From a virus: DNA of 64,000 nt. Within the stretch, counting starts at the first letter, position 1; every line of letters starts with the position of its first letter. The position numbers and the translations under genes are program-made. The stretch is taken from IMG/VR virus record IMGVR_UViG_3300025121_000011, positions 261,474 through 325,473 of that record. One strand, written 5' to 3'. Of this stretch, positions 1 to 64,000 are shown piece after piece. The notes below the pieces were generated by a model, which did no database searches, was not told the origin of the DNA, and saw nothing but the letters and a program-made list of their open reading frames with translations.

Positions 1-379
1 CTTGCGAACTTGGCACTGGCACAATACAACCTCTTGCACCGGGAAGGATGAATGCAGTCGAGACGGTTTCTCATGGTATACCATGAGAAAAGAATCTGAA
101 AAGGGAGAGGTGCTATACATGAGTAATCACAAGGCGCTGTAACTCTAAAAAGATCTTCTCCAGAGTAAGAAAAGGACATAGGAGTCCAGAATGATTCGAA
201 AGCATAGTGTCCGTGAAGTTGTAAAGGTCGCAGAAAGCGATTTCATGACGGAAGAGGAGAGGGCATATCGAAGTGATCGGTGGAGCCGGCGAAAGGGGAA
301 GATGAAGGGGAAGGGGAAACAAGAGGATCGCGGGAAAAACCGCGATTTTGATGAAGGGGGGTATTGAGAAGAGACGGGG

Positions 380-410
380 AGGGGCACGGAAATCCGTGCC
401 CTTCCTTTTG
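380..410 (+). terminator. rho-independent terminator
   Basis: GGGGCACGGAAATCCGTGCCC hairpin plus TTCCTTTTG. Confidence 0.5.
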
Positions 411-420
411 ATATATAAGG

Positions 421-456
421 TTGGCATAGAACATGCATTAAGCAAAGACCGTGCCA
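421..456. promoter_or_regulatory. nested-palindrome element (TTGGCA ... TGCATTAAGCA ... TGCCAA)
   Basis: family member 1 of about 16; conserved 13-nt core TTGCATTAAGCAA in either orientation flanked by TGGCA/TGCCA arms. Confidence 0.5.
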
Positions 457-517
457 ACGTGTATACAGATAAGTCTAAAAATATATTCTTCGTAGTAACT
501 AATCGACGGAGGTACCA

Positions 518-889
518 ATGCGAACCATTACGCGTATGTTTCTGATCCAGGGACTGTCAACCGTTGCCGGTGTCAGTGGTTGCACGATTCTGATCTCTGA
601 GATTGCGTTCCTTGAGGGTATCGATCCGATGTCCCTGGTAATCCTGGCGATTACATCAATCGTATCTGGAGGGGCATCTATCATTCTGATCATGACGCTT
701 CCCAAGGCTTCCAAGGTAGAAAGCTCCGCATATGTGGGCGAGGATACGGATGATATTGAAACGGAGGAGATGGCCGATCCTTATGCCTACTGGGATGCCT
801 ATGGTTCCGGAACCACTTACCCGGAAGATCGGGAAGCTATCATCGGTCGCATCGGAAACAATGGAATCGTGGTACGATTCGGAAAGTAA
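518..889 (+). CDS. hypothetical small membrane protein (hydrophobic N-terminal half, acidic C-terminus)
   Basis: ATG ORF with GGAGG SD 7 nt upstream; preceded by palindrome element and promoter-like module. Confidence 0.55.
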   Translation: MRTITRMFLIQGLSTVAGVSGCTILISEIAFLEGIDPMSLVILAITSIVSGGASIILIMTLPKASKVESSAYVGEDTDDIETEEMADPYAYWDAYGSGTTYPEDREAIIGRIGNNGIVVRFGK

Positions 890-916
890 TCTCAAGGGGC
901 TTTGCCCTATTCAATG

Positions 917-952
917 TGGCATAGAACATGCATTAAGCAAAGACTGTGCCAA
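917..952. promoter_or_regulatory. nested-palindrome element
   Basis: TGGCATAGAACATGCATTAAGCAAAGACTGTGCCAA. Confidence 0.5.
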
Positions 953-1040
953 GTCAAACACCGGCGGGAATAAGTTAACTCTAAAAAGATATCTTCCGAA
1001 GTAATGAATAGGTGTAAGGAAACAAAGCAAAGAGGCTCCT

Positions 1041-1724
1041 ATGAAAAGCGCTCACCACTCAAACGAGATCATTGATGAAATGATCGCTACCCGAAGGGAA
1101 TCAAACCCGGAAGAAGTCTGGACACGAGATGTTCCCGCGATTCACCAGAATCGCATTCTCGGAAATAATGTCACCGTGGCGGCGGAAAGTGATGCGGGGC
1201 GTGGTGCTCCGGTTCTTGATCTCTATGGATTGGTTCCAATCTGTGGGGGAGCGATTACCGATGAAGTGCTGATCTCTGTCAAGAGTACGGAAGGAGCCGA
1301 TCGGATCACGGGTAGAACCTGTGTGTTCACTACGGGAACTGAGAGGCACATCAGGGCGATTCTGGCGCAACTCATGAATCCTGACGTTTCAATCCCGGTG
1401 CTTTTCGTGCACCGAAACACCACGAATGGTCAATGGGTACAGACGTCTTTCGATGCCTGCAAAGTGGTCCGGGCCTTGTATAATCTTCAGGGTGAGGGAG
1501 ATTACTGCGAAGATTCTCCTGCGAAGTGGTCGACAGGAAAGCGGGGCGTTCCAATGGTGGTTCGTGTGCGAGAGCAGATCTATAAAGATACCGTCTATTA
1601 CTATCACCAGATTCGGTTCAATATGGCTCCGCTGATCGCCATGGGTTTGGTGCCAGAATGGCGAAAGGTGAATAGCCCGACACTTGAGTTGGACGACGAC
1701 ACCGATACGATCGCGTCAATGTAG
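1041..1724 (+). CDS. hypothetical protein
   Basis: 227-aa ATG ORF, SD AGAGG upstream, promoter module upstream, terminator hairpin downstream (1741-1768). Confidence 0.55.
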   Translation: MKSAHHSNEIIDEMIATRRESNPEEVWTRDVPAIHQNRILGNNVTVAAESDAGRGAPVLDLYGLVPICGGAITDEVLISVKSTEGADRITGRTCVFTTGTERHIRAILAQLMNPDVSIPVLFVHRNTTNGQWVQTSFDACKVVRALYNLQGEGDYCEDSPAKWSTGKRGVPMVVRVREQIYKDTVYYYHQIRFNMAPLIAMGLVPEWRKVNSPTLELDDDTDTIASM

Positions 1725-1783
1725 AATGTAGGTGTAAAGAAAGCCGTCCGGATGGGCGGCTTTTCGTTATTTCATAACTAATG

Positions 1784-1819
1784 TGGTATAAGTATTGCAT
1801 TAAGCAAGTATCATGCCAA
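1784..1819. promoter_or_regulatory. nested-palindrome element (degenerate arms)
   Basis: TGGTATAAGTATTGCATTAAGCAAGTATCATGCCAA. Confidence 0.4.
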
Positions 1820-1905
1820 CGCATGCATCTGGATAACTCTAAAAATATTTTCTGTAGAGTAATAAAGAACTGTGAGTAACCATCGTCTGACATTCGGGAG
1901 GCATA

Positions 1906-2136
1906 ATGTTTGGAATCTACCGTCTGCATTCAGGCCGACCCCGGCTGCATTACCGTGGAACACTTGAACATCTACTGGTAAAGTTGTGCGCCGATTCCAT
2001 GTATGCAAATGCAGCGCCAATGACAAGAGCGCGTGCATGCGGTATCGAGGGGACGATCGATGAAGTTACCGCATTCTTTGCGGCGGGTGGGAAGCGGTGG
2101 GGTGGCGGAGCGTACTACCTTGTTCAAGAGGCTTAA
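1906..2136 (+). CDS. hypothetical small protein
   Basis: 76-aa ORF, SD GGGAGG upstream, module upstream. Confidence 0.4.
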   Translation: MFGIYRLHSGRPRLHYRGTLEHLLVKLCADSMYANAAPMTRARACGIEGTIDEVTAFFAAGGKRWGGGAYYLVQEA

Positions 2137-2190
2137 AGGGTTCATCTCCAAAAATATATCGTCTTAAGTAATAAAGGAACACAGGAGAAG

Positions 2191-2436
2191 ATGATGCTCA
2201 CTTTGCGATATTTCACCCTTCGCGGGGACAAGATCAGCGTGATCAAGGCTGTTCGGTCGTTCACAGGTTTGGGCCTCAGGGAAGTAAAAGATGCTGTCGA
2301 AGATGCGAACCCGGGAAAAGTGATGGCGGATTATGATATCTTCACCATGAAACTTTATTATCCGAAGGAGCAAGAACAAGAGATTCGTAATGTCGCCTGT
2401 ATGTTGATGGATGTAAGTTCCGTGTTTCCCCATTAG
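2191..2436 (+). CDS. ribosomal protein bL12 (L7/L12) C-terminal-domain-like protein
   Basis: KISVIKAVRSFTGLGLREVKDAVEDANPG matches the L7/L12 CTD signature (IKxVRxxTGLGLKEAKDLVE); SD AGGAGA; terminator 2452-2486. Confidence 0.55.
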   Translation: MMLTLRYFTLRGDKISVIKAVRSFTGLGLREVKDAVEDANPGKVMADYDIFTMKLYYPKEQEQEIRNVACMLMDVSSVFPH

Positions 2437-2451
2437 CGCGAAAGAAATAGG

Positions 2452-2486
2452 AAGCCCCGGCGGTTGTTTCGCCGGGGTTTTTCTGT
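2452..2486 (+). terminator. rho-independent terminator
   Basis: CCCCGGCGGTTGTTTCGCCGGGG plus TTTTTCTG. Confidence 0.6.
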
Positions 2487-2496
2487 GTATCACTCT

Positions 2497-2531
2497 TGGC
2501 ACATAACTTGCTTAATGCAAGTGTCATGCCA
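2497..2531. promoter_or_regulatory. nested-palindrome element, core inverted (TTGCTTAATGCAA)
   Basis: same arms, core in opposite orientation. Confidence 0.5.
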
Positions 2532-2557
2532 GCATATAAATAAGTATCTTATGCCGT

Positions 2558-2610
2558 GGCGGCAAAAGAATCACAATAACTCTAAAAAGATATCCTCCGG
2601 AGTAACTAAG
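2558..2610 (+). promoter_or_regulatory. conserved promoter-like module (GGCGGCAAAAG box, TTAAC/ATCAC -35-like, CTCTAAAAAGATATCC, GTAACTAAG)
   Basis: one of about 20 near-identical modules about 40-70 nt upstream of gene starts; this one heads a 520-nt ORF-free transcript. Confidence 0.5.
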
Positions 2611-3133
2611 AGTTGCCAGCACAAAACGAGTAAAAGAAGTAAACGAGGAAAAGAATAAGTACCCGCTGGTCTCTCAAATCTTAGTAACAAAAAGAGGTGC
2701 ATATGCCTGGTTGATAAGGTTCTCACCTAATGTCGTCTAAAACTTTGGTTCCTTAAGTTGAGCGCGACTTCCGAGGCATCGGAAGGAAATACCGGCAAAT
2801 AACGGTTCTATGGTCGCGCCAGGGGGCGGGCCACTAAAAGAATCGTTCGCGCTCAGTCGAGAATAAGCAGGTTAAAGATACTTTTGCGCCGCTCGACAAC
2901 CTACTTCTGTCGATGAAATAACCCGCACACCGCTTTTTACATAGCCGCAACGGAAGGGGCACACCTGTTAGCTTTGCATATCCTAATATTCCATAGGGAT
3001 ATGTGCGGGCTGGAATCAACAGGGAAGTGCGAACCCGGTCAAGGCAAAGAGACGGAAGCCTGTTAGGGTTGATAGAGAGAGATAGGAATAAGATGCCCAA
3101 GGAGACGCGCGCTCCTTGGGTTTCTTTTTGTTT
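2611..3133 (+). ncRNA. candidate ~520-nt non-coding RNA (promoter module to terminator, no ORF)
   Basis: module 2558-2610 followed by an ORF-free GC-rich stretch with many local helices and a strong terminator. Confidence 0.4.
3095..3133 (+). terminator. rho-independent terminator ending the 2611-3133 ORF-free transcript
   Basis: CCCAAGGAGACGCGCGCTCCTTGGG plus TTTCTTTTTGTTT. Confidence 0.6.
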
Positions 3134-3142
3134 AAAAGTAGT

Positions 3143-3179
3143 TTGGCATGAGACTTGCATTAAGCAAAGGCCATGCCAA
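3143..3179. promoter_or_regulatory. nested-palindrome element (8-bp outer arms TTGGCATG/CATGCCAA)
   Basis: TTGGCATGAGACTTGCATTAAGCAAAGGCCATGCCAA. Confidence 0.55.
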
Positions 3180-3216
3180 TGTATATGCGTATGACTAATG
3201 AATGGATAGATATTGT

Positions 3217-3269
3217 GGCGGCAAAAGAATCACAATAACTCTAAAAAGATATCCTCTGGAGTAACTAAG
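3217..3269 (+). promoter_or_regulatory. conserved promoter-like module
   Basis: GGCGGCAAAAGAATCACAATAACTCTAAAAAGATATCCTCTGGAGTAACTAAGG. Confidence 0.5.
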
Positions 3270-3304
3270 GACTGTAAGAACCCTAACCACCAACGAGGTA
3301 CCTC

Positions 3305-3793
3305 ATGCGCCCTATCAAGCTTTCTCGAATCGTCATTCGCAGTGCCACCGTCGTTCGCTCTTGGCTTGAACGATGGAACGATTCCGCCCGTTCCATCTGG
3401 GAAGCTCAGGTTCCTGAGGGCCTTCCTCCGCTGGTTGTTTGCGAGGTTACCGTTCCGGGGGCATCGAAGGATGATGCGGAGAACCCCAATAAGGGGAATG
3501 TGGTAATGCTGGTCCCGACGGAAGAAGTGGACGACATGATGGAGGAGTTGCTTTTGCAGGCCAACGAGGGTCGACCGGCCACGGCGGCGGAGGTTGTCCG
3601 GAAGACGGCCACTTGGATCGATATTGGAACCGAAGACGCACCGAATCTGATTTTTTCGTTCAAGGTTTCTGAGGCTCCTGGCAGTCGAACAATCAAGGTT
3701 GCCGAGAGTGATCTTCCCCTGTTCCTTACCGGTCTCAATCTGAGGTTCAAGTCGTTGATTGTCCAGTGGAATGACGCCCATCCGGACAAGTAG
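3305..3793 (+). CDS. hypothetical protein
   Basis: 162-aa ORF after module 3217-3269; terminator hairpin 3815-3843; overlapping minus ORFs look like GC-rich shadow frames. Confidence 0.55.
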   Translation: MRPIKLSRIVIRSATVVRSWLERWNDSARSIWEAQVPEGLPPLVVCEVTVPGASKDDAENPNKGNVVMLVPTEEVDDMMEELLLQANEGRPATAAEVVRKTATWIDIGTEDAPNLIFSFKVSEAPGSRTIKVAESDLPLFLTGLNLRFKSLIVQWNDAHPDK

Positions 3794-3814
3794 AGAAAGA
3801 AAGAAAGAAAGGAG

Positions 3815-3843
3815 GGAAGGGGCGCATGCGCCCCTTCCCTTTA
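3815..3843 (+). terminator. rho-independent terminator
   Basis: GGAAGGGGCGCATGCGCCCCTTCC plus CTTT. Confidence 0.55.
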
Positions 3844-3898
3844 AACCTGTAGAATGAAGGGCGGATATATCCGTCCTTTTCGTGTATCTTTATTTTAG

Positions 3899-3935
3899 TT
3901 GGTATGGTTCTTGCATTAAGCATATATCATGCCAA
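3899..3935. promoter_or_regulatory. nested-palindrome element
   Basis: core variant GCATTAAGCAT. Confidence 0.45.
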
Positions 3936-3967
3936 CGCATATTATGTTAACACATACACATACCCAT

Positions 3968-4020
3968 GGCGGCAAAAGATTTGCAGTATCTCTAAAAAGA
4001 TATCTGCTGTAGTAACTAAG
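3968..4020 (+). promoter_or_regulatory. conserved promoter-like module
   Basis: GGCGGCAAAAGATTTGCAGTATCTCTAAAAAGATATCTGCTGTAGTAACTAAGG. Confidence 0.5.
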
Positions 4021-4043
4021 GGCTGTGAGAAACCACTAACAGA

Positions 4044-4085
4044 GTTACCCAACAGAGTTACCCAACAGAGTTACCCAACAGAGTG
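4044..4085 (+). repeat. 3x tandem 13-bp direct repeat CAGAGTTACCCAA
   Basis: three perfect copies immediately upstream of the acidic-protein gene RBS. Confidence 0.7.
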
Positions 4086-4093
4086 AGGTTCTT

Positions 4094-4318
4094 ATGGCTT
4101 TTTCTTTTGATGAATACAATAATCGTCCTTATACTTTCATCGCGGATCAAGATGAAGTAGATGACGATTGGTCAGACGACGATGATGATTGGAGCGAACC
4201 CTCTGAAAATGATATGTGGGAATCGTTCCCTGATGATGATGACGACTACACGACGAATGACCCTGACAACGACTATTACATAGAACCCGACTACACGGAA
4301 TCCAATAAGGACTACTGA
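4094..4318 (+). CDS. highly acidic small protein (D/E/W-rich), possible DNA-mimic-type protein
   Basis: 74 aa, about 40% Asp/Glu (DDDWSDDDDDWSEPSENDMWESFPDDDDDY); follows module 3968-4020 and a 3x 13-bp tandem repeat. Confidence 0.5.
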   Translation: MAFSFDEYNNRPYTFIADQDEVDDDWSDDDDDWSEPSENDMWESFPDDDDDYTTNDPDNDYYIEPDYTESNKDY

Positions 4319-4770
4319 TAAGGAATACTGAGGGATTGGACATCATTGGAGCGAGATGTCATGATGGTTCGCTCTACCCATGCCCCTTAAGTGGGTGTTA
4401 CCAACAAGGAGTTAGGAATGTATAAGAATAAGAATAAGAATAACTCTGGACGGGATTTATCCTGTTCACCAGCAGGATAAGCTGCTGGGAGCAAAGTAGG
4501 CCGTGAGAGCTTTGGATACCTTCTGTCTGACAGCAGAGGGCAAACGAAAAAGCAAGCCGAAAAGCTTGGTGTGAGGGATGCGAAGACAGAGACCTGTCAG
4601 GTCTGGTCGTTCACCTAAAACCCTCCCTTGGTCCGCCGTGTGTGCAGATTAACTTAAGAATGCGTGTCCGGATACGCAAACTGAGACACTGATGCGCACA
4701 TAGGGTAAGCGGGCCTATTTTAGTAACTAAAACGGAGAAAGTTAAAACAAAAAAGGAAATAAGCGATTCT

Positions 4771-4862
4771 GCCCTGGGTCTGATACAGTGGGGTTCGTCA
4801 CTTAGAAGGTTCATAACCTCTTGGACGACAACGACTGCCAGACCCAGGGCGTTTCATTGTTT
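4771..4862 (+). terminator. long-stem terminator-like hairpin
   Basis: GCCCTGGGTCTG ... CAGACCCAGGGC enclosing about 50 nt, followed by GTTTCATTGTTT. Confidence 0.45.
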
Positions 4863-4872
4863 AAAGATTACT

Positions 4873-4908
4873 TGGCATGAGACTTGCATTAAGCAAATGT
4901 CATGCCAA
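4873..4908. promoter_or_regulatory. nested-palindrome element
   Basis: TTGGCATGAGACTTGCATTAAGCAAATGTCATGCCAA. Confidence 0.55.
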
Positions 4909-4933
4909 CGCACGTATAAGCATTTTATACTCT

Positions 4934-4985
4934 GGCGGCAAAAGAATAACATCATCTTTAAAAATATATTCTTTGTAGTAACTAA
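4934..4985 (+). promoter_or_regulatory. conserved promoter-like module
   Basis: GGCGGCAAAAGAATAACATCATCTTTAAAAATATATTCTTTGTAGTAACTAA. Confidence 0.5.
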
Positions 4986-5004
4986 CATCTGAAAGGAGGC
5001 TGAG

Positions 5005-5877
5005 ATGGCAATGATTTCCAAAGATGAAATGCTTGCGCGAGTAGTTGACCCTATTCTTGAGGCAATGAAAGAGGGAAAGCTGCTATGGCTTCAAGGATGG
5101 AATGTGGGTGCGGGTGCGGGTCTCCCTTATAACCCGACCAAAGCATCTAATAAGCAAGCGTATCGAGGTGCGGTCAATAACATCTTGATGTGGTTTGCGT
5201 CCGCTGCTAATGGTTGGGGCGACCCTCGTTGGATGGGTTTTGCTCAAGCGAAAACAAAAGGATGGCGAGTTCGGAAGGGGGAGGAGTCGACCCAAATCTA
5301 TGCTCCAATCATGGGTTCGTATCCGATTGAAGAGAACGGCCAAAAGGTTTGGAGAAAATATGTCAAGGGCTTCAACCCTGTTCATGTTTTCAATGCCCAA
5401 CAGGTGGATGGAATCCCCGCGATTGAAAAGGCTGGAACCTTGGATGTCTCCACCGGATATGCTGCCGCAGAGGACATGTATAAGGCTATGAACGTGCAAA
5501 CGATTCATGGCGGTAATGTGGCTGCATATGCATATCAGGTTGACATCATTAGGATGCCGGAACCAGAAATGTTTGTGGGCGCAGATGAATACCACGCTAC
5601 GCGCTTGCATGAAATGGGGCATGCGACGGGGCACCCGTCTCGCATGGATAGAAGGATGTTCGGAACAGGGTTACAGGATTACGCTCAGGAAGAGCTTGTA
5701 GCGGAGTTGTTTGCTGCTTTCGCATGTGCAGACATTGGCGTATCCAAAGCTGAAATGACGCAGAATCATGCAGCATACCTCAAAAGCTGGCATGAGCGTC
5801 TAAGCAGGGAACCAAAAGCATTCATAGATGCCGTATCGGCAGCATGGGAAGCTTTTGAGTTTGTTCGAAAACTGTGA
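5005..5877 (+). CDS. ardC: ArdC-like antirestriction protein (ArdC N-domain plus zincin HExxH domain)
   Basis: N-terminal PYNPTKASNKQAYRGAVNNILMW matches the ArdC-N pattern (P.N..TG..YRG.N...L); C-terminal HEMGHATGH zinc-metalloprotease motif. Confidence 0.7.
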   Translation: MAMISKDEMLARVVDPILEAMKEGKLLWLQGWNVGAGAGLPYNPTKASNKQAYRGAVNNILMWFASAANGWGDPRWMGFAQAKTKGWRVRKGEESTQIYAPIMGSYPIEENGQKVWRKYVKGFNPVHVFNAQQVDGIPAIEKAGTLDVSTGYAAAEDMYKAMNVQTIHGGNVAAYAYQVDIIRMPEPEMFVGADEYHATRLHEMGHATGHPSRMDRRMFGTGLQDYAQEELVAELFAAFACADIGVSKAEMTQNHAAYLKSWHERLSREPKAFIDAVSAAWEAFEFVRKL

Positions 5878-6043
5878 TAGAGATTAATCTGGCAAAGAAG
5901 AGACAAGCGAAGAAGCTTGTTTCTTGCGTGAGATATTTGCATATGCACGCTTTGGAGTTGGTTCTTTTGTTTTTGGTGATAATTGTTTCGATACTGTTTG
6001 TTATCACCAGTTTTTAATAAAATAACGAGGTGCAGGGTTTGAG

Positions 6044-6080
6044 TTGGCACAGTTTTTGCTTAATGCAGTTATCGTGCCAA
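6044..6080. promoter_or_regulatory. nested-palindrome element (inverted core)
   Basis: TTGGCACAGTTTTTGCTTAATGCAGTTATCGTGCCAA; identical copies at 6662 and 7707. Confidence 0.55.
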
Positions 6081-6172
6081 TGCATACACACTAGTTTACT
6101 CTAAACTAGTTTACTCTAAAAAGATATCCTCTGGAGTAACTAATGATTGTAATCCGCTAAGGAGGTGTTTTA

Positions 6173-6607
6173 ATGGCAAAGTTTCTGATCGACTTCCGTG
6201 ATCCACCGAACTCCCTGGTCAAGTGTGTCAAGGCTCTTAAGAAGATTTCCGGAATGAGTTATAGGAGAGCAAAGGACGCCGCGATACTTACTGATCCGAT
6301 CGTTGTGGAGATTCCGATGTTCTCCGAGAACAACGAAATCTCCCAAGGGATGATTAGGACTTGGTTTGCAGAGGAAATCGGTTGGACTATCATGGTTGGA
6401 AGTCCCAAAATGCTTCCCGACCGAACAGGACTCTTCACAATGCACTTTCGGAACGGATCCCGGATGGATTCGGTAAGGATTGAAGTGTTCGAGTTGGTGA
6501 ACGATGGTAGTAGACCTGAGATTGATCGTTATTTCTTTTCCTATAAGGGAGATAGCCGTATGCAGAGCTTTTACAGCACGACCGATGACCACTATCTGAC
6601 GGATTGA
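6173..6607 (+). CDS. hypothetical protein
   Basis: 144-aa ATG ORF, SD AAGGAGG, module upstream, terminator 6616-6650. Confidence 0.55.
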   Translation: MAKFLIDFRDPPNSLVKCVKALKKISGMSYRRAKDAAILTDPIVVEIPMFSENNEISQGMIRTWFAEEIGWTIMVGSPKMLPDRTGLFTMHFRNGSRMDSVRIEVFELVNDGSRPEIDRYFFSYKGDSRMQSFYSTTDDHYLTD

Positions 6608-6615
6608 TACCCGGA

Positions 6616-6650
6616 AGAGCGGGGGCGCTTTGCGCCCCCTGCTCTTGTTT
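6616..6650 (+). terminator. rho-independent terminator
   Basis: AGAGCGGGGGCGCTTTGCGCCCCCTGCTCT plus TGTTT. Confidence 0.6.
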
Positions 6651-6661
6651 ATGTATCTGAG

Positions 6662-6698
6662 TTGGCACAGTTTTTGCTTAATGCAGTTATCGTGCCAA
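6662..6698. promoter_or_regulatory. nested-palindrome element (inverted core)
   Basis: identical to the 6044 copy. Confidence 0.55.
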
Positions 6699-6708
6699 CG
6701 CATATATA

Positions 6709-6760
6709 GGCGGCAAAAGATTAACAGCATCTTTAAAAATATATTCTTTCGAGTAACTAA
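6709..6760 (+). promoter_or_regulatory. conserved promoter-like module
   Basis: GGCGGCAAAAGATTAACAGCATCTTTAAAAATATATTCTTTCGAGTAACTAA. Confidence 0.5.
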
Positions 6761-6777
6761 TAGTTGAAAGGTAAATA

Positions 6778-7647
6778 GTGTGGTGTTCAACAACAGAAAC
6801 CTTTTTGAATATACTAAGGTGTGAAGATTTAAGGATGGATAACCTCAATAGGAGTAACTCAATGTCCAGTTCGTCTTTCGTCACGCTTATGTCTGTTGTT
6901 ATCGACCCCGCTGATCTACCTGCCCTTTTTACCGAGTTGGAGGACACTGCTGATCGTGTATGGTTGTCCCGGACCTGTGTTTGTGACCGATACACAATTA
7001 GGGGCGTGCCAGCAAGGAGGGTCGATGTTGTAATCGAGAACCGTTTGTCGACGACTAACCTTGCTGAGATTGATCCTTGCGAACGAATTGTAATGTCGGT
7101 CGTGGAAAAGGCCGGGCGCTTCGATGGTGCCATTCGTTGGCGTCTGACAGTTCGTGTCGTGCGTAGCATGGACCTTGTGATCCGCGGTGCCGATGGGTGC
7201 GTAATCAATCCGATTCCCGGTGGCCGTCTTGATGTTGAGTTGACATCAAATGGTAAGTATGGGAGTGTTCGCGTGACTCTATCTGACGGTACCGGCATTC
7301 GGTGGGATCAGAGTTTCGTTCGTCTTCGCTCTGACCTCGGTGATTACAGTCCTGCTCGGCTTGTGATGTGGCATGCCAGGAGATACTATGGTTTTCTTTT
7401 AGCCTCTGATGAGGGCTATCAGGAAGTGGTTGCCCTTGCTGATTCTTGGAAGATTCCAGGAGAGGCGTCCACACTTGCGGAAGCGAATCGGGCTGCATCT
7501 CGTGAACTGTACCGTCTTGCCCGTAATGGTGGATGGCGAAAGCTTACACTTAGGGAACGGACAAAGCTCGGTCTTTATGGTGAGGCACAGTGGATTCCTG
7601 AGAAGATCTATGCCCGCGCGCAGATGGAACATCGGATGGTAAGATAG
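6778..7647 (+). CDS. hypothetical protein (start uncertain: GTG 6778, alternative ATG 6835 or 6861)
   Basis: long ORF after module 6709-6760; ATG 6861 has the best SD (TAGGAG); terminator 7664-7696. Confidence 0.5.
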   Translation: MWCSTTETFLNILRCEDLRMDNLNRSNSMSSSSFVTLMSVVIDPADLPALFTELEDTADRVWLSRTCVCDRYTIRGVPARRVDVVIENRLSTTNLAEIDPCERIVMSVVEKAGRFDGAIRWRLTVRVVRSMDLVIRGADGCVINPIPGGRLDVELTSNGKYGSVRVTLSDGTGIRWDQSFVRLRSDLGDYSPARLVMWHARRYYGFLLASDEGYQEVVALADSWKIPGEASTLAEANRAASRELYRLARNGGWRKLTLRERTKLGLYGEAQWIPEKIYARAQMEHRMVR

Positions 7648-7706
7648 CGGTAAAAGAGCAGGGAAGAAACGGGCCTCTTCCGGCCTGTTTCATTTATATG
7701 TCCATG

Positions 7707-7743
7707 TTGGCACAGTTTTTGCTTAATGCAGTTATCGTGCCAA
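7707..7743. promoter_or_regulatory. nested-palindrome element (inverted core)
   Basis: identical to the 6044 copy. Confidence 0.55.
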
Positions 7744-7753
7744 TGCATACACA

Positions 7754-7806
7754 GGCGGCAAAAGATTAACAGCATCTTTAAAAATATATTCTTTCGAGTA
7801 ATATAA
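7754..7806 (+). promoter_or_regulatory. conserved promoter-like module
   Basis: identical core to the 6709 copy. Confidence 0.5.
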
Positions 7807-7843
7807 GTCTGTAAGCATCTACACACTCAAGGGGAGAATACTG

Positions 7844-8032
7844 ATGAAATACTCTGTCTACTCCAGATCAGCGAGGTGGTGGAATGGCAAAAAGTGGGTA
7901 ACCACTATGGAGGCGCTTAGCTTGCCGAAGAATGGTCAACTTTCTTCTGAGCGAGTATTTAAGACGCAAAAAGCGGCTCTTGCTGCGATCACATGTGAAG
8001 ATCTTGATATTAGGATTACCAACCAAGGATAA
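7844..8032 (+). CDS. hypothetical small protein
   Basis: 62-aa ORF, SD GGGGAGA, module upstream. Confidence 0.4.
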   Translation: MKYSVYSRSARWWNGKKWVTTMEALSLPKNGQLSSERVFKTQKAALAAITCEDLDIRITNQG

Positions 8033-8034
8033 AC

Positions 8035-8235
8035 ATGCCCACACACACCACCTGCATAGAACTGATTCGTCGTCCGCATGAAGTGAATGTTCGTCCATGT
8101 GGTGGAACGATGCGAGAGTCGAGTGCGATGATTCCAATCTATGCATCAAATCATAGAGGACATTGTATGCGACCAATCACATACAAACGAAAGACTGTAT
8201 GGAAGTGTGTTCGATGTGGTCATAGTATCGGATGA
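8035..8235 (+). CDS. small Cys-rich (zinc-ribbon-like) protein
   Basis: 66 aa with CxxC...CxxC spacing (CIEL...PCGG...CVRCGH). Confidence 0.4.
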   Translation: MPTHTTCIELIRRPHEVNVRPCGGTMRESSAMIPIYASNHRGHCMRPITYKRKTVWKCVRCGHSIG

Positions 8236-8245
8236 TTCGCCGAAA

Positions 8246-8299
8246 GGCGGCAAAAAGTTAACTTCTCCTCTAAAAATATATTTTCCAAAGTAACTAAGG
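8246..8299 (+). promoter_or_regulatory. conserved promoter-like module
   Basis: GGCGGCAAAAAGTTAACTTCTCCTCTAAAAATATATTTTCCAAAGTAACTAAGGG. Confidence 0.5.
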
Positions 8300-8331
8300 G
8301 CTGTAAGAAATCTTCAAACAGAGGGGCACAC

Positions 8332-8634
8332 ATGCTCTGTCAATATCTGGTTCTCGATCCAGAAAACAACGATGCCACGATTGGAATGGTAAGTGAAGCA
8401 GAAATCTGGATTGTGCGGAATGAATATGATATGTATCACACAGGCATCGCCTTGATTGATAGTGAAGTTCGGGAACGCGTAAGCGTGCAGGAACTTATTA
8501 AAGTGTGCGAGTCTTTGATTGCTTCTTTTAAAAAGACTTCAAACAATAGGGTGTCAGGATTAACACAAATGAGGGATTTTGTTGGTGATTTCAACCATCT
8601 GGCTGAACTGATGAATAAGTTGAAAGTTCTTTAG
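8332..8634 (+). CDS. hypothetical protein
   Basis: 100-aa ORF after module 8246-8299, SD GAGGGG. Confidence 0.5.
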   Translation: MLCQYLVLDPENNDATIGMVSEAEIWIVRNEYDMYHTGIALIDSEVRERVSVQELIKVCESLIASFKKTSNNRVSGLTQMRDFVGDFNHLAELMNKLKVL

Positions 8635-8709
8635 CCAACATTCGTATAACTTTTGATAAACTCTACAACCAAATCCATAACCCAACCAAACCAATAATCA
8701 GAGGTGATA

Positions 8710-9018
8710 ATGATTTCTCGACGCATGGTTCGAAGTCTTTCTCTTAGTCAGGCTGAGAATGTTTACAATGTCTTTGCTGATCGAGCGGACGAACTGCGCT
8801 CAGATGCATTTGATGCGATTTCGGCCATCAAGACTCCTGCTGGTATCAATGGATATACATTGATGGAACTTGTTGACATCGCTCGCGATATGAAGCAAAT
8901 GGAGCAGGCATCTGAGCGTGTGGGTACCGTTATCGACAACTGGGATACCGGTGGGATGCCTCCTCGCGATCCGAAGGGCAAGATGTCGAAGGAGCTTCAG
9001 AGTGAGCCTATCTGGTAA
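8710..9018 (+). CDS. hypothetical protein, paralog of 9620-9994 (shared NWDTGGxPPR C-terminal motif)
   Basis: ATG at 8710 with SD AGAGG (track start 8704 is GTG); C-terminal motif shared with the next gene. Confidence 0.5.
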   Translation: MISRRMVRSLSLSQAENVYNVFADRADELRSDAFDAISAIKTPAGINGYTLMELVDIARDMKQMEQASERVGTVIDNWDTGGMPPRDPKGKMSKELQSEPIW

Positions 9019-9438
9019 TAGAAAGTCGAGTGTATATACGATCGCGAAGGCTTAATGAAATGGTCGTGCTCGTAAATAGGATGTGCTTCAACTGTCAACA
9101 TTAAACCTCCTATCTTTTCCGACTTAAAATAAGAATAACCGCTAATGGACCCCGTTAGTTCCGCACATAGGAGCGAGGGGAAGTGTTGAAAAAGTTAGCG
9201 GGTAAGAGCATTGATAAATCTGCTTGAAAGTAGCTGCCCTGAGAACACCGCGGGAAACAACCGCACCCATAAACATGGGAACGATGCGAACAACGATGCG
9301 GACAGGCAAGTAGATTATCATAAGCTCCCATCATCTTGTTAAGCGAAAAGTGGACCGGATGTGTAGATGGACGGGCACATAGAGTGTAGCCTCTTGATTT
9401 ACCGGAAGCTTGTACAAGTATTAGGTTAAACTCTGAGA

Positions 9439-9468
9439 AGGCGGATGCTAATGTATCCGCTTTCTTCC
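9439..9468 (+). terminator. rho-independent terminator
   Basis: GGCGGATGCTAATGTATCCGC plus TTTCTTCC. Confidence 0.5.
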
Positions 9469-9478
9469 TTATTTGTAT

Positions 9479-9518
9479 TTTGGCACGATTTTTGCATTAT
9501 GCAGTTCTTGTGCCAATG
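9479..9518. promoter_or_regulatory. nested-palindrome element (core variant TTGCATTATGCAG)
   Basis: TTGGCACG ... TGTGCCAA arms. Confidence 0.45.
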
Positions 9519-9526
9519 CATATGCT

Positions 9527-9580
9527 GGCGGCAAAAAGTTAACTTCTCCTCTAAAAATATATTTCCCAAAGTAATTAAGG
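9527..9580 (+). promoter_or_regulatory. conserved promoter-like module
   Basis: near-identical to the 8246 copy. Confidence 0.5.
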
Positions 9581-9619
9581 GCTGTAAGATTCCTAAGAAA
9601 ACAAAAGTAGGAGGATCAA

Positions 9620-9994
9620 ATGATTACTCGGGCAATGCTTCTCGCTCTTCCTCGCCCTGTTGTTCAGACTCTTGGGGACCAGGTTAGTGTAGCGATTGAC
9701 GGTGTGCAGACAAAAGCATTTGAAAATCTGGTTTCGATCACCGGCAAATCTTCACATGATATCACCGCGGATGATCTCATTGCGCTGGCGGCTGCTGGAA
9801 CTAAGCTTCGCACGCTTACACAAGCCGATGAAAGGCTTAGTCTGCTTCTTGGCAACTGGGATACGGGCGGTCGTCCACCTCGAACGCATGGTGATGATAT
9901 GACAGACGACCCCTCATGGGAAGGCGACCCTGAGACGTTCTCGTCGCAGCCAGTAGACTACGAAGGCGAGTGGAGGGCAGGAGTGTGGCGATGA
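9620..9994 (+). CDS. hypothetical protein, paralog of 8710-9018
   Basis: SD AGGAGGA upstream; module 9527-9580 upstream; NWDTGGRPPR motif. Confidence 0.5.
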   Translation: MITRAMLLALPRPVVQTLGDQVSVAIDGVQTKAFENLVSITGKSSHDITADDLIALAAAGTKLRTLTQADERLSLLLGNWDTGGRPPRTHGDDMTDDPSWEGDPETFSSQPVDYEGEWRAGVWR

Positions 9995-10294
9995 AGACAA
10001 ATCGAGACGACAGCCAGAGCGATTACAACTATGATAGCAGACATGATAGCCGACGCCGACGGACGACGGAGGCGACGACGGCAGCACGACGACAGCGACA
10101 GGCCGAAAGAGAGGCGGACGATCGCCGGACGCTGGTCTTGATGATCGGACAGGAGAGATTTGACTCAGATATGGTCTCTACTGTAGAAAAGTAGTGGGAG
10201 TGTGCGTGCTAATGAATGAGTACACAGTGTTTGTTCAGTTTGTAGATGGATAAATCCCGGCGCCCGAACCGTATGCCGGGCAGAAGGAGTAGAT

Positions 10295-10786
10295 ATGATC
10301 ATCGATTGGCCGTGGAATGGCGAAGAGTTGGCGTTTGCCCATCTTCCCAATGAGGTGGTCTACGCGTGTGAATGCGAAAACCGGACGGCGTACTTCGATG
10401 TCGCCGGCATCTGTATTTTGGTTTCTGGCAAATGTGACGTGTATAGGCGTACACCATACCAACTGTTCGTCTGGCGCCCCAATGCCGAAGATGCTGAATG
10501 GTGGCAAGATATATTTCGTCACGGAGTTGAAAACCGACTCCGGGGAGAATCTGATTTTGCCCAGCCCCGGTACATTGATCCCTCTAATCAAGTCGCAGAA
10601 TGGGAAAAGGTTGAATGGCCTATTCCGCGGGAGTGGGTGGCGCATCTACCGCCCCCACTGGTACCTCGCACTTCTGACCCTCAATTTTACGGCGTGTTCG
10701 TCCTTTGTGATGATGAGTGTCACCAGCGCAAACTGTTGGAACGTTTCGCCGGAAATAAGTTTAAATGCCGTGCGTGGAACTTGTAA
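10295..10786 (+). CDS. hypothetical protein
   Basis: 163-aa ORF, SD AAGGAG 8 nt upstream. Confidence 0.5.
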   Translation: MIIDWPWNGEELAFAHLPNEVVYACECENRTAYFDVAGICILVSGKCDVYRRTPYQLFVWRPNAEDAEWWQDIFRHGVENRLRGESDFAQPRYIDPSNQVAEWEKVEWPIPREWVAHLPPPLVPRTSDPQFYGVFVLCDDECHQRKLLERFAGNKFKCRAWNL

Positions 10787-10848
10787 GGAGAAAACATACA
10801 AGTGTTCACTCATCGACTCTGGCGGTAAAAACATTACATGTATATGCA

Positions 10849-10884
10849 TTGGCATAGTTTTTGCTTAATGCATGTATTGTGCCA
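10849..10884. promoter_or_regulatory. nested-palindrome element (inverted core)
   Basis: TTGGCATAGTTTTTGCTTAATGCATGTATTGTGCCACC. Confidence 0.45.
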
Positions 10885-10905
10885 CCACGATTCCAAACAC
10901 CGCCT

Positions 10906-10959
10906 GGCGGCAAAAGATTTACTATAACTCTAAAAATATATTCTTTGCAGTAACTAAGG
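10906..10959 (+). promoter_or_regulatory. conserved promoter-like module
   Basis: GGCGGCAAAAGATTTACTATAACTCTAAAAATATATTCTTTGCAGTAACTAAGG. Confidence 0.5.
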
Positions 10960-10980
10960 ATTACATACAAACATCAAGAG

Positions 10981-11835
10981 ATGAAAAAAATGCCTATTTC
11001 TCATATAACCTCAGAAGAGACCGCAGAAAATATACGAAGGATTTTCACGGATCGTGTTGGCAAGATTCGTGCATCTACTTCGGAACTCTGTGGGTTTGTC
11101 GACTCGCCCGCCAAAACAGCGAAGATGTTTGGATTCAATCTTGAAGATGATCGCATCTATAGCGATGACGAGTGGTATGACCTCTGTGATGTAATATTTT
11201 ACGTCCGAGATATGACAGAGCTATTCAGGCGTACCACGGGCCTTCTCTCTGGTTGTAACTCTGATGCTGCATTGATGCTCTCTTTCTATGAGATCAGACT
11301 CCTGGCCAATATGCTGCGGTCTCCGAAAGTTGCACTGATGGTGCTGGCTTACATTTACAATGGAGCAATCAATCACGAACTTATGGCGATGTCCTATCTC
11401 ACGGAGATTGGAAAGTGCGTAACCGGAACCGTGGATTGTAAGGCCAACGCTTTCGCAGATGCGGCGTACCTCCTTGGGAACCATGCGGCTAAGCTTCTCG
11501 GGAGGAAGATGCCTGATCCGCTGGAGGGGCAGAGCCAGCAGAGCCACAGGTGGGCGAGTGTGGAAGAGATTCGTCAGTATGAAGATCGGATGCATGAGAA
11601 GTTTCTAAACATCACGCATTCTGCTCTCGAAAACCTCGTTGGTGTTAGCGGCCTAAAGGAAGGAGGACGCGTGTTCATCTTCAAGAGTAATGACTTGCCA
11701 GAGTTTTTGTGGGGGAAGAATGGTACAATCCTTGGTAAAGATGGAGATGACAGTTATTGGATTACACTGGCTCATCCTGGTCCCCAGGGTGAGACTGAAT
11801 GGCTGATAGATTATCATTACTTTAGAACGCTGTGA
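10981..11835 (+). CDS. hypothetical protein
   Basis: 284-aa ORF after module 10906-10959; palindromic hairpin downstream at 11858-11879. Confidence 0.55.
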   Translation: MKKMPISHITSEETAENIRRIFTDRVGKIRASTSELCGFVDSPAKTAKMFGFNLEDDRIYSDDEWYDLCDVIFYVRDMTELFRRTTGLLSGCNSDAALMLSFYEIRLLANMLRSPKVALMVLAYIYNGAINHELMAMSYLTEIGKCVTGTVDCKANAFADAAYLLGNHAAKLLGRKMPDPLEGQSQQSHRWASVEEIRQYEDRMHEKFLNITHSALENLVGVSGLKEGGRVFIFKSNDLPEFLWGKNGTILGKDGDDSYWITLAHPGPQGETEWLIDYHYFRTL

Positions 11836-11883
11836 GAACGCTTCCATAGACATTCAAATGTATCTGGGCTCATATGAGCCCAA

Positions 11884-11935
11884 GGCGGTAAAAGATTTAC
11901 AGCATCTCTAAAAATATATTCCTCATAGTAAGTAA
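11884..11935 (+). promoter_or_regulatory. conserved promoter-like module (GGCGGTAAAAG variant)
   Basis: follows palindromic hairpin TGGGCTCATATGAGCCCA. Confidence 0.45.
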
Positions 11936-11992
11936 TAGGCAAATGTTTATAAATCCGCCTCATTAAAGTGAAGCATACATAGGGAGATTATC

Positions 11993-12310
11993 ATGTTTGA
12001 TATTTGTCCAGGTTGTGGTTCTAATCAGAAAGGTGAACCGATTCCCGAGAAACTCAAACATACCGAGGCGTGTGGTGAAGGTCCATACTTCGGAAAAGAA
12101 GGCACCTGTGTAGATCCGGATCATCATTGTTATGGAAAAGAACAGGAGTATTTCTATCGTAGCGTTGGATATTATGCTTGTGATGTTACGTTGTTTTCCT
12201 TCTGTCCGGATTGTAAGATTGCATGGCATCGTTTTCTAAAGGGCGATTACTATTGGTATCTGGCTGCCAGGTACATGCAAGACGAGGGATATAAAGTCCA
12301 TGACGAGTAA
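11993..12310 (+). CDS. Cys-rich zinc-binding protein
   Basis: CPGCGS...C..C...CPDC motifs; SD AGGGAG; module 11884-11935 upstream. Confidence 0.5.
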   Translation: MFDICPGCGSNQKGEPIPEKLKHTEACGEGPYFGKEGTCVDPDHHCYGKEQEYFYRSVGYYACDVTLFSFCPDCKIAWHRFLKGDYYWYLAARYMQDEGYKVHDE

Positions 12311-12372
12311 AATACTGGTCGGATTTGTTCTGGTTGCAGTTGTTTCTGGTCTTATAATGGAGGGAGTGTGTC

Positions 12373-12588
12373 ATGCCTTCTCAAGAAGAACTCCTCGTGA
12401 CTAACGGAACAGTCCAAGTTCAAGCTCGAATATGCGGACATCGCTACATGGTAATGAGCACGCCAGTCCAGTGGTCAACATACATCTGTCGGATTTGCGG
12501 CCTGATGACAGACCTGATGGTTGTGCCTATGGAAATGCGTATTCAACAGGCAAGACTTGAGAAAAGAAACGCGCACAAAGCTCAGTAA
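12373..12588 (+). CDS. small zinc-ribbon protein
   Basis: CGHRYMV...CRICGL; SD GGAGGGAG. Confidence 0.45.
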   Translation: MPSQEELLVTNGTVQVQARICGHRYMVMSTPVQWSTYICRICGLMTDLMVVPMEMRIQQARLEKRNAHKAQ

Positions 12589-12669
12589 TCTCAAAAGCAT
12601 CTTCTGTGTATTGTGCGTTTAGGATTTTCTGGTAGAAATAACTCGTGCGAAAGCATATGGAGACAACTC

Positions 12670-12834
12670 ATGAACTATGGAAGTAAAGCGAACAAAGAAA
12701 GCATCAAAGCTATTGCTGTTGTTTTGGTAATGTTTTTTGGTGTTGCGGGCATCTTGTATGCCAGTTGGACTTGGGCAGAGTTTACATACGGAGATGGCAC
12801 TTGTGCCTTTTCTGATTGTGTAAAACTCAAGTAA
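12670..12834 (+). CDS. small membrane protein (real start probably ATG 12670 inside the track ORF 12613-12834)
   Basis: hydrophobic stretch AIAVVLVMFFGVAGILYASW; SD GGAGA 6 nt before ATG 12670. Confidence 0.35.
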   Translation: MNYGSKANKESIKAIAVVLVMFFGVAGILYASWTWAEFTYGDGTCAFSDCVKLK

Positions 12835-12945
12835 TCAGTCTTTACTAAGAAAAGGTAGGTACATAATCCTGTGGCTCGAACAGCGCTCCGCCGGATTTAT
12901 GCATGCCCGCTATCTTAGTATTTAAAGATTTTTGGTATAATATCT

Positions 12946-12981
12946 TGGCATAATTTTTGCTTAATGCAATATGTATGCCAC
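12946..12981. promoter_or_regulatory. nested-palindrome element (inverted core)
   Basis: TTGGCATAATTTTTGCTTAATGCAATATGTATGCCACC. Confidence 0.45.
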
Positions 12982-12990
12982 CCTTTTCAA

Positions 12991-13045
12991 GGCGGCAAAA
13001 ACTTAACTATAACTCTAAAAATATATCTGTTAGAGTAAGTATTAT
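12991..13045 (+). promoter_or_regulatory. conserved promoter-like module
   Basis: GGCGGCAAAAACTTAACTATAACTCTAAAAATATATCTGTTAGAGTAAG. Confidence 0.45.
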
Positions 13046-13062
13046 ACAAAGGAGAGATTCAA

Positions 13063-13343
13063 TGATTACTGCATATTTTATTTATTGTTCTACTGGTTGC
13101 TCATGCTGTTCGTATGACAACCATTTCAGCGGGCCTTTTTCTACGCGAGAGATTGCAGAGAAGATGAGGCAGGAGTTTATTGATGGTAGGAAGTTGTCCA
13201 GCCAGTTTTCTGTAGCTGGCAGATACTTAATCGAGGAAGAAGAAGCTGAACAGCTTTTAGATGGAAGGCTGATTATCAATGATCGAGTTTTTCCTGGATG
13301 GGCTGATGACGATGGGTGGAAAGAGGCATTCAAAGAGTGGTAA
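13063..13343 (+). CDS. hypothetical protein (track ORF 12957 trimmed to the SD-supported ATG)
   Basis: AAGGAGAG SD then ATG 13063; the upstream part of the track ORF overlaps the palindrome and promoter module. Confidence 0.45.
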
Positions 13344-13358
13344 TCGGAGGATTGTTCG

Positions 13359-13571
13359 ATGGGTAAGAAGATTAAGCATAGTGGTCAAAACACTGAAGAA
13401 GTAGATCGAGCTACTGCTCAGCGAGGCCAAGATCGCAAAACTCATTTTAAGGAAGGCGGATCAACTGAGGAGTGGACCGGAACCCATCGGGTTCATGATT
13501 CCCGTCCTCGTGGTTCGCGAAACCGAAGAGATTTGAGAGAACAAGCCATTCGTGAGAGCGCAGAGGAGTAG
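13359..13571 (+). CDS. small basic protein
   Basis: 70 aa, Arg/Lys-rich; SD GGAGG upstream. Confidence 0.4.
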   Translation: MGKKIKHSGQNTEEVDRATAQRGQDRKTHFKEGGSTEEWTGTHRVHDSRPRGSRNRRDLREQAIRESAEE

Positions 13572-13573
13572 TC

Positions 13574-13843
13574 ATGAAAGACGCGAGCATTATCAGGCTG
13601 AAGAAAGAACTTGAAATGCTTGCGCGCAGGCGGCATGCATTGGAAGGGCATCGACTTCTTGCAAATGTTTTAGAAAGCATTAGACGATATGAAGATGAAA
13701 CAGGAGATGTAGTGAGATGTTCCCTTGAATTTGTCGCTGAGCAAGATCAAGATTCTGTACGGCATGAATGGATTGGTGGCGGATTTAAGGCTGAGCCCCA
13801 ATGGTATCTGCAAAAGAATCATGTTGTTTTAGAAGAGATATGA
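13574..13843 (+). CDS. hypothetical protein
   Basis: SD AGAGGAG; operon-like packing with neighbours. Confidence 0.45.
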   Translation: MKDASIIRLKKELEMLARRRHALEGHRLLANVLESIRRYEDETGDVVRCSLEFVAEQDQDSVRHEWIGGGFKAEPQWYLQKNHVVLEEI

Positions 13844-13845
13844 GC

Positions 13846-14082
13846 ATGCAAGTACAAGTAGCTCTACCCAAAACAGAGGAAGAGATTCTCGCCTATCTTC
13901 AGGGATTGCAACCTGGAGAGAGAGTGAGAGAAACTGGTAATTCTATGACAAATCAAGAAGGCGATGTCTCCATCAATGGACGTGGAAGCGTCTGTGTACT
14001 TTGGGATCCATTTGAAGATGGGAACCGGATGGGGACATCTATAACTTATGGCACACGAAGAGTGTCTGATCTAGAGGAATAG
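13846..14082 (+). CDS. hypothetical protein (internal ATG of track ORF 13801)
   Basis: ATG 13846 directly after the stop of the previous gene. Confidence 0.4.
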   Translation: MQVQVALPKTEEEILAYLQGLQPGERVRETGNSMTNQEGDVSINGRGSVCVLWDPFEDGNRMGTSITYGTRRVSDLEE

Positions 14083-14119
14083 TATGTGATCGCAATAAAT
14101 TAGAGTTAAAATGTTCGCA

Positions 14120-14178
14120 GGCGGCAAAAACTTAACTGCATCTCTAAAAAAATATTCTACATAGTAATATAGGGCTGT
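14120..14178 (+). promoter_or_regulatory. conserved promoter-like module heading a 940-nt ORF-free transcript
   Basis: GGCGGCAAAAACTTAACTGCATCTCTAAAAAAATATTCTACATAGTAATATAGGG. Confidence 0.5.
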
Positions 14179-15118
14179 GAGAGGAGCTAACTTGAAGGGC
14201 TAAAGAGTTTGTGGTGATGATAGTGTTAGTTGAGTTAACTTCTTTCACAGGACCTGGAGACTTCTCGGAAATATTTAAGATGGTATCATAACCGACTGGC
14301 AGGGAGCCGCACGGCAACAAAGGGCGTTCACCTTAGGGTGGGGGTCTGCCAAAATGATCAAGCCAAGCCTTGCAGGTAGGAGTGACCGGCGAAACTCCCG
14401 TAACCTGAGTAGGAGAATGGCAAGACGTGAGGGACATGCAGTCGACCCTTAGGGATACGATAATCCCCATTTTTTAACATCGTTACAAATAAGTGTTTAT
14501 TGAGTTTCACCAGTATCTCGGATAAAGGCGATGTTAAAGTTAAAACTGGTACTTGTTCTTAGCGGATCCCCGGCTCCGCGTTTGCCCAGAGGAAAGCCGA
14601 GAGACGTATAGTTTCTAACGGGTAGGCAGCATCGCAAGAGTGCCTGATAAAAAGAGGTTATCGGTGGTTGGCTTAGAGGCAGCCATCCTTAATGAGTGAG
14701 ACGATTGCCCCAAGGCGCAAAATGTCGGTAAGTGGTAACAGCTATGCCGATGATGTACCGGGGATAAACAGGGAAAGTGAAAGGCACCCCGTAACTGGTA
14801 AGGCCAATCTTCTCTTCAGCGTAATAGCACGCCGATATAATCTCTTTTAGGTAGGTCCACATGGAATAGCCAAGCGCTATGGGATCGAATATTATCGCAT
14901 TTGGGAATGGTACTCTCCCGCTGGTTGTACCACCTTCTTAAGCGTCAGACATTTACAATGCATAATGCCGGTTAATTTTGCCGGTTAAAGTTGTGAATGT
15001 AGAAAACACTTGTATATATAAGAACACAAGCAGTGACGTAAGTCTGTGATGATTCTATGCAGACACTCTATCATAAATTATAAAAGATGCGCAGCTTTAA
15101 AGCTGCGCATCTTCATTT
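14179..15118 (+). ncRNA. candidate ~940-nt non-coding RNA (promoter module to terminator, no ORF of 60 aa or more on either strand)
   Basis: module 14120-14178 immediately upstream; strong terminator at the end; GC-rich with many stem-forming segments. Confidence 0.45.
15083..15118 (+). terminator. rho-independent terminator ending the 14179-15118 ORF-free transcript
   Basis: AGATGCGCAGCTTTAAAGCTGCGCATCT plus TCATTT. Confidence 0.6.
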
Positions 15119-15123
15119 ATGTG

Positions 15124-15160
15124 TTGGCACAGGAAATGCATTATGCAAAAATCATGCCAG
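15124..15160. promoter_or_regulatory. nested-palindrome element (core variant TGCATTATGCAA)
   Basis: TTGGCACAGGAAATGCATTATGCAAAAATCATGCCAG. Confidence 0.45.
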
Positions 15161-15187
15161 TTAATTATTGTGCAAAAATCAACGTCT

Positions 15188-15248
15188 CCGGCGGCAAAAA
15201 CTTAACTTCTCTTCTAAAAAAATATTCTATAGAGTAACATAGGGCTGT
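15188..15248 (+). promoter_or_regulatory. conserved promoter-like module
   Basis: GGCGGCAAAAACTTAACTTCTCTTCTAAAAAAATATTCTATAGAGTAACATAGGG. Confidence 0.5.
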
Positions 15249-15260
15249 AGGAGAAACCAA

Positions 15261-15506
15261 ATGCCTTCCATCGATTATTCGGTATATATGAGGACCAGGT
15301 TACTGGACAAGGTAACCATGGCACAGCTGATAAAGGTTTGTAAAGATCGACAAGATCTGACCGTTACTCAGGAAGGTGACGATATCTTTCGTGTCTATCT
15401 TGATGTTCCAGGAAATCTGAACGCTGTTAGGATTTTGGAAGCGATTCATCGCGCAGATCGTTGGTGGGATGTAGCTTATGATCTTCGTTTCATGAAAAGC
15501 CTATAA
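15261..15506 (+). CDS. hypothetical protein
   Basis: after module 15188-15248; SD GGAGAAA. Confidence 0.45.
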   Translation: MPSIDYSVYMRTRLLDKVTMAQLIKVCKDRQDLTVTQEGDDIFRVYLDVPGNLNAVRILEAIHRADRWWDVAYDLRFMKSL

Positions 15507-15530
15507 TACAATCTTGTATCAGGAGGAAAG

Positions 15531-15791
15531 ATGAAATTTCTTTCAAGTCTTTTCAACAAGCTTTTTGGTCGTCCTGCCGCTGAAATGTATCTTCATCGAA
15601 TGACGACGGCTATCTTGGATGAAGAGTTACAAGCGATGAATTATCGGGCTTGTCTTGAACATTCCGGTATGGATATTGATACATTCTGTGAGAAAAACAA
15701 GTGTAGTCGTCAATCAATCATCAACGGATGGACGAGAGTATACGGTTCTCCTCCTTCATGGATGAATAAATCTGATTTCATTGGAGAATAA
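15531..15791 (+). CDS. hypothetical protein
   Basis: SD AGGAGGAAAG. Confidence 0.45.
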   Translation: MKFLSSLFNKLFGRPAAEMYLHRMTTAILDEELQAMNYRACLEHSGMDIDTFCEKNKCSRQSIINGWTRVYGSPPSWMNKSDFIGE

Positions 15792-15795
15792 TCAC

Positions 15796-16164
15796 ATGAC
15801 AATTCCAAAGCCGAATTATACCGACATTAGGCGTCAAAGGGAAGCGTTGGAGCTTGCTGTTAAACTCCGAAGGCAAAGAGAGGCGGACGAGCTTAAAGCC
15901 GGTCTTGAAAGACAGGAAGCGGAAAGAAACAATGAGTGCTTTGAAGAGCGTGTGCGTTGCGCCATTCAGGAGGGTATTGGAGACGCAATCACAAGAGGGG
16001 TTCCGACCTTCCATGTTCGAGTTGGAAATGTTGATCCCCTTAGTCTTATAGATCTGGCAAACTGGGGACATCAGATTACCTGCTATGGATTTAGGGTGTG
16101 CTTTTCGGCTCTCGATAAATGTAACCCTCCAAATGGAGTTGTGTTTACAGTTTCTGTTGAATAA
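15796..16164 (+). CDS. hypothetical protein
   Basis: ATG 15796 with SD GGAGAA (track start 15781 is TTG). Confidence 0.45.
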   Translation: MTIPKPNYTDIRRQREALELAVKLRRQREADELKAGLERQEAERNNECFEERVRCAIQEGIGDAITRGVPTFHVRVGNVDPLSLIDLANWGHQITCYGFRVCFSALDKCNPPNGVVFTVSVE

Positions 16165-16187
16165 ATATAAATGGAGATAGACAAATC

Positions 16188-16565
16188 ATGCCTGATTCTT
16201 TGGATCTTGCCCTACAACAGATTCGCGACACTTTATGTGTAAGCGGGGATACACATCCCCTTTCACTGGATATCACATTTCAACTTGAAGTAGAGCGCGG
16301 AAATAAAGTTGAGGATAATGATTGGACTATTACATCTCTGGGTGTAGTTGAGGTTTCTTTGCCGCTTAACCGCTTTCTTTGCGGCAAGATGAGTCGTCCA
16401 GACTGGATGACAGAAAGCCAATGGCAAGCATTTGCCATAGTTCAATACGAAACAACCGAAGATCCAGAGTTCAGAGAAAGTTTAGATCATGCTCTGAATT
16501 CTCTTCTCTCAGAACCACACACAGAAGAAGAAGTTTCAAAGTTTCTTGCAACATTTAACCAATAG
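16188..16565 (+). CDS. hypothetical acidic protein
   Basis: SD ATGGAGATAG upstream. Confidence 0.5.
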   Translation: MPDSLDLALQQIRDTLCVSGDTHPLSLDITFQLEVERGNKVEDNDWTITSLGVVEVSLPLNRFLCGKMSRPDWMTESQWQAFAIVQYETTEDPEFRESLDHALNSLLSEPHTEEEVSKFLATFNQ

Positions 16566-16750
16566 GGGTTTTATCATGGTCAAGGTTCTTGTATCAATCT
16601 GTTTCGGGTTTTGTCTTGGTGTGGCTACTTGTGTCTTTGCAAGTGAGGTGGTTTCTTCACAAGTTCACAAGGTGGATGCGGCTGTGACCGCATATCAGAA
16701 GTAAGGAGTCCGAAGAGTAACAGCAGTCGTCTATACATGTATGTAAGTAT

Positions 16751-16835
16751 GGGGGCGTGGCGGAAAGGCAGACGCGTCAGACTTAAAATCTGGTGAGCTT
16801 AGCTCGTGTGGGTTCAAGTCCCACCGCCCCTACCA
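16751..16835 (+). tRNA. tRNA-Leu (anticodon TAA), class II with long variable arm, CCA encoded
   Basis: acceptor GGGGGCG/CGCCCCT(t), anticodon loop CTTAAAA, T-arm GTGGG-TTCAAGT-CCCAC, ACCA tail. Confidence 0.7.
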
Positions 16836-16864
16836 TTTTAACTTTAACTTTATCTGAGGTGTTC

Positions 16865-17104
16865 ATGAATCCTTATATCCTTTGTCCTGAATTGAACAAG
16901 TTGAACAACTATTACAAGAATGATTTCTATAAGAATGATCTCTCTTCTATTGTTATTGTTGGTTCCGTAGTCACACTGAATAGTGGTGGGCCGAAAATGA
17001 CGGTCGCCTCTATCTATAGAGGTAAAAATGTTGTTTGCACTTGGTTTGATGGTGAATATAAGACGTGGTACGGAGTTGTATCGATGCTTACTGTGGTAAA
17101 GTAG
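16865..17104 (+). CDS. hypothetical protein
   Basis: ATG 16865 with SD TGAGGTG just after the tRNA; track start 16793 lies inside the tRNA. Confidence 0.45.
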   Translation: MNPYILCPELNKLNNYYKNDFYKNDLSSIVIVGSVVTLNSGGPKMTVASIYRGKNVVCTWFDGEYKTWYGVVSMLTVVK

Positions 17105-17140
17105 ATTTACTTCAAAGCCTTCTTTATAAAGTCTTCTTTA

Positions 17141-17174
17141 TATAGATAACCGCTTAAGCGGTTATCTATATTTG
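17141..17174 (+). terminator. perfect 30-bp palindrome hairpin terminator-like element
   Basis: TATAGATAACCGCTTAAGCGGTTATCTATA plus TTTG. Confidence 0.5.
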
Positions 17175-17199
17175 CGTTTACATACTAATCGCAAAGCCC

Positions 17200-17258
17200 G
17201 GCGGCAAAAGATTTGCAGCATCTCTAAAAAAATATCTTCTATAGTAATACAGAGGTGT
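17200..17258 (+). promoter_or_regulatory. conserved promoter-like module
   Basis: GGCGGCAAAAGATTTGCAGCATCTCTAAAAAAATATCTTCTATAGTAATACAGAGG. Confidence 0.5.
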
Positions 17259-17363
17259 AACCAAGTCGGAGAAGTCCTCCCAATTACATTAATATTACGG
17301 TTACGGGGTTTGGAGTTTTTCACCTCACGAAAGACCAACATTTTTCAAAGGAGGAATCAAATC

Positions 17364-17711
17364 ATGGATTCGGAACAGTTTGTCAAGGCAGGTGGTCGTT
17401 TTCTTCATTACCGAAGTTCTGCTCAACGTAGAATTACGGTGGCATATCGAGTGGAAAATGGGAATATTCTCTATGGGGCGGAGATTCATCAACCAGATGG
17501 TCCGGATGATTGCTGGATAAGGAAACAGGCAAATTATCGAGCTTTGTATCGGCTGATTAGCCAGCCGGTGACTATTCCTGATGGGAATATGACAAATACC
17601 GAGAGGCATAGTTATATCCGAAGTGCTCTTATCAAGTTTGGGTGTTGCCAAAGAGAAGTTCTTTCTGTCAATAAAAATATCGCCGGGAAGGACTTGAAGA
17701 GAAGGGTTTGA
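17364..17711 (+). CDS. hypothetical protein
   Basis: SD AAAGGAGGAA then ATG 17364; track start 17172 lies inside the promoter module. Confidence 0.5.
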   Translation: MDSEQFVKAGGRFLHYRSSAQRRITVAYRVENGNILYGAEIHQPDGPDDCWIRKQANYRALYRLISQPVTIPDGNMTNTERHSYIRSALIKFGCCQREVLSVNKNIAGKDLKRRV

Positions 17712-26641: not shown

Positions 26642-26998
26642 ATGGATAAAGCTTTAGAGGATAAATTTCTAGAAATTATTGAACAGATTCAAAATCTTCT
26701 TTCCAAAATTGATTTTAATACTGGTTCTAGACTTGTAAATGTTCTATATCCTGATGGCATCTGGAATAAAGATGGTAAACATTTAAGCCTTCAGACTGGA
26801 GAAATGCCAAGAGTTGGCGATCATATCAATCTTTATGTGGATGGATCGTGGCAAACCTTCCGCGTGGCAGATAAGATATTTGCTCCGGGTTGTACTCCTC
26901 ACCTTAGTCTCCATTTGACTTATCCTAATGATTCAGTAATTAAAGTACAAGCAAGACAAGAAGCGGAAGCAGAGAGGTTTATGAGTAGTCATGGGTAA
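26642..26998 (+). CDS. hypothetical protein
   Basis: SD AAGGAGGG. Confidence 0.5.
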   Translation: MDKALEDKFLEIIEQIQNLLSKIDFNTGSRLVNVLYPDGIWNKDGKHLSLQTGEMPRVGDHINLYVDGSWQTFRVADKIFAPGCTPHLSLHLTYPNDSVIKVQARQEAEAERFMSSHG

Positions 26999-27347
26999 TC
27001 TTTGTAAAACCGGAAAGGCTCGACAAATCGTATATGATGCTATTAAATATGTTCGAGAAACGGGCGAATCTAAGTGGGTTACGTTTGGGAAAAAACGTAT
27101 AAAGATTTATAGAGATAAAGGCTCCGCATACACAAACTCAGAACCTCCTGATAGTTTTGAGTTTGTTGGAAACGAACCTTGCGGCTGGCATCTTGTTAAA
27201 CATCATGGACGTGTAATTTTGACTGATGTTTATTCAAAGGATTATACATGGTGCTATCCCCCGGGCTCAAAAACCGCTTGTGTTATTCGACAAAAAGATC
27301 TATTAGCATATGTCCATCAAATTTATGACCGTAACTCGGAAGATTAA
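26991..27347 (+). CDS. hypothetical protein
   Basis: overlaps the previous stop (ATGA coupling). Confidence 0.5.
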   Translation: MGNLCKTGKARQIVYDAIKYVRETGESKWVTFGKKRIKIYRDKGSAYTNSEPPDSFEFVGNEPCGWHLVKHHGRVILTDVYSKDYTWCYPPGSKTACVIRQKDLLAYVHQIYDRNSED

Positions 27348-27788
27348 AATGCAAACTTAAAATGCAAACTCACGCTAAACCATATTTACCTGAAAGGTTT
27401 TAGCTGAGTGTTGTTCTGTTTTTATAGATGCACTTCCAATCATTGGCGTTACCAATTCGTGAATATAGGAGTTCCTTGTGATAACTTATAACTTTCCAAT
27501 TATCTTTAAAATTCCAAGTGAAGACGGAACAATCAACATGGAAATTTCGCCAAAAACCGTCGCCACAGCTATAGCGAGATCAAATTATGGATCTAAAAGT
27601 GTTTTAGAAGCATTAATCGAAGAAAGGATCAAGAAATGATTGAAGATTACATTTCGCGACATCAATCAAATTTGGATCCGGGTGATGATAATGATTTTAA
27701 ATTTTATAAAATTGCAATCCATAGAAATACTGCCAAACTAAAAGAACTGTTAGGCGATGGTTGGTTTTAAACTGGAGTTAAATATATA

Positions 27789-28007
27789 ATGAATACATCA
27801 GATCACAAACAGTTACTTGAAACAATTTCCAGATTACTTGAAGAGTTTGAAACAAAACATTCTACGGTGATTGGATGCTTTTTAGACTTAGAAACCGGAG
27901 AAAGATCTCCAGACAGTATCATTTCTCAATCTTTATGGTATGAATGGGGCGGAAAAGCGTTTAATCCATGCCCTAGTTGGAGATTAGAAAAGGTTCGCAA
28001 GGCATAA
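27789..28007 (+). CDS. hypothetical small protein
   Basis: ORF in a packed operon. Confidence 0.4.
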   Translation: MNTSDHKQLLETISRLLEEFETKHSTVIGCFLDLETGERSPDSIISQSLWYEWGGKAFNPCPSWRLEKVRKA

Positions 28008-28025
28008 CGCGTTTCGAGGTATATT

Positions 28026-28316
28026 ATGCCGTCTGTTACTATTACGTTCAAACCTGTTTCAAATAAAAAATTCAGAGTTGCGCCAAAAGCAATTCATTCA
28101 GAAGTTGTAACAGCGCTTTGTGCTATGCTGAAACAAGAAATAAATGAAGCAGAAAGGGAAGGGCGATTACCAGAATTTGTTTCGGGATATTGTGGATACT
28201 TACCACTTGTTCCAATTAAAGATTACGAAATTCACGACAAATCGATCCCAAAAGAATCAGAGTGGATTGATGATTCAGATACATTTGAAATGGAAATTAT
28301 CAATGGAGATTTATAG
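28026..28316 (+). CDS. hypothetical protein
   Basis: SD-like GAGG upstream. Confidence 0.45.
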   Translation: MPSVTITFKPVSNKKFRVAPKAIHSEVVTALCAMLKQEINEAEREGRLPEFVSGYCGYLPLVPIKDYEIHDKSIPKESEWIDDSDTFEMEIINGDL

Positions 28317-28568
28317 ATGGGTAAGTTTAAACAAGTAACGGAAACGAATCACAAACTTGAAATCCAAATTTTAGATGAAAACGGACAACTTACAAAATTA
28401 GCTTTCGATCTAATTCGGCAAGGTCTTCGTAACTATATGGAAGATGCTTGGGATGATCATCATCGCTCAGCCGTTATAATTCCAGAGAACGCAGAATACG
28501 CCCTTCAAATCATTGAACCGGATGATAATGATTCTACAAAACTTGTTATCACATGGCATACAAAATGA
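28317..28568 (+). CDS. hypothetical protein
   Basis: start abuts the previous stop. Confidence 0.45.
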   Translation: MGKFKQVTETNHKLEIQILDENGQLTKLAFDLIRQGLRNYMEDAWDDHHRSAVIIPENAEYALQIIEPDDNDSTKLVITWHTK

Positions 28569-28837
28569 GTTATGCATTCGAACATCTGTTTTTTCAGTGA
28601 AGCATTTGGTATATAGGAAAGGTTAATAACCTGGAATAAACAGTTACATAGAATTTATTAAGGCTGACAGCAATGTTATTTTGCATGAAGCTAATTGACT
28701 TTGTTGTTAGCCTTAAGTGGTTAACAGCAGTTACCGCTGGTGTAAAAACCCTTACGGGGATTCTACTACTTTGATCTCGTGTCACACTAATTTTTTTTAA
28801 TAAAATTTTAAAAAAGTTTGGTGGGGCTGTTTTTTGT

Positions 28838-28870
28838 TTAGCTTAAAAAGATAATCATCTGTATAATAAT
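28838..28870 (+). promoter_or_regulatory. sigma70-like promoter (-10 TATAAT)
   Basis: TTAGCT, 18 nt spacer, TATAAT, about 60 nt upstream of the operon starting at 28927. Confidence 0.35.
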
Positions 28871-28926
28871 GGATTGTGTAGCTCGCCTATGTGTGAGTTG
28901 AGTTTTAACTTGAGGGACCAATAATA

Positions 28927-29130
28927 ATGTTACAACCAGGACCCGCCATTTGGCGCACCGATGTTTATGATGTCGATGTAGAAATCGTTAGATATCTCGG
29001 TACTACAGATGGGGTGCGTTATTATATGATCCGTAATGATTCTGGCGAAACAGGTGTGCCAGAAACTGAGTTGATTGTTAAAAAACAAAATATAATTTTT
29101 GATTGGGCAGATATCTTTTTCCATGGATGA
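28927..29130 (+). CDS. hypothetical small protein
   Basis: SD GAGGGA; sigma70-like promoter about 60 nt upstream. Confidence 0.4.
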   Translation: MLQPGPAIWRTDVYDVDVEIVRYLGTTDGVRYYMIRNDSGETGVPETELIVKKQNIIFDWADIFFHG

Positions 29131-29605
29131 AATGATGAAATTAATCATGTGGAGAATTTTGGTTCCGGCCTATGGTCGTCAAGAATCATTTTCTTATGAA
29201 CATTATAAGGCGTGGGTGAATTACGTTCACTCTATTGCTGGAGGGTTTACAGTTTCTCAGGGAGTTAAGGGTCAATGGACATCTCCTGATGGAATCATCT
29301 TTCGAGATAGAATGATTCCAGTGGACATTCTTTGTAGTCGAAAACAGATTAAAAAGATTATTGATTTTACTCTTGTTCATTATAAACAAAAAGCCGTCTT
29401 GGCTTATAAGATTAGTGAAGAAGCTATCATTAGATACAGTGAAGAAGTTCCTGTTGAGCCTGTTGCGGTTGTGAAGCCTCTTCTGTTGCATGATTATTCT
29501 TATCAATTTGCTCCTGGATGGTATAAGTGTAATTTGTGTGGTCACGAAGTTCATTATAAAAATTATAATTATGTTTATCCCGAGCGTTGTCCCGGACCGG
29601 AGTAA
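29123..29605 (+). CDS. hypothetical protein with C-terminal CxxC...C motif
   Basis: ATG 29123 overlapping the previous stop; track start 29099 is TTG. Confidence 0.5.
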   Translation: MDEMMKLIMWRILVPAYGRQESFSYEHYKAWVNYVHSIAGGFTVSQGVKGQWTSPDGIIFRDRMIPVDILCSRKQIKKIIDFTLVHYKQKAVLAYKISEEAIIRYSEEVPVEPVAVVKPLLLHDYSYQFAPGWYKCNLCGHEVHYKNYNYVYPERCPGPE

Positions 29606-29610
29606 AATTT

Positions 29611-30069
29611 ATGGGAAATCATGCACTTAGACGACAAACTTCTATGGCTCTTAGAGCGGCAGGTTTGCCGCATAAACTTTATCGCGGGAAGAGTCGTGTC
29701 GCATGGAAATATCTACATGCGAAGACTCTTAGAAATATGATTAAGGAAGCGGATCGTCGTGTTGGAGACTTAATTAATGATTGCGATGGATTTAATCATC
29801 GCATTACAAAGGTGAATGTTTCCTATGGTTGGAATGGTGTTCTAATGTTTAATGCATATAATTTGGAAGATAAACATTGGTCTTGTGGTTGTTCTGGTCG
29901 GTCGGATGATTCAAAGACTGTTGAGCAGATTGTTGCATTTTTTAACGTTACAGATCAACAGGTTGTTGAGATGGGTGATTGGTGGACTGAAAATGATCAG
30001 AGGTTGCTTGATAAAATTAAAGCAGGCGAGCCAATCTGTGATAAGGATGGGATTAAACTTCCGTTATAA
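29611..30069 (+). CDS. hypothetical protein
   Basis: ATG 29611 (track start 29587 is TTG). Confidence 0.5.
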   Translation: MGNHALRRQTSMALRAAGLPHKLYRGKSRVAWKYLHAKTLRNMIKEADRRVGDLINDCDGFNHRITKVNVSYGWNGVLMFNAYNLEDKHWSCGCSGRSDDSKTVEQIVAFFNVTDQQVVEMGDWWTENDQRLLDKIKAGEPICDKDGIKLPL

Positions 30070-30101
30070 ATAAAAAAGATGATGTAAATATAAGGAGTAA
30101 G

Positions 30102-30629
30102 ATGAGTAATCTTGTAGCAGATAAAGCAGCGCGGGGTCGGAAGCATTGTCCCAAGTGTGATAAGTATCCGGGAGTTCGTAGCAATACTTGTCCTAATTGT
30201 GGATATTTATTTGTGGTGTCTGAAAAACCCAAAGAGTCAGATTCGATTAAAATCAAAATTAAAATAGCGAAAGATATTAGTGTGGATGATGAAACTTCTC
30301 AGGATACTTCGTCAAGAGATAAAGAAGAAGTTAAAAAGATATCTGCACCGGGTTATATTCAGGGACAGGATTACGTTTTGATTCCTGCCGGCAAATGTCC
30401 TGTTTCTTTGGATGGACAAAGTATTAATGAGATTAGAGTCTGGATGAAGGCGGTTAGAGATGTTTATAATCAAGGATATTTATCCACGGAGGCTCTTTGT
30501 TATTGGGTTAGAAATTTTTATCCATTCTTTTATTTAAAAGATGGTAAGGTTGTAGCTGATGACACTGGAGATAAAATTCGAGCGATCATTGAAAGGCTTG
30601 ATGGATCAATTATTTTAGAAAAGGAGTGA
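30102..30629 (+). CDS. zinc-ribbon-containing protein
   Basis: CPKCDK...CPNCGY N-terminal zinc ribbon; SD AAGGAG. Confidence 0.5.
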   Translation: MSNLVADKAARGRKHCPKCDKYPGVRSNTCPNCGYLFVVSEKPKESDSIKIKIKIAKDISVDDETSQDTSSRDKEEVKKISAPGYIQGQDYVLIPAGKCPVSLDGQSINEIRVWMKAVRDVYNQGYLSTEALCYWVRNFYPFFYLKDGKVVADDTGDKIRAIIERLDGSIILEKE

Positions 30630-30633
30630 AATT

Positions 30634-31176
30634 ATGTTTGGAAAGAAAAAATATGGTTGGTTTAGTGCAAGGGCTGCTGAAGCTTGTGGTACGTTCGCGT
30701 ATCACAATATAAGTGGTGAGGTAATCACCGTTACCGTTGTTGGTTCTAATCCGTTTTCCCCTTCAAGTTTTTGGGGAGATGAAGTTTTTATTGGAGAAGT
30801 TTTTGGATATGTAGCAAGTAACTTGAAGCTTAGCTTTTTTGATAAAAATTTGATTTATAAGGAGTCTAAAACGATTAGTAATTATGTGATCGGTAGTCCT
30901 AATCTTAACTCTTCAGATCACTTTGATTATGATAAATTTATCAATTGTGAAATTCCAAAATATATTGGTGTGGATCCGGTTAGGTCGGAGGATCTTTCTT
31001 CATTGGATTTTTCTCCATATGAACAGCATCAAATTTGTGGAGATTTTCGTTTGATTTCAAATCCAAATGATGGATGCGGTGGAGTAAGAAAGTGGGTTAG
31101 CCTTGCAGCTATTCGTTCAGAGGGAGTGTCTGGCGCGTTTTATGACGCGGATATGATGTTTGATCCAACTGAATAA
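30634..31176 (+). CDS. hypothetical protein
   Basis: SD AAGGAGTG. Confidence 0.5.
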   Translation: MFGKKKYGWFSARAAEACGTFAYHNISGEVITVTVVGSNPFSPSSFWGDEVFIGEVFGYVASNLKLSFFDKNLIYKESKTISNYVIGSPNLNSSDHFDYDKFINCEIPKYIGVDPVRSEDLSSLDFSPYEQHQICGDFRLISNPNDGCGGVRKWVSLAAIRSEGVSGAFYDADMMFDPTE

Positions 31177-31212
31177 ATTGATTCATAAAATATAAATAAT
31201 CAGGAGGTTATC

Positions 31213-31536
31213 TTGTATAAGAAAACCGTATTTCATTTTGAGCAACCGTTTTGTAGTTGTAATGTTTTAGATCTTGCTTGGGGTATGGTGGCTGTAAATG
31301 GCGCGCCGTGTATGTCTTTTCAATGTAGGACTTGTGCAACCGCAATTACAATTCCGTTACCAAAACTAAATGCGGGATTTGAATTTAGTTTTAAAGCAGA
31401 AGGAGTTACGGTTAAGGGTGAGGAAAGGGAGATTCCAAATCCAGAGATTATTAAGGAACCGAAAGATAGTGGATTGGTTGTCATTGGTAATGTAACGTAT
31501 GGACCATGGGCGGGTGTTGAAATCCCTGAAGAATAA
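31213..31536 (+). CDS. hypothetical Cys-rich protein (TTG start)
   Basis: SD CAGGAGG 6 nt before TTG. Confidence 0.4.
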   Translation: MYKKTVFHFEQPFCSCNVLDLAWGMVAVNGAPCMSFQCRTCATAITIPLPKLNAGFEFSFKAEGVTVKGEEREIPNPEIIKEPKDSGLVVIGNVTYGPWAGVEIPEE

Positions 31537-31565
31537 TATAAACAATTTAATTAAAAGAGGTGCTT

Positions 31566-32453
31566 ATGAATATGAGTAAGATGATTCTTGTGATGATTGG
31601 CGTTGGTATGTTTTCCGGTTGTGTGATTCCGCCGGGAACCGTGGCGATTGAAACCTCTGTATGTGGCGATATGCCTGACGCAGAACGATATACTGTAGTT
31701 CGCAGTGGTCGGGTTTGGTCTGGACCATGTACCGAAATTTATACTCTGCCAACTCGCGAGCAGCGAGCGGTGTGGACTTTAGATCCTACGGATGGTTCTC
31801 CCAATGATGAGAGTATTACTTTTGCGGGAGTAGATGGACAGCCAGTTAATGCGGATATCGGTATTTCATATTCTATTGGAGTTGACGATTCCAGTATCAT
31901 TGCAATGATTAGGACTTATGGCCCTGATCTTGAAAGTACAATCGACTCTAAGGTTCGAGATTATGTTCGAGATTCGCTTAATGCATGCGCCAGCGAGAAT
32001 AATCGAACGGTGCAGGATCTTTATGGTGTATTTAAGACTGAGACTGTAGCTTGTGCTCAGGAGCGAACTCAAAAGGAATTTGGGCCAAACGGTTTGGTGA
32101 TTAATCGACTGACGCTCAATTCAGAAATTAGACTTCCTGCGAAGATTAAGCAAGCAATGGAAATGGCTCAGGCTGCAACTCAGGAAGCAGATCGAGTTAG
32201 TCGAGAGGTCCAAATGACTGAGGCAGAGGCTCGTAAACAGCTTGTATCTGCTCAGGCTGACGCTGATTCTCTGCGAATTAGATCTGAATCTGAGGCTGAA
32301 GCAAACCGGATTATTACTCAGTCTCTGACAAAGGAAGTGTTGGAGCTTCGCAGGTTGGAGGTAGAAGAGGCTTTGATTGGAAAATGGAATGGTTCCGTTC
32401 CCACTACTGTTTTGAGTGGTGAAAGTAATATGCTATATAATATTGGCAAGTAA
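31566..32453 (+). CDS. SPFH/band-7 (HflC/prohibitin-like) domain lipoprotein
   Basis: signal peptide with lipobox (GMFSGC); coiled Ala/Glu-rich region typical of SPFH proteins; SD AAGAGGTG. Confidence 0.6.
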   Translation: MNMSKMILVMIGVGMFSGCVIPPGTVAIETSVCGDMPDAERYTVVRSGRVWSGPCTEIYTLPTREQRAVWTLDPTDGSPNDESITFAGVDGQPVNADIGISYSIGVDDSSIIAMIRTYGPDLESTIDSKVRDYVRDSLNACASENNRTVQDLYGVFKTETVACAQERTQKEFGPNGLVINRLTLNSEIRLPAKIKQAMEMAQAATQEADRVSREVQMTEAEARKQLVSAQADADSLRIRSESEAEANRIITQSLTKEVLELRRLEVEEALIGKWNGSVPTTVLSGESNMLYNIGK

Positions 32454-32463
32454 AGGAGATTTT

Positions 32464-32727
32464 ATGGTCTTGGGCATTAGTGGTTTGCTTCTTATTATTG
32501 TAATCGTAATGCTTGTTTTGGGAATAACAATGATTGTGCCCAAGACTATACTTCTTTATAGTTCATGGAGTTATGATAATAAAATTAAGAAGTTGAAATT
32601 AGAACAAGAAAAGATACACACCAGAGCGTTAGAGGAGTTGGCTATAAATGCACAGCTATCTAACGACTGGTGTAATGTGCGTTCAGATAAAGCGAATAAA
32701 CAAGAAGAATTTAAAGAAAAGATTTAA
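32464..32727 (+). CDS. small membrane protein
   Basis: N-terminal TM (LLLIIVIVMLVLGITMIV); SD AAGGAGA. Confidence 0.45.
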   Translation: MVLGISGLLLIIVIVMLVLGITMIVPKTILLYSSWSYDNKIKKLKLEQEKIHTRALEELAINAQLSNDWCNVRSDKANKQEEFKEKI

Positions 32728-32736
32728 GGATTGATT

Positions 32737-33099
32737 ATGCATTACGTGTTATGGATTGATGATGAACCAGCCAGATATAATCTTCTTTGTGGGGATTTTT
32801 CTGATACACTTTTTATCTTTGCATGTGGTGTAAAGCAAATCAATCATTATCTTAATCATGCAAAAATTAAATGGGATTTGATTTTATTGGACCATGATAT
32901 GGGAAGTGCCATTAATGGGATGGAGGTTTGTAAAAAATTTTTGGGAGAAAGAGGATTTAGAGTTGCTTGTGTTAGTAATAATACACCAAGGCGATTGGAT
33001 ATGATTGCTTATTTAAAAGAGTATGCCGTTCCGGTATATGACATTTCAGTAACTGATACGAATTTTTCTGCAAAAATAATTCAATTGTTAACCTTATAA
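32737..33099 (+). CDS. CheY-like receiver (REC) domain-like protein
   Basis: VLWIDDEP ... DLILLDHDMG pattern resembling REC acidic pocket and phospho-Asp motifs. Confidence 0.35.
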   Translation: MHYVLWIDDEPARYNLLCGDFSDTLFIFACGVKQINHYLNHAKIKWDLILLDHDMGSAINGMEVCKKFLGERGFRVACVSNNTPRRLDMIAYLKEYAVPVYDISVTDTNFSAKIIQLLTL

Positions 33100-33183
33100 T
33101 ATATGAGATGCTATAGGAACAAACGCACTCAATTCTCAGGATATTTATAAGGTTCTATTTAAAAAAGAATAATGGAGGGAGTG

Positions 33184-33405
33184 ATGGATCTTAAAGTTAA
33201 AACTATTCATGCAAAGAGTTTGATTTACGGTGCTGCGTTTAAGGCTATGTATTGGACGTTAGGAAAAGAAGATGAGATTACGCGATATACATTAGAGGTT
33301 TATCGCAAAACTCGTAGGCAAATTCCGGGTTGGAAAGATCCTAAGACTGGCCGGTCTACACGTTACGGTGCTAATGAGGCATATGAATCTACTCGAAAAG
33401 ATTAA
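33184..33405 (+). CDS. hypothetical small protein
   Basis: SD GGAGGGAG. Confidence 0.4.
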   Translation: MDLKVKTIHAKSLIYGAAFKAMYWTLGKEDEITRYTLEVYRKTRRQIPGWKDPKTGRSTRYGANEAYESTRKD

Positions 33406-33406
33406 A

Positions 33407-33769
33407 ATGAATTATAAGAAAGCAATTATATGTTTACCGGAAGAGCATATTGTGCTTCGTGACGTATCAGTAAAATCAACTGAAATTGAAGGGTTGATTA
33501 TGATAACCGGGCAGAGGAAAATTGTAGCAGAAGAAAGGTTGGCGAGTAAATTTCAAATCAAAGTAGAAGTGCAAAGATCTAAGTGGTCAATATGGCGGCT
33601 GTTTGGATTTCAGACTTATTTTAAGTATGAAATAAATTTGCCAAGTGATTGGAATGCAAAATATAGTTGTTATGTTGATGATTATATTTGCATCAGATAT
33701 GAATATATTACAAAAAGCTACATCGTATCTATATATTCTACACAGATTTTCTTTGAAGAAGTTGTCTAA
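33407..33769 (+). CDS. hypothetical protein
   Basis: ATG 33407 overlapping the previous stop. Confidence 0.4.
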   Translation: MNYKKAIICLPEEHIVLRDVSVKSTEIEGLIMITGQRKIVAEERLASKFQIKVEVQRSKWSIWRLFGFQTYFKYEINLPSDWNAKYSCYVDDYICIRYEYITKSYIVSIYSTQIFFEEVV

Positions 33770-34130
33770 GTTTTACCTATTCCAACTGAATTGCGAGAGC
33801 GAAAAAGAGTGGATTGATTTTTATTATGGTTTATCAGTCCTCCTTCATATTTAGTTATATAATTGCTTATACGGTTGTTTTAGATGTTTTGTCTATATTT
33901 AAATAGCAATATACAAAAGATATACGTCTAAGAAAAGTTTGAATTAAGTAAAAATATTTAGATAGCGATAAAATTCAGTATCTGTTGAGTTTGTTAGAGA
34001 AATTTATACACAAATTGATGAAGTTAATATCATTGGGTATTATTCTTCTTATGATGTTATTCATGTTGATGTTAACCGATGAACAGAAGAAATCGGTGAT
34101 ATATAATATGGATGCAATTGGAGGTTGGAA

Positions 34131-34631
34131 ATGATCTCATCAAGAGATTTGATTCTTTTTATTAATCCTCCAAAATATTTATCCGTATTGATTGCTTATA
34201 CAGTTGCCGCAGATGTTCTGCCTATATTTGAAAAGCATTTTCCGAAGGATTTGAGACCGAGAAAAGCTGTTGAAGCGTCTAAGATGTATTTGGATGGATA
34301 TGCGGTTGATGCTGCTGCTTATGTTGATGCTCCTTCTGCTCATTATGCTCCTTCTGCTCATTATGCTGCTGTTGCTGTTAATGCTGCTGATGCTTATGCT
34401 GCTGCTAATGCTGCTGCTAATGCTGTTTATTTTACGGCCAAAGATTCTTCCGAAGAACACATCTTTAACCTAATTTTATCTCTGCTTCCTCAGATGATCG
34501 ATTATGCTGTTGAAAATCAAGTTAAGTTATTCACCGGGTCTGGAGACTTCTCAGAAATATTTGAGATGTTAACCGATGAACAGAAGAAGCTGGTGATATA
34601 CAATATGGATGTAATTGGGAATTGGAAATGA
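34131..34631 (+). CDS. tandem-array protein 1: conserved N/C domains with hypervariable Ala/Tyr/Asn-rich core
   Basis: ATG 34131 (SD GGAGG); ends about 90% identical at DNA level to copies 2 and 3; core built of GCT-rich degenerate repeats. Confidence 0.6.
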   Translation: MISSRDLILFINPPKYLSVLIAYTVAADVLPIFEKHFPKDLRPRKAVEASKMYLDGYAVDAAAYVDAPSAHYAPSAHYAAVAVNAADAYAAANAAANAVYFTAKDSSEEHIFNLILSLLPQMIDYAVENQVKLFTGSGDFSEIFEMLTDEQKKLVIYNMDVIGNWK

Positions 34632-35185
34632 TTTCATCAAAAGATTTGGTTTTATTCATTAATCCTCCTAAATATTTATCCGTATTGATTGCTTATACAG
34701 TTGCCGCAGATGTTCTGCCTATATTTGAAAAGCATTTTCCGAAGGATTTGAGACCGAGAAAAGCTGTTGAAGCGTCTAAGATGTATTTGGATGGATATGC
34801 GGTTGATTCTGCTACCGCTGTTAATGCTGCTAATGCTGCTGCTAATGCTGCTTATGCTGCTGTTAATACTGCTGCTAATGCTGCTGCTAATGCTGCTGCT
34901 TATGCTGCTGCTTATGCTGCTGCTTATGCTGTTTATTATGTTGATGCTACTGATGTTGCTGCTAATGCTGCTTATGCTGCTTGTTATGCAGCCAAAGCCT
35001 CTTCCGAAGAACACATCTTTAATCTTATTCTATCTCTGCTTCCTCAGATGATCAATTATGCTGTTGAAAATCAAATCAAGTTGTTCACCGGACCTGGAGA
35101 TTTCTCAGAGATATTTGAGATGTTAACCGATGAACAGAAGAAGCTGGTGATATACAATATGGATGTAATTGGGAATTGGAAATGA
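34628..35185 (+). CDS. tandem-array protein 2 (hypervariable core)
   Basis: ATGA start/stop overlap with copy 1; core differs in length and sequence. Confidence 0.6.
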   Translation: MISSKDLVLFINPPKYLSVLIAYTVAADVLPIFEKHFPKDLRPRKAVEASKMYLDGYAVDSATAVNAANAAANAAYAAVNTAANAAANAAAYAAAYAAAYAVYYVDATDVAANAAYAACYAAKASSEEHIFNLILSLLPQMINYAVENQIKLFTGPGDFSEIFEMLTDEQKKLVIYNMDVIGNWK

Positions 35186-35691
35186 TTTCATCAAAAGATT
35201 TGGTTTTATTCATTAATCCTCCTAAATATTTATCTGTATTGATTGCTTATACAGTTGCCGCAGATGTTCTGCCTATATTTGAAGAGAAGTATCCGAAGGA
35301 TTTAAGACCGAGAAAAGCTGTTGAAGTTGCTAAGATGTATTTGGAAGGATATGCTGCTGATGCTTATGATGCTGCTATTTATTATGTTACTGATGCTGCT
35401 TATGCTATTGATGCCACTGTTTATGCTGCTAATGCTGCTTATTATGCTGCTTATGCTGCTTATGCTGTTACTTATAATTCTGATGCTGCCTATGCCGCTT
35501 ATTATGCAGCTAAAGCTTCTTCCGAAGAACACATCTTCAACCTGATTTTATCTCTGCTTCCTCAGATGATCAATTATGCTGTTGAAAATCAAATTAAGTT
35601 ATTCACAGGACCCGGAGATTTCTCAGGAATATTTGAGATGTTAACCGATGAACAGAAGAAGCTGGTGATATTCAATATGGATGTAATTTAA
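35182..35691 (+). CDS. tandem-array protein 3 (hypervariable core)
   Basis: ATGA overlap with copy 2; same conserved ends. Confidence 0.6.
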   Translation: MISSKDLVLFINPPKYLSVLIAYTVAADVLPIFEEKYPKDLRPRKAVEVAKMYLEGYAADAYDAAIYYVTDAAYAIDATVYAANAAYYAAYAAYAVTYNSDAAYAAYYAAKASSEEHIFNLILSLLPQMINYAVENQIKLFTGPGDFSGIFEMLTDEQKKLVIFNMDVI

Positions 35692-35721
35692 ACAATAATC
35701 TGAACAATAGAGGATAATGAT

Positions 35722-36687
35722 ATGAAGCTTGAAGAAATTGGTTTTTATAGTTTGCACGATGAGCGAGCCAAAAATACTTCGTCCTCTTCTCCTATGCAAC
35801 GATGCGAAGTTTTAATTACGGAGGATTGCAATTTTAGTTGTCCTTATTGCAAGATGAAGAAGAATAGTTCTTATCTTTCTTTTGAAGATGCAAAAACCCT
35901 TATTGATTATTGGGCAGATGATGGATTAGTTAATATTCGATTCTCCGGAGGAGAGCCGACTATGAATCCGTATCTTTATCAGATGGTAGAATATGCTAAG
36001 AGTCGCGAGATTAAACGGATAGCTATTTCTACCAATGGCTCCATGGTAACCGAGGTTTATCACGATCTGGTTCAAGCGGGAGTAAATGACTTCTCTATTT
36101 CACTTGATGCTTGTTGTGCATCTGATGGAGATATTATGGCAGGTGGTGTTGAGGGCTCTTTTAATAGGGTGATTGAAAATATCAAATATTTGTCAGCAAG
36201 AACATATGTTACGGTAGGAGTTGTTATTACTCATGAGAATGTTTCTAATGTGGCGAATATTGTTCGTTTTGCTCATGAACTTGGAGTTGCGGATATTCGC
36301 TTGATTTCTGCTGCACAATATAATGTTCTTTTAAAAGGAGTAGAGGATATCGATCCACAGATACTTGAGGCTCACCCGATTCTTAAGTATCGAGTTAATA
36401 ATATTTTAGCCGGCCATAATGTGCGCGGTATGAAAGATTGTGATTCTCATACTTGTTATTTAATTCAGGACGATTCTGTGGTAGTTAATGGGAAGCATTA
36501 TCCTTGTGTTATTCATATGAGGGAAAGTGGTAAACCAATTGGAAAGATTGGACCAAATATGCGACAGGAAAGAATTGCTTGGATGAAAAATCATGATCCT
36601 CATGATGACCCGATATGCAGATCGAATTGCTTGGATATTTGTATTCTATACTCTAATAAGGTAAGATCATTTCACAAGGACATTTAA
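35722..36687 (+). CDS. radical SAM enzyme with C-terminal Cys-rich SPASM/twitch-like domain (MoaA/PqqE/anSME-like)
   Basis: CNFSCPYC (CxxxCxxC) motif, GGEPTMNP and ISTNGS radical-SAM motifs, C-terminal cluster of about 7 Cys. Confidence 0.7.
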   Translation: MKLEEIGFYSLHDERAKNTSSSSPMQRCEVLITEDCNFSCPYCKMKKNSSYLSFEDAKTLIDYWADDGLVNIRFSGGEPTMNPYLYQMVEYAKSREIKRIAISTNGSMVTEVYHDLVQAGVNDFSISLDACCASDGDIMAGGVEGSFNRVIENIKYLSARTYVTVGVVITHENVSNVANIVRFAHELGVADIRLISAAQYNVLLKGVEDIDPQILEAHPILKYRVNNILAGHNVRGMKDCDSHTCYLIQDDSVVVNGKHYPCVIHMRESGKPIGKIGPNMRQERIAWMKNHDPHDDPICRSNCLDICILYSNKVRSFHKDI

Positions 36688-36724
36688 ACTAGTTAAACAT
36701 AAAAACTAAAAATATGAGGTAATA

Positions 36725-37813
36725 ATGCGATTTATTCATTTTCCAAAAATTGGTCAATTCAAGGATGCTATTCATTCGATTCGTCAACGAGGCGCTTATG
36801 TAGGTAGAGATGTTAATGGCGATATTATTTATGATAGTTCTATTTTGATGCCAAAAATTACATTCATTGGTTCTGTTAAAATGCATGGTACTAATTCTGC
36901 TGTATCTTTTCATCGTATGGAAGGAGTGAGGCAGGCTCAATCTAGGAATAAGATTTTATCTATAGAATCAGATAACAATGGATTTTGTAGATTTACAGAG
37001 TCTATTCCCGAAGATGTTTGGGATTTTCTTTTTAATTCTCTATTATCTCCACTAATTACTGAGCCATATCTTTTTGGACGAGTAACGGTTTTTGGAGAAT
37101 GGATTGGTCCCGGTGTTCAGGGTGGTGAAATTGGTATTAAATATCTTCCGAATAAAATCTTTGTAGTGTTCGGAGTATATGTTGGGGAGCGTGATGAATT
37201 AGAAGATAAAACTCCCACCGGATACTTTGTTCCTCTTTGTGATATTCCATCTTTCAATGATGAATCTTATCATCTGAATGATAATAGAATTTATTTAATT
37301 ACTGATTTAGCTCCAACTTTCAAAATAGAAGTCGATTGTAATTATCCAGAAATTTCTAGGAATAAGTTGGTCGAATTAACTATGCAAGTTGAAGCTAAGT
37401 GCCCAGTCGCCAATTACTTTGGAATTGAAGGAACGGGAGAGGGCATCGTATGGTGCTCAATTACGGAAGGGTGGATGGGTCCAGATTTTTGGTTTAAGAC
37501 CAAGGGAGAAAAGCATTCCGCTTCAAAGATAAAAAAGATAGCCGAAGTAGATGTAACAAAGGTAGAGGGAGTAATTGCGTTTTTAGAAGAGACTCTAACT
37601 GAAGTTAGATTGAATCAAGCTTTGGAATACTTAAAAGAAAAAGAGATGCCTATCGATCGAAGTAGCACAGGCGAGTTTGTTCGGTGGATGATCAATGACG
37701 TTACTACTGAAGAGGCTATAATGATGGAAGCCTCAGGACTTACAGTAAAAGAAGTTGGTCCCAAATTAGGCACAGCCGCCAGGCAGTGGTTTTTTAATCA
37801 ACTTAATAAGTAG
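36725..37813 (+). CDS. ATP-dependent RNA ligase, Rnl2-like
   Basis: motif I KMHGTN (T4 Rnl2 KIHGTN), motif IV GEGIVW, motif V FWFKTKG. Confidence 0.7.
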   Translation: MRFIHFPKIGQFKDAIHSIRQRGAYVGRDVNGDIIYDSSILMPKITFIGSVKMHGTNSAVSFHRMEGVRQAQSRNKILSIESDNNGFCRFTESIPEDVWDFLFNSLLSPLITEPYLFGRVTVFGEWIGPGVQGGEIGIKYLPNKIFVVFGVYVGERDELEDKTPTGYFVPLCDIPSFNDESYHLNDNRIYLITDLAPTFKIEVDCNYPEISRNKLVELTMQVEAKCPVANYFGIEGTGEGIVWCSITEGWMGPDFWFKTKGEKHSASKIKKIAEVDVTKVEGVIAFLEETLTEVRLNQALEYLKEKEMPIDRSSTGEFVRWMINDVTTEEAIMMEASGLTVKEVGPKLGTAARQWFFNQLNK

Positions 37814-37816
37814 GAG

Positions 37817-38062
37817 ATGTCCATGTCTTTTACATTTGTTAATGTACTTTTCATTCTCTTTATTTATATGATAGTTTTTGGTTATCCACTTCGTGGTATA
37901 ATTTTATTATTTTTATGGATAATAGATTGTTTTCCAGAAACAAAACATGATCGTTTGTTAATAATTTCTTCATGTATACTTCCAGTATTTGGAGAGTGTG
38001 TGGTTCTTTGGTTCTTAATTAAGCAAATGATTAAGTGGATAAAGGAGGGAAAAGGTGATTAA
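37817..38062 (+). CDS. small membrane protein
   Basis: two hydrophobic helices; SD TAGGAG. Confidence 0.4.
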   Translation: MSMSFTFVNVLFILFIYMIVFGYPLRGIILLFLWIIDCFPETKHDRLLIISSCILPVFGECVVLWFLIKQMIKWIKEGKGD

Positions 38063-38381
38063 AATTAACGGTAAAACATTTTTTACAACTAATATTTCAA
38101 ATGTTTCTATTCGTAATAATGAAATATATATCGACGGAAAGTTGGTAGGCGATAGTAAAGATGCAGAACAGGGTATTCTTACTGTCAAGATTGAGGGTAA
38201 TTTGGTTAGCTTAATTTGTGATGCAACAGTAGAAGTAACAGGCAATGTAAATGGTAGCATTAGCGCTGGTAACTCTGTTTACTGTGGTAATGTTAATGGA
38301 AATGTTAATTGTGGAAATTCTGCTCATTGTAATAATATTGAAGGCAATGTAACTGCTGGAAATTCGGTTCATAAATTATAA
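38055..38381 (+). CDS. protein with Gly-Asn repeat motifs (GNVNGS / GNSVxCGN repeats)
   Basis: GTG start with SD AAAGGAGGG; terminator 38499-38522 downstream. Confidence 0.45.
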   Translation: MIKINGKTFFTTNISNVSIRNNEIYIDGKLVGDSKDAEQGILTVKIEGNLVSLICDATVEVTGNVNGSISAGNSVYCGNVNGNVNCGNSAHCNNIEGNVTAGNSVHKL

Positions 38382-38498
38382 AGAATTGATTCTTGTAATA
38401 AAATTTATGTAGTCGAAAAGATTATTATCTTAGAAAAAAAAGTATCAAGATAATGTATCGATATAAAGCCACGGGATTGCTTTGATTTAGCGTAAGGA

Positions 38499-38522
38499 TG
38501 GCGGACTCAGGTCCGCTATTTG
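38499..38522 (+). terminator. rho-independent terminator
   Basis: GGCGGACTCAGGTCCGCT plus ATTTGG. Confidence 0.45.
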
Positions 38523-38547
38523 GCGCATTGGTTGTCATGGATTAATA

Positions 38548-38578
38548 GAGGTGATAATTGTATAATAAAAGTTTTATT
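38548..38578 (+). promoter_or_regulatory. sigma70-like promoter with extended -10 (TGTATAAT)
   Basis: TTGTATAAT about 100 nt upstream of the Hen1-like gene. Confidence 0.35.
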
Positions 38579-38676
38579 GATCTTAGTAAAGATAAGTCAA
38601 TGAATTGTAGCTAAGGTTTTATTATTTTGATTCGAAAATCGATTGTTCAATACTCAGGATAGAAAGGGAAATAATA

Positions 38677-40038
38677 ATGATTATACGATTTACATCGACC
38701 AATCCAAACGCACTTGATATTCTTAAAAAGAATCCAGAAAGTTTTTCAGGTATTCAATTGAGAAGTCATAAAAATGGTGTGGCTATAGGTAGGATTATTT
38801 CCGCAAAGATTCCTATTGAATATCATATGATCTTTCAAGATACTAAATATAGTTACTCTCAGGATTCCTCTAATCAGATTGATTTTCAAAGTTATTGCAA
38901 TCCTCGTGCAGCACTTGGTTTAATTGGAGAGTTACTCCGGCACGTATTAGTATCAGATCAAGATTGGCGGGATACAGATATTCCATGGCTTAACTCTACA
39001 ATTGGAGAAGTTGATACAAGAGACTTTAACCACACTATTATAGTAGATAATTTATATGCAGATGGTTTTAACTTAGATGGAGGGCTGGTTTTAGAAAAGT
39101 ATTTTAAGGAGATTTCTCTAAAAAGAAATGGTCAGAATCAGTTTGAGCTAAAGATAGATGTCTGTCGAGATACAATACATTATACCATTAATTTATTGGC
39201 TTTTGTATGTATGTATTTGGCGGCAACTAATAAACAGCCTTGGTATCTTAACCGAGATATAGCATCAAAATACATTAGAGTTTTAGAAAATATTGGTGAC
39301 GTGCCATATTTTATTTTATATCTTTTTGCCCGTTCCTGTCTTCCATCGGAAGAATTATTTAATGAATTCGCTCCTCGATTGGAGAATATTTTTTACAGCT
39401 ATGATGATCGAGCAAATGATCTAACTATGGTATATGGAAATACTCAATCAATGAGATTGCGAAGTATTTCTGATTTGCTTTTAACTAATGATAAAATTTT
39501 TTCTAACATTATAGAAATTGGTTGTGGCGATGGAGATTATCCTCGCCGATTAGCAAAGAAGTTGAATAATGGATTAAGTTGGTGGTCATATGATATTGAA
39601 GATCATAGTTATCTTAATCGTAAAATTCCAGAAATGATGGGAAAATTAGCAACATTTAAATTTACTCAAGAGTGGGATCAAATTCCTTTATTGGATAACC
39701 CTATAGTATTGTTAGTAGAAGTAATTGAGCATATGTCGGTTGAAGAAGCGATAGAATTAATCTGTCGAATTTTAGATAAGCACTCTCCGACACAATTAAT
39801 TATTACTACTCCAAATAGGACATTTAATAATTATTATCGGTTTGATCCCGAAGATGATGGATTTAGACACAGCGATCACAATTTTGAAATGACTCAGGAG
39901 CAATTTAAAGAATATATTCTTAGTATCATTAAATTGCTCCCATATGATGCATCCTTTTTCGGAATTGGTGATCGAATTGATGCAGATTATACTACTCAAG
40001 GAGTGGTATTAACTCGTAAAGATCCTGGGTCAAGCTAA
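38677..40038 (+). CDS. hen1: Hen1-like RNA 3'-terminal 2'-O-methyltransferase (bacterial Hen1 architecture)
   Basis: 453 aa; C-terminal SAM motif I IEIGCGDG, metal-binding EVIEH (ExxEH) and H 46-49 aa downstream as in Hen1 methyltransferases; N-terminal ~270 aa non-MTase domain; extended -10 promoter upstream. Confidence 0.6.
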   Translation: MIIRFTSTNPNALDILKKNPESFSGIQLRSHKNGVAIGRIISAKIPIEYHMIFQDTKYSYSQDSSNQIDFQSYCNPRAALGLIGELLRHVLVSDQDWRDTDIPWLNSTIGEVDTRDFNHTIIVDNLYADGFNLDGGLVLEKYFKEISLKRNGQNQFELKIDVCRDTIHYTINLLAFVCMYLAATNKQPWYLNRDIASKYIRVLENIGDVPYFILYLFARSCLPSEELFNEFAPRLENIFYSYDDRANDLTMVYGNTQSMRLRSISDLLLTNDKIFSNIIEIGCGDGDYPRRLAKKLNNGLSWWSYDIEDHSYLNRKIPEMMGKLATFKFTQEWDQIPLLDNPIVLLVEVIEHMSVEEAIELICRILDKHSPTQLIITTPNRTFNNYYRFDPEDDGFRHSDHNFEMTQEQFKEYILSIIKLLPYDASFFGIGDRIDADYTTQGVVLTRKDPGSS

Positions 40039-40496
40039 TGTGGGGCATTAGTCGTAAAGATTCTAGCCCATGTAATGTAGTACCACCACTTTTTATTAAA
40101 TATTTAGATTATTTAGTGAGAGATGGACAATTATATTATATGAAGAGAAATTCTATAAGTCCATCTGTAATGATTCCAGATTCAGCTTACAGTTGGGGCT
40201 GGGATAATGCCGGGAATTATGGATTTGTTTGGCGCGGACCTAATGCCTATGAAGGGAATTTGCCATCCGATTTAGCTGGAATATTTCCACTGTGGGATAT
40301 AATTTGGTCTTTTGCTTATCGTTATGAAAGACATCTTGTAGCAGAACAGAATTGGAATGCAACTCAAAGAGAATACTTTTATATCCTTCCTGATAGATTT
40401 TTGGAATTAGAAGAAATAAGAGAGTTATGCGAACAAAATCTTTGGGTTGAGGCCGCTTCTTTATATGAGGTTAAGAAAAAAATATGGTGCGATTAA
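40038..40496 (+). CDS. hypothetical protein
   Basis: coupled to the Hen1-like gene (stop/start overlap). Confidence 0.5.
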   Translation: MWGISRKDSSPCNVVPPLFIKYLDYLVRDGQLYYMKRNSISPSVMIPDSAYSWGWDNAGNYGFVWRGPNAYEGNLPSDLAGIFPLWDIIWSFAYRYERHLVAEQNWNATQREYFYILPDRFLELEEIRELCEQNLWVEAASLYEVKKKIWCD

Positions 40497-40684
40497 CTTT
40501 GAAATTTCCAAATATTACTGCTGATATTTTAGAGGAAAAGTTAAAGGATGCTGTTGAAAAATTTACATTATCCGCAGAGTATTCTGATGGCGAAGTAATC
40601 ATTATTGGATCAAAAGAGGCAATTCATATAATTCAAAAGGCATATAAAATACAACAGATGCTTTCATCTATGACAGTCAATTAG
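40484..40684 (+). CDS. hypothetical small protein
   Basis: 66-aa ORF in the operon. Confidence 0.35.
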   Translation: MVRLTLKFPNITADILEEKLKDAVEKFTLSAEYSDGEVIIIGSKEAIHIIQKAYKIQQMLSSMTVN

Positions 40685-40694
40685 TGAGGCTTGC

Positions 40695-41105
40695 ATGTCT
40701 GATTATGAGTTTGAATCAAATAGTTTGTTAAATGCTCTTCAACACATTGATTGGGATAAGTTAGTTCTTAATAAAAATTCAGGTATGGCACGTTTGCTTA
40801 CTGGAAGAGATGATTCTATTCCACTTAATAAAATACAAGTGAAGATTGTGTATTCAGATTATAATCCGGTTGGATGGGCTTGGGTTTTTCCATATATTGA
40901 TTATGATGGCCGTCGGCGCCTCGGATTTATGATTTTTATTCAAAGAGAATATCGTCGCAAAGGCTTGGGATCTAAATTGTTAGATTGGGGTCGAAACATT
41001 GCACGTCAAAAGCACATTAAATTTATTGTATATCCATGGGATAAAAAAGGACATTTGTTTTTTGAATCAGCCGGAATAACAAGTAGAAACAAAGGGGACT
41101 GGTAA
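40695..41105 (+). CDS. GNAT-family N-acetyltransferase
   Basis: QREYRRKGLGSKLLDW matches the GNAT motif A (Q/RxxGxG/A). Confidence 0.55.
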   Translation: MSDYEFESNSLLNALQHIDWDKLVLNKNSGMARLLTGRDDSIPLNKIQVKIVYSDYNPVGWAWVFPYIDYDGRRRLGFMIFIQREYRRKGLGSKLLDWGRNIARQKHIKFIVYPWDKKGHLFFESAGITSRNKGDW

Positions 41106-42331
41106 TGGGTAAACGATATTTAACTGAAAAAGAAGAGGGGCGTATTCGTCGAGCTATTAAGCAGAAGATTCAGTTTTTTTCGCCTACTATCTCTCCAGCT
41201 CCAAAAGATATGACTCGTAGAGAGATTGAAAGCATTCGTTCTGCAATCATGATTTATCATGAAGCTGGTATGAAAGGTGTTGTTATTCAACCAAAGTATA
41301 TGGGTTCTTATTGTGATATTTATTTGCATCGAGATCTTGATAAGACTAAATTTTATTCTCGTCGTGGTTATGAAGTTAGACTTGATTTTGAAATCTTGAT
41401 TCAAGCAGTTAAATATTTGCATAATAAGTTTTTTTCCGATGAGTGTGAAATTAATTTTAAAGATGCAGAATTAATCATTATTCAATCCGAGCTTATGCCT
41501 TGGCATGCTTTAGGTGGAGGATTAATTGAGCGAGATTTTGGAGGGTATGAAATCTCTCACCGTATTCACCAAAGGTATTTTGCATCTACTGGCATTAAAA
41601 AAGATGTAGAGTCTTTAACAGAAGATCCGATTTATCGTCAATTTTTAGAAGATAAGTGTGTTATGGATCGTAAGACACTTCTTAAAAAGTATCCAATGCA
41701 TATTGCTTCTCAATATGAAGCTTTAGAAGCTCTTGCTTTTCCAGATGTAGAACAGTATCTTCAAGATATTGAAGTTTATTCCGAACAGCTTTCTCTATAT
41801 GGTTCGGCAGGAGAATTGCATTTTAAACCTTTTAATATTTTAAAGATTGTATATTGTGATGGGCGGGAGGTAATTCCTGGTGATCATAAATTTGGATTTT
41901 TATCAGTGAGATTAAATCAAGAAGAAAATCCAATGTTTGAAATCGATTTCTCAACACCAGAATTGGATAAACAAATCGATTTAGCTTATAAATTCTTTAA
42001 TACATTAACTGATGATAAAAAGATGGAGGGAGTAATTATCAAGCCGATTGGGATATGGAATCCTGATGTTGCACCAATGTTTAAGGTTCGAAATAATAAT
42101 TACTTACAAATGATTTATGGTGTCAATTTTCAGCGTGAGTATGATTATTATCTTAATAAACGAAGCATTGGTGGAAAAGTAAGGGCTTCTAAAAACCAAT
42201 GGAATATTGCACAAGAAATTATTAAAATTCCTATGACGGAAATTAGTGATGACAATGTTAATTACACCAAATTAATTCGTGGTAGAATTTATGAAGAAGA
42301 TTATGAGAGGTTGTTAGATTCTAGATTATAA
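41105..42331 (+). CDS. nucleotidyltransferase-superfamily polynucleotide ligase-like protein (second RNA/DNA ligase)
   Basis: QPKYMGS (KxxG motif-I-like), EGVIIKP (motif IV), MFKVRN (motif V). Confidence 0.5.
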   Translation: MGKRYLTEKEEGRIRRAIKQKIQFFSPTISPAPKDMTRREIESIRSAIMIYHEAGMKGVVIQPKYMGSYCDIYLHRDLDKTKFYSRRGYEVRLDFEILIQAVKYLHNKFFSDECEINFKDAELIIIQSELMPWHALGGGLIERDFGGYEISHRIHQRYFASTGIKKDVESLTEDPIYRQFLEDKCVMDRKTLLKKYPMHIASQYEALEALAFPDVEQYLQDIEVYSEQLSLYGSAGELHFKPFNILKIVYCDGREVIPGDHKFGFLSVRLNQEENPMFEIDFSTPELDKQIDLAYKFFNTLTDDKKMEGVIIKPIGIWNPDVAPMFKVRNNNYLQMIYGVNFQREYDYYLNKRSIGGKVRASKNQWNIAQEIIKIPMTEISDDNVNYTKLIRGRIYEEDYERLLDSRL

Positions 42332-42347
42332 ACAAAAGGTGGTGTAG

Positions 42348-42842
42348 ATGTCTTCTGGTCATGATTCTCAATTGCAAGATGTATTAAGACTTTATGGTTA
42401 TAAATGTTTTTGGTGCAGAACTGATATAGTCAGGGTTTCTTCTTATAGAAAGATGTCTTCGCATGAAAAATCTAAATATAGGGTTGCTACGATAGATCAT
42501 CTTCTTCCGCAATCTTTTGCTGGCACCAATAATTTAAAAAATTTACGACCATCTTGTACTGATTGTAATGGGGCGCGAGGTAATGGTTGGCATAAAGATG
42601 AGGCAGAAGTTTTCCCAAGTTGTCCATTATTGCAAAAGTTAGAGAAGGAAAAGAAAAATCTCAATATTAAACTTAGTTTTCCGGATTCTACAAAGTGGCA
42701 TGCTAAGTGGGGTTCTCGTTTGAGATATACAATTCTTCCTTATGTATCGAAACAGGAGGGAGAAGATACGGAGATTAAACTGGATTTAATTTCCGAAGAA
42801 ATGAATCTGGAGATTCTTAATGAAGGCTCTGAATTGGATTAA
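42348..42842 (+). CDS. HNH endonuclease
   Basis: CFWC ... IDHLLPQSFAGTNNLKNLRPSCTDCN HNH motif. Confidence 0.6.
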   Translation: MSSGHDSQLQDVLRLYGYKCFWCRTDIVRVSSYRKMSSHEKSKYRVATIDHLLPQSFAGTNNLKNLRPSCTDCNGARGNGWHKDEAEVFPSCPLLQKLEKEKKNLNIKLSFPDSTKWHAKWGSRLRYTILPYVSKQEGEDTEIKLDLISEEMNLEILNEGSELD

Positions 42843-43062
42843 AGTTATTAAAGCAGAAGAAAATGATGATGAAACTTTTTATCAACTTCGTAAGTTAATT
42901 CGTGTTTCAGATATTCGTGATATAGATGAGTTAACTTATGAAAATGATGATGGAGAATCTGAGTTTTCTGGATGTTTAATTAATTTTTATGATGGAGACT
43001 CCATTAGAGTCTTTGATTCTTATGAGGAGCTTTACGAAAGTTTAGAAGGAGTTTTAAAATGA
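42820..43062 (+). CDS. hypothetical small acidic protein
   Basis: ORF overlapping the previous stop. Confidence 0.4.
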   Translation: MKALNWIKVIKAEENDDETFYQLRKLIRVSDIRDIDELTYENDDGESEFSGCLINFYDGDSIRVFDSYEELYESLEGVLK

Positions 43063-43598
43063 CGCCAATTTTAGTATTGCTTATTATGATGTTTATTCAA
43101 ATAGGATTTGGAATAATTTGGTCTATACTGAAATATAAAAAGAATACGAAAAATAGCGGTTCTCTTGAATCTGAAGTAGAATTTTTGGAAAAGAAGATTA
43201 ATGAACTTAATAAATATAATTCAAAGTTAGAAAAAAAAGTTACGTCTCAGTTAGATTCCTTGAATAAATTCGTAGAAGCTTCAAAAACTCAGACGGTTAA
43301 GTATGTAAACCCAAAAATTGAAGAACTTGAAGATAAACCCCATTTGTTTACTTATAGAGGAAGTATTGTAAAGAATTTAAAGATAATGGAAGAAGATTTA
43401 AAATCTTTATCAAATGGCGGGCGATGCAAGGTTGAGTTAACGGTTAAGGTGATTGGAGGATGGAAAGCTCACCTTATGAAGACTTGGACTTGTCCAAAGA
43501 CTGAGCACAGATATGATATATTATCAGAGCATATAAAAATATCTCCTTATAGAGGCACAGCAGATCAGATTATAAGTGAGATAAAAGGAGTCTGTTAG
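43059..43598 (+). CDS. hypothetical protein with N-terminal TM and coiled-coil
   Basis: ATGA overlap; hydrophobic N-terminus. Confidence 0.45.
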   Translation: MTPILVLLIMMFIQIGFGIIWSILKYKKNTKNSGSLESEVEFLEKKINELNKYNSKLEKKVTSQLDSLNKFVEASKTQTVKYVNPKIEELEDKPHLFTYRGSIVKNLKIMEEDLKSLSNGGRCKVELTVKVIGGWKAHLMKTWTCPKTEHRYDILSEHIKISPYRGTADQIISEIKGVC

Positions 43599-44204
43599 AT
43601 CCGTTTTGGGGTCTCGCTAAAGATGGTGAATATATTTTTGATTATCCAATCATATTTGAAGTCGGCGTATATCTTGATACTTCTAATAGGATTGCTCCTG
43701 AAGTACATGAGGTTCAAATTGCAATTCCAGTTGTCACAGTAGAAATTGTAGAGAAGCCAATTTTCATAGAGGTGGAACCAGAATCTACTCTTGATATGCA
43801 GGAGGTCAAAGATCTAATTGCCTCGCAATTAGAAGTTGAGCTATCTCTGTTAGATGCTTCTAAGAAGAAAAATTTAGCATCACATTCAGGCATTAGGACT
43901 ATTGGAGGCTGAAGTTGGTGTCAATATTGATGATACTTGTTGATTTAGCAGAGTTACGGACTAATGTTGACTTGTCATGCAGTTCTTATCGTATAAGACT
44001 TGGGTGTTCTAATGGCAATAGATGGGCGAAGTTGAGGCAAATTATCTCAACTTCGCCCAAAGGCGGCAAAAACTTGGCAGTGCAATTACTACTAAGTTTA
44101 GTTATTGTCTTATTAAAAAAAATGCCGTCGTAATACATGGGCATAAAGAACAAGATAACCAAAACCCTTAGCTGGAAGTATATTGACTTTACTCGGAGGA
44201 AATC

Positions 44205-44549
44205 ATGGGTGACCGTATTAAATTTGATTGGGTGACAGGAAAAACCTGTAATGTTTCAGAACTTGAACGAGATATCGATGAGTATCTTAGGGATAATGCT
44301 GGAGCGTCAAATATTGTTAAGCTAAGGACCGCCACAGAAGGTGGAAAGAATTTTACTACACCTCGAAAGACTATTGTAGAGGCGAAAGTTAGAATTCCAA
44401 TTTTTCAAGGTGTTCGTCGATTTAAAAAGCTTGAAATTAAAACTGACGAACAGATTGCGGAAGAAAAGAAACTTGCTGAAAATGAAGCGAGGTTAGTTGA
44501 GCGTCGTCGTCAACGTGCGGAAAGAGTTCTCATGGAGAAGGCTGGATAA
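44205..44549 (+). CDS. hypothetical protein
   Basis: SD GGAGGAAA. Confidence 0.45.
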   Translation: MGDRIKFDWVTGKTCNVSELERDIDEYLRDNAGASNIVKLRTATEGGKNFTTPRKTIVEAKVRIPIFQGVRRFKKLEIKTDEQIAEEKKLAENEARLVERRRQRAERVLMEKAG

Positions 44550-44610
44550 TCATAAATAATAGACCACTTTAATTAAAGTAGTAAATTTATAAAATTTTTC
44601 GGAGGAAACC

Positions 44611-44955
44611 ATGATTGACACTAATGAAGTTATTATTAAAACTGAGATTGGAACCTTTGCTCTTGTTCGGGATATGGAGCGATTTGAGCGATATTGGATT
44701 ACTCGTGATGGACGGTGTCCCGGTGCGCTAAAAAACGATAATATCGGGATGGTTGTTCCAGCTATATTTAGTATGGAACTTTATGCCATGGCTTTGGAAG
44801 AGGGATATTCTGTAGATTCTTTGTCTACACCTAAGCGTCCGATCAAGGAACATACTTCTAATCCGCGTGAGGCAAAGGCCCCGTCTGGTAAGCTGAAGAT
44901 TAAGATTTCTATGAAGCCTCGTATTGTAACTCGTGGTGAAGCCATTATTAATTAG
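44611..44955 (+). CDS. hypothetical protein
   Basis: SD GGAGGAAACC. Confidence 0.45.
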   Translation: MIDTNEVIIKTEIGTFALVRDMERFERYWITRDGRCPGALKNDNIGMVVPAIFSMELYAMALEEGYSVDSLSTPKRPIKEHTSNPREAKAPSGKLKIKISMKPRIVTRGEAIIN

Positions 44956-44993
44956 TTTAATGCATAGTGCTCAACCTATGATAAGAGGTTAAT

Positions 44994-45554
44994 ATGATTG
45001 ATGTTGAGGCTTTGTATTTAGAGATAAATGCTGCGCATTTTAAAAATAGTCTACCCGCGGATCTTCCAATCGAATGGAATTATAGTTTGCGCACAACAGC
45101 GGGAAGGTGTCATTATAGAGGCATAGGTTATAGAGTTTCCCCAACCAAGATTGATCTAAATCCACGATTGTTAGATTCTGATGAAAAAATTAGAAACACT
45201 TTAACTCATGAGATGGTGCATGCCTGGTTGATGCTTGATACCGGAGAGTATCATGGTCATGATGTATTTTTTCAACGGAAGATGGATGAAATTGTAGGAT
45301 ACAAGTGTTCACACACGTATCATCAGTATGATGTTTCTGATTTGCAGGAGGTGCGAGGTATTGAATATCATTGTCCGAAGCACGGAGTTGTTGGCCATAG
45401 AGCCAGAATGCCTCGTGCATATGATCTTAATCGCTATGTCTGCGATTACTGTGGTAGCAGAATTGAGTTTGTGGATACGCGACCTCCGACTTCTGCTGCT
45501 GCATCTCGTAAACAAAAGTCGGGAAAATTATCTATTAAGATACGACTTAAATGA
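44994..45554 (+). CDS. SprT-like zinc metalloprotease domain protein with C-terminal zinc ribbon
   Basis: TLTHEMVHAW (HExxH) SprT signature; CPKHG ... CDYCG. Confidence 0.6.
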   Translation: MIDVEALYLEINAAHFKNSLPADLPIEWNYSLRTTAGRCHYRGIGYRVSPTKIDLNPRLLDSDEKIRNTLTHEMVHAWLMLDTGEYHGHDVFFQRKMDEIVGYKCSHTYHQYDVSDLQEVRGIEYHCPKHGVVGHRARMPRAYDLNRYVCDYCGSRIEFVDTRPPTSAAASRKQKSGKLSIKIRLK

Positions 45555-45566
45555 GTCTAAATTAAA

Positions 45567-46271
45567 ATGATTTGGTATATTGGAGATGTTCATTGTCGAG
45601 TTAAAGATATTAAAAAAATCGCCAATGATGCAGAATCGTCTTGTAATCCTCCTGCTGTGTTAATTCAAGTTGGAGATTTCGGATGTTTTTGGCCAAATTA
45701 TACAAAAGAAATGGATGCCTGGATCCATGCCCGCGCGTTAACGCGGGAATGGTCTATTCCAATTATTACATGCGGAGGAAATCACGATAATTGGAATTTA
45801 TTTCTAAAGCTAGAATCAGAAAGTGATGCAGATTTACTAGAGATTATTCCAGATTCTGGAATTTTTTATGCTCGTCGTGGGTCTGTAATAGATATTGGCG
45901 GCATATCTCACGGATTTTTAGGTGGAGCATTTTCAACAAATCAGTCTTCTCTTATAGAAAACATAGATTGGTGGCGTCGTGAGGAACCAAATCGAGAAGA
46001 GTTCGACAGATTTTATCAAAATCTTTTAACATATCATCCAGATACAATCATTACGCATGAAGCTCCACGCTGTGTTTCTTATGATAGAATAGGAAGAAAT
46101 TCAAATACCACAGTTAGGATGTTGGATAATTTGTTTTGGATGGCAATGAAAGATGGATATCAACCGAAACGACATTACTACGGACATCATCATATATTAG
46201 AAAAAAGAAAAATAGCTGGAACAAAATTTTTCTGTTGTGGATACCACGGGGAATATTGGATTCGAGATTAG
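45567..46271 (+). CDS. calcineurin-like metallophosphoesterase
   Basis: GDVHC, GDFG and GGNHDNW metallophosphoesterase motifs. Confidence 0.65.
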   Translation: MIWYIGDVHCRVKDIKKIANDAESSCNPPAVLIQVGDFGCFWPNYTKEMDAWIHARALTREWSIPIITCGGNHDNWNLFLKLESESDADLLEIIPDSGIFYARRGSVIDIGGISHGFLGGAFSTNQSSLIENIDWWRREEPNREEFDRFYQNLLTYHPDTIITHEAPRCVSYDRIGRNSNTTVRMLDNLFWMAMKDGYQPKRHYYGHHHILEKRKIAGTKFFCCGYHGEYWIRD

Positions 46272-46292
46272 ATTTAAAAAGGAGGCAACTAA

Positions 46293-46475
46293 TGGGCGTG
46301 TGGTATCTATGCTGTTTGGCTATCATAAATATTTATCTAATAAAAATATGTTATGATGTAATCCCAAAAGCAAGAAACTTTGGTGAAAAGTTTCGGGCCT
46401 GGGTTGGGCTCGTGGCAAATATTTTTGCTTTAATTGTTTCTGTTATATTTTTAGTGACATACCTAACTATCTAGG
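46293..46475 (+). CDS. small membrane protein
   Basis: SD AAGGAGG then ATG 46293; 60 aa with two hydrophobic helices (track ORF 46136 is an over-extension). Confidence 0.4.
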
Positions 46476-46485
46476 AGGGTTTAAA

Positions 46486-46725
46486 ATGTTGGGGTATTTA
46501 ATTTTCTGGATTGTTTCTAGAATTATTATATTTATTCTAATTTCAAAAAAATTCTATATTTCAAGAAATACAGAGTTGCCATCTGTTGTATGCTTTCTGT
46601 CTATACCTATTGTTGGTGAAATGGTTGTAATTCTAGAAGTTTTATTTTTTACATATGACATCCTTATTCCACGTATTATGATGCGGGTTGGTGGTGTTTG
46701 TAACAATCTCACAAGGAAAAAATAA
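46486..46725 (+). CDS. small membrane protein
   Basis: SD GGAGGG; hydrophobic. Confidence 0.4.
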   Translation: MLGYLIFWIVSRIIIFILISKKFYISRNTELPSVVCFLSIPIVGEMVVILEVLFFTYDILIPRIMMRVGGVCNNLTRKK

Positions 46726-46919
46726 TGGAATTTATTATTCTATATATTCTTAATAGTCCCGCTGGACTTGTTGTGGTTACCGCCATTATGTTATGGGGGT
46801 TGTATGTGGTGGCGGGTATGGGTATGCGTGCATATCGAGATAATGATTTGGCGACAGGCTTATCATCATTATTGGCGATTTTAATGTATCTTTGTTGTTT
46901 TGGCAGCTTTATTCTATAA
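46725..46919 (+). CDS. small membrane protein
   Basis: ATG overlapping the previous stop; 2 TM. Confidence 0.4.
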   Translation: MEFIILYILNSPAGLVVVTAIMLWGLYVVAGMGMRAYRDNDLATGLSSLLAILMYLCCFGSFIL

Positions 46920-46931
46920 TAGGATATTATA

Positions 46932-47201
46932 ATGTCTACACCGGCTATTATTTATTTAGTGCTTGTTATAATGCAACTCTTTTATATGTGGGTTAGGTAT
47001 TGTCTTGATGTAAATGTAGATGCTCCAGTCGATACGTTGTCGATCATTATGATTTGTTTGTTATTGCTTTGGGGAGGGTTTTTCGATCCTCCTCATAAAG
47101 AGGTTGATTGTTCTACAGATGATGTTGTTGTGGCAATTCCAAATGGTTATCATCTGGAAAAGATTCAAACTAACATAAAAGATTTAGACTCGGGAATTTA
47201 A
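46932..47201 (+). CDS. small membrane protein
   Basis: SD TAGGATA; hydrophobic N-terminus. Confidence 0.4.
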   Translation: MSTPAIIYLVLVIMQLFYMWVRYCLDVNVDAPVDTLSIIMICLLLLWGGFFDPPHKEVDCSTDDVVVAIPNGYHLEKIQTNIKDLDSGI

Positions 47202-47335
47202 AGGTATCTAGGTTTATAGTAACTTATAAAAATATATCTCACGGTAAACTTAAATAGAATAATATAGGATTATTATATCTCAGTGGAAGCTGAGAATTTT
47301 GTATTTTAATAAACTAAATATAGGAGATATTACAG

Positions 47336-47868
47336 TGGATAAATATGATGATATGGCCGGATTACCACTTTGGAGTATCCCAAAATCTTCGTCTGAGACT
47401 CGTTTGCAGTTTATTAAGGATTCTGAAAAAGATTTATCTGATATTAAATCGATAGATCTAAGAACTCAGGATGGAGTAAAGCTGTTTCATCAAACGATGA
47501 ATAAATTTGGTTTTCAATTTACTGAAGGCACAAAGGAAGATGAGAAAATTCTCAAGATTCAACAGGATAATGCTTGTATTATCATGGAGAGTTTAATTGA
47601 GGCAGCAAAGATTGGAAAAGAGGGACAAACAGTTTTAATAGCTACATATCAAAAGGATGTTTTATACGGATTATGTTTTGACTTAGAAAATAAAAGAGTA
47701 TATAAAACATCGGTTAAGATTGATATGACTAAGTATACCAATCAAGATGCTGTTTTGAAAGAAATCTCAGATCTTACAATTGGGTTAACACTTGAAGCAT
47801 GGGCAAAGCAACAGAATGCTGTTATTGCTTGGGATGCTGTAAGTATTTTATGCGGTTGTGCTTTTTAA
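47336..47868 (+). CDS. hypothetical protein (GTG 47336 with SD TAGGAGA; track start 47299 is TTG)
   Basis: SD-supported start; ends before the DNA ligase gene. Confidence 0.45.
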
Positions 47869-47881
47869 AAGGAAAAAATAA

Positions 47882-49057
47882 ATGACTACATCACTTGAAG
47901 ATCTTACCACTGCATTACCAACTTTATATGCTTTAGACAGCAGCGGACGTATCAAGGTCTGGTCCGTTAGCATATGCATACATTTGGATCAATCCGCTAC
48001 ATATACAGTAATTCACGGGCTTTTAGATGGAAAGAAACAGAGAAGCCCGCGCAAAATTACCAGCGGGAAAAATATTGGGAAAGCTAATGAAACTTCCCCA
48101 TATGCTCAAGCGTTATCAGAAGCTCAAAGCAAATGGAAAAAACAGATTGACAAGGGATATGTAGAAGATGTGAATAACATTCCTGTCTGCACAGAGGTAG
48201 AATATTTTCTTCCGATGCTTGCTCAAAAATATACTGAGCGTAGTAAGCACATGAAATATCCTGCGTATGTGCAGCCAAAGTTCGATGGTTATCGAGCACT
48301 TAGTCGAAGAATCGGTAAGCAAGTTGTTCTATGGTCTAGAACCGGGAAGCCATTTTTTACCCTGGATATTATCGTTTCTGAATTAGAATCGATAATAAGT
48401 TCAAATGAATGTTTAGATGGGGAAGTTTATAGGCATGACTGGAGAAGTCCATCTAATGAGCCCGACTTTCAAAGAGTTTCTTCGGCAATTAAAAAGAGAA
48501 AGGCAGATACAGATTTGTTAGAATATCATGTTTATGATCGTCCAATTCCAGAGAAGCCTGAAGCCTCATTCTATGAGCGGTTTTATAAACCAGCGTTCAT
48601 TGACGGCACTTTAGTTGGCAGTGACCATGTTAAAATTGTCCCCACTGCATTGGTGGCATCAGAAGAAGAAATGATGCTTCTTTTTAATCAATGGGTCAGT
48701 GAAGACCTTCCGTATGAAGGTGCTATCGTTAGAAATGCTTCTGGTGTATATGGATTTGACACCAGAAGCAATGATCTTCTGAAGGTAAAGGATTTTCAAG
48801 AAGAAGAGTATGAAATCATTGGAGCTAAAGAAGGTACCGGAAAAGACGAGGGTACTGCAATCTTCTTATGTAAGATGAAGGATGGTACAGAATTTGATAG
48901 TCGTCCGGTAGGCTCTTATGAGCAGAGAGCAGAATATTTAACTAACATTAGTAAATATATAGGCAGATATCTTCGGGTAAGATTTAATGGTCTGTCTAAT
49001 CTTGGGGTTCCACGCTTTAATCGTGGCGTAGGTATCAGAGAAGAATGGGATATGTAA
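47882..49057 (+). CDS. ATP-dependent DNA ligase
   Basis: motif I KFDGYRAL (KxDGxR), motif IV EGAIVR, motif V DLLKVK. Confidence 0.75.
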   Translation: MTTSLEDLTTALPTLYALDSSGRIKVWSVSICIHLDQSATYTVIHGLLDGKKQRSPRKITSGKNIGKANETSPYAQALSEAQSKWKKQIDKGYVEDVNNIPVCTEVEYFLPMLAQKYTERSKHMKYPAYVQPKFDGYRALSRRIGKQVVLWSRTGKPFFTLDIIVSELESIISSNECLDGEVYRHDWRSPSNEPDFQRVSSAIKKRKADTDLLEYHVYDRPIPEKPEASFYERFYKPAFIDGTLVGSDHVKIVPTALVASEEEMMLLFNQWVSEDLPYEGAIVRNASGVYGFDTRSNDLLKVKDFQEEEYEIIGAKEGTGKDEGTAIFLCKMKDGTEFDSRPVGSYEQRAEYLTNISKYIGRYLRVRFNGLSNLGVPRFNRGVGIREEWDM

Positions 49058-49374
49058 TGTATAGCATAGTAATTTTATTGTTTGGCTTTTGTGTTATGAT
49101 GCTTTTGATAAAACTTGGCATGTTGAGTAGTGTGCATGATCTTGATCGCACTAATAAGCTTCTTAAGATTGCTAAGAATCAATTAAAAGAATTATTTGAA
49201 GCAGAACAGATTTTAGGAAGAGCTCTCGGATATCCCACGTATGATCCTGTTTTATTTCCAGATGCAGATGGCGATGTTTGTACTGGTGAAAACACTGTAG
49301 TAACTTTGGCATTGGAAGCAGCGGACTTAATTGCAAATTTGGATACAACTGACAAAGTATTAGTGGAGATTTAA
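49045..49374 (+). CDS. hypothetical protein with N-terminal TM
   Basis: overlaps the ligase gene end. Confidence 0.4.
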   Translation: MGYVMYSIVILLFGFCVMMLLIKLGMLSSVHDLDRTNKLLKIAKNQLKELFEAEQILGRALGYPTYDPVLFPDADGDVCTGENTVVTLALEAADLIANLDTTDKVLVEI

Positions 49375-49874
49375 TGATTTTTTATATTGGTACATATAAT
49401 GATGGAGTTGTAAAACATGAGGGCTGTGAAAACTTAAAGGAGGCAGTAAGATTTTTCTCTAGAGATGTTATGGGTCATACTTTAAATAGTATTACAGATT
49501 ATAATTACAATTTGTTATGGTCTATAGATGGAGGATACAAACCCTATCAGAGTAGCTCCATTAGGGCTATTGATGAGGTAGAAGTATCTCATATTATAGA
49601 TTATCTAAAAAATTCAGAAGAGGAATTATTTACCTTCTTAGTTGAAGACTCTAAGTTAAAGACAAAAGGGTATCGAACTGGTGCAAGCTTTACTTTTGAA
49701 GATGGAGTGTTTGTGTTAAAAGATTCAGAAATGCAACCACGTAAAATGATTAAGATTTCAATAGACGTAGTTGATATTATGAAACATAGGTTCAATGCTG
49801 AATACTTATGTGAGAATTGTAATAGGAGCATGCTAGATATGGAAGATCCAACCGGATTTTGTAATTCAATTTAA
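49374..49874 (+). CDS. hypothetical protein
   Basis: ATGA coupling. Confidence 0.45.
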   Translation: MIFYIGTYNDGVVKHEGCENLKEAVRFFSRDVMGHTLNSITDYNYNLLWSIDGGYKPYQSSSIRAIDEVEVSHIIDYLKNSEEELFTFLVEDSKLKTKGYRTGASFTFEDGVFVLKDSEMQPRKMIKISIDVVDIMKHRFNAEYLCENCNRSMLDMEDPTGFCNSI

Positions 49875-49888
49875 AAGAGATATTTAAT

Positions 49889-50332
49889 ATGAACTCCTAT
49901 CAGCGAAGAAAAAATCGTCGTTTTTTTAGCAAACTAATTAAAGCCCATCAAAATGGGCGACGAGGTAATTGGGCTTACTCTAGGGGCGGTAAGAAATATG
50001 ATTGTGAAGTATTTTTTGGTGTAGATAGAATAAGTTTATTATCAAAAGATAGGCGAAGTGTAGTTGTAACTTGGACACCCTCTTTCCCCATGCAGATACG
50101 AAGTTTAAAGTTTTTAGAAGAATATTATGGAGAGGATTCTGAGCTGAGATTCTTTCCTGCCTTTAGATTAAAAAATACCGATTATGTTATTATTCCGGGA
50201 TTGCTAAAGGGTTCTATACAGTGGATCTCCCTCCCATTATTAAGAAATGCTTCTTTTGATGAAGTATTTAATGTTCTGACTAGTGCTCAGAAGAAGGAAA
50301 TCATTTGGGTTTTTGATATACTTAGAGGATAG
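49889..50332 (+). CDS. hypothetical basic protein
   Basis: ORF in the operon. Confidence 0.45.
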   Translation: MNSYQRRKNRRFFSKLIKAHQNGRRGNWAYSRGGKKYDCEVFFGVDRISLLSKDRRSVVVTWTPSFPMQIRSLKFLEEYYGEDSELRFFPAFRLKNTDYVIIPGLLKGSIQWISLPLLRNASFDEVFNVLTSAQKKEIIWVFDILRG

Positions 50333-50336
50333 TGTA

Positions 50337-51158
50337 ATGAAAAAAATTGCAATAATTGGAGATATTCATGGTCGTTTAGATATGTTGATGAAAATGCATC
50401 TGAAAATCAGAGATGCATATGGAGATTTACAATTATATTCAACAGGTGATTTAATTGATCGAGGACCTGATGCCAGTGGTGTGATACAATATTGTATTGA
50501 TAATAATGTAAAGGCTGTTAGAGGCAATCATGATGATTGGCTTAGACAATTATGTGTAAATTATACATTTGACTCTCTTTCTATGCACGAGGTAATGGGA
50601 GGTAGATATACCGCCGTCTCTTATGGAGTTCAATCGGCAATTGTAGGGGAAAATAATAGGGAGATTGCCGAAGACCTTTTTAAAAAGGTTCCTACTTCAC
50701 ATAAGAATTGGTTATCTGCACTACCTATTTATTGTAAAATAGTAATGGATTCTGGAGAAGTTTATTGGATAACGCATGCGGGTTTAACAATCCCTATGGC
50801 AAACGATTTAACAGATGGTTTGTCAAAAGTTTCTGACGATATGCTTATGGCTAGCATTAATACTCCTGATCTTATTGAAACCTTTATATGGACTCGGCCA
50901 AATTTTCCAAAAATATTTGATGAGTCTACACCAGTTAAAAAAAGTACGCATGGCAACAATCTATACCATTTTAAAAATGGAGCTATTCAGGTATTTGGTC
51001 ATAGCGTAACTGGATATCCAGTTATAGATAAACATTATATCGCAATTGATACTGGATGTGGAACACTTAAACGGGAGAAGTTAACCGCAGTTGTTTTACC
51101 AGATAATGTATTTATTACAGTGGACGATTTTGAATTGAGTGGAGATCAGAGCAAATGA
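50337..51158 (+). CDS. PPP-family (lambda-phosphatase-like) Ser/Thr or polynucleotide phosphatase
   Basis: GDIHG, GDLIDRG and GNHD motifs at PPP spacing. Confidence 0.65.
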   Translation: MKKIAIIGDIHGRLDMLMKMHLKIRDAYGDLQLYSTGDLIDRGPDASGVIQYCIDNNVKAVRGNHDDWLRQLCVNYTFDSLSMHEVMGGRYTAVSYGVQSAIVGENNREIAEDLFKKVPTSHKNWLSALPIYCKIVMDSGEVYWITHAGLTIPMANDLTDGLSKVSDDMLMASINTPDLIETFIWTRPNFPKIFDESTPVKKSTHGNNLYHFKNGAIQVFGHSVTGYPVIDKHYIAIDTGCGTLKREKLTAVVLPDNVFITVDDFELSGDQSK

Positions 51159-51622
51159 AAAAGTGGGTAATTTTAGTTTCACAAGTGGTGTTAGGAAAAT
51201 CAAAAGCTCCAGAGAAATCTCCTAGCAAAGGGCCAAAGTGGTCTAGACACAAACCTTATCCATATTCTGATTCCTGGGAAGATCATAAAATTTTATATTC
51301 TAAAAGCTTTTCCGCTACAGAAGAAGATGCCAAAGCTGAAGCAGAAAGAGTTAATGCTGCGATGTTTAATACTTATATTATGGGTATGGGAAAGACGGAT
51401 AATTGTTGTGTTAAAGAATATAAAGTGATTTTGCATAATGCATCTGATGATGTATCTTTGGATATGGGCGGAACACTTAAAGCGAATGCTGGACAGCTAT
51501 GGCCTAATGAGAGTGGTTCATTTGTTTCAAGTGGGCAACTCAAAAATTGGGGAGTCATTCCGTATGATCCATCAAATGCATTATACAAAATTTTACTTGA
51601 TAAGCAGAGAAAAATTACATGA
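51155..51622 (+). CDS. hypothetical protein
   Basis: ATGA coupling. Confidence 0.45.
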   Translation: MKKWVILVSQVVLGKSKAPEKSPSKGPKWSRHKPYPYSDSWEDHKILYSKSFSATEEDAKAEAERVNAAMFNTYIMGMGKTDNCCVKEYKVILHNASDDVSLDMGGTLKANAGQLWPNESGSFVSSGQLKNWGVIPYDPSNALYKILLDKQRKIT

Positions 51623-52323
51623 AGCCATCCAATAAGTCTAGATGCTATATTCCATCCTCTTATTCAAAAATAAGGGTACAAGGTGCTAGTATAGAATTTG
51701 ACTCTTGTATTAAAGATTTGGAGATGATTTTATCTTTGACAATGGATGGTAAAATTAAGTGGCATAGGTTCGCTTTTTATCGAAAGAAACAAGATGTCGA
51801 AAGAACATATGCCAGAATTGGAGCCGTTAAAGATAAAGTTGAAATGACAAGTATCAGTCTAAATCATGTTGGCTCAAATAGAGACGGCAGATTCTTCTCT
51901 AATAAGAATCTTGATAAAATATCTGAATTTCAAACATGCAGTGGTAAGTTGAAGAAACAAAGTCGTGTGCTTACAAAGCAACTTAATAAAGAACGAAAGT
52001 CTTTAGCTAAGACTGCTATAACACACTGGAAATCAGTTAAGAAGTTTTGCATTAGGACAAGTAATTTTGTAATAGTATTAGAAGATCATAAAAATGAAAA
52101 TGTATTTGCACATTTTTATATCAGAACTATGGGTTCTTTTTTTAGCGATGATGATACATATGATAATATGGATTTTAAATATCCATATTTATCATTAACA
52201 GATGATGACTGTCCAAGTTTAATTACATTAATAATGATACTCAAAGGTGGTCAAGCGCTGGTTGATAATGAATTTGAGAATTCAATGTATGACAATATGT
52301 ATATATTAAACAGCTGTTTTTGA
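51619..52323 (+). CDS. hypothetical protein
   Basis: ATGA coupling. Confidence 0.45.
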   Translation: MKPSNKSRCYIPSSYSKIRVQGASIEFDSCIKDLEMILSLTMDGKIKWHRFAFYRKKQDVERTYARIGAVKDKVEMTSISLNHVGSNRDGRFFSNKNLDKISEFQTCSGKLKKQSRVLTKQLNKERKSLAKTAITHWKSVKKFCIRTSNFVIVLEDHKNENVFAHFYIRTMGSFFSDDDTYDNMDFKYPYLSLTDDDCPSLITLIMILKGGQALVDNEFENSMYDNMYILNSCF

Positions 52324-52467
52324 TTCTAAAATAGAATTTACAGTTTGATGGCGGCAAAAACTTGATAACCAATTTATCCATACGATAAAGTTTTAACTTA
52401 TTTAAATATATTTCAAAGTAAGAATGCGTTATGGAGATGAACATTTGCTTTAACCAAAGAGATAATC

Positions 52468-52842
52468 ATGACGCCGAGACTTTTTACGAAAGCAAAAACC
52501 CTTGCCTTGTCTAATGGGCATGACTATCATTTGGTTGCAATCTTGCAGAGAAGGAAACAGATTATAAGAGTCGGTACGAATTCGTACAAGACTCATCCAA
52601 AATACCCGAGGTATTATAGAACTGGTCCAAAACTGGTTTATCATCTTCATGCAGAAATGGCTGTTCTAAGATTTGCCCAGCCTGGAGATAAAATATTGGT
52701 GTTGAGATTTAAAGCAGACGGATCACTTTCCATGGGGAGGCCCTGTATTGAATGTCAAAAACATATTAAGGCAGCGGGGATTAGAGAGGTGGAATATTCT
52801 GATTGGGATGGAAATATTGTAAGGCTCGAAGATGTAGAGTAA
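52468..52842 (+). CDS. cytidine/deoxycytidylate deaminase-fold protein
   Basis: HAE ... PCIEC (H[AC]E ... PCxxC zinc-deaminase signature); degenerate promoter module upstream (52340-52440). Confidence 0.55.
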   Translation: MTPRLFTKAKTLALSNGHDYHLVAILQRRKQIIRVGTNSYKTHPKYPRYYRTGPKLVYHLHAEMAVLRFAQPGDKILVLRFKADGSLSMGRPCIECQKHIKAAGIREVEYSDWDGNIVRLEDVE

Positions 52843-52987
52843 AATTTATTGTAAAAAAAAATCTAAAGTAGTAAGATGGTGTAGGGTGGTATGCAAATGG
52901 TTAAGTAGTTAGTTTGATAAGCTGGTGCCTTCATAGTATATGAGTTTAAATCTTATTTGTCCCTACCATTAAATGATATTTGATAAA

Positions 52988-53362
52988 TCATTTTAAATGT
53001 AAATTGAAATGGGTTTGTCTGTGACAATTAGCGCACAGTAAGATACATTTATCAAGTTCAGTTTTGATCTTATCAAGTTTGGTGCCTTTATAATTAGATA
53101 TGGAGAAGTCTTTTTGAATTGGATTTCTATGGTGAAATTCTAAGGCGGCATCGCAAGTATTGTATCCGCATTCTTGACAATTACCACCAAGATATTCAAT
53201 AGCTTCATGTTTTAATTTTCCAAAACAATCGATTCTAATGTTGTTCCAACAACTCCTACAATAGGAATAGGAGCGACCGTCACTTTTTATATAGAAATCC
53301 TTAATGAGAAGTACCTGTTCACATTTTGTACAATATCTGGTGTTACCTGGTTCTTTTAACAC
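52988..53362 (-). CDS. HNH homing endonuclease
   Basis: N-terminal Cys-rich zinc finger plus EFHHRNP ... LLCANCHR. Confidence 0.6.
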   Translation of the reverse strand: MLKEPGNTRYCTKCEQVLLIKDFYIKSDGRSYSYCRSCWNNIRIDCFGKLKHEAIEYLGGNCQECGYNTCDAALEFHHRNPIQKDFSISNYKGTKLDKIKTELDKCILLCANCHRQTHFNLHLK

Positions 53363-53518
53363 TTTGGTATTGTGGCCACCAAATGGTGAACATTCTAAAC
53401 AATATTTCCGCGATTGGAGGTTTTTAGTCTTTCCATCGATGTTAATTGAAAATGGAAAGAGTTTGTTGCATTTTTTTGCAAAGTTTTGGCATGTGGCTGT
53501 CTCCTGAAGATACGATAT

Positions 53519-53556
53519 GGACCCTTAGCTCAGTTGGTTAGAGCGTTCGCCTTAAC
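53519..53556 (+). pseudogene. 5' fragment of a tRNA (acceptor, D-arm, 5' anticodon stem and half loop only)
   Basis: GGACCCTTAGCTCAGTTGGTTAGAGCGTTCGCCTTAA then no matching 3' half; an HNH gene follows on the other strand. Confidence 0.4.
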
Positions 53557-53558
53557 TA

Positions 53559-53984
53559 TTAAGAATCTTCTGAAACTATTTTCCTAGAATTGAATGTTCT
53601 TATTCTGTGGCAGTTAGCGCAAACTAATTCGCATTTTGAAATTTCGTTTGACAGTCTTGCTAAAGATACTCCTTTGTTTCGAGCAATACTAATATTAAAT
53701 TCCTTATTTTTAAGGTGGTCAAAATCCATCACATAAGTTGGGTATGTGATACCACAATCAGTACATGGAGCGTCTTTTGCCTTTGCAATTACATCTAGTA
53801 TAGATTGTTCTCTAATACTTTTCCTCTTTCGATAAGCATCTTTGTTAGATTGATAATGAGCTTTACTCATAATCTTATTGCACTCTCGACATCGATTATG
53901 ACGCTTGTTTAAAGATTTGTTTTCAAATGGGAAATCAGTAAGTAATAGGGTTTCGTGACATACATTACATTCTTTGGTAAGCAT
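53559..53984 (-). CDS. HNH homing endonuclease
   Basis: CNVCHE ... CRECN zinc finger plus DFDHLKNK ... LVCANCHR. Confidence 0.6.
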   Translation of the reverse strand: MLTKECNVCHETLLLTDFPFENKSLNKRHNRCRECNKIMSKAHYQSNKDAYRKRKSIREQSILDVIAKAKDAPCTDCGITYPTYVMDFDHLKNKEFNISIARNKGVSLARLSNEISKCELVCANCHRIRTFNSRKIVSEDS

Positions 53985-54037
53985 AAATCCTCCGTATAAT
54001 TTATGCTTATAAATTAGTAGATTCTTTAGTAAATTTT

Positions 54038-54114
54038 AGGGCCATAACTCAATTGGTTAGAGTGTCGCTCTCATAAAGCGAATGTTCTGAGTTCGAGTCT
54101 CAGTGGCCCTACCA
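54038..54114 (+). tRNA. tRNA with CAT anticodon (initiator/elongator Met or Ile2 lysidine-type), CCA encoded
   Basis: acceptor AGGGCCA/TGGCCCT, D-arm ACTCAATTGGTTAGAGT, anticodon loop CTCATAA, T-arm CTGAG-TTCGAGT-CTCAG, ACCA. Confidence 0.7.
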
Positions 54115-54261
54115 TTTTAATCTTAAATAATAAAGCCTTGTTGAGTCGCTAAAATCTGGGTTGGCTTCCCAGCTTCCCAGCTCCTCGCTCTGGAGTAGGT
54201 ACGAGTCAAAGAGAATGCCTGCCCGGGTTTCCCCCGGCTGGGAGCCGGATTAAGTTCTCAT

Positions 54262-54350
54262 AGTAGTGTGATGGTCCTATTCACTACATTCCTGGAACAA
54301 ATAGTTTAATTGGGAGAACATTGACGAAAGGTGTGGGTTCGAGTCCTGCT
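54262..54350 (+). ncRNA. tRNA-like element lacking a canonical anticodon arm (Y-RNA-like / tRNA-mimic candidate), preceded by hairpin GTAGTG...CACTAC
   Basis: D-arm-like GTTTAATTGGGAGAAC and T-arm GTGGG-TTCGAGT-CCTGC only 13 nt apart; similar in architecture to the 54605 element. Confidence 0.35.
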
Positions 54351-54389
54351 TTGATTTTTTATATTAATCTTAAAATCGCGAGGAGTAAT

Positions 54390-54602
54390 ATGACTGTATT
54401 TCTTGTTGTAAAAGATTACAATCGTGAGTGTCCAAAGGACATAATTATGTCAGCCTTTTATAATAAAGAGGATGCCAAGACTTTTATGAAAAATACTTTT
54501 GAAGAGATATGTAATTGTCCTGATCGGCAGACTGATGAAGATGAATTGGGATGTTTCAGATGTTGCTTGTGGATTGGTATTGATTCGATAGAGGTAAAAT
54601 AA
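54390..54602 (+). CDS. hypothetical small Cys-containing protein
   Basis: ATG 54390 with SD GAGGAG; track start 54321 lies inside the tRNA-like element. Confidence 0.35.
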   Translation: MTVFLVVKDYNRECPKDIIMSAFYNKEDAKTFMKNTFEEICNCPDRQTDEDELGCFRCCLWIGIDSIEVK

Positions 54603-54604
54603 CA

Positions 54605-54690
54605 TAGTGATCATCCTATTCATTACATATTAATGGGCCAAATAGTTCAAGTGGGAGAATATCGTCGCGAGAAGATGTAGGTTCAAATCC
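54605..54690 (+). ncRNA. tRNA-like element lacking a canonical anticodon arm (second copy)
   Basis: D-arm-like GTTCAAGTGGGAGAAT and T-arm GTAGG-TTCAAAT-CCTAC 15 nt apart; similar upstream hairpin. Confidence 0.35.
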
Positions 54691-54814
54691 TACTTTGAGC
54701 CCCCAATTTCATATTCATAGTTTGGGTACATTCAGCATAAATTTTTTTTACCATATAAAAACAAATCGTACCCAGTGATTTAATCCTGGCTTTTGCCATT
54801 TAATGAGGTGTTTA

Positions 54815-55030
54815 ATGTGGAAGAATATTTTGGTTATGCTAATGCTTATGGGTTGCCCTACTGTTGAATCAGTTTCTGATGATGCAGCAGTAGTGGATGA
54901 TGCAGTAGTAGTTGAGACTCCGGTAGTTCAGTCTGATGCAGCAGTTGATGCGACTGTTACTACTCCGGTAGTTGATGAAAATGATGTTACTGCTGATGTT
55001 GTAGAAAATGTTCCAGTTGCAACTGAGTAA
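54815..55030 (+). CDS. small secreted/lipoprotein-like acidic repeat protein
   Basis: signal peptide ending GCP; Val/Asp/Ala-rich repeats. Confidence 0.35.
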   Translation: MWKNILVMLMLMGCPTVESVSDDAAVVDDAVVVETPVVQSDAAVDATVTTPVVDENDVTADVVENVPVATE

Positions 55031-55196
55031 ATAGGGAATAGGCATCACGGTCGCCTTTAAGTACGCCGTCATAGGTAAGTTTAGTTTTGGGTTGATAACT
55101 ATATTTAAGCAAACCTTAAACAGTTCATAATTTTAAGAAGAGATTTCTTATTATTCACAAATGAATGAGCCAATGATTGTGTCAGTTGGCATCGGT

Positions 55197-55279
55197 GCGG
55201 AGTATACAAGTGGTCAAAGTAGAGGCGCTCATAACGCTTTGCTATAGCTTCATGGGTTCGAATCCCATTTCCGCTCCCA
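55197..55279 (+). tRNA. tRNA-like with CAT anticodon (second CAT tRNA; acceptor stem imperfect)
   Basis: anticodon arm AGGCG-CTCATAA-CGCTT, T-arm ATGGG-TTCGAAT-CCCAT, 3' TTTCCGC t CCA; acceptor pairs 6 of 7. Confidence 0.5.
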
Positions 55280-55289
55280 ATGCTTGCAC

Positions 55290-55673
55290 GAATATAGGTT
55301 CCGGTCGAAACACCTACAAAGTTTCGTAAAATCCTGTGAGTTTAGCCATCTGTAACCAACCAGGTCGGGTCAGGATTAAGCAACCGCAAGCGGGTCATGC
55401 TAATATATTCTCATAACCTTTAGAAGTAGGATCGGAAAGAAATCCGGTAGGCAAGGTCGACTTACCCTGGTAAACTTCTTAAAGTGCTGCACTGGAATAA
55501 AAAGCATACAGTTGGGTGATTGTCCTAGTCCCAACATCTTTAAGCCTTAACAGTTGGAGTTCTGTTTTTCATGAGTAAGCAGTGTCGGAGATTTAATTTA
55601 TTAAATCAATGACTAGGCTGAAAGTCGCTTTGCTGAATTTGATGATGCTTGTGTCAAAAGTATCTGATCTGAA
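55290..55673 (+). ncRNA. structured RNA candidate with group-I-intron-like conserved elements
   Basis: no ORF; AAATCCGGTAGGCAAGGTC (55439-55457) resembles the group I Q element AAUCCGCAGCCAAGUCC; TCAATGACTAGGCTGAAAGTC resembles the R/P7 region. Confidence 0.3.
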
Positions 55674-55775
55674 AGCTTCAGACTTGATTGAATGCGAAAG
55701 TCATGGTTCTTAATTGACACTCCCCATGACAGTTAGTAAATCCAAGAGACGGTTAGGTTCGAATCCTAGGAGGCT
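55674..55775 (+). ncRNA. expanded tRNA-like element (acceptor AAGCTTC/GAGGCTT, T-arm TTAGG-TTCGAAT-CCTAG, internal 7-bp hairpin)
   Basis: 7-bp acceptor complementarity and canonical T-loop but about 102 nt long with no D-arm or anticodon arm. Confidence 0.3.
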
Positions 55776-55782
55776 TATTATT

Positions 55783-56130
55783 ATGAAAAAGCAAAAGGGT
55801 TGGATTATTATTGGTTTAAAACGAAACGGAGATTATGTTGGTTACATTGAAAATTCTTTTTCAATGGGACGCAGTTTAGAACGGGTTTTAGTTTTTCGTC
55901 CAAATCCTCTTTCTGAAAAAGAACATCCAAATAAGAGTGCTGTAGATAATGCTCGTTCACATTTAGCAAAACTTCAGGCTCTTGATGACCACACTGAGTG
56001 GTGGTTGTATCGAGTTGGTTCTTGTACTTGTCCCGTCAAAATTGATTGGGGTTCTTTATACGAAGAATATCGAGGAAGTACAAGAGTAAGTAATTTTAAC
56101 TGGAGAAATCTTAAATTCAGTCGGAAATAG
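55783..56130 (+). CDS. hypothetical protein
   Basis: SD TAGGAGG then ATG 55783. Confidence 0.4.
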   Translation: MKKQKGWIIIGLKRNGDYVGYIENSFSMGRSLERVLVFRPNPLSEKEHPNKSAVDNARSHLAKLQALDDHTEWWLYRVGSCTCPVKIDWGSLYEEYRGSTRVSNFNWRNLKFSRK

Positions 56131-56162
56131 AAGTATATTATTTGTTACCTGAGGGGATTTAA

Positions 56163-56393
56163 ATGTCTGTGCCGAATGTAATTCAAAAGGCTTTTGATCT
56201 TGATGAGAGGATTATTGCCGTGGCTTGGGATAAGATTGAGCCAGTGCTGATTTTATCTAAACCATGGCTCGAAAGTGCCGAAGAGGAGATGGTTCAAGAA
56301 GAGTTTTTAAGGCAAAGTGAAACATATCTATTATTTGATGAACTATGGCGATTTTTTGAAGATTGTGAATCAACTAGATATGATAGAGAATAG
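56163..56393 (+). CDS. hypothetical small acidic protein
   Basis: SD GAGGGGA. Confidence 0.35.
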   Translation: MSVPNVIQKAFDLDERIIAVAWDKIEPVLILSKPWLESAEEEMVQEEFLRQSETYLLFDELWRFFEDCESTRYDRE

Positions 56394-56405
56394 TTTTTGT
56401 TTTGA

Positions 56406-56560
56406 TGCCATGTAGCAAAGTAGGTAAATGCAAGTGTGGACTAAGCCAATATGGATGGTCTTGTAATCGAGAGAACAAGTTCCGGGATCATGGTGAAACC
56501 CATTGTTATTATTTAGCCCGACGAATAATGACGCGCTGGTTCGAGTCCAGCCATGGCAAC
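56406..56560 (+). ncRNA. tRNA-like element with a ~100-nt expanded central region (perfect 7-bp acceptor TGCCATG/CATGGCA)
   Basis: D-arm GCAAAGTAGGTAAATGC, T-arm GCTGG-TTCGAGT-CCAGC, acceptor 7/7, no canonical anticodon arm. Confidence 0.4.
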
Positions 56561-56568
56561 TATTTTTT

Positions 56569-56681
56569 GCGGAATAGTGTAGTAGGGAGCACGCGTATAA
56601 TGTATCTTGATAAAGATGTATACAGCAATCAAACAAATCCATTGGGTGGACGAAGTATAGGTTCGAGTCCTATTTCTGCAA
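56569..56681 (+). ncRNA. tRNA-like element with expanded central region (acceptor TGCGGAA/TTCTGCA)
   Basis: D-arm GTGTAGTAGGGAGCAC, T-arm ATAGG-TTCGAGT-CCTAT, acceptor 7/7 with one G-U; 113 nt. Confidence 0.4.
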
Positions 56682-56723
56682 CTATTTGAGAAGACATAAC
56701 ACTTAACAAAAGGAGATAATTAA

Positions 56724-56975
56724 ATGAAGAATTTTATGATTATTTTGGCAGCACTGTTTGCTTTTGGATGTGCAGAATCTAAGGTGATTAATGGTGTGGA
56801 GTATGAGCCATGTGGATTGCTGGATGACTCAGACTGTAAGGATCCTTCTATTCGTTATGAAGCTAACATTGGAAATGTCATCTGGGGAGTTATTTTGGTT
56901 GAGACTGTGGTTGTTCCGATTTGGCTTTTTGGGTTTGAGCTTTATGAGCCAACTTATGCAAAGCCGATCAAGTAA
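56724..56975 (+). CDS. small lipoprotein/secreted protein
   Basis: signal peptide with AFGCAES lipobox; SD AAGGAGA. Confidence 0.4.
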   Translation: MKNFMIILAALFAFGCAESKVINGVEYEPCGLLDDSDCKDPSIRYEANIGNVIWGVILVETVVVPIWLFGFELYEPTYAKPIK

Positions 56976-57051
56976 GTAAAAATAATATAAAAATCTTTTG
57001 ATTATTTTTAAAACGTAGCGTATGCTAAATGTAGCAATCAATTAAATTTAT

Positions 57052-57130
57052 GCCTCTGTAGCTCAGGATTGAGAGTGCCTGGCGTTTCGCTGGGAGGGTC
57101 GTTAGGTTAAAGTCTTAACCGGAGGCACCA
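57052..57130 (+). tRNA. tRNA-like (possible TTT anticodon; non-canonical T-loop TTAAAGT), CCA encoded
   Basis: acceptor GCCTCTG/CGGAGGC plus ACCA, D-arm GCTCAGGATTGAGAGT, anticodon region CCTGG-CGTTTCG-CTGGG. Confidence 0.45.
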
Positions 57131-57230
57131 TACAGGTTTGAGGGGAACGCGAAGAGATAGTCCTTAACGTAAGTATTCTATCGTGAGATAGAGTAGCCTA
57201 CTACAATCATTTTATATAGATGTCATTTAT

Positions 57231-57319
57231 ATTTGAATAGCTTAGTGTCAAAGCGTTTGCGGCCTACTTCTTCGGATTCAAAAGCCGTAAAAGTCATAGG
57301 TTAGATTCCTATTTCAAAT
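57231..57319 (+). ncRNA. tRNA-like element with extended anticodon-region helix (acceptor ATTTGAA/TTCAAAT)
   Basis: 7/7 acceptor pairing, D-arm GCTTAGTGTCAAAGC, T-arm ATAGG-TTAGATT-CCTAT, 7-bp central helix with 19-nt loop. Confidence 0.35.
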
Positions 57320-57566
57320 ACTATTTAAACTATAGGTTCACGGAACACACTCTTTCACGGTGGTTACTCACTTTAAATTGAAATATTTTTAGGTCTATAG
57401 TTTAAATTTTTAAGGGATGCAATCAGCAATTAAATTTTTCTTTATGTAAAAACAAATCGCACCCTGATTTTTTTAGGATACAAACAGCAAATAAACATTC
57501 AACTTGTTTTTGAAAAACGTTTAATTGTATCCTGTTTATTATTAGTAGTAGCATTAAGGTGATAAT

Positions 57567-57857
57567 ATGATTCAAGCTATGACTGTATTGACAGCAGAAC
57601 CGCATCCTAATGCGGATAGATTAAAAGTCTATACTCTACGTGCAAGTTATGATGAGCCAATTCTTCAGGTGTGTGCTAATCTAACCAATGTTTATAGTGT
57701 TGGTAATGTTGTAGCTGTTTGTTTAATTGGTCATGCATATGATGGTATGGTTATCAAATCCCGGAAGGTGCGTGGGGTTCTGTCTCAAGGAATGATGATT
57801 GGTACTACAAAGGCTGTTTCAGGTTCTGATGTTACTGATTCATTTGTGATTGTGTAA
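57567..57857 (+). CDS. tRNA-binding domain protein (Myf/CsaA/Trbp111-like OB fold)
   Basis: VLTAEPHPNADRLKVYTL ... VCANLTNV ... GNVVAVCLIG matches the tRNA-binding domain pattern (V.PHPNADKL.VC.VD ... VCGA.N ... G..V.VA). Confidence 0.55.
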   Translation: MIQAMTVLTAEPHPNADRLKVYTLRASYDEPILQVCANLTNVYSVGNVVAVCLIGHAYDGMVIKSRKVRGVLSQGMMIGTTKAVSGSDVTDSFVIV

Positions 57858-58039
57858 AATATATAATTTAAAGTAATCTTCTTATGAATATTGTTAATTT
57901 GTTTTTGTTTGGGTGCAACCAGCAAACTAAATAATTCAGGCTACTATTCTAAATTGCACCCAGCTTTTAATTTTTACTTATAAATATATAATCAGAAGTA
58001 ACTATCCTATGAAATTAAAAACATACCAGGAGGTATGCC

Positions 58040-58648
58040 ATGTTAAGGATGGTTGGGCCCAAAATTCCTATGGATATTTATGTGGCGGCTTCTGGTGGAC
58101 CAGACAGCATGGCTGTCTTGGATTTTCTTATTCGTGGTGGTCGTAAAATTACAGTTTTACATTTTGATCATGGGACTAAACATGGAGAAGATGCTAGAGA
58201 GTTTATTAGGGAGTATTGTCAGTCGAGAGATATTAAACTGATTATTGGAAATGAGATTAGAGAGCGAGACTCTAACGAGTCTATGGAAGAATATTGGCGT
58301 GATATGCGATATCAGTTTCTTGATCAGTATTCAGATAAGCCAATTGTCATGGCACATAATCTTGATGATCAGGTGATGAGTTGGGTATTTACTTCTTTGA
58401 ATGGATTGCCAAAACTTATTCCTTATAACAGAAGGAACGTTATCCGTCCTTTCATTGTAACTTCTAAGCAGAATATGATTGATTGGTGTGAGCGAAATGG
58501 GGTTCCGTATTTAACGGACCCAAGTAATGATGATACAAGATATATGAGAAATTTTATTAGAAAAGAAATTCTTCCTTCAGCTTTAGTTGTTAATCCAGGA
58601 TTATATAAAGTAATCTTAAAGAAGATTTTAAGAAATTTTGAAGGATAA
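58040..58648 (+). CDS. tilS: TilS-like PP-loop ATPase (tRNA(Ile)-lysidine synthetase catalytic domain)
   Basis: PP-loop SGGPDS followed by VLHFDHGTKHGEDAREFIREYC, matching the TilS pattern SGGxDS ... HxxHGxR ... ED..FV..C; 202 aa, so N-terminal domain only. Confidence 0.6.
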   Translation: MLRMVGPKIPMDIYVAASGGPDSMAVLDFLIRGGRKITVLHFDHGTKHGEDAREFIREYCQSRDIKLIIGNEIRERDSNESMEEYWRDMRYQFLDQYSDKPIVMAHNLDDQVMSWVFTSLNGLPKLIPYNRRNVIRPFIVTSKQNMIDWCERNGVPYLTDPSNDDTRYMRNFIRKEILPSALVVNPGLYKVILKKILRNFEG

Positions 58649-58708
58649 ATAATTATATTTTGGATATATGCAGCAATTAAATCACAAACTATCCAGTAGA
58701 GGTGAAAT

Positions 58709-60160
58709 ATGAGTTTTGTAGACGCAATGACTTCTAATGATATGCTTACAGAAAATGGTGCCGTTACTCACAGCACCTCAGGAAAAGCAATTATGGATAT
58801 GTTTTTCCAGATCGGTGGTATGCGTGGCCATAGTGGTGAAGATGTAATTTCTTTATTTACTAAGGCTCTTGGAGAAGATCCTTTAACGGCAATGAAGATC
58901 TTGTTTTATAACCGCGATATTCGTGGTGGACAAGGAGAGCGGCAAACTTTTCGTTATATTATGTCTTATCTTGCTCAGTATCATCCGGAGCTTATTCGAA
59001 AGAATATGCATTTGATTCCGGAATACGGTCGGTGGGATGATATGTTTGTGTTTGTTGGAACCGGATTGGAGAATGATGCTTTTGCTTTAATTCGCACTGC
59101 ATTGCATGAGCAAAACGGTTTAGCCGCAAAGTGGTGTCCTCGTTTGAAGTCTTCTAAAAAGATTTTAGCAGCAAAACTGTGTGCATATCTTGGAATGACT
59201 CCGAAGCAATATCGTCAAACGCTTGCGAGACTTACCAAGGTTGTTGAAACTCCAATGTGCGCTAATCAGTGGGAAGATATTAACTTTAGTCAGGTCCCTT
59301 CGGTAGCAATGAAAAATTATCGCAAGTCATTTGCGAGACATACTCCCAACGAGTGGGAACAGTATCTTGCTGCTTTAGAAAAGGGCGACCCGGCTGTTAA
59401 GATTAATGCAAGCGCTATTTTCCCACATGACATTATCAAACAGTGGGTTGCTGGTTCAGTCGGTTATTATAGGGTTACATCTCCAGATCGTCAAGAGATT
59501 CGCGCAGCCGAAGCACAGTGGAATGCTTTGCCTGATTATATGGGTGAGAATTCTGGAAAGGTATTGGTTATGGCCGATGTTTCGGGTTCTATGTATTCTG
59601 GTTTAAATCCCAGTTTAGCTCCAATTCAGGCTTCCGTTTCTTTGGCGCTGTATTGTGCCGAACGATGTAAGGGGCCTTTTAAGAATTTTTACATGAGTTT
59701 TTCTGGAAATCCAGAATTTGTAAAGGTTCAAGGAAGTAATATTTACGAAAAAGTTATTAATATCAACAATAAAAATGTTGGATATAACACTGATATTAAT
59801 CGTGCTTTTGCGGTATTGTTGAGTCGCGCAAAGCAGCACTCTGTTTCACAGGCCGACATGCAAGAAACTTTATTGATTCTTTCAGATATGCAATTTGATT
59901 GCAGCGAAATTAGTGGAAAGACTAATTTTGAAACGATTCGAGATCAGTACCGTGCATCTGGTTATCAACTTCCTCAGATTGTTTTTTGGAATTTGAATTC
60001 TAAGGGTGGTGTTCCGGTAAAAATAACTGATGATGGAGTAGCTTTAGTGTCCGGGTTTAGCCCAAGTATTCTTACTGCAATCCTGGGTGGAGAAGTATCG
60101 CCCATGGCAGTTTTGAATAGGGCAATTCATAGTGGACGATATGATGCGGTAACTCTTTGA
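58709..60160 (+). CDS. vWA-domain protein, possibly Ro60/TROVE-like (DUF2828-type)
   Basis: C-terminal vWA MIDAS motif VLVMADVSGSM; N-terminus MSFVDAMTSNDMLTENGAVTHSTSGKA ... resembles the phage/bacterial TROVE-related DUF2828 family from memory; terminator 60260-60301. Confidence 0.5.
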   Translation: MSFVDAMTSNDMLTENGAVTHSTSGKAIMDMFFQIGGMRGHSGEDVISLFTKALGEDPLTAMKILFYNRDIRGGQGERQTFRYIMSYLAQYHPELIRKNMHLIPEYGRWDDMFVFVGTGLENDAFALIRTALHEQNGLAAKWCPRLKSSKKILAAKLCAYLGMTPKQYRQTLARLTKVVETPMCANQWEDINFSQVPSVAMKNYRKSFARHTPNEWEQYLAALEKGDPAVKINASAIFPHDIIKQWVAGSVGYYRVTSPDRQEIRAAEAQWNALPDYMGENSGKVLVMADVSGSMYSGLNPSLAPIQASVSLALYCAERCKGPFKNFYMSFSGNPEFVKVQGSNIYEKVININNKNVGYNTDINRAFAVLLSRAKQHSVSQADMQETLLILSDMQFDCSEISGKTNFETIRDQYRASGYQLPQIVFWNLNSKGGVPVKITDDGVALVSGFSPSILTAILGGEVSPMAVLNRAIHSGRYDAVTL

Positions 60161-60259
60161 TAAGGGATTGATGTTTATTGAATAAGTTTTAAGGATACAT
60201 TAACAGCAAAACAAAAGACTACATGATGCAATTAATTAGGTCTTCGGATCGGAATTAAT

Positions 60260-60301
60260 ATGAGTGGCGGCGGGAAGGCATGACGCCACTCATTAAAAAA
60301 A
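60260..60301 (+). terminator. rho-independent terminator
   Basis: ATGAGTGGCG ... CGCCACTCAT (10-bp stem) plus TTAAAAAAA. Confidence 0.55.
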
Positions 60302-60352
60302 TAAATAGATGTCTATGTATCCTGATTTTAATATTTTTATATAGAGGAATTA

Positions 60353-60988
60353 ATGCGAATTTGCACCTCAAATCCCGGCAAGGTATCTGAGTTTGGAGGG
60401 CTTCTCGCACCTCTAGATATTAACCTAGATGTGTCTGGAGATTACGATATTCCAGAAACCGGTATAACTTTTGCAGATAACTCGCGAGAAAAAATTCTGG
60501 GTTATGCCAAGCATTATTCTGGAGAATGGTTATTGGCAGATGATTCTGGATTAGTAATTCCAGCTTTAAATAATTTGCCAGGCCCATTTAGCGCGCGATT
60601 TAGTGATCTTGATCTTGATACGTTAATGATTGTATCAAGTGGAGATGATCGAGAAGTAATTGATTTAAAAAATAACAATCGTGTATTAGAGTTACTTAGT
60701 AATATTCCTCACGATAATCGTGGAGCTTACTTTGTGGCTTGTATTACTGTTTTAAATCCAGATGGAAAAGTTTCTTTCCAAGTAGAACGCAGAGCGTATG
60801 GTTATATTTCCAAAGAACTTCGTGGGAAAAATGGATTTGGATATGATCCTCTTTTCATTTCAGATAATAGCTTTGGCAAAACATGGGCAGAAATTGATAA
60901 GGCTAGAAAGTCTTTAATCAGTCATCGATCTAAAGCTATTTGGGATTTCTTGGCTTGGATCTGCTCTACATCTGAGGTTATTTCATGA
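60353..60988 (+). CDS. Ham1/RdgB-family non-canonical purine NTP pyrophosphatase (ITPase)
   Basis: N-terminal ICTSNPGKVSEF matches the Ham1 ATGNxGKxxE motif. Confidence 0.65.
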   Translation: MRICTSNPGKVSEFGGLLAPLDINLDVSGDYDIPETGITFADNSREKILGYAKHYSGEWLLADDSGLVIPALNNLPGPFSARFSDLDLDTLMIVSSGDDREVIDLKNNNRVLELLSNIPHDNRGAYFVACITVLNPDGKVSFQVERRAYGYISKELRGKNGFGYDPLFISDNSFGKTWAEIDKARKSLISHRSKAIWDFLAWICSTSEVIS

Positions 60989-61028
60989 GTATTCAGTTTA
61001 CAATTAATGTCGTAGTAACTCGGTTTTA

Positions 61029-61613
61029 ATGATGGAATCAATACTTTTGCATTTTGATTCGGTTATAAATTCAATTAAGATTGGAATGCCAACAGGTAGG
61101 CTCCGTGTGCCAGATATAATTTCTGTGCTTGGCGTCGAACCACCTAAGAGAATTGGGCGTGAATTGTTTCTTGCAAGTGGGCGATTTGTTTATTTTTATT
61201 CTAGAACAAAAGTTTATCCACAAATGGTTGCCATGAATGATCTTGATGTGGCCTTTGTTGGGTCGGACGCCTTAGAGGCTGGTCCTTATGCTCAACAGTG
61301 TAATGTTGTTTGGTCAGAGCTACAGCAAGGCGTAAGAGTAGTCCTGGCTGGCTCTACACAAATCTCTAAGGGTAAGCTGCTCCGAGTAGTTACCCCATTT
61401 CCAGAATGGGCTCAGAAGGTCATTGGCGAGCTAGGAATTCCTCATACGATTTACGCAGTAACGGGCGGATCAGAGGGTTTGGTTGCTCATGGTTTGGCTG
61501 ATGCCGTATTTGATATTGTTGAGACTGGAGAAACATTAAGAGATAATGGATTGGAAATTTTAATGGATTTCGGACAACTTCATACATGCTGTATTGTTAA
61601 GAGTAAGCCATGA
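61029..61613 (+). CDS. hisG: ATP phosphoribosyltransferase HisG-like (short form)
   Basis: GRL and DVAFVGSDALEAG resemble HisG hinge/PRPP regions (D.P.LV..G.VDLGI.G.D.L.E). Confidence 0.55.
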   Translation: MMESILLHFDSVINSIKIGMPTGRLRVPDIISVLGVEPPKRIGRELFLASGRFVYFYSRTKVYPQMVAMNDLDVAFVGSDALEAGPYAQQCNVVWSELQQGVRVVLAGSTQISKGKLLRVVTPFPEWAQKVIGELGIPHTIYAVTGGSEGLVAHGLADAVFDIVETGETLRDNGLEILMDFGQLHTCCIVKSKP

Positions 61614-62494
61614 TTGAACTAGATTCTATGACGATGGATACATTTCGCCAACAACCATTAGTAGTAGAAGGTGAAAGCAAAGAAATTAGAGAGCATCCAG
61701 AAGATCCAGAAAAAGTATTAATTTGGTTAAAGCCCACAATCTATAGCTTCACAGAAAATCGTTGTGCTTGGGTCGAAGGATCAAATCTTTTGAGAGCAAG
61801 AGCTATGAAAATCATTGTTCCTTTATTGCAAAGTAAAGGAATAGATCATGCTTATCAAGATATTTCCGATGTAACTGGTTTGATTTCGGCCAGAAAAATC
61901 CATCCGTCAGAAGACCCAAATGTAGAGGTAATCGTAAAGAGATTTAATAGTGGCACATCTTATCATCGTTATTATGGAATGGCGGCTAAGCCAACGAGGG
62001 GATCTCATAAGTTATGGCCCGGGGAAGTTGTTGGAAAGTATGAGCCATATCGTGGACCAAAGATTAGGTTTGACTGGAGGAATCCATTCTGGATTCCAGA
62101 ATTAGTAATGAAGCTTCGTAAGACTAATCCGTTACTTCCAGCGGAAGTTTATAAGTGGCCTGATGAATTGCGTCAAGGCATTATGATGCGTGATGAAGTC
62201 TTGGGAGAGGATTTTGCTTCCGAGCTAATTGATACAAAGCAAGCTAGGAAAACTGCTCTATGGACATATGCAGTTTTACAAAATTATATGGGTGAAAGAA
62301 ATATCGTTATATATGATATGTGTTTGTTTATTACATCAGATGGTAAAACTGTATATGGTGAAATCAATCAAGACTCTGGACGATTTAGACATTTAGATTA
62401 TGGAATGTTGGATAAGGATGTCTGGAGAGCAGGAGGCTCCATTGGAGATGTTTTAGAAAAATGGCAGATGCTAACTGTTATGTTACAAGAATAA
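61610..62494 (+). CDS. SAICAR synthetase (PurC)-like protein
   Basis: LVVEGESKEI ... KPTIYSFTENRCAWVEGSNLLRARAM ... GIDHAY ... VEVIVKRFNSGT tracks E. coli PurC LYRGKAKTVY ... [21 protein letters not shown] ... GIPTQM ... VECVVRNRAAGS. Confidence 0.55.
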   Translation: MIELDSMTMDTFRQQPLVVEGESKEIREHPEDPEKVLIWLKPTIYSFTENRCAWVEGSNLLRARAMKIIVPLLQSKGIDHAYQDISDVTGLISARKIHPSEDPNVEVIVKRFNSGTSYHRYYGMAAKPTRGSHKLWPGEVVGKYEPYRGPKIRFDWRNPFWIPELVMKLRKTNPLLPAEVYKWPDELRQGIMMRDEVLGEDFASELIDTKQARKTALWTYAVLQNYMGERNIVIYDMCLFITSDGKTVYGEINQDSGRFRHLDYGMLDKDVWRAGGSIGDVLEKWQMLTVMLQE

Positions 62495-62514
62495 TGACAG
62501 AAGGTTTGTGAAAT

Positions 62515-63762
62515 ATGATTATACCAAGTATTGATATTCAGGGCGGCAAAGTAGTTCAGCTTATTGAGGGCAGGGAGTTAGCATTAACTGTAGATGTTCC
62601 ATACGCTTTAGCTGAAAAGTTTTCTCGCGTTGGAGAGTTTGCTGTTATAGATTTAGACGCTGCTATGGGTTTGGGTAATAATCGAGAGATTGTAGAATCT
62701 TTAGTAAGAAAATATCCAGTTAGAGTTGGTGGTGGTATTAGGAATATATCAGATGCATTATATTGGTTAAATGCCGGGGCGTCAAAGATTATTATTGGAA
62801 CCGCCGCTGTTCCAAATTTTATTTCACAACTTCCTCGTGATCGAATTATTGTAGCTTTAGATTCTTATAATGACGATGTTGTTATAAATGGTTGGACTAC
62901 AAGAACTGGACGTAATGTTGCCCAAGCTATGCAAGATGTTTTACCATATACATCTGGATTCTTAATTACTTTTGTAGAGAAAGAAGGAAGGTTAGATGGC
63001 ACAAACTTAGACAGGACTAAGTTTTTAGTTGATGCCGCAAATGGTGCGCGCATCACTTTTGCAGGAGGAATTACAACTGCTAATGATATAGCATATCTAG
63101 ATTCTATTGGTGCCGATTCGCAGGTCGGAATGGCTCTTTACACTGGAAAGCTTTTATTATCGGAAGGGTTCGCTTCTGTTTTGAAAAGTGATCGAAGCGA
63201 TGGACTTTGGCCAACAGTTGTTCAAGATGAATCTGGAGTATTAGGTTTAGTATATTCAAATCAAGAAAGTCTTCATACATCAATTGAATCTGGTGAAGGT
63301 GTATATTGGTCAAGAAGAACCGGTTTATGGAAGAAGGGAAACTTTTCTGGCAATACACAATCAATAGTAAATATTAAAGTAGATTGTGATCGAGATGCTT
63401 TGCTTTTTACAGTAAAGCAGCATGGTGAGGGATTCTGTCATACCGGTTCTTATCAATGTTTTAATTCAATGGATGCACTATTTGAACTTGAACAAACATT
63501 AGAGCGCAAGAAACATTCTAATGATTTAGAATCTTATACATATAACTTATTTGAGCAATCAAATATCTTAAGAAATAAGATCATGGAAGAGGCGGCTGAA
63601 TTATGTGACGCCCATAGTAATAGTGAGGTTATTCATGAGGCGGCAGATCTGATATATTTTATGATGACTTATCTTTCTTTACATGATGTAACTTTAGCTG
63701 ATATTAAGAAAGAAATTAAACGTCGGTCATTAGTGATTGCAAGAAGGAAAAGTAAAGAGTGA
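62515..63762 (+). CDS. hisAIE: HisA-HisI-HisE fusion protein (ProFAR isomerase, PR-AMP cyclohydrolase, PR-ATP pyrophosphatase)
   Basis: N-terminal MIIPSIDIQGGKVVQL (HisA MIIPALDLIDGTVVRL); middle DCDRDALLFTVKQHGEGFCHTGSYQCF (HisI); C-terminal SYTYNLF ... EEAAEL ... EAADLIYF (HisE). Confidence 0.7.
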   Translation: MIIPSIDIQGGKVVQLIEGRELALTVDVPYALAEKFSRVGEFAVIDLDAAMGLGNNREIVESLVRKYPVRVGGGIRNISDALYWLNAGASKIIIGTAAVPNFISQLPRDRIIVALDSYNDDVVINGWTTRTGRNVAQAMQDVLPYTSGFLITFVEKEGRLDGTNLDRTKFLVDAANGARITFAGGITTANDIAYLDSIGADSQVGMALYTGKLLLSEGFASVLKSDRSDGLWPTVVQDESGVLGLVYSNQESLHTSIESGEGVYWSRRTGLWKKGNFSGNTQSIVNIKVDCDRDALLFTVKQHGEGFCHTGSYQCFNSMDALFELEQTLERKKHSNDLESYTYNLFEQSNILRNKIMEEAAELCDAHSNSEVIHEAADLIYFMMTYLSLHDVTLADIKKEIKRRSLVIARRKSKE

Positions 63763-63816
63763 CCAAGCCTTCCGAGGTTAGCTAAATTCTTTTGTTTCAA
63801 ATATTGGAGAAATCTT

Positions 63817-64000
63817 ATGAATAGCAGCGTGTTATATGCTCCAAGTCTTATTAGATTAGTGCGAGTTTTAAACTCGCAAACCAGTTCTTATAACTATATT
63901 GATATGACAAAAGATAAGTGGGCGGAGCAAGGATATGTTGAGTGGAGTACTAGGTTAAGACTATTACAGTATAATAAAAAGTCTAGATGGTGTGGGCCAA
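63817..64000 (+). CDS. hypothetical protein (5' partial, runs off the window)
   Basis: ATG 63817 with SD TGGAGA; open to the window end. Confidence 0.3.
   Translation, partial: MNSSVLYAPSLIRLVRVLNSQTSSYNYIDMTKDKWAEQGYVEWSTRLRLLQYNKKSRWCGP

Follow-up and report, generated by a model that had tools for sequence, protein, structure and literature searches.

Does a phage that carries a bacterial-type Hen1 methyltransferase between two RNA ligases use a new repair pathway or one that is already known? The question is raised by a cassette in a 64-kb window (the whole stretch of DNA analysed) of virus record IMGVR_UViG_3300025121_000011. The carrier genome of ~333 kb is probably that of a jumbo phage, an attribution that we infer; no structural hallmark genes were found in the window. 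An earlier note had read the locus as a phage counter-defence with a Pnkp-independent setup in which Hen1 works with an Rnl2-type ligase to repair RNA and immunise it against ribotoxins by 2'-O-methylation. The mobile-element context and the general logic of repair and methylation hold, whereas the pairing and the independence from Pnkp are not supported.

Gene layout of the cassette

The five activities recognised earlier (two ligases, Hen1, GNAT and HNH) were all found at the positions first given, on the + strand, and every domain assignment was confirmed by family matches. The same-strand arrangement also stands. However, the genes do not form one overlapping operon, as a non-coding gap of 295 bp splits them. 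Four further ORFs had gone unmentioned: the two directly upstream of the gap, X and Y. The layout is as follows.

36725..37813, + strand: Rnl2-family ATP-dependent RNA ligase, 362 aa (PF09414, 33.4 bits; cut-off 27)
37817..38062, + strand: hydrophobic ORF, 81 aa, no RNA-repair link seen
38055..38381, + strand: bactofilin-like ORF, 108 aa, no RNA-repair link seen
38382..38676, no strand: intergenic gap, 295 bp, between the radical-SAM/Rnl2 block and the Hen1 block
38677..40038, + strand: Hen1, full length (Pfam Hen1_N, 2e-46)
40038..40496, + strand: X, orphan accessory protein, 152 aa
40484..40684, + strand: Y, orphan small protein, 66 aa
40695..41105, + strand: GNAT acetyltransferase, 136 aa (PF00583, 1.4e-7)
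41105..42331, + strand: Rnl, stand-alone Pnkp-type ATP-dependent RNA ligase, 408 aa (PNKP_ligase, 5e-17)
42348..42842, + strand: HNH nuclease, 164 aa (PF01844, 27.7 bits, 3e-6; cut-off 21.4)

The Hen1 block (38677-42842) is tightly coupled in translation, with TAATG overlaps at Hen1/X and GNAT/Rnl and a 13-nt overlap between X and Y. The gap has no Rfam match, and promoter and terminator motifs are no more frequent in it than in shuffled sequence. The small ORFs of 37817..38381 gave phrog_3163 (1e-16) and Bactofilin (27.1 bits, slightly under the cut-off) as matches, and homologs were not detected at the equivalent position in the related loci L010, L011 and L012.

Genes for tRNAs and RNA processing abound around Hen1-Rnl. 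The window also holds tRNAs and a set of TilS-like, tRNA-binding and TROVE-like genes. Related neighbourhoods contain Thg1 (L018), a CCA-adding-family gene (L037), and an Rnl1-type ligase together with SpoU (a 49-kb contig).

Hen1 and its partner ligase

Hen1 aligns over residues 1-448 with the Hen1 chain of the crystallised Capnocytophaga complex (PDB 4xrp_C, E 5.5e-72) and shares 34% identity with C. cynodegmi Hen1. Together with the Hen1_N domain, this full-length match bears out the bacterial-type architecture proposed before. The profile comparison that had been suggested with 3JWG and 3JWH gave matches in the methyltransferase domain at 8e-12 and 1.6e-8, respectively, and 3jwi/3htx were also matched. 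Residues G282-C-G284 of the SAM motif, D306 and the metal ligands E348/E351/H352 and H401 are invariant across 102 homologs; the protein thus keeps the Hen1 metal site and does not fall into an unrelated methyltransferase family.

The second ligase, recognised as such in the earlier note, was placed by profile search with the RNA-ligase domain of Pnkp. It matches Rnl of the same crystal complex over its full length (4xrp_B, E 1.4e-87; 42% identity to C. cynodegmi Rnl) and positions 482-808 of TIGR04075 bacter_Pnkp (1.5e-14). Its motif I lysine and motifs Ia, III, IV and V show no variation across 120 homologs; the unvarying residues are K64, R86, E129, E308/K313 and K327/R329. Neither ligase of the cassette groups with DNA ligases, their affinities being with T4 Rnl2 and the Pnkp RNA ligase. 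Homology shows Hen1 and Rnl to be complete equivalents, with intact catalytic sites, of the two proteins that build the ligase-methyltransferase half of the Capnocytophaga complex.

In that Pnkp1-Rnl-Hen1 complex the N-terminal domain of Hen1 binds and activates the stand-alone Rnl, the Rnl-Hen1 heterodimer ligates healed ends at a rate raised at least tenfold by SAM, and the methylated repair product resists colicin D (PMC4411300). The Rnl-Hen1 interface in the crystal buries ~3,200 Å2, versus ~600-700 Å2 per Pnkp1 contact. By analogy, Rnl is the putative Hen1-activated sealing enzyme, and this partner sits in the same coupled block as Hen1. Because the second ligase is of the Pnkp type, which the N-terminal domain of Hen1 activates, the cassette is part of a Pnkp-dependent system that is already known.

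Hen1 and Rnl co-occur at every locus examined: in one and the same set of five among 50,697 cultured-phage records, in eight metagenomic phage-like loci and in the hen1-rnl-pnkp1 operon of C. cynodegmi.

The upstream Rnl2-type ligase

The first ligase matches phrog_548 'RNA ligase' (3e-46), and a six-sequence profile of its family has T4 Rnl2 as the sole significant PDB match (2HVQ, 7e-9, T4 residues 35-299). Its K52 (KMHGTN), E125, E239-G-I-V-W and K258/K260 are invariant. Pairing this enzyme with Hen1 would require that it does the sealing, that the 2',3'-cyclic phosphate is taken off by the two metallophosphoesterases and that a kinase is needless or host-derived, a scheme that we consider improbable. 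Its genomic position is consistent with the scheme in part: wherever upstream DNA is visible in the subclade (the window, L010 and L037; orthologs 49-53% identical), the ligase precedes Hen1 by 2-3 kb. However, in L012, L017, L018 and L038 it was not found in the 10 kb preceding Hen1, and the 295-bp gap parts its block from that of Hen1. Homologs occur in 154 cultured phages, nearly all without Hen1, compared to five with Hen1/Rnl. Furthermore, Hen1 carries a domain dedicated to activating a Pnkp-type ligase, and such a ligase is present in the same coupled block. The Rnl2-type enzyme, which is widespread among phages, stands apart from Hen1 and is not its partner; it probably acts as an independent nick-sealing enzyme of the upstream block.

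End healing

Both ligase types require a 5'-phosphate. No Walker-A motif occurs in any window ORF of at least 60 aa, in agreement with the earlier note, which saw no P-loop polynucleotide kinase. Pnkp1 (P-loop kinase plus HAD phosphatase) was not found in the window or its ±10 kb flanks, a search that covered 84 kb of the ~333-kb genome. The sole kinase-like candidate in the flanks was rejected as an RNA kinase, being a bona fide CoaE. Four Pnkp queries against the eight related phage-like loci returned no match. The two metallophosphoesterases reported previously are both real (PF00149):

45567..46271, + strand: MPE1, calcineurin-fold metallophosphoesterase, 234 aa (PF00149, 2.4e-7; phrog_1649, 5e-25)
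50337..51158, + strand: MPE2, NinI/lambda-phosphatase-type metallophosphoesterase, 273 aa from ATG 50337 (phrog_246, 1.3e-36)

MPE1 has invariant metal-ligand motifs and no informative relative in PDB searches. It lies near Hen1-Rnl in five loci, with orthologs of 44-57% identity 1-8 kb downstream in L010, L011, L012 and L038. MPE2 (PF00149, 1.9e-12; PDB matches ApaH and lambda PPase 1g5b) recurs in L038 at 42% identity. It shares a superfamily with the phosphatase domain of canonical Pnkp, although the match to that part of TIGR04075 is weak (2.9e-6) and ApaH/PrpA match better. Both are candidate 3'-end healing enzymes.

The recurrence of these enzymes and the lack of Pnkp1 in the searched 84 kb and in the relatives' flanks are what Rnl2-based, Pnkp-free repair would predict. 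Nevertheless, such repair would also need a 5'-phosphate, and no kinase was found. Phages commonly carry NinI-like phosphatases as stand-alone genes, and the synteny of the metallophosphoesterases may be mere gene-order conservation among kin phages; none was found near Hen1-Rnl in L017 and L018.

Another possibility, which we regard as unlikely, is that no healing is involved: Rnl-Hen1 would act on ready 3'-OH/5'-P ends, or Hen1 would methylate RNA 3' ends against exonucleases or tailing. Ends of this kind arise, for example, from metal-dependent nucleases, and the methylated RNAs could be of phage or host origin. That the bacterial heterodimer alone seals pre-healed ends efficiently fits this reading, as does the lack of a Pnkp1 gene beside Hen1-Rnl across the phage-like clade, where the bacterial operon has one. 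Two of the three Pnkp1-contact residues of Rnl (N375 and D379) are also not conserved in the phage clade, where none of 41 sequences has Asp at the position of D379, so Pnkp1 could possibly fail to dock here. However, the contact-residue evidence is weak, since 28 of 80 bacterial Rnl sequences lack these residues too. A 2'-O-methyl group blocks cleavage by a 2'-OH nucleophile, whose products are a 2',3'-cyclic phosphate and a 5'-OH; the protective logic of Hen1 consequently implies substrates that need healing. In addition, cultured phages XacN1 and RAS14 keep a kinase, and RYC and sm033 a kinase-phosphatase fused to Hen1, so healing is normally part of the phage system.

We favour a Pnkp1-Rnl-Hen1-type module whose healing steps (5' phosphorylation and 2',3'-cyclic phosphate removal) are most likely supplied in trans. 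Against it stand the altered Pnkp1-contact residues of Rnl and the failure to find Pnkp1 or a P-loop RNA kinase in the sequences searched; repair of ribotoxin-cleaved tRNA by the bacterial system in vitro required all three proteins, including Pnkp1 (PMC4411300).

Genes between Hen1 and Rnl

The order Hen1-X-Y-GNAT-Rnl-HNH is kept in a four-member phage subclade with 51-59% identity among the Rnl proteins. X has a confident structure model, no detected fold relative and a tiny family; with no invariant polar or catalytic-type residue, it looks non-enzymatic. Y has no match in protein-family searches, and L010, L011 and L037 carry orthologs of it (42-50% identity) at the corresponding place. 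GNAT further matches PF13508 (6e-7) and phrog_1249 (1.6e-8) and has only generic PDB matches; orthologs of 40-44% identity lie directly upstream of Rnl in the same three loci. There the HNH nuclease, which matches many HNH PHROGs, follows Rnl at 51-58% identity and is a conserved syntenic neighbour.

Strictly kept order and coupling, together with the well-folded, relative-less X, might suggest that X, Y and GNAT replace Pnkp1 in a five-protein machine with different end chemistry or an acetylation step. We find this very hard to credit. X has no candidate catalytic residue, GNATs are frequent phage genes of diverse function, and to our knowledge no GNAT activity heals RNA ends. In L012, L017, L018, L038 and the 49-kb contig, Hen1 and Rnl either adjoin or have unrelated small ORFs between them, so the inserts are dispensable for the core function. 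X, Y and GNAT are accessory genes particular to one subclade, inserted between Hen1 and Rnl.

Comparison with known systems

The closest resemblance is to the Capnocytophaga system: in both, the N-terminal domain of Hen1 is of the Hen1_N (PF22032) type and the Pnkp-type ligase stands alone, and the phage proteins lack none of the catalytic residues. In contrast to the C. cynodegmi operon on a Bacteroidota chromosome, the probable phage has no Pnkp1 (a T4-Pnkp-like kinase with a HAD phosphatase) adjacent or within 84 kb, and it carries X, Y and GNAT.

Canonical Pnkp-Hen1 (Clostridium thermocellum, Anabaena variabilis) follows a common logic of kinase, phosphatase, 2'-O-methylation and ligation, with a homologous Hen1 methyltransferase domain and a Pnkp C-terminal domain homologous to the phage Rnl. 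However, its Pnkp is one kinase-metallophosphoesterase-ligase polypeptide, and its Hen1 has an N-terminal PF12623 domain and aligns with phage Hen1 over the methyltransferase part only (36-48% of the query).

Hen1 beside a Pnkp-type Rnl is also borne by Xanthomonas phage XacN1, Stenotrophomonas phages RAS14 and CM1, and Vibrio phages RYC and sm033; the PNKP/Hen1 pair among the tRNA-processing genes of XacN1 was noted by its authors (PMC5852040). These proteins are only 23-31% identical to those of the window, and none of the cassettes has X, Y or GNAT. An AAA_33 kinase lies upstream of Hen1 in XacN1 and RAS14, and in RYC and sm033 the kinase and HAD phosphatase are joined to the Hen1 C-terminus.

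The T4 Pnkp/Rnl1 pathway is likewise a phage healing-and-sealing answer to an anticodon nuclease, and T4 Rnl2 is a relative of the window's first ligase. However, Pnkp and an Rnl1-type ligase (PF09511) were not found in the window, and T4 restores RNA without methylation and hence without immunity to re-cleavage.

Proposed mechanism and implications

The cassette is not a new pathway built on Rnl2 and Hen1 but a system of an already known type. It differs in the missing linked kinase-phosphatase and in the three clade-specific genes between Hen1 and Rnl. The core is likely a phage-borne Rnl-Hen1 module for RNA repair and modification of the Pnkp1-Rnl-Hen1 type, healed in trans and probably serving counter-defence. 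Healing could come from a Pnkp-type enzyme encoded in the other ~250 kb of the genome, or MPE1 or MPE2 could perform the 3' step with a separate kinase. Judging by the Capnocytophaga biochemistry, the N-terminal domain of Hen1 would bind and activate Rnl, and its C-terminal metal-dependent methyltransferase would 2'-O-methylate the last nucleotide at the 3' end of the 5' RNA fragment. The methylated end would then be joined to the 5'-phosphate end by Rnl, which is adenylylated at K64 for this step. The sealed junction would lack the 2'-OH required by transesterifying ribonucleases, so the repaired RNA could not be cut there again. Given the phage context, the most plausible role of the module would be to counter host defence nucleases that cleave tRNA or rRNA.

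Identification of Hen1 and its ligase partner

All five activities that the earlier note had read in the cassette were recovered as open reading frames on the + strand at the positions listed below, and profile and structure-database searches agreed on each. Two orphan ORFs missing from that reading, X and Y, were found between Hen1 and GNAT.

Genes of the RNA-repair cassette
36725-37813, + strand: Rnl2-family RNA ligase; PF09414 above cut-off; phrog_548 'RNA ligase', 3e-46, end to end
38677-40038, + strand: Hen1; Hen1_N 2e-46 over residues 2-237; 4xrp_C 5.5e-72, full length
40038-40496, + strand: X, 152 aa
40484-40684, + strand: Y, 66 aa
40695-41105, + strand: GNAT acetyltransferase; PF00583 32.2 bits (cut-off 20.7); PF13508 30.2 bits (cut-off 27)
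41105-42331, + strand: Rnl, 408 aa; PNKP_ligase 5e-17; 4xrp_B 1.4e-87, full length
42348-42842, + strand: HNH nuclease; PF01844 27.7 bits (cut-off 21.4); 23 HNH PHROG families

The product of 38677-40038 matched not only the Hen1 chain of 4XRP, the crystallised Capnocytophaga Pnkp1-Rnl-Hen1 complex, but also the Hen1 methyltransferase structures 3JWG from Clostridium (8e-12) and 3JWH from Anabaena (1.6e-8), which the earlier note had proposed as comparisons. According to Pfam and PDB alignment, its N-terminal domain is of the PF22032 type and is fused to a C-terminal 2'-O-methyltransferase. The metal-ligand set, consisting of the ExxEH motif plus a downstream His, is intact, and across 102 homologs the SAM motif (G282-C-G284, D306) and the metal ligands E348, E351, H352 and H401 were invariant or near-invariant. 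The product of 41105-42331, compared with Rnl and Pnkp ligases, matched PNKP_ligase and the Rnl chain of 4XRP; its residues K64, R86, E129, E308/K313 and K327/R329 (nucleotidyltransferase motifs I, Ia, III, IV and V) were invariant in 120 homologs.

By these sequence criteria, the supposed "second ligase" is the cognate Pnkp-type partner of Hen1. This contradicts the "Pnkp-independent" pairing of Hen1 with an Rnl2-type ligase suggested previously, as Rnl corresponds to the Pnkp-type partner of the 4XRP system. Among 50,697 cultured-phage records, the same 5 contain both Hen1 and Rnl, as do all eight related metagenomic loci, and this joint occurrence supports Rnl, not the Rnl2-type ligase, as the partner of Hen1. 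The two proteins form a coupled, co-occurring pair, homologous to the crystallised proteins and intact in architecture and catalytic residues.

Cassette layout and clade-specific genes

A single continuous operon of overlapping genes, as first described, was not found: the cassette consists of two tightly packed blocks, with 295 bp of non-coding sequence (38382-38676) between them. The upstream block runs from a radical-SAM gene through the Rnl2-type ligase to two small ORFs, and the downstream block has the order Hen1-X-Y-GNAT-Rnl-HNH. Within the Hen1 block the tight overlaps stand, with TAATG overlaps at Hen1/X and GNAT/Rnl and a 13-nt overlap at X/Y. Promoter, terminator and Rfam scans of the locus gave nothing above background.

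The order Hen1-X-Y-GNAT-Rnl followed by HNH was kept in four phages, namely the window and the related loci L010, L011 and L037, with identities to the window proteins of 36-39% for X, 42-50% for Y, 40-44% for GNAT and 51-58% for HNH. The HNH nuclease is unlikely to be a mobile homing endonuclease, since it keeps its place in the gene order and its divergence matches that of the adjacent genes. In other clade members, the Hen1 and Rnl genes either lie side by side or have unrelated small ORFs between them. The inserts are thus dispensable for the core function, and the idea that X, Y and GNAT, kept in order within this subclade, act as replacement subunits of the repair complex appears very improbable.

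The X family is small, with seven cluster representatives recovered by an exhaustive search of 1.84 billion proteins, and every residue that is invariant within it is aromatic or a Gly, Pro, Cys, Leu or Ala. A model built from the seven-sequence alignment was confident (pLDDT 87, pTM 0.82), compared with a pLDDT of 37 for AF2 from the single sequence; searched against PDB and BFVD, it had no significant structural match. In our reading, X is an accessory or adaptor protein without enzymatic activity. GNAT contains acetyl-CoA motif A (R/Q-x-x-G-x-G/A), and the sequence R-R-K-G-L-G-S is shared with its L010 and L011 orthologs. The PDB search with GNAT returned generic acetyltransferases only, from which no substrate could be inferred. 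These conserved orphan proteins and the GNAT within the cassette are new leads.

The upstream Rnl2-type ligase

A PDB search with the single sequence of the upstream ligase gave no match. When a six-member family profile was used instead, T4 RNA ligase 2 (2HVQ/1S68) was the only significant match (7e-9), with profile positions 51-320 aligned to T4 Rnl2 residues 35-299, so that K52 of motif I corresponds to T4 K35 and the alignment continues into the C-terminal domain. Motifs I (KxHGxN), III, IV and V are present, and K52, E125, E239 and K258/K260 are invariant in the family. As an Rnl2-type enzyme, it would seal 3'-OH/5'-P nicks in duplex RNA. A third nucleotidyltransferase ligase within 12 kb, at 47882-49057, is an ATP-dependent DNA ligase (phrog_114, 1e-70; PF01068 and DNA_ligase_OB_2).

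The earlier reading combined the Rnl2-type ligase with Hen1 and suggested that two metallophosphoesterases downstream of the cassette, MPE1 and MPE2, could supply the healing step. The first of these (45567-46271) has a generic calcineurin fold and retains all its metal ligands; sequence and profile searches against PDB found no informative structural relative for it. MPE2 (50337-51158) is of the NinI/lambda-phosphatase type (phrog_246, 1.3e-36) and weakly matched the phosphatase segment of canonical Pnkp (2.9e-6). In five loci an MPE1 ortholog is encoded 1-8 kb downstream of Hen1-Rnl, and MPE2 was found again in one; no metallophosphoesterase was found near Hen1-Rnl in two more distant loci (L017, L018). 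Rather than a functional link, this synteny may reflect a gene order that related phages have kept. MPE1 and MPE2 are possible candidates for healing of the 3' end, but no kinase candidate was found. The combined scheme of Rnl2-type ligase and metallophosphoesterases nevertheless seems improbable: the Pnkp-type partner is already provided by Rnl, and the Rnl2-type ligase has homologs in 154 cultured phages and is absent near Hen1 in four related loci (L012, L017, L018 and L038).

Search for the healing enzyme

No P-loop polynucleotide kinase was found in the window, in line with the earlier note, and ORFs of at least 60 aa contain no Walker-A motif. Searches by tblastn with Pnkp1 of C. cynodegmi and then with four Pnkp-type queries gave no real match in the window or in any phage-clade locus. 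The one weak match to Pnkp1 (E 0.09, ORF 18561-19163) was attributed to chance; it carries neither the DxDxT motif nor a Pfam match. The 10-kb flanks on either side of the window likewise contained no Pnkp1, only a dephospho-CoA kinase and an AAA ATPase. The former, a P-loop protein just outside the window, was ruled out as an RNA kinase: it is a genuine CoaE (7e-49), encoded about 7 kb past the right end of the window (right-flank locus L013, 17875-18477). None of the eight related phage-like loci had a Pnkp-type gene within 8-10 kb of Hen1-Rnl. In this genome the search for Pnkp1 covered the 64-kb window and the 10-kb flanks, about 84 kb out of ~333 kb. A Pnkp1 alignment was also used to scan metagenomes, and none of this phage's contigs was among the matches listed. 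Even in C. gingivalis, hen1 and rnl-pnkp1 are not linked (PMC4411300), so the lack of a linked Pnkp1 gene does not prove its absence.

The Pnkp1-docking positions E369, N375 and D379 of C. gingivalis Rnl correspond to D383, K389 and G393 of the window Rnl, and the first of these positions remains acidic. Asp occupies the D379 position in 48 of 80 bacterial Rnl proteins and in 0 of 41 from the phage clade. Two of the three Pnkp1-contact residues are not kept in the phage clade; since a second subgroup of bacterial proteins (28/80) also lacks them, the sequence comparison is only suggestive with regard to Pnkp1 docking.

Comparison with known repair systems

In the Pnkp1-Rnl-Hen1 system, Rnl is the stand-alone equivalent of the Pnkp ligase domain, and the N-terminal domain of Hen1 binds it over ~3,200 Å2, presumably activating it (PMC4411300). 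The Rnl-Hen1 heterodimer joins healed ends at least 10 times faster with SAM, and the methylated ligation product is resistant to colicin D; repair of ribotoxin-cleaved tRNA required Pnkp1, which is homologous to T4 Pnkp and combines a P-loop kinase with a HAD phosphatase (PMC4411300). The window proteins have the same Hen1 architecture, Hen1 SAM and metal sites and Rnl ligase motifs. In C. cynodegmi, hen1-rnl-pnkp1 form one operon. The 2015 description of the system covered about ten Bacteroidota species and characterised it as a hybrid of T4 and bacterial repair.

In contrast, canonical Pnkp-Hen1 repair uses a single kinase-metallophosphoesterase-ligase Pnkp, whereas the window Rnl has no fused kinase or phosphatase domain and aligns with TIGR04075 at positions 482-808 only (53 bits, cut-off 750). 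The window Hen1 scored 64.7 bits against TIGR04074 (cut-off 340), through its methyltransferase part only, and canonical Hen1 proteins, which carry PF12623, align over just 36-48% of it. T4-type repair combines Pnkp with an Rnl1-type ligase (PF09511), neither of which was found in the window; one related contig of 49 kb does carry an Rnl1-type ligase, 1.2 kb downstream of its Hen1-Rnl pair.

Among phages, a PNKP/Hen1 pair has been noted once, at the level of annotation, in XacN1 (PMC5852040); the three-protein system has been reported in Borg elements (PMC11208441). The Hen1/Rnl pairs of cultured phages are distant from those of the window (23-31% identity) and, unlike them, retain healing modules within the cassette. 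In XacN1 and RAS14 the order is AAA_33 kinase, Hen1, Rnl. In XacN1 (L002 5427-8501), ORF199 is the AAA_33 kinase and ORF197 is a ligase-only Rnl, called 'metallophosphoesterase' in GenBank and PNKP in the paper. In the Vibrio phages RYC (L001 5980-8133) and sm033 (L019 4001-6181), Rnl is adjacent to a ~720-aa Hen1_N-methyltransferase-AAA_33 kinase-HAD_PNKP fusion, an architecture hidden behind the GenBank label 'polynucleotide kinase'. There are at least three phage architectures: a Hen1-kinase-phosphatase fusion, kinase-Hen1-Rnl and the kinase-less Hen1-X-Y-GNAT-Rnl.

The healing modules kept in the XacN1, RAS14, RYC and sm033 cassettes show that healing is normally part of the phage version of the system. 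For this reason, a Pnkp acting in trans is the most likely healing solution here, and a healing-free or non-repair role of Rnl-Hen1, with which a kinase-less cassette would agree, is doubtful. It is similarly unlikely that Pnkp1 has truly been lost in the subclade and that X, Y and GNAT form with Hen1-Rnl a new RNA repair or modification machine, in which healing would be performed by non-Pnkp enzymes (e.g., the metallophosphoesterases) or bypassed. We know of no acetylation step in any RNA repair pathway; if such a Pnkp1-less machine with GNAT did exist, acetylation would be a step new to RNA repair.

Source element and relatives

An identical Hen1 protein was present on 23 metagenomic contigs, the largest of 333,139 and 335,169 bp, so the window represents about a fifth of a very large element. 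Its many PHROG matches, its tRNA clusters, the T4-family domains in the flanks and the dense, co-directional small ORFs lead us to infer that this element is a jumbo phage; no structural hallmark gene was detected in the window when ten large ORFs were scanned against PHROG. The nearest relatives of Rnl and Hen1 share 50-60% identity, are encoded on 150-420-kb contigs and resemble the window proteins more than any bacterial homolog does. Bacteroidota chromosomes follow (Flavobacterium, Capnocytophaga, Dysgonomonas and Chitinophagales), with 40-45% identity for Rnl and 33-36% for Hen1. The cassette DNA had no match among GenBank phages, a search of IMG/VR for an exact 38-mer match was also empty, and single-protein scans of genome and viral contigs gave no relatives.

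Genomic neighbourhood

A tRNA-centred region occupies 54038-60160 of the window. It includes two tRNA-Met(CAT) genes, at 54038 and 55196, one of which could be a lysidine-dependent tRNA-Ile2, as well as Rfam tRNA matches not called by ARAGORN (54295-54357, 54636-54701 and 57231-57320) and a 114-nt Rfam tRNA match at 56568-56681 that may contain an intron. Downstream are genes for a tRNA-binding-domain protein (57567-57857), a TilS-like PP-loop protein (PF01171, 58040-58648) and a DUF2828/TROVE-like 'RNA-binding protein' (58709-60160; phrog_850, 9e-142); in L038, the PP-loop and DUF2828 pair occurs again at ~8 kb from Hen1-Rnl. A tRNA-Lys(UUU) gene at 19685-19760 is followed by a weaker tRNA-like Rfam match at 19870-19940. 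As the PrrC anticodon nuclease classically targets tRNA-Lys(UUU), the phage copy may, speculatively, complement the repair cassette.

RNA-end enzymes also lie beside Hen1-Rnl in related elements: a PolX-PHP polymerase and a PolyA_pol/CCA-adding-family gene in L037 (16740-19697), a Thg1 tRNA-His guanylyltransferase in L018 (14117-14905), and the T4 Rnl1-type ligase together with a SpoU methylase on the 49-kb contig. This suggests a recurrent tRNA maintenance island in Hen1-Rnl elements.

Three tandem paralogous ORFs (34125-34631, 34622-35185 and 35176-35691) are conserved at their ends but hypervariable in the middle, which is rich in Ala, Tyr and Asn, and the flanking copies weakly match Imm5_like. 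Their number varies between contigs of the same phage, with fewer or different copies in L004, L006 and L007. Between them and the Rnl2-type ligase is a radical-SAM enzyme (35722-36687) with MoaA- and SPASM-maturase-like matches. An ArdC-like anti-restriction protein is encoded at 5005-5877 (phrog_7245, 3e-63; ArdcN and MPTase-PolyVal in the annotation of the left-flank locus L015). Metabolic genes unusual for a phage include Ham1/ITPase (60353-60988), HisG (61029-61613) and a His_biosynth and PRA-CH/PRA-PH fusion (62515-63762), as well as the CoaE of the right flank and, at and just past the left end of the window (L015), superoxide dismutase and two ribosomal L7/L12-like genes. The G+C content falls from 43-48% in positions 1-20000 to 32-40% in 20000-64000, which marks a compositional boundary, with positive GC skew throughout.

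Proposed mechanism and significance

The cassette probably encodes a phage-borne Rnl-Hen1 module of the Pnkp1-Rnl-Hen1 type that repairs and methylates RNA. By analogy with the reconstituted bacterial system, Rnl and Hen1 would form a physical complex in which Hen1 activates Rnl and methylates the 3'-terminal ribose, after which Rnl would seal the ends in a SAM-stimulated ligation. The resulting 2'-O-methylated junction would be immune to 2'-OH-dependent nucleases. The surroundings, rich in tRNA and RNA-processing genes, point to possible deployment against host defences that cleave tRNA or rRNA.

The core enzymology has been known since 2015. What is new is a jumbo-phage clade as the closest known relative of the Bacteroidota system, its kinase-less layout in which three inserts are conserved, and the range of layouts among phages. 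The Rnl-Hen1 pair is thus also carried, beyond Bacteroidota, by a family of very large phage-like elements. Host tRNA-cleaving nucleases are a major defence during infection; infection provides a concrete biological setting for the system, in which "immunising repair" as a phage counter-defence becomes testable.

Follow-up and report, generated by a model that had tools for sequence, protein, structure and literature searches.

The closest known counterparts of the locus analysed here are the ribonucleoproteins formed by Ro60 or Rsr proteins and YrlA RNAs (Rfam RF02553; Chen et al. 2014), the latter being defined by a permuted tRNA order of T arm, acceptor loop and D arm (PMC4201824). Phage Ro60 proteins accompanied by Y-like RNAs are already known (PMC4201824, PMC12135203), including the Ro60 of Thermus phage phiLo with Yrl1 and Yrl2 (PMC12135203). 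Furthermore, a P100-like Listeria phage produces three very abundant unannotated RNAs from within the 2 kb that precede its Rsr-like gene (PMC12282133).

The island and its Ro60-like protein

The window, a stretch of 64,000 nt from a phage of roughly 333 kb, contains a tRNA and small-RNA island (54.0–60.4 kb) that encircles a Ro60-like gene of the DUF2828 family (58709–60160, + strand). As in YrlA/Ro60-Rsr systems, a Ro60-fold protein is encoded together with small structured RNAs on the same strand and within a few kb, and RNA-repair genes are found nearby: the ligases and Hen1 that the first-pass annotation of this DNA had reported lie at 36725 and 41105 and at 38677, respectively. Also confirmed were its two tRNAs with a CAU anticodon, both called by ARAGORN and matched by the Rfam tRNA model: a canonical tRNA at 54038–54114 (+ strand, 69.2 bits) and one with a long variable arm at 55196–55279 (+ strand, 41.1 bits). 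The latter may serve as the tRNA-Ile2 substrate of the TilS-like enzyme encoded by the phage, a PP-loop protein of 202 aa (58040–58648, + strand; Pfam ATP_bind_3, E = 7.5e-34) whose homologues carry the name tRNA(Ile)-lysidine synthase, and a tRNA-binding domain protein (PF01588) is encoded at 57567–57857 (+ strand). The supposedly clean TTT tRNA at 57052 was rejected by ARAGORN and Rfam alike and is a non-canonical tRNA-like RNA (57052–57129, + strand) with an encoded CCA end, the anticodon loop CGUUUCG (G33, C37) and the T loop UUAAAGU; blastn matched it in four clade relatives, and its acceptor stem covaries (alignment A4). A further aberrant tRNA-like element (36 bits, 5-bp stem, ACAA tetraloop) was found at 19866–19947. 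The island sequence was 100% identical across three independent assemblies, and population variation for a constraint test is therefore absent.

The product of 58709–60160 combines a DUF2828 helical-repeat ring with a vWA domain carrying a DxSGS MIDAS motif. Its N-terminus had been described as possibly TROVE/DUF2828-like; a relation to Ro60 is borne out by the fold over the full length of the protein and not by Pfam, where only DUF2828 and DUF7788 were matched and TROVE was not, setting it apart from known YrlA/Ro60 systems. Among the PDB matches of the AlphaFold model (pLDDT 89), the first 12 were all Ro60/TROVE structures aligned over the full length (E 1e-8 to 1e-6, TM 0.49–0.64), and only Ro60 structures matched the whole protein. 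In addition, the family profile matched the TROVE protein of phage phiLo (E = 0.0026), and mycobacteriophage homologues are annotated as 'Ro-like RNA binding protein'. The fold evidence overrides the missing Pfam TROVE match, and it supports a Ro60-like protein.

tRNA-like elements without a normal anticodon arm

Six tRNA-like elements had been flagged as lacking a normal anticodon arm, all of them on the + strand, between called genes and 1.4–4.4 kb upstream of the Ro60-like gene, which lies on the same strand. All six proved to be real, four of them exceeding the gathering score of the Rfam tRNA model (RF00005, gathering score 29), while ARAGORN called none; the details of the two smallest had to be revised. 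These minis, placed by the first-pass annotation at 54262–54350 and 54605–54690, were found about 30 nt away, the earlier 5' ends landing in a separate conserved upstream hairpin, and an alignment of the two paralogues with its consensus fold shows that the acceptor stem, described as a perfect 7-bp helix, contains 8 bp and a single bulged A. In miniA (54293–54360, + strand; 37.3 bits over 54295–54357, 63 nt), approximately 13 nt replace the anticodon arm and form a short hairpin with a C-GAAA-G loop, and in its paralogue miniB (54634–54703, + strand; 32.1 bits over 54636–54701, 66 nt) the central region is 16 nt with a C-GCGA-G loop. The two share 82% identity in a MAFFT alignment of 121-nt stretches and 75% over 92 bp by blastn.

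The remaining four elements are enlarged or altered centrally. The one at 55673–55776 (+ strand) has approximately 50 nt where a 17-nt anticodon arm and variable loop are expected, comprising a hairpin CAUGG...CCAUG and then ACAGUUAG, and the one at 56406–56559 (+ strand; scanner and fold) has a central insertion of about 100 nt. Neither gave an Rfam match at E ≤ 5; both were recovered by a cloverleaf scanner (55673–55776 and 56406–56558), all seven acceptor pairs and all five T-stem pairs being formed in each and both having a TTCGA T loop along with a D arm, which in the former is 4 bp and accompanied by a T arm with TTCGAAT. The element at 56568–56681 (+ strand, 40.8 bits) holds 53 nt where 11 are expected from the Rfam tRNA alignment, and the anticodon arm of 57231–57320 (+ strand, 49.1 bits) folds into an 8-bp stem with a 20-nt loop, aligned by Rfam as a 26-nt 'anticodon loop'. 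The 3' trailer of both 56406–56559 and 57231–57320 is ACUAUUU. As a chance control, a stricter scanner additionally requiring U8, a D-loop GG and a length of 55–200 nt was run over approximately 2 Mb, where 1515 of its 1567 matches were ARAGORN tRNAs and 50 of the other 52 lay on the tRNA strand; reversed-sequence controls gave four matches. Because the two minis have lost the anticodon arm and the remaining four have it overwritten, none of the six elements can decode.

One alternative is that the flagged elements are functionless, decaying tRNA pseudogenes in an eroded canonical array. Such erosion would fit the two canonical tRNAs of the window as against up to 38 in the 10 kb upstream of DUF2828 in freshwater relatives, the lack of orthologues of the flagged elements in relatives, and the replacement by CUA, in three elements, of the CCA encoded by their canonical neighbours. 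The damage is, however, restricted to the anticodon arm: the acceptor, T and D helices as well as G18G19 and the T-loop elbow bases are intact in 6/6 elements. Moreover, miniA and miniB are about 20% diverged and no helix pair has been lost (nine pairs differ, including two acceptor-stem pairs with double compensatory changes), every clade relative has retained non-decoding tRNA-like elements of its own, with tetraloops or 5–6-nt loops, and 56568–56681 belongs to a conserved family, all of which makes pseudogenes an unlikely explanation.

A different role would be that of processing punctuation or cis-regulators, cut by RNase P and RNase Z so as to separate or control the interleaved small ORFs. 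Every small ORF in 54.3–57.0 kb is flanked by tRNA-shaped elements, and the 3' acceptor strand of 55673–55776 holds the GGAGG Shine-Dalgarno sequence of the ORF at 55784, 8 nt before its ATG. Against this, neither the small ORFs nor the interleaved elements are conserved in relatives, ordinary tRNAs would serve equally well, and such a role offers no reason why the anticodon arm in particular should be lost; we consider it improbable.

The first-pass annotation had read the six elements themselves as YrlA-type Y RNAs bound by the Ro-like protein. Their tRNA likeness and their position upstream of the gene fit this reading, the latter in accordance with the positional rule of PMC4201824, and three of them carry GACGAA immediately 5' of the T arm, the window having 10 + strand copies of which three fall inside about 1% of its length. 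That motif was chosen post hoc, though, and the a-priori motif GNCGAAN0-1G, matched in miniA and 56568–56681, was only weakly enriched (2/29 occurrences). In contrast to YrlA, all six have the ordinary order acceptor–D–T–acceptor with an open acceptor stem and no terminal Ro-binding helix, and neither YrlA nor Y_RNA was matched at E ≤ 5 in 53900–57600 or at E ≤ 1 in 48040–68648. The ordinary topology and the absent YrlA match led us to discard the proposal, to which we assign a very low probability. Relatives and other lineages instead mark their YrlA-like RNAs by a helix with an ACAGCAA box, a module that five of the six elements lack. Homologues of these five were not detectable in clade relatives or other collected loci, so that their link to the Ro-like protein is one of proximity only.

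ACAGCAA-box RNAs and their linkage to DUF2828

The two ends of a box-helix RNA are joined by a 6–7-bp helix, and the ACAGCAA box comes 1–5 nt after the 5' strand of this helix, a placement shared with YrlA, where a conserved short motif likewise follows the 5' strand of the terminal helix. The box itself differs from the GNCGAAN0-1G or CGAA of known bacterial and phage Y RNAs. A cassette model trained on other phages only (R1) gave seven matches in the window at E ≤ 0.02, all on the + strand, six of which flank the Ro-like gene within 4 kb. The cassette at 54722–54776 (+ strand; 28.5 bits, E = 2e-4) reads GGGUAC, CAGCAUA, interior and GUACCC; that at 57412–57467 (+ strand; 26.5 bits, E = 7e-4) is kept in the related loci L166, L170 and L172; the strongest, at 57474–57535 (+ strand; 53.6 bits, E = 1e-10), holds a hairpin resembling an anticodon stem-loop, UUCAA-CUUGUUU-UUGAA; and the interior of 57909–57964 (+ strand; 28.1 bits, E = 3e-4) resembles that at position 7805 of L164. 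The leader 5' of the Ro-like gene contains a small box-helix (58660–58697, + strand; 21.6 bits, E = 0.011) that may have an autoregulatory function; KVP40 and Sinorhizobium phiN3 have one in the corresponding position. Directly 3' of the gene lies a 135-nt box-helix RNA (60191–60325, + strand; 21.1 bits, E = 0.014) that by its position is the window's best Y-RNA candidate; it is kept in L164, L170 and L172 and has a covarying internal hairpin.

Only one flagged element, 56568–56681, combines a tRNA body with the module. Its internal box-helix (56603–56629, + strand; family alignment) reads UAUCUU-GAUA-AAGAUG, UAUA and CAGCAAU, follows the D arm and precedes an anticodon-like hairpin; R1 gave only 13.4 bits (E = 1.2) for the box region at 56612–56647. 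The element belongs to a conserved 113–118-nt family of freshwater phages, in which all 22 pairs are 100% paired, 11 of them with compensatory changes (alignment A6), and the inserted module is nearly invariant.

Ten further phage lineages, P100, KVP40, wV8 and mycobacteriophage Kingsolomon among them, have the module next to their DUF2828 gene, giving eleven distant lineages in total. Distinct 5' boxes numbered 245 on the + strand and 2 on the − strand, and an exactly complementary NNATCCTG was found 25–300 nt downstream for 86% of the boxes as compared to 1% for non-matching variants. Across 26 cassettes representing 8 lineages, 95% pairing was seen in the terminal helix, with compensatory changes at 7/7 pairs; none of 500 shuffles reached the observed covariation score or percentage paired, and six reached the count of pairs changed on both sides. 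A cassette lay upstream of the DUF2828 gene in 82 of 84 distinct metagenomic loci (median gap to the gene start 84 nt), all of which were collected via DUF2828, and cassettes also co-occur with tRNA arrays. Nine cultured lineages (KVP40, Kingsolomon, P100, wV8, F365, Tsamsa, phiN3, EFGrNG and S-CoN_Ph6) have 2–4 cassettes within about 5.7 kb on the strand of the gene, most within 1 kb, the opposite strand showing only three weak AT-rich matches; in P100, three cassettes lie 60–340 nt upstream of the Ro-like homologue. Box cassettes were absent from the T4 tRNA cluster, the sole negative control, and T4 is not known to carry a DUF2828 gene. The ACAGCAA-box module thus probably marks partner, Y-like RNAs of the Ro-like protein.

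In relatives and unrelated phages alike, the module closes RNAs of three kinds. As in YrlA, some box-helix RNAs are circularly permuted tRNA mimics with a T arm, a closed acceptor and a D arm between paired ends. Full-length YrlA matches adjoin the DUF2828 gene in freshwater relatives (30–35 bits) and Kingsolomon (37.9 bits), all below the YrlA gathering score of 69, and support the view that Y-RNA-like tRNA mimics do accompany the DUF2828 Ro-like family. Unlike in YrlA, the module also closes hairpins consisting of an anticodon stem-loop only and larger RNAs of 160–290 nt, and occurs as an internal hairpin in tRNA bodies of ordinary topology such as 56568–56681.

This versatility of one helix, closing permuted tRNA-like genes and internal in ordinary ones, would also be expected of a splice or processing helix common to intron-bearing and permuted tRNA genes, in which case the flagged elements would be intron-containing or split precursor tRNAs matured by a phage cut-and-ligate pathway (RNA ligase, Pnkp, Hen1). 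The ligases and Hen1 of the window are consistent with such a pathway, as are the insertions in or beside the anticodon arm and two tRNA-Ile genes of L170 with a conserved insertion of about 61 nt within an otherwise intact anticodon loop. On the other hand, the minis have deletions rather than insertions, removal of the insert does not restore a 5-bp stem and 7-nt loop in 56568–56681 or 57231–57320, and the many box RNAs that hold an anticodon-type hairpin only, or 5–6-nt loops, could never become tRNAs. Group I introns, considered in the first-pass annotation, did not materialize: Rfam gave no group I intron or ribozyme match at E ≤ 5, the 26–100-nt insertions are too short for them, and no splicing-endonuclease or RtcB domain was found among the 40 window ORFs scanned. 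Precursor tRNAs hence appear a doubtful explanation.

Relation to other tRNA-like and box-bearing RNAs

Similarly to T4 stable RNA species 1 (rnaC), in which a large non-tRNA insert is enclosed by a stem resembling that of an acceptor and by a canonical T arm (CCGGG-UUCGAAU-CCCGG), the flagged elements are phage-encoded non-decoding RNAs beside tRNA genes, although the two show no sequence similarity and rnaC has no ACAGCAA box in its surrounding cluster. The permuted and intron-containing tRNA genes of Cyanidioschyzon merolae and archaea share the arrangement of a helix that closes a permuted gene or is inserted in an ordinary one, and differ in that no splicing endonuclease was found among the window ORFs scanned and that many box-helix members could not give rise to a working tRNA. 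Dictyostelium Class I RNAs (RF01414) likewise have a short 5'/3' helix with an adjacent ...ACAGCAA, a variable interior and a 3' CUG; weak matches of 20–31 bits to this eukaryotic family were obtained at 57415–57534 of the window and 6867–6925 of L164, none reaching its gathering score of 41.5, and convergence may account for the resemblance.

Proposed roles in the phage

On balance, we lean towards the flagged elements being tRNA-derived non-decoding genes rather than classical Y RNAs, with the box-helix RNAs as the likely Y-type partners of the Ro-like protein. All six flagged elements have retained the 'elbow' half of a tRNA, with its acceptor, T arm and D arm, and the five boxless ones are lineage-specific tRNA mimics. 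The island would be transcribed along with its tRNAs, host RNase P and 3' processing could free the tRNA-shaped pieces, and the Ro-like ring is predicted to bind the box-helix. In the infected cell, the attached or co-expressed tRNA-shaped parts, including any contributed by the boxless elements, may serve tRNA-handling proteins as tethers, decoys or clients, candidates being the repair ligases, Pnkp/Hen1, the Trbp111-like and TilS-like proteins and host anticodon nucleases.

tRNA-like elements without an anticodon arm

Only four tRNAs were called by ARAGORN in the 64-kb window: Leu-UAA at 16751, Lys-UUU at 19685, CAU at 54038 and a CAU tRNA with a long variable arm at 55196. The first-pass annotation had also described six tRNA-like elements without a normal anticodon arm, and these proved to be real: they sit between called genes on the + strand, ARAGORN rejected all six, and a cloverleaf scanner and folds recovered an acceptor stem, a D arm with G18G19 and a TΨC-type T loop. 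Four of the six passed the gathering score of the Rfam tRNA model RF00005 (29 bits), namely 57231-57320 (49.1 bits), 56568-56681 (40.8 bits), miniA (54293-54360; match 54295-54357, 37.3 bits) and miniB (54634-54703; match 54636-54701, 32.1 bits), as did a tRNA-like sequence at 19870-19940 (36 bits). In the alignments of these five, the acceptor, D and T arms fitted the model and the anticodon arm was replaced by 4-7 or 26-53 nt. The elements at 55673-55776 and 56406-56558 had no Rfam match at E ≤ 5 but were detected by the cloverleaf scanner: the acceptor is paired at 7/7 positions and the T stem at 5/5, the T loop reads TTCGA, and a D arm is present. A 5-bp stem with a 7-nt loop carrying U33 and a purine at 37 was absent from all six elements, as judged from the ARAGORN results, the Rfam alignments of the four matching elements and the folds.

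Some details of the earlier description needed correction. The two minis start about 30 nt further downstream than had been thought, the sequence previously taken as their 5' ends being a separate conserved hairpin, and a 7-bp acceptor stem is found in the other elements, the minis having an 8-bp stem with a bulged A. The supposedly clean TTT tRNA at 57052 was rejected by both ARAGORN and Rfam and has the anticodon loop CGUUUCG and the T loop UUAAAGU. When U8, GG in the D loop and a length of 55-200 nt were also demanded, the scanner returned 1567 matches in about 2 Mb of phage DNA, 1515 of which were ARAGORN tRNAs, and 50 of the other 52 lay on the tRNA strand; reversed sequences gave only four matches, and the flagged elements are thus far beyond chance. 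MiniA and miniB are paralogues in which every helix pair is kept in the alignment, including an acceptor change from AA/UU to GC/GC, which argues for selection on their anticodon-less tRNA shape.

Three of the elements end in ACUAUUU, and their canonical neighbours in ACCAUUU. Directly upstream of the minis, at 54262-54292 and 54603-54633, lies the conserved segment GUGAUnnUCCUAUUCAyUACAU, which folds into a small hairpin; pairing of its CUAUU with the AAUAG that opens the mini D arm is likewise possible, and no convincing pairing partner for the segment was found among the 5' boxes of the RNAs described below. The noncoding, G+C-richer stretches between tRNA-like genes at 55280-55672 and 54115-54262 contain obvious local helices, with no Rfam match and no homologue in the compared loci from other phages. 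Scans for sigma-70 promoters and terminators gave no enrichment over shuffled sequence.

The neighbouring DUF2828 protein and its fold

Downstream of the tRNA-like elements are genes for a tRNA-binding-domain protein (57567), a TilS-like PP-loop protein of 202 aa (58040) and a DUF2828+DUF7788 protein of 483 aa (58709). The RNA ligases and Hen1-like enzyme noted earlier were found upstream of the island, as an RNA ligase, Hen1 and a Pnkp-type ligase, together with phosphoesterases and a Band-7 protein.

A possible TROVE-like N-terminus had been suggested for the product of 58709-60160. The Pfam TROVE domain (PF05731) was not detected in it, the only matches at E ≤ 0.01 being DUF2828 (E=1e-41) and DUF7788 (E=3e-45), but Ro60 structures matched its predicted structure over the full length. 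The AlphaFold model, built from 40 homologues (pLDDT 89, pTM 0.88), comprises a helical-repeat ring and a C-terminal vWA domain with a MIDAS motif, in which DxSGS is invariant. In a Foldseek search of the PDB the top 12 matches were all Ro60/TROVE proteins (frog Ro60, Deinococcus Rsr and phiLo Ro60), with approximately 500-557 aligned columns, E-values of 1e-8 to 1e-6 and TM scores of 0.49-0.64; only Ro60 structures matched the full-length model, the lower-ranked matches being isolated vWA domains. At the sequence level, the best match of the family profile among PDB sequences was the Thermus phage phiLo 'TROVE domain-containing protein' (9l5y, E=0.0026), in the MIDAS region. As judged from the predicted model, the 58709-60160 protein is Ro60-like.

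DUF2828 homologues were found in 702 cultured phage records, with carriers including Felix O1-like, P100-like, KVP40-like, staphylococcal and cluster L mycobacterial phages, and the gene adjoins tRNA genes in almost every lineage inspected. RefSeq names the homologues 'RNA-binding protein' and mycobacteriophage annotators 'Ro-like RNA binding protein'; an HHpred match has also been reported (PMC12282133), so that the sequence-level similarity was previously noted. An earlier description of the fold evidence was not found in the open-access literature or Rfam searched.

Several further features of the neighbourhood were observed. The TilS-like protein (58040-58648) has a PP-loop domain and lacks the tRNA-binding domains that usually make up the C-terminal part. 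The CAU tRNA at 55196-55279 has a long (type II) variable arm, and freshwater relatives encode 92-95-nt tRNA-Ile(UAU) genes with a long variable arm (L093 7779-7873, and approximately 92-nt 'tRNA-Ile(tat)' calls in many loci); such tRNAs and the 202-aa protein could form a self-contained AUA-decoding pair. A Band-7/SPFH protein is encoded near the Ro-like gene in distant phages (window 31560-32453, Kingsolomon gp48, L166 17279-18064), and in Listeria phage P100 the Ro-like gene is followed, 1.3 kb downstream, by one for an RtcB-type 'tRNA splicing ligase'. A repeat, (a/c)tctaaaaaaatat(t/c)c...tagtaa(t/c)a, following ggcggcaaaag.tttgcagc, occurs upstream of small ORFs at 17213, 18382, 18484, 19356 and approximately 21100, and probably serves the phage as a promoter or in regulation.

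Comparison of the elements with YrlA RNAs

The first-pass annotation had proposed that the six elements are Y RNAs of the YrlA type. The gene for a YrlA RNA is on the same strand as Ro60 and no more than about 4 kb away from it; the RNAs carry a GNCGAAN0-1G motif near the 5' end, have their 5' and 3' ends paired in a helix, and are circularly permuted tRNA mimics with the order T arm, closed acceptor stem-loop, D arm (PMC4201824). The elements share the position, being on the same strand 1.4-4.4 kb upstream of 58709-60160, and this is the only YrlA feature clearly shared: all six have the ordinary arm order and an open acceptor stem, which argues against the YrlA assignment. The YrlA model RF02553 (gathering score 69 bits) gave no match at E ≤ 5 in 53900-57600 and none at E ≤ 1 in 48040-68648, and the Rfam Y_RNA, ribozyme and intron models gave none at E ≤ 5 in the island.

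The published motif occurs in miniA (54323) and 56568-56681 (56649), just 5' of the T arm and not near the 5' end, with weak enrichment; GACGAA, a motif chosen post hoc, lies just 5' of the T arm in three elements, which hold three of its ten + strand copies in the window. The enrichment of CGAA/GACGAA as a Ro-binding site is suggestive, but as it is post hoc and weak for the published motif, it was not relied on.

A terminal helix with an ACAGCAA box

Weak Rfam matches to the Dictyostelium Class I RNA at 57415-57534, together with a block conserved there in relatives, led to a different RNA module with the consensus 5'-(U/A)A-GGAUnn-N2-6-CAGCAA ... nnAUCC-UG(U)-3'. We define a box-helix RNA, or cassette, by a 6-7-bp helix joining its ends, an ACAGCAA box 1-5 nt after the 5' strand, and location on the strand of a nearby DUF2828 gene. 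In an unbiased count, the compared loci contained 245 distinct 5' boxes on the + strand and two on the - strand. The exact complement NNATCCTG followed 25-300 nt downstream for 211 of the 245 boxes (86%), versus 37 of 3675 (1%) for non-complementary variants, and seven pair types are in use. Among 26 short cassettes from eight lineages the terminal helix was 95% paired, with compensatory changes at 7/7 pairs; none of 500 shuffles reached the observed covariation score or percentage paired, and six of 500 reached the number of pairs changed on both sides.

The cassette interiors fall into four size classes (approximately 50-70, 112-135, 157-170 and 228-290 nt). Members of the 50-70-nt class contain one hairpin, with a stem of at least 4 bp and a 7-nt loop in 51 of 55, and 45 of these 51 have U33 and a purine at 37, the signature of an anticodon stem-loop, towards which the search was slightly biased. 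The commonest anticodon-type triplets were UUU (11), UGA (6), GCA (6), GGU (5) and UGU (4). The 112-135-nt class is a circularly permuted tRNA-like RNA with the order anticodon-like hairpin, variable region, T arm, acceptor, D arm, its acceptor stem being closed by a 4-16-nt loop. The YrlA model aligned full-length with permuted members, through the T arm, acceptor loop and D arm, with scores below the gathering score of 69 bits: 35.1 bits for L085 3376-3494 (E=5e-4 in a 56-kb search, 2e-6 locally), 34.7 bits for L068 and 30.2 bits for L148.

The cassettes resemble the Dictyostelium Class I RNA (RF01414), in which a short helix likewise joins the ends, next to an ...ACAGCAA motif, and the 3' end carries CUG; the resemblance may reflect convergence or something deeper. 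The RF01414 matches at 57415-57534 and at L164 6867-6925 were weak (20-31 bits against a gathering score of 41.5).

Cassettes in the window and the intron alternative

A covariance model trained only on cassettes of other phages gave seven matches in the window at E ≤ 0.02, all on the + strand and six of them flanking the Ro-like gene. These six were 57474-57535 (53.6 bits, E=1e-10), 54722-54776 (28.5 bits, E=2e-4), 57909-57964 (28.1 bits, E=3e-4), 57412-57467 (26.5 bits, E=7e-4), a mini cassette at 58660-58697 in the leader of the Ro-like gene (21.6 bits, E=0.011) and 60191-60325 directly after the gene (21.1 bits, E=0.014). The last is conserved in the clade relatives L164, L170 and L172, with a covarying internal hairpin. 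The seventh match, 28657-28718 (20.5 bits, E=0.02), is far from the gene, and its helix sequence differs (UAAGGCU/AGCCUUA). The six gene-flanking cassettes, and not the flagged tRNA-like elements, are the best candidate Y RNAs in the window.

Among the flagged elements the module is present only in 56568-56681, where it forms an internal hairpin (UAUCUU-GAUA-AAGAUG, followed by UAUA and CAGCAAU) that separates the D arm from an anticodon-like hairpin. The same architecture was found in six freshwater-phage genes on quite different tRNA bodies, and across these seven sequences 22/22 helix pairs are always paired, with compensatory changes in 11 and an almost invariant module. In their topology these RNAs and the YrlA-like class are related by circular permutation: here the acceptor is open and the box-helix closed, and in the YrlA-like class the reverse. 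At 55673 a hairpin is followed only by a degenerate ACAGUUAG, and no box was found in the other four elements (the minis, 56406 and 57231).

A rival reading is that the flagged elements are intron-bearing tRNAs or pro-tRNAs. We keep it because of the symmetry between permuted and inserted tRNA-likes and of two tRNA-Ile genes of L170, 12344-12477 (UAU) and 15278-15411 (GAU), whose anticodon loop holds a conserved insert of approximately 61 nt. It is weakened by the lack of any match to a known intron or endonuclease signature, by the many box-helix members that could never become tRNAs, and by the minis, which are deletions, not insertions. Group I introns, the alternative raised in the first-pass annotation, found no support, as the Intron_gpI model had no match at E ≤ 5 and the inserts measure 26-100 nt versus about 200 nt or more for group I; a tRNA-intron endonuclease or RtcB domain was found in none of the 40 window ORFs scanned. 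In the L170 pair, the 5-bp anticodon stems are intact and the insert likewise falls short of group I intron length. Neither permuted phage tRNAs nor tRNA introns in huge phages were described in the open-access literature searched.

Linkage of box-helix RNAs to the DUF2828 gene

Of the metagenomic loci that extend 700 nt or more upstream of the DUF2828 gene, 84 were distinct, and an upstream cassette was present in 82 of them; the median gap between cassette end and gene start was 84 nt, and the gap was at most 100 nt in 76 loci. All these loci had been retrieved through DUF2828, and cultured phages of unrelated lineages were therefore examined too. Mycobacteriophage Kingsolomon has three cassettes directly after the gene, the middle one YrlA-like (37.9 bits, E=7e-5) and the flanking ones anticodon-type hairpins; Listeria phage P100 has three, 60-340 nt upstream; and Vibrio phage KVP40 has two large cassettes 3.2 and 5.4 kb upstream of the gene start and a mini at the gene start. 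Three cassettes each were found in E. coli wV8, Bacillus Tsamsa, Enterococcus EFGrNG and Staphylococcus S-CoN_Ph6, two in Campylobacter F365, and four in Sinorhizobium phiN3, one of them a mini in the leader. All are on the strand of the gene, the opposite strands giving only three AT-rich spurious matches, and several are permuted tRNA-like RNAs. The tRNA cluster of T4, a phage not known to carry a DUF2828 gene, contained no ACAGCAA box. In the fold of T4 rnaC (stable RNA species 1; L182 10909-11047), an acceptor-like stem and a canonical T arm surround a large insert, and this tRNA-like RNA broadly resembles the insertion-bearing elements of the window in kind.

Multi-omics of a P100-like phage revealed three extremely abundant unannotated RNAs at most 2 kb upstream of an Rsr-like gene, for which its authors suggested a possible identity as Y RNAs (PMC12282133); this description would suit the three P100 cassettes.

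Relatives of the island

The DNA of the window is also present in a 333-kb contig and more than 20 others, its source being a huge phage, and 53900-57600 is 100% identical across three assemblies of the same phage. The GenBank phage collection held no DNA relative beyond approximately 70 nt of the canonical tRNA-CAU at 54038, a pattern search of IMG/VR for the minis gave no match, and when the six elements and two noncoding stretches served as blastn queries on all compared loci, a 19-nt T-arm match was the sole result. The clade relatives keep the gene order tRNA-binding protein, TilS-like protein, DUF2828, with DUF2828 proteins 60-72% identical, and have their own non-decoding tRNA-likes, which are not orthologues of those in the window and show 6-bp stems with tetraloop caps, 5- or 6-nt loops, and Lys-UUU-like loops with A33, C33 or G33.

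Other families of unusual tRNA-likes were also seen. The element at 57052-57129 belongs to a conserved family (L164 6452-6530, L170 4607-4691, L166 6045-6129, L172 187-271) whose CCA end is encoded and whose acceptor stem covaries; the T loop is unusual (UUAAAGU or UUACAGU) and the anticodon loops are UU-centred, with 6-8 nt (CGUUUCG, UGAUUAU and others); these, and other Lys-UUU-like genes of the relatives with A33 or C33, may be anticodon-nuclease-resistant or non-ribosomal tRNA variants. Tetraloop-capped tRNA-likes with a 5-6-bp stem and ACAA or GACG (window 19866-19947, L164 18994-19069, wV8 L176 6352-6422) have a common D loop, AGCAAGGUUA; in 19866-19947 and the wV8 71-nt 'tRNA-OTHER', a CAGCAA box takes the D-arm position right after the acceptor 5' strand. 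A freshwater-phage family of 97-108 nt (L019 15250-15347, L060 10001-10098, L034 1424-1521, L002 9079-9175, L088 2909-3016 and similar) has a long variable arm and an anticodon-type hairpin or UUCG-capped 7-bp stem on an extra helix; ARAGORN wrongly labels some members tRNA-Arg(tcg).

A proposed Ro-like ribonucleoprotein

We think that the RNAs of a Ro-like RNP are encoded in the island. The box-helix would be a shared handle and most likely the binding site of the Ro-like protein, with the tRNA-shaped or anticodon-arm-shaped parts as functional cargo, and feedback control is suggested by the mini copy that three lineages have in the leader of the gene itself. The flagged elements would be non-decoding tRNA mimics that share this setting of transcription and processing, and in one of them the handle is part of the same molecule. 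The five box-less elements may be partners of the protein, may act independently as decoys or processing signals, or may be decaying genes, and the claim on the six elements is weaker than that on the locus.

A broader reading, which we offer tentatively and consider rather doubtful as a whole, is that DUF2828 Ro-like proteins form a pan-phage RNP in which one RNA handle presents separate portions of tRNA: the anticodon stem-loop by itself, the whole tRNA shape in permuted form, or a tRNA body into which the handle is inserted. The anticodon-less tRNA-likes of the window would then be 'top-half' pieces, the mimicry would serve as a decoy for host nucleases that attack tRNA, or divert them, or would attract enzymes of tRNA repair or modification, and the leader mini would exert feedback control. 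A tie to anticodon-nuclease defence and tRNA repair is speculative.

Ro60/Y-RNA particles are known from bacteria and a few phages, including a phage Ro60 with Y-like tRNA mimics. The ACAGCAA-box terminal helix common to eleven lineages, the anticodon-stem-loop-only and handle-inserted tRNA classes and the leader copies were not found in the open-access literature or Rfam searched. The present analysis indicates, from structure prediction, that a widespread phage 'RNA-binding protein' has the Ro60 fold, and its gene almost always occurs with small RNAs, including several kinds of tRNA mimic, that share one searchable signature, a terminal helix followed by an ACAGCAA box. Annotators thereby gain a means to recognise these RNAs and many of the surrounding 'pseudo-tRNAs'. 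The finding also offers a possible explanation for the abundant unannotated RNAs of the P100-like Listeria phage, and a concrete candidate RNA-protein pair in easily grown model phages.

Follow-up and report, generated by a model that had tools for sequence, protein, structure and literature searches.

A catalytic-domain-only TilS-type protein of jumbo phages and its linkage to CAU-anticodon tRNAs

Genes and features of the locus

The gene considered here encodes a protein of 202 residues, which we call mini-TilS, and it lies in a stretch of phage DNA of 64,000 nucleotides with a GC content of 39% that was analyzed as a whole and is referred to below as the window. The features that bear on its interpretation are listed in the order in which they occur.

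54038 to 54114, plus strand: tRNA(CAU) of the elongator type with an Ile2 signature, the proposed substrate (ARAGORN; Rfam tRNA, 69.2 bits)
55196 to 55279, plus strand: tRNA(CAU), initiator-like (ARAGORN; Rfam tRNA, 41.1 bits with lax filters)
57567 to 57857, plus strand: stand-alone tRNA_bind OB-fold protein of 96 aa, Trbp111/YtpR/PheT-B2 type (PF01588, E=1.8e-10)
58028 to 58033, plus strand: Shine-Dalgarno sequence AGGAGG, 6 nt 5' of the ATG at 58040
58040 to 58648, plus strand: mini-TilS, 202 aa, a TilS N-terminal PP-loop ATP-pyrophosphatase with the TilS-specific helical subdomain, without CTD1 and CTD2, and with Met at position 113
58709 to 60160, plus strand: DUF2828 + DUF7788 protein (phrog_850, 'RNA-binding protein'), the downstream neighbor of mini-TilS in this sub-lineage

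The position of the AGGAGG element relative to the ATG at 58040 favors the start that yields 202 residues over the 199-residue call made by JGI (P0001). When the region from 57000 to 61000 was compared with phage genomes by megablast, no match was obtained. The window is also rich in odd tRNA-like elements, one of which, at 54262-54362, was considered as a Y-RNA and rejected, its folding being no stabler than that of shuffled sequence (z=+1.2); the motif of this element was found in this phage only.

An earlier note on this DNA, written from the sequence, had proposed that the gene specifies the PP-loop catalytic domain of TilS deprived of its C-terminal tRNA-binding domains, and our results bear out both parts of that proposal. 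The protein contains the PP-loop S18-G-G-P-D22-S23, matches the Pfam PP-loop family PF01171 with E=7.5e-34 and scores 120 bits against the NCBIfam model TIGR02432 (lysidine_TilS_N), which exceeds the curated cutoff of 93.6, and its significant sequence matches in the PDB are TilS enzymes only, namely those of A. aeolicus (1wy5, 5.6e-16), G. kaustophilus (3a2k) and E. coli (1ni5). A structural model computed with AF2 from an alignment of 36 family members reached a pLDDT of 95.4 and a pTM of 0.90, and its best Foldseek matches are again the A. aeolicus and E. coli TilS structures 2e21, 2e89, 1wy5 and 1ni5, with TMq values of 0.79-0.82. Residues common to mini-TilS and the three solved enzymes comprise S18GGxD22S23, H44, R87, R90-Y91, H106, D110 and G122, followed by R136-P137, D160-x-x-N163, R170-N-x-x-R174 and P179, and the TilS-specific helical subdomain is present together with the motifs R..RY, HxLDD, G...P...RP, D-x-S-N and R-N-x-I/L-R.

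The truncation is equally apparent from these comparisons, inasmuch as the PDB alignments span only residues ~15-225 of the solved TilS proteins and, when aligned to the 432-residue enzyme of E. coli, mini-TilS ends where the linker helix starts, so that it has neither CTD1 nor CTD2. Against the equivalog model for full-length TilS, NF007942, it scores 59 bits with a cutoff of 606. The missing part was also sought elsewhere in the window: the open reading frames neighboring mini-TilS gave no Pfam match to a TilS CTD, and phmmer, run with the E. coli CTD as a single query against all six reading frames of the window, returned only noise (E>=5).

The short-TilS family and its CAU tRNAs

When 1.84 billion representatives were scanned exhaustively with HMMER, about 200 clusters (50% identity) were obtained at E<=1e-30, and among the top 150 of the HMMER clusters almost all proteins measure ~200 aa, canonical TilS appearing only at far weaker scores. 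A word-indexed search returned 146 clusters, nearly all of 196-230 aa and on contigs of up to 403 kb, the best 120 of which are 43-63% identical to mini-TilS. Short relatives of the protein were found on contigs of up to 524 kb, the number of IMG/VR viral contigs with such a gene is at least 481, and the metagenomic phages LR756502 and LR745206, of 630-640 kb, carry mini-TilS as well. Across the 90 loci whose reading frames were examined the length is held between 196 and 229 aa, the exception being the near-identical L061 and L066 with 263 aa. A 450-aa second 'TilS' in L034/L036 (E=3e-13), which at first suggested a phage with a long TilS in addition to the short one, was set aside, its sequence looking like that of a topoisomerase of the gyrase-A type and the match being likely spurious.

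The family also has cultured carriers, the Pseudomonas jumbo phages PA5oct, MIJ3 and their relatives, whose protein of 203 aa is annotated as 'tRNA(Ile)-lysidine synthetase' and is 44% identical to mini-TilS over 90% of its length. Passages of the MIJ3 paper of 2019 present the 'putative TilS' of MIJ3 and PA5oct as host-like and of unknown role and record the authors' speculation that it helps to keep the host viable (PMC6892783), and the PA5oct paper reports that the TilS gene is transcribed throughout infection. Neither the missing CTDs nor a connection of phage TilS with a tRNA came up in those passages of the MIJ3 and PA5oct papers. The window gene is a new member of a widespread, already annotated phage family, reported before without a mechanism, whose architecture is so far undescribed among TilS enzymes. 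The earlier note had said that a split TilS would be unusual; an enzyme reduced to the N-terminal domain is indeed unusual when compared with characterized TilS proteins, but it is not rare, hundreds of jumbo-phage contigs having it.

What is new here is the physical linkage of the mini-TilS gene to a tRNA with a CAU anticodon. ARAGORN was run on all fetched mini-TilS loci, which after removal of duplicates amount to 73 distinct ones, and within 10 kb on either side of the gene it found 233 tRNAs, among which CAT is by far the commonest anticodon (45 tRNAs). These are concentrated close to the gene: CAT accounts for 18 of the 33 tRNAs lying at most 150 nt from mini-TilS and for 27 of the 200 lying farther away within the same 10 kb, a difference whose Fisher p value of 8e-7 is indicative only, the loci being phylogenetically related. 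Where a locus has a tRNA at all (48 loci), the nearest one is a CAT tRNA in 25 cases, and the adjacent CAT tRNAs all share the strand of mini-TilS, from which they are typically 16-60 nt away.

A few positions bear on the identity of these adjacent tRNAs. In a survey by Silva and colleagues of ~1070 bacterial CAT tRNAs, G3, A3, C70 and U70 never occurred in tRNA-Met or tRNA-fMet, so that these bases mark tRNA-Ile(CAU), while C4:G69 and C5:G68 were frequent in Ile2 and the combination of A11:U24 with G12:C23 marked initiators (PMC1635315); the 3:70 pair is moreover the discriminator read by the TilS of Burkholderia (PMC11947777). Thirteen of the 18 adjacent CAT tRNAs have G3:C70 or A3:U70, and the remaining ones, two with C3:G70 and three with U3:A70, are left unclassified by the 3:70 rule; initiator marks occur in none of the 18. 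With E. coli ileX taken from the annotated genome and metT verified at 100% identity as references, all 16 adjacent tRNAs that were compared resembled ileX more than metT, the margin in one case being only 0.74 to 0.73, and for the adjacent tRNA of L020 the best E. coli match is ileX. Locus L009, which has three CAT tRNAs in addition to a tRNA-Ile(GAU), offers an internal comparison, the CAT tRNA next to TilS being the one nearest to the phage's own tRNA-Ile(GAU), with 56 identical positions as against 47 and 50 for the other two. In PA5oct, two CAT tRNAs of the elongator type are identical save for the acceptor stem, where one has C3:G70 and the other G3:C70, and an enzyme reading the anticodon arm only could not separate them.

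The earlier note had reported at least two tRNAs with CAT anticodons in the window. ARAGORN recovers two, at 54038-54114 and 55196-55279, and both exceed the Rfam tRNA threshold (the latter with lax filters), yet only the former has Ile2 features. It shows A1:U72, G2:C71, G3:C70, G4:C69, C5:G68, C11:G24, A73, an encoded CCA and the anticodon loop CUCAUAA, and it has G4:C69 in place of C4:G69 and no initiator marks. On average it is 67% identical to the TilS-adjacent tRNAs, a value that falls inside the 59-75% spanned by those tRNAs themselves. Its best BLAST matches in phage and E. coli genomes, tRNA-Lys, tRNA-Met and tRNA-Trp at 73-86% identity, were uninformative as to its type. It is not adjacent to mini-TilS, being placed 3.9 kb upstream on the same strand. 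The tRNA at 55196-55279, in turn, has a U1xU72 mismatch, an acceptor stem with G2-C3-G4-G5, A11:U24, a variable arm of ~14 nt and C73, and it groups with initiator-like phage tRNAs from L003 (U1xU72), L009 (U1:A72) and PA5oct (C1xA72); these features disqualify it as an Ile2 candidate, and it probably stands outside the Ile2 system.

The codon AUA is in actual use in the window, where it occurs 12.1 times per 1000 codons and makes up 16% of the isoleucine codons (41 confident ORFs, 9,407 codons); published values, given for scale, are 0.6 for B. cenocepacia, 4.9 for E. coli and 16.8 for B. fragilis (PMC12514573). The other phage tRNAs of the window, Leu(UAA) and Lys(UUU), fit codons that end in A, namely UUA and AAA.

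A proposed AUA-decoding cassette and its alternatives

Lysidine at position 34 (k2C34) switches a tRNA with a CAU anticodon from MetRS and AUG to IleRS and AUA, and TilS is thought to require its appended domains in order to tell tRNA-Ile2 from tRNA-Met, both of which have the CAU anticodon. We consider it probable that the gene at 58040-58648 encodes a catalytic-domain-only tRNA(Ile)-lysidine synthetase belonging to a jumbo-phage family that travels with its own CAU tRNA, in the window the one at 54038-54114, and the pair of mini-TilS and tRNA-Ile2 is best read as a portable cassette for decoding AUA. From the observed family membership and fold, the missing CTDs, the tRNA linkage, the Ile2-type features of the tRNAs and the AUA usage, we infer a chemistry, a substrate and some means of separating tRNA-Ile2 from tRNA-Met without CTDs. 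The PP-loop of mini-TilS would bind ATP and adenylate C2 of C34 in the phage tRNA(CAU), the attack of lysine would then produce k2C34, the modified tRNA would pass from MetRS and AUG to IleRS and AUA, and an AT-rich phage would thereby gain AUA decoding that is independent of the host TilS. The behavior of the type I enzymes speaks to both sides of this proposal. These enzymes recognize pairs of the acceptor stem, without cross-reaction between orthologues, and BcTilS rejects the tRNA-Ile2 of E. coli (PMC12514573, PMC11947777); given this species specificity, a mobile phage tRNA-Ile2 cannot depend on the host enzyme, and a minimal cognate enzyme would be a solution. Conversely, deletion of CTD2 alone caused a strong loss of activity in a type I TilS (PMC11947777), which counts against the mini-TilS reading.

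Several other interpretations have to be weighed against this one, and the least credible among them is that mini-TilS is a mis-assigned QueC, TtcA, TtuA/Ncs6, ThiI or PAPS reductase. Weak matches to the QueC, PAPS-reductase, ThiI and TtuA models do exist, and TtuA comes second in the fold search with TMq values of 0.70-0.77, but the profile comparison that the earlier note had suggested as a check on its assignment falls clearly on the side of TilS. The TilS_N model is above its own curated cutoff while QueC and the other PP-loop families remain below theirs (QueC 20.4 bits with a cutoff of 22, TIGR00364 14.6 with 150, TtcA 13.3 with 272, TtuA 17.2 with 450, ThiI 15.8 with 264; E values from 4e-4 to 0.04 for QueC, TtcA, ThiI and PAPS reductase), and the sub-threshold matches, those to TtcA included, are restricted to the PP-loop part. 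In addition, the protein has the TilS-specific subdomain D-x-S-N...R-N-x-I-R, the D..N / R..R motif of which is missing from TtcA in the alignment, and it has only two isolated cysteines and no CxxC, hence no cysteine clusters for Fe-S or Zn, so that Fe-S-dependent thiolation of the TtcA/TtuA type is not expected. Such profile scores effectively refute the reassignment already. With TilS as the best profile match and Ile2 features in one of the CAT tRNAs, neither of the outcomes that the earlier note had named as refuting its reading has come about. A more serious matter, although we still judge it unlikely, is that this particular copy is crippled or repurposed, the exchange of Glu for Met at position 113 (in the motif H-x-L-D-D-x-x-E) abolishing lysidine formation (the gene would then be in decay, or its product a pseudoenzyme that binds tRNA) or else altering the nucleophile or the chemistry. 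Of the 265 family members, 262 have Glu here, as do the three solved TilS proteins (Aa E140, Ec E123, Gk E134), the sole other Met being that of P0001, an identical JGI copy, and the codon, ATG, is two nucleotide substitutions away from GAR. In E. coli TtcA, an enzyme that works with sulfur rather than lysine, the aligned residue is Gln, which implies that the carboxylate is unneeded for cytidine adenylation across the superfamily and hints at a connection of this residue with the second reaction step; Glu at position 113 may serve the lysine step specific to TilS, and a literature search on the role of Glu140 in A. aeolicus TilS found nothing. Set against a decayed copy are the 17 other near-invariant positions that were checked, from S18 to R174, all of them unchanged, as well as a reading frame of full length with a good ribosome-binding site and conserved synteny, and position 113 does vary elsewhere in the family, with Gly in one relative and Asp in another. 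The exchange of a near-invariant residue makes the activity of the window copy less certain than that of the family; the copy may retain full activity, have lost some of it or have a changed one.

Two further alternatives look beyond the catalytic domain itself. The earlier note had suggested that the OB-fold protein encoded at 57567-57857 could supply the missing tRNA-binding function in trans, as in a split TilS; it would then provide the tRNA-body or acceptor binding of the absent CTDs, the two proteins acting as one enzyme. Trbp111-type OB domains enhance the tRNA binding of synthetases, an enzyme reduced to its N-terminal domain is plausibly in need of help, and the OB gene is the protein gene immediately before mini-TilS in the window, at a gap of 183 nt, and is found 1.7-2.7 kb upstream in the relatives L003, L006 and L094, the last of which retains the gene order OB ... 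TilS-DUF2828. The 96-aa protein matches the PF01588 domain from end to end while falling short of the curated YtpR and TapR cutoffs, and its best PDB matches are the B2 domains of PheRS-beta, the putative tRNA-binding protein 3bu2 and the C-terminal domain of MetRS; we know of no link in cells between TilS and the OB domains of Trbp111, CsaA, YtpR, PheT-B2 or MetRS-C. Across the family, however, the association dissolves: the OB gene lies within 10 kb of mini-TilS in 3 of the 73 distinct loci, all of them close relatives of the window phage and with unrelated genes in between, and tblastn detected no homologue in any of the 31 phage records with a TilS match, among them the PA5oct-like genomes and LR756502/LR745206 (630-640 kb). 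The OB family is itself tiny, with 16 clusters, all on contigs of 330-420 kb, and in L095 its member lies among aaRS-like genes with no TilS/PF01171 protein within 7 kb (a 209-aa unannotated ORF nearby was inspected and is not TilS). Synteny confined to one lineage is no evidence of coupling; the mini-TilS family as a whole clearly appears to work without the OB protein, the adjacency in the window looks like lineage-specific synteny inside an island of translation genes, and a helper role for what is possibly an accessory of the window lineage is not supported, which leaves the split enzyme decidedly unlikely. It is improbable, too, that mini-TilS acts on host or other RNAs, whether by boosting or altering the modification of host tRNAs, by shielding anticodon loops from anticodon nucleases of the host, or within a module for RNA repair or quality control together with the Ro/TROVE-like DUF2828 protein and tRNA-like RNAs. 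Such a role would accommodate the DUF2828/DUF7788 gene that follows mini-TilS in ~8 loci, the genes for an RNA ligase, a PNKP-ligase and a Metallophos protein near it in L007 and L009, the abundance of odd tRNA-like elements in the window and the host-viability idea aired in the MIJ3 paper, but the strongest and most widespread association of mini-TilS is with the CAT tRNA and not with DUF2828 or repair genes, and no TilS substrate other than tRNA-Ile2 is known (PMC12514573).

Significance and relation to known systems

The cassette of mini-TilS and tRNA-Ile2 carries a wider implication, which we advance tentatively: TilS reduced to its N-terminal domain could constitute a third architectural class, part of a co-evolving two-gene system for AUA in which no domain for reading the acceptor stem or the tRNA body takes part in choosing the substrate, and the E113M exchange or the OB neighbor may mark a mechanistic departure such as another nucleophile or a tRNA clamp acting in trans. 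To our knowledge, reviews and recent enzymology recognize only type I and type II TilS. If the proposal is true, a family consisting of the catalytic domain alone, each member with its own tRNA, would help to define the minimal needs for lysidine formation and substrate discrimination, and it would explain how AT-rich jumbo phages decode AUA where host AUA, tRNA-Ile2 and TilS activity are scarce, as exemplified by PA5oct, with 33% GC, in a Pseudomonas host of 66% GC. So compact a pair of enzyme and tRNA is potentially useful for codon reassignment. The tRNA linkage gives the short-TilS family a testable function, and since PA5oct and MIJ3 can be cultured, the hypothesis is open to direct test.

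Among known systems, the type II TilS of A. aeolicus (317 aa; 1wy5, 2e21, 2e89) is the best match in both sequence and structure (E=5.6e-16, TMq 0.82) and has in common with mini-TilS the PP-loop, HxLDD, the G...P loop, RP and the D-x-S-N / R-N-x-I-R subdomain. It differs in keeping the linker helix along with CTD1, a domain in contact with the anticodon stem and the tRNA body, whereas mini-TilS ends at the start of the linker, and in having E140 where the window copy has Met113. The type I enzymes (E. coli MesJ/TilS of 432 aa, 1ni5; G. kaustophilus, 3a2k) have a homologous N-domain, with 24% identity over ~185 aa and a TMq of 0.82, but they possess both CTD1 and CTD2, the latter reading the acceptor stem (C4:G69/C5:G68 in E. 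coli, 3:70 in Burkholderia), and mini-TilS has neither. The tRNA 2-thiolases TtcA and TtuA, also of PF01171, share with mini-TilS the PP-loop fold and the H-x-x-D-D helix motif, yet they require Cys-ligated Fe-S and Zn sites that are absent from mini-TilS and lack the motif of the TilS-specific subdomain. In relation to Trbp111, CsaA, YtpR, PheT-B2 and MetRS-C (PF01588), the 96-aa OB protein is the minimal stand-alone form, with no link to TilS conserved in phages. MIJ3 gp263 and PA5oct EST35_0433 (203 aa) belong to the same family as mini-TilS and match it in length, and among the CAT tRNAs that PA5oct encodes there is one with G3:C70. Both phages differ from the window in that position 113 of the enzyme is Glu and in that they have neither an OB tRNA_bind gene nor a DUF2828 gene next to that for TilS.

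tRNA-like elements and an apparently interrupted tRNA gene

Besides complete tRNA genes, the window carries a set of elements in which the anticodon region is reduced, extended, replaced or broken off, together with two neighbouring ORFs:

52988-53362 (-), weak HNH-endonuclease ORF just upstream of the tRNA 5' half
53520-53556, tRNA 5' half ending within the anticodon loop
53559-53984 (-), 141-aa ORF adjoining the tRNA 5' half, without a clear Pfam match
54295-54357, tRNA-like module, stub type (Rfam tRNA, 37 bits)
54636-54701, tRNA-like module, stub type (Rfam tRNA, 32 bits)
56568-56681, tRNA-like gene with 53 nt inserted in the anticodon loop (Rfam tRNA, 41 bits)
57054-57131, tRNA-like sequence with a 7-bp/3-nt hairpin at the place of the anticodon arm, judged by eye
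57231-57320, tRNA-like gene with 26 nt inserted in the anticodon loop (Rfam tRNA, 49 bits)

The two stub-type modules retain the acceptor, D and T arms, the anticodon arm being shortened to a stub of 4-7 nt, and each is preceded by a hairpin (at ~54270 and ~54609) with the conserved loop GAT(G/C)(G/A)TCCTATTCA. Since a DUF2828/DUF7788 protein (phrog_850, 'RNA-binding protein') that we suspect to be Ro/TROVE-like is encoded 4 kb downstream, these modules may be its Y-RNA/YrlA-like partners. The MFE fold of the element at 54262-54362 was not superior to that of shuffled sequence, and no occurrence of the motif was found outside the phage of the window. ARAGORN made no call at any of the three elements between 56568 and 57320; they may represent tRNA genes with an intron, decoys or pseudogenes. 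The tRNA 5' half seems to be a tRNA gene broken by a mobile element; neither a matching 3' half nor a group I intron turned up.

RNA-repair and metabolic genes

In the loci of relatives, RNA-repair genes lie less than 8 kb from the mini-TilS gene (fetched loci L007, 1-688 and 1708-4795, and L009, 1459-2484), the set comprising a PNKP-ligase, Metallophos phosphoesterases and an Rnl-type RNA ligase with a PHA02142 OB domain. Downstream of mini-TilS in the window, three genes in a row (61029-63762) resemble histidine/purine pathway enzymes: a HisG-like ATP phosphoribosyltransferase, a weak SAICAR-synthetase-like gene and a fusion of HisA/F-like, PRA-CH (HisI) and PRA-PH (HisE) parts. The related features of the window are:

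47882-49057, ATP-dependent ligase
50283-51158, Metallophos gene
60353-60988, Ham1/RdgB NTP pyrophosphatase

Together with Ham1/RdgB, the three pathway-like genes constitute metabolic cargo unusual for a phage, possibly with a role in AICAR/ZTP or nucleotide modification. The GC content of the window drops from 45-47% over 1-16000 to 35-37% over 24001-64000.

CAT tRNAs of the window and of other phages

A phage family of initiator-like CAT tRNAs combines a GCGG acceptor with U1xU72, U1:A72 or C1xA72:

Window 55196-55279
L001 (fetched locus) 730-806
L003 (relative's locus) 2537-2614
L009 9512-9589

Oddly for any Met/fMet tRNA, the window member also has C73 and a variable arm of ~14 nt.

The Pseudomonas jumbo phage PA5oct (MK797984.1, L091) carries a CAT tRNA pair, with a tRNA-Leu(UAA) after each member:

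9559-9632, CAT tRNA
10040-10113, CAT tRNA

The D, anticodon and T arms of the two are identical, the sole difference being the acceptor stem, CCCTCGG (C3:G70) versus GGGACTT (G3:C70); PA5oct thus provides a natural Met/Ile2-like pair for probing discrimination by an NTD-only TilS.
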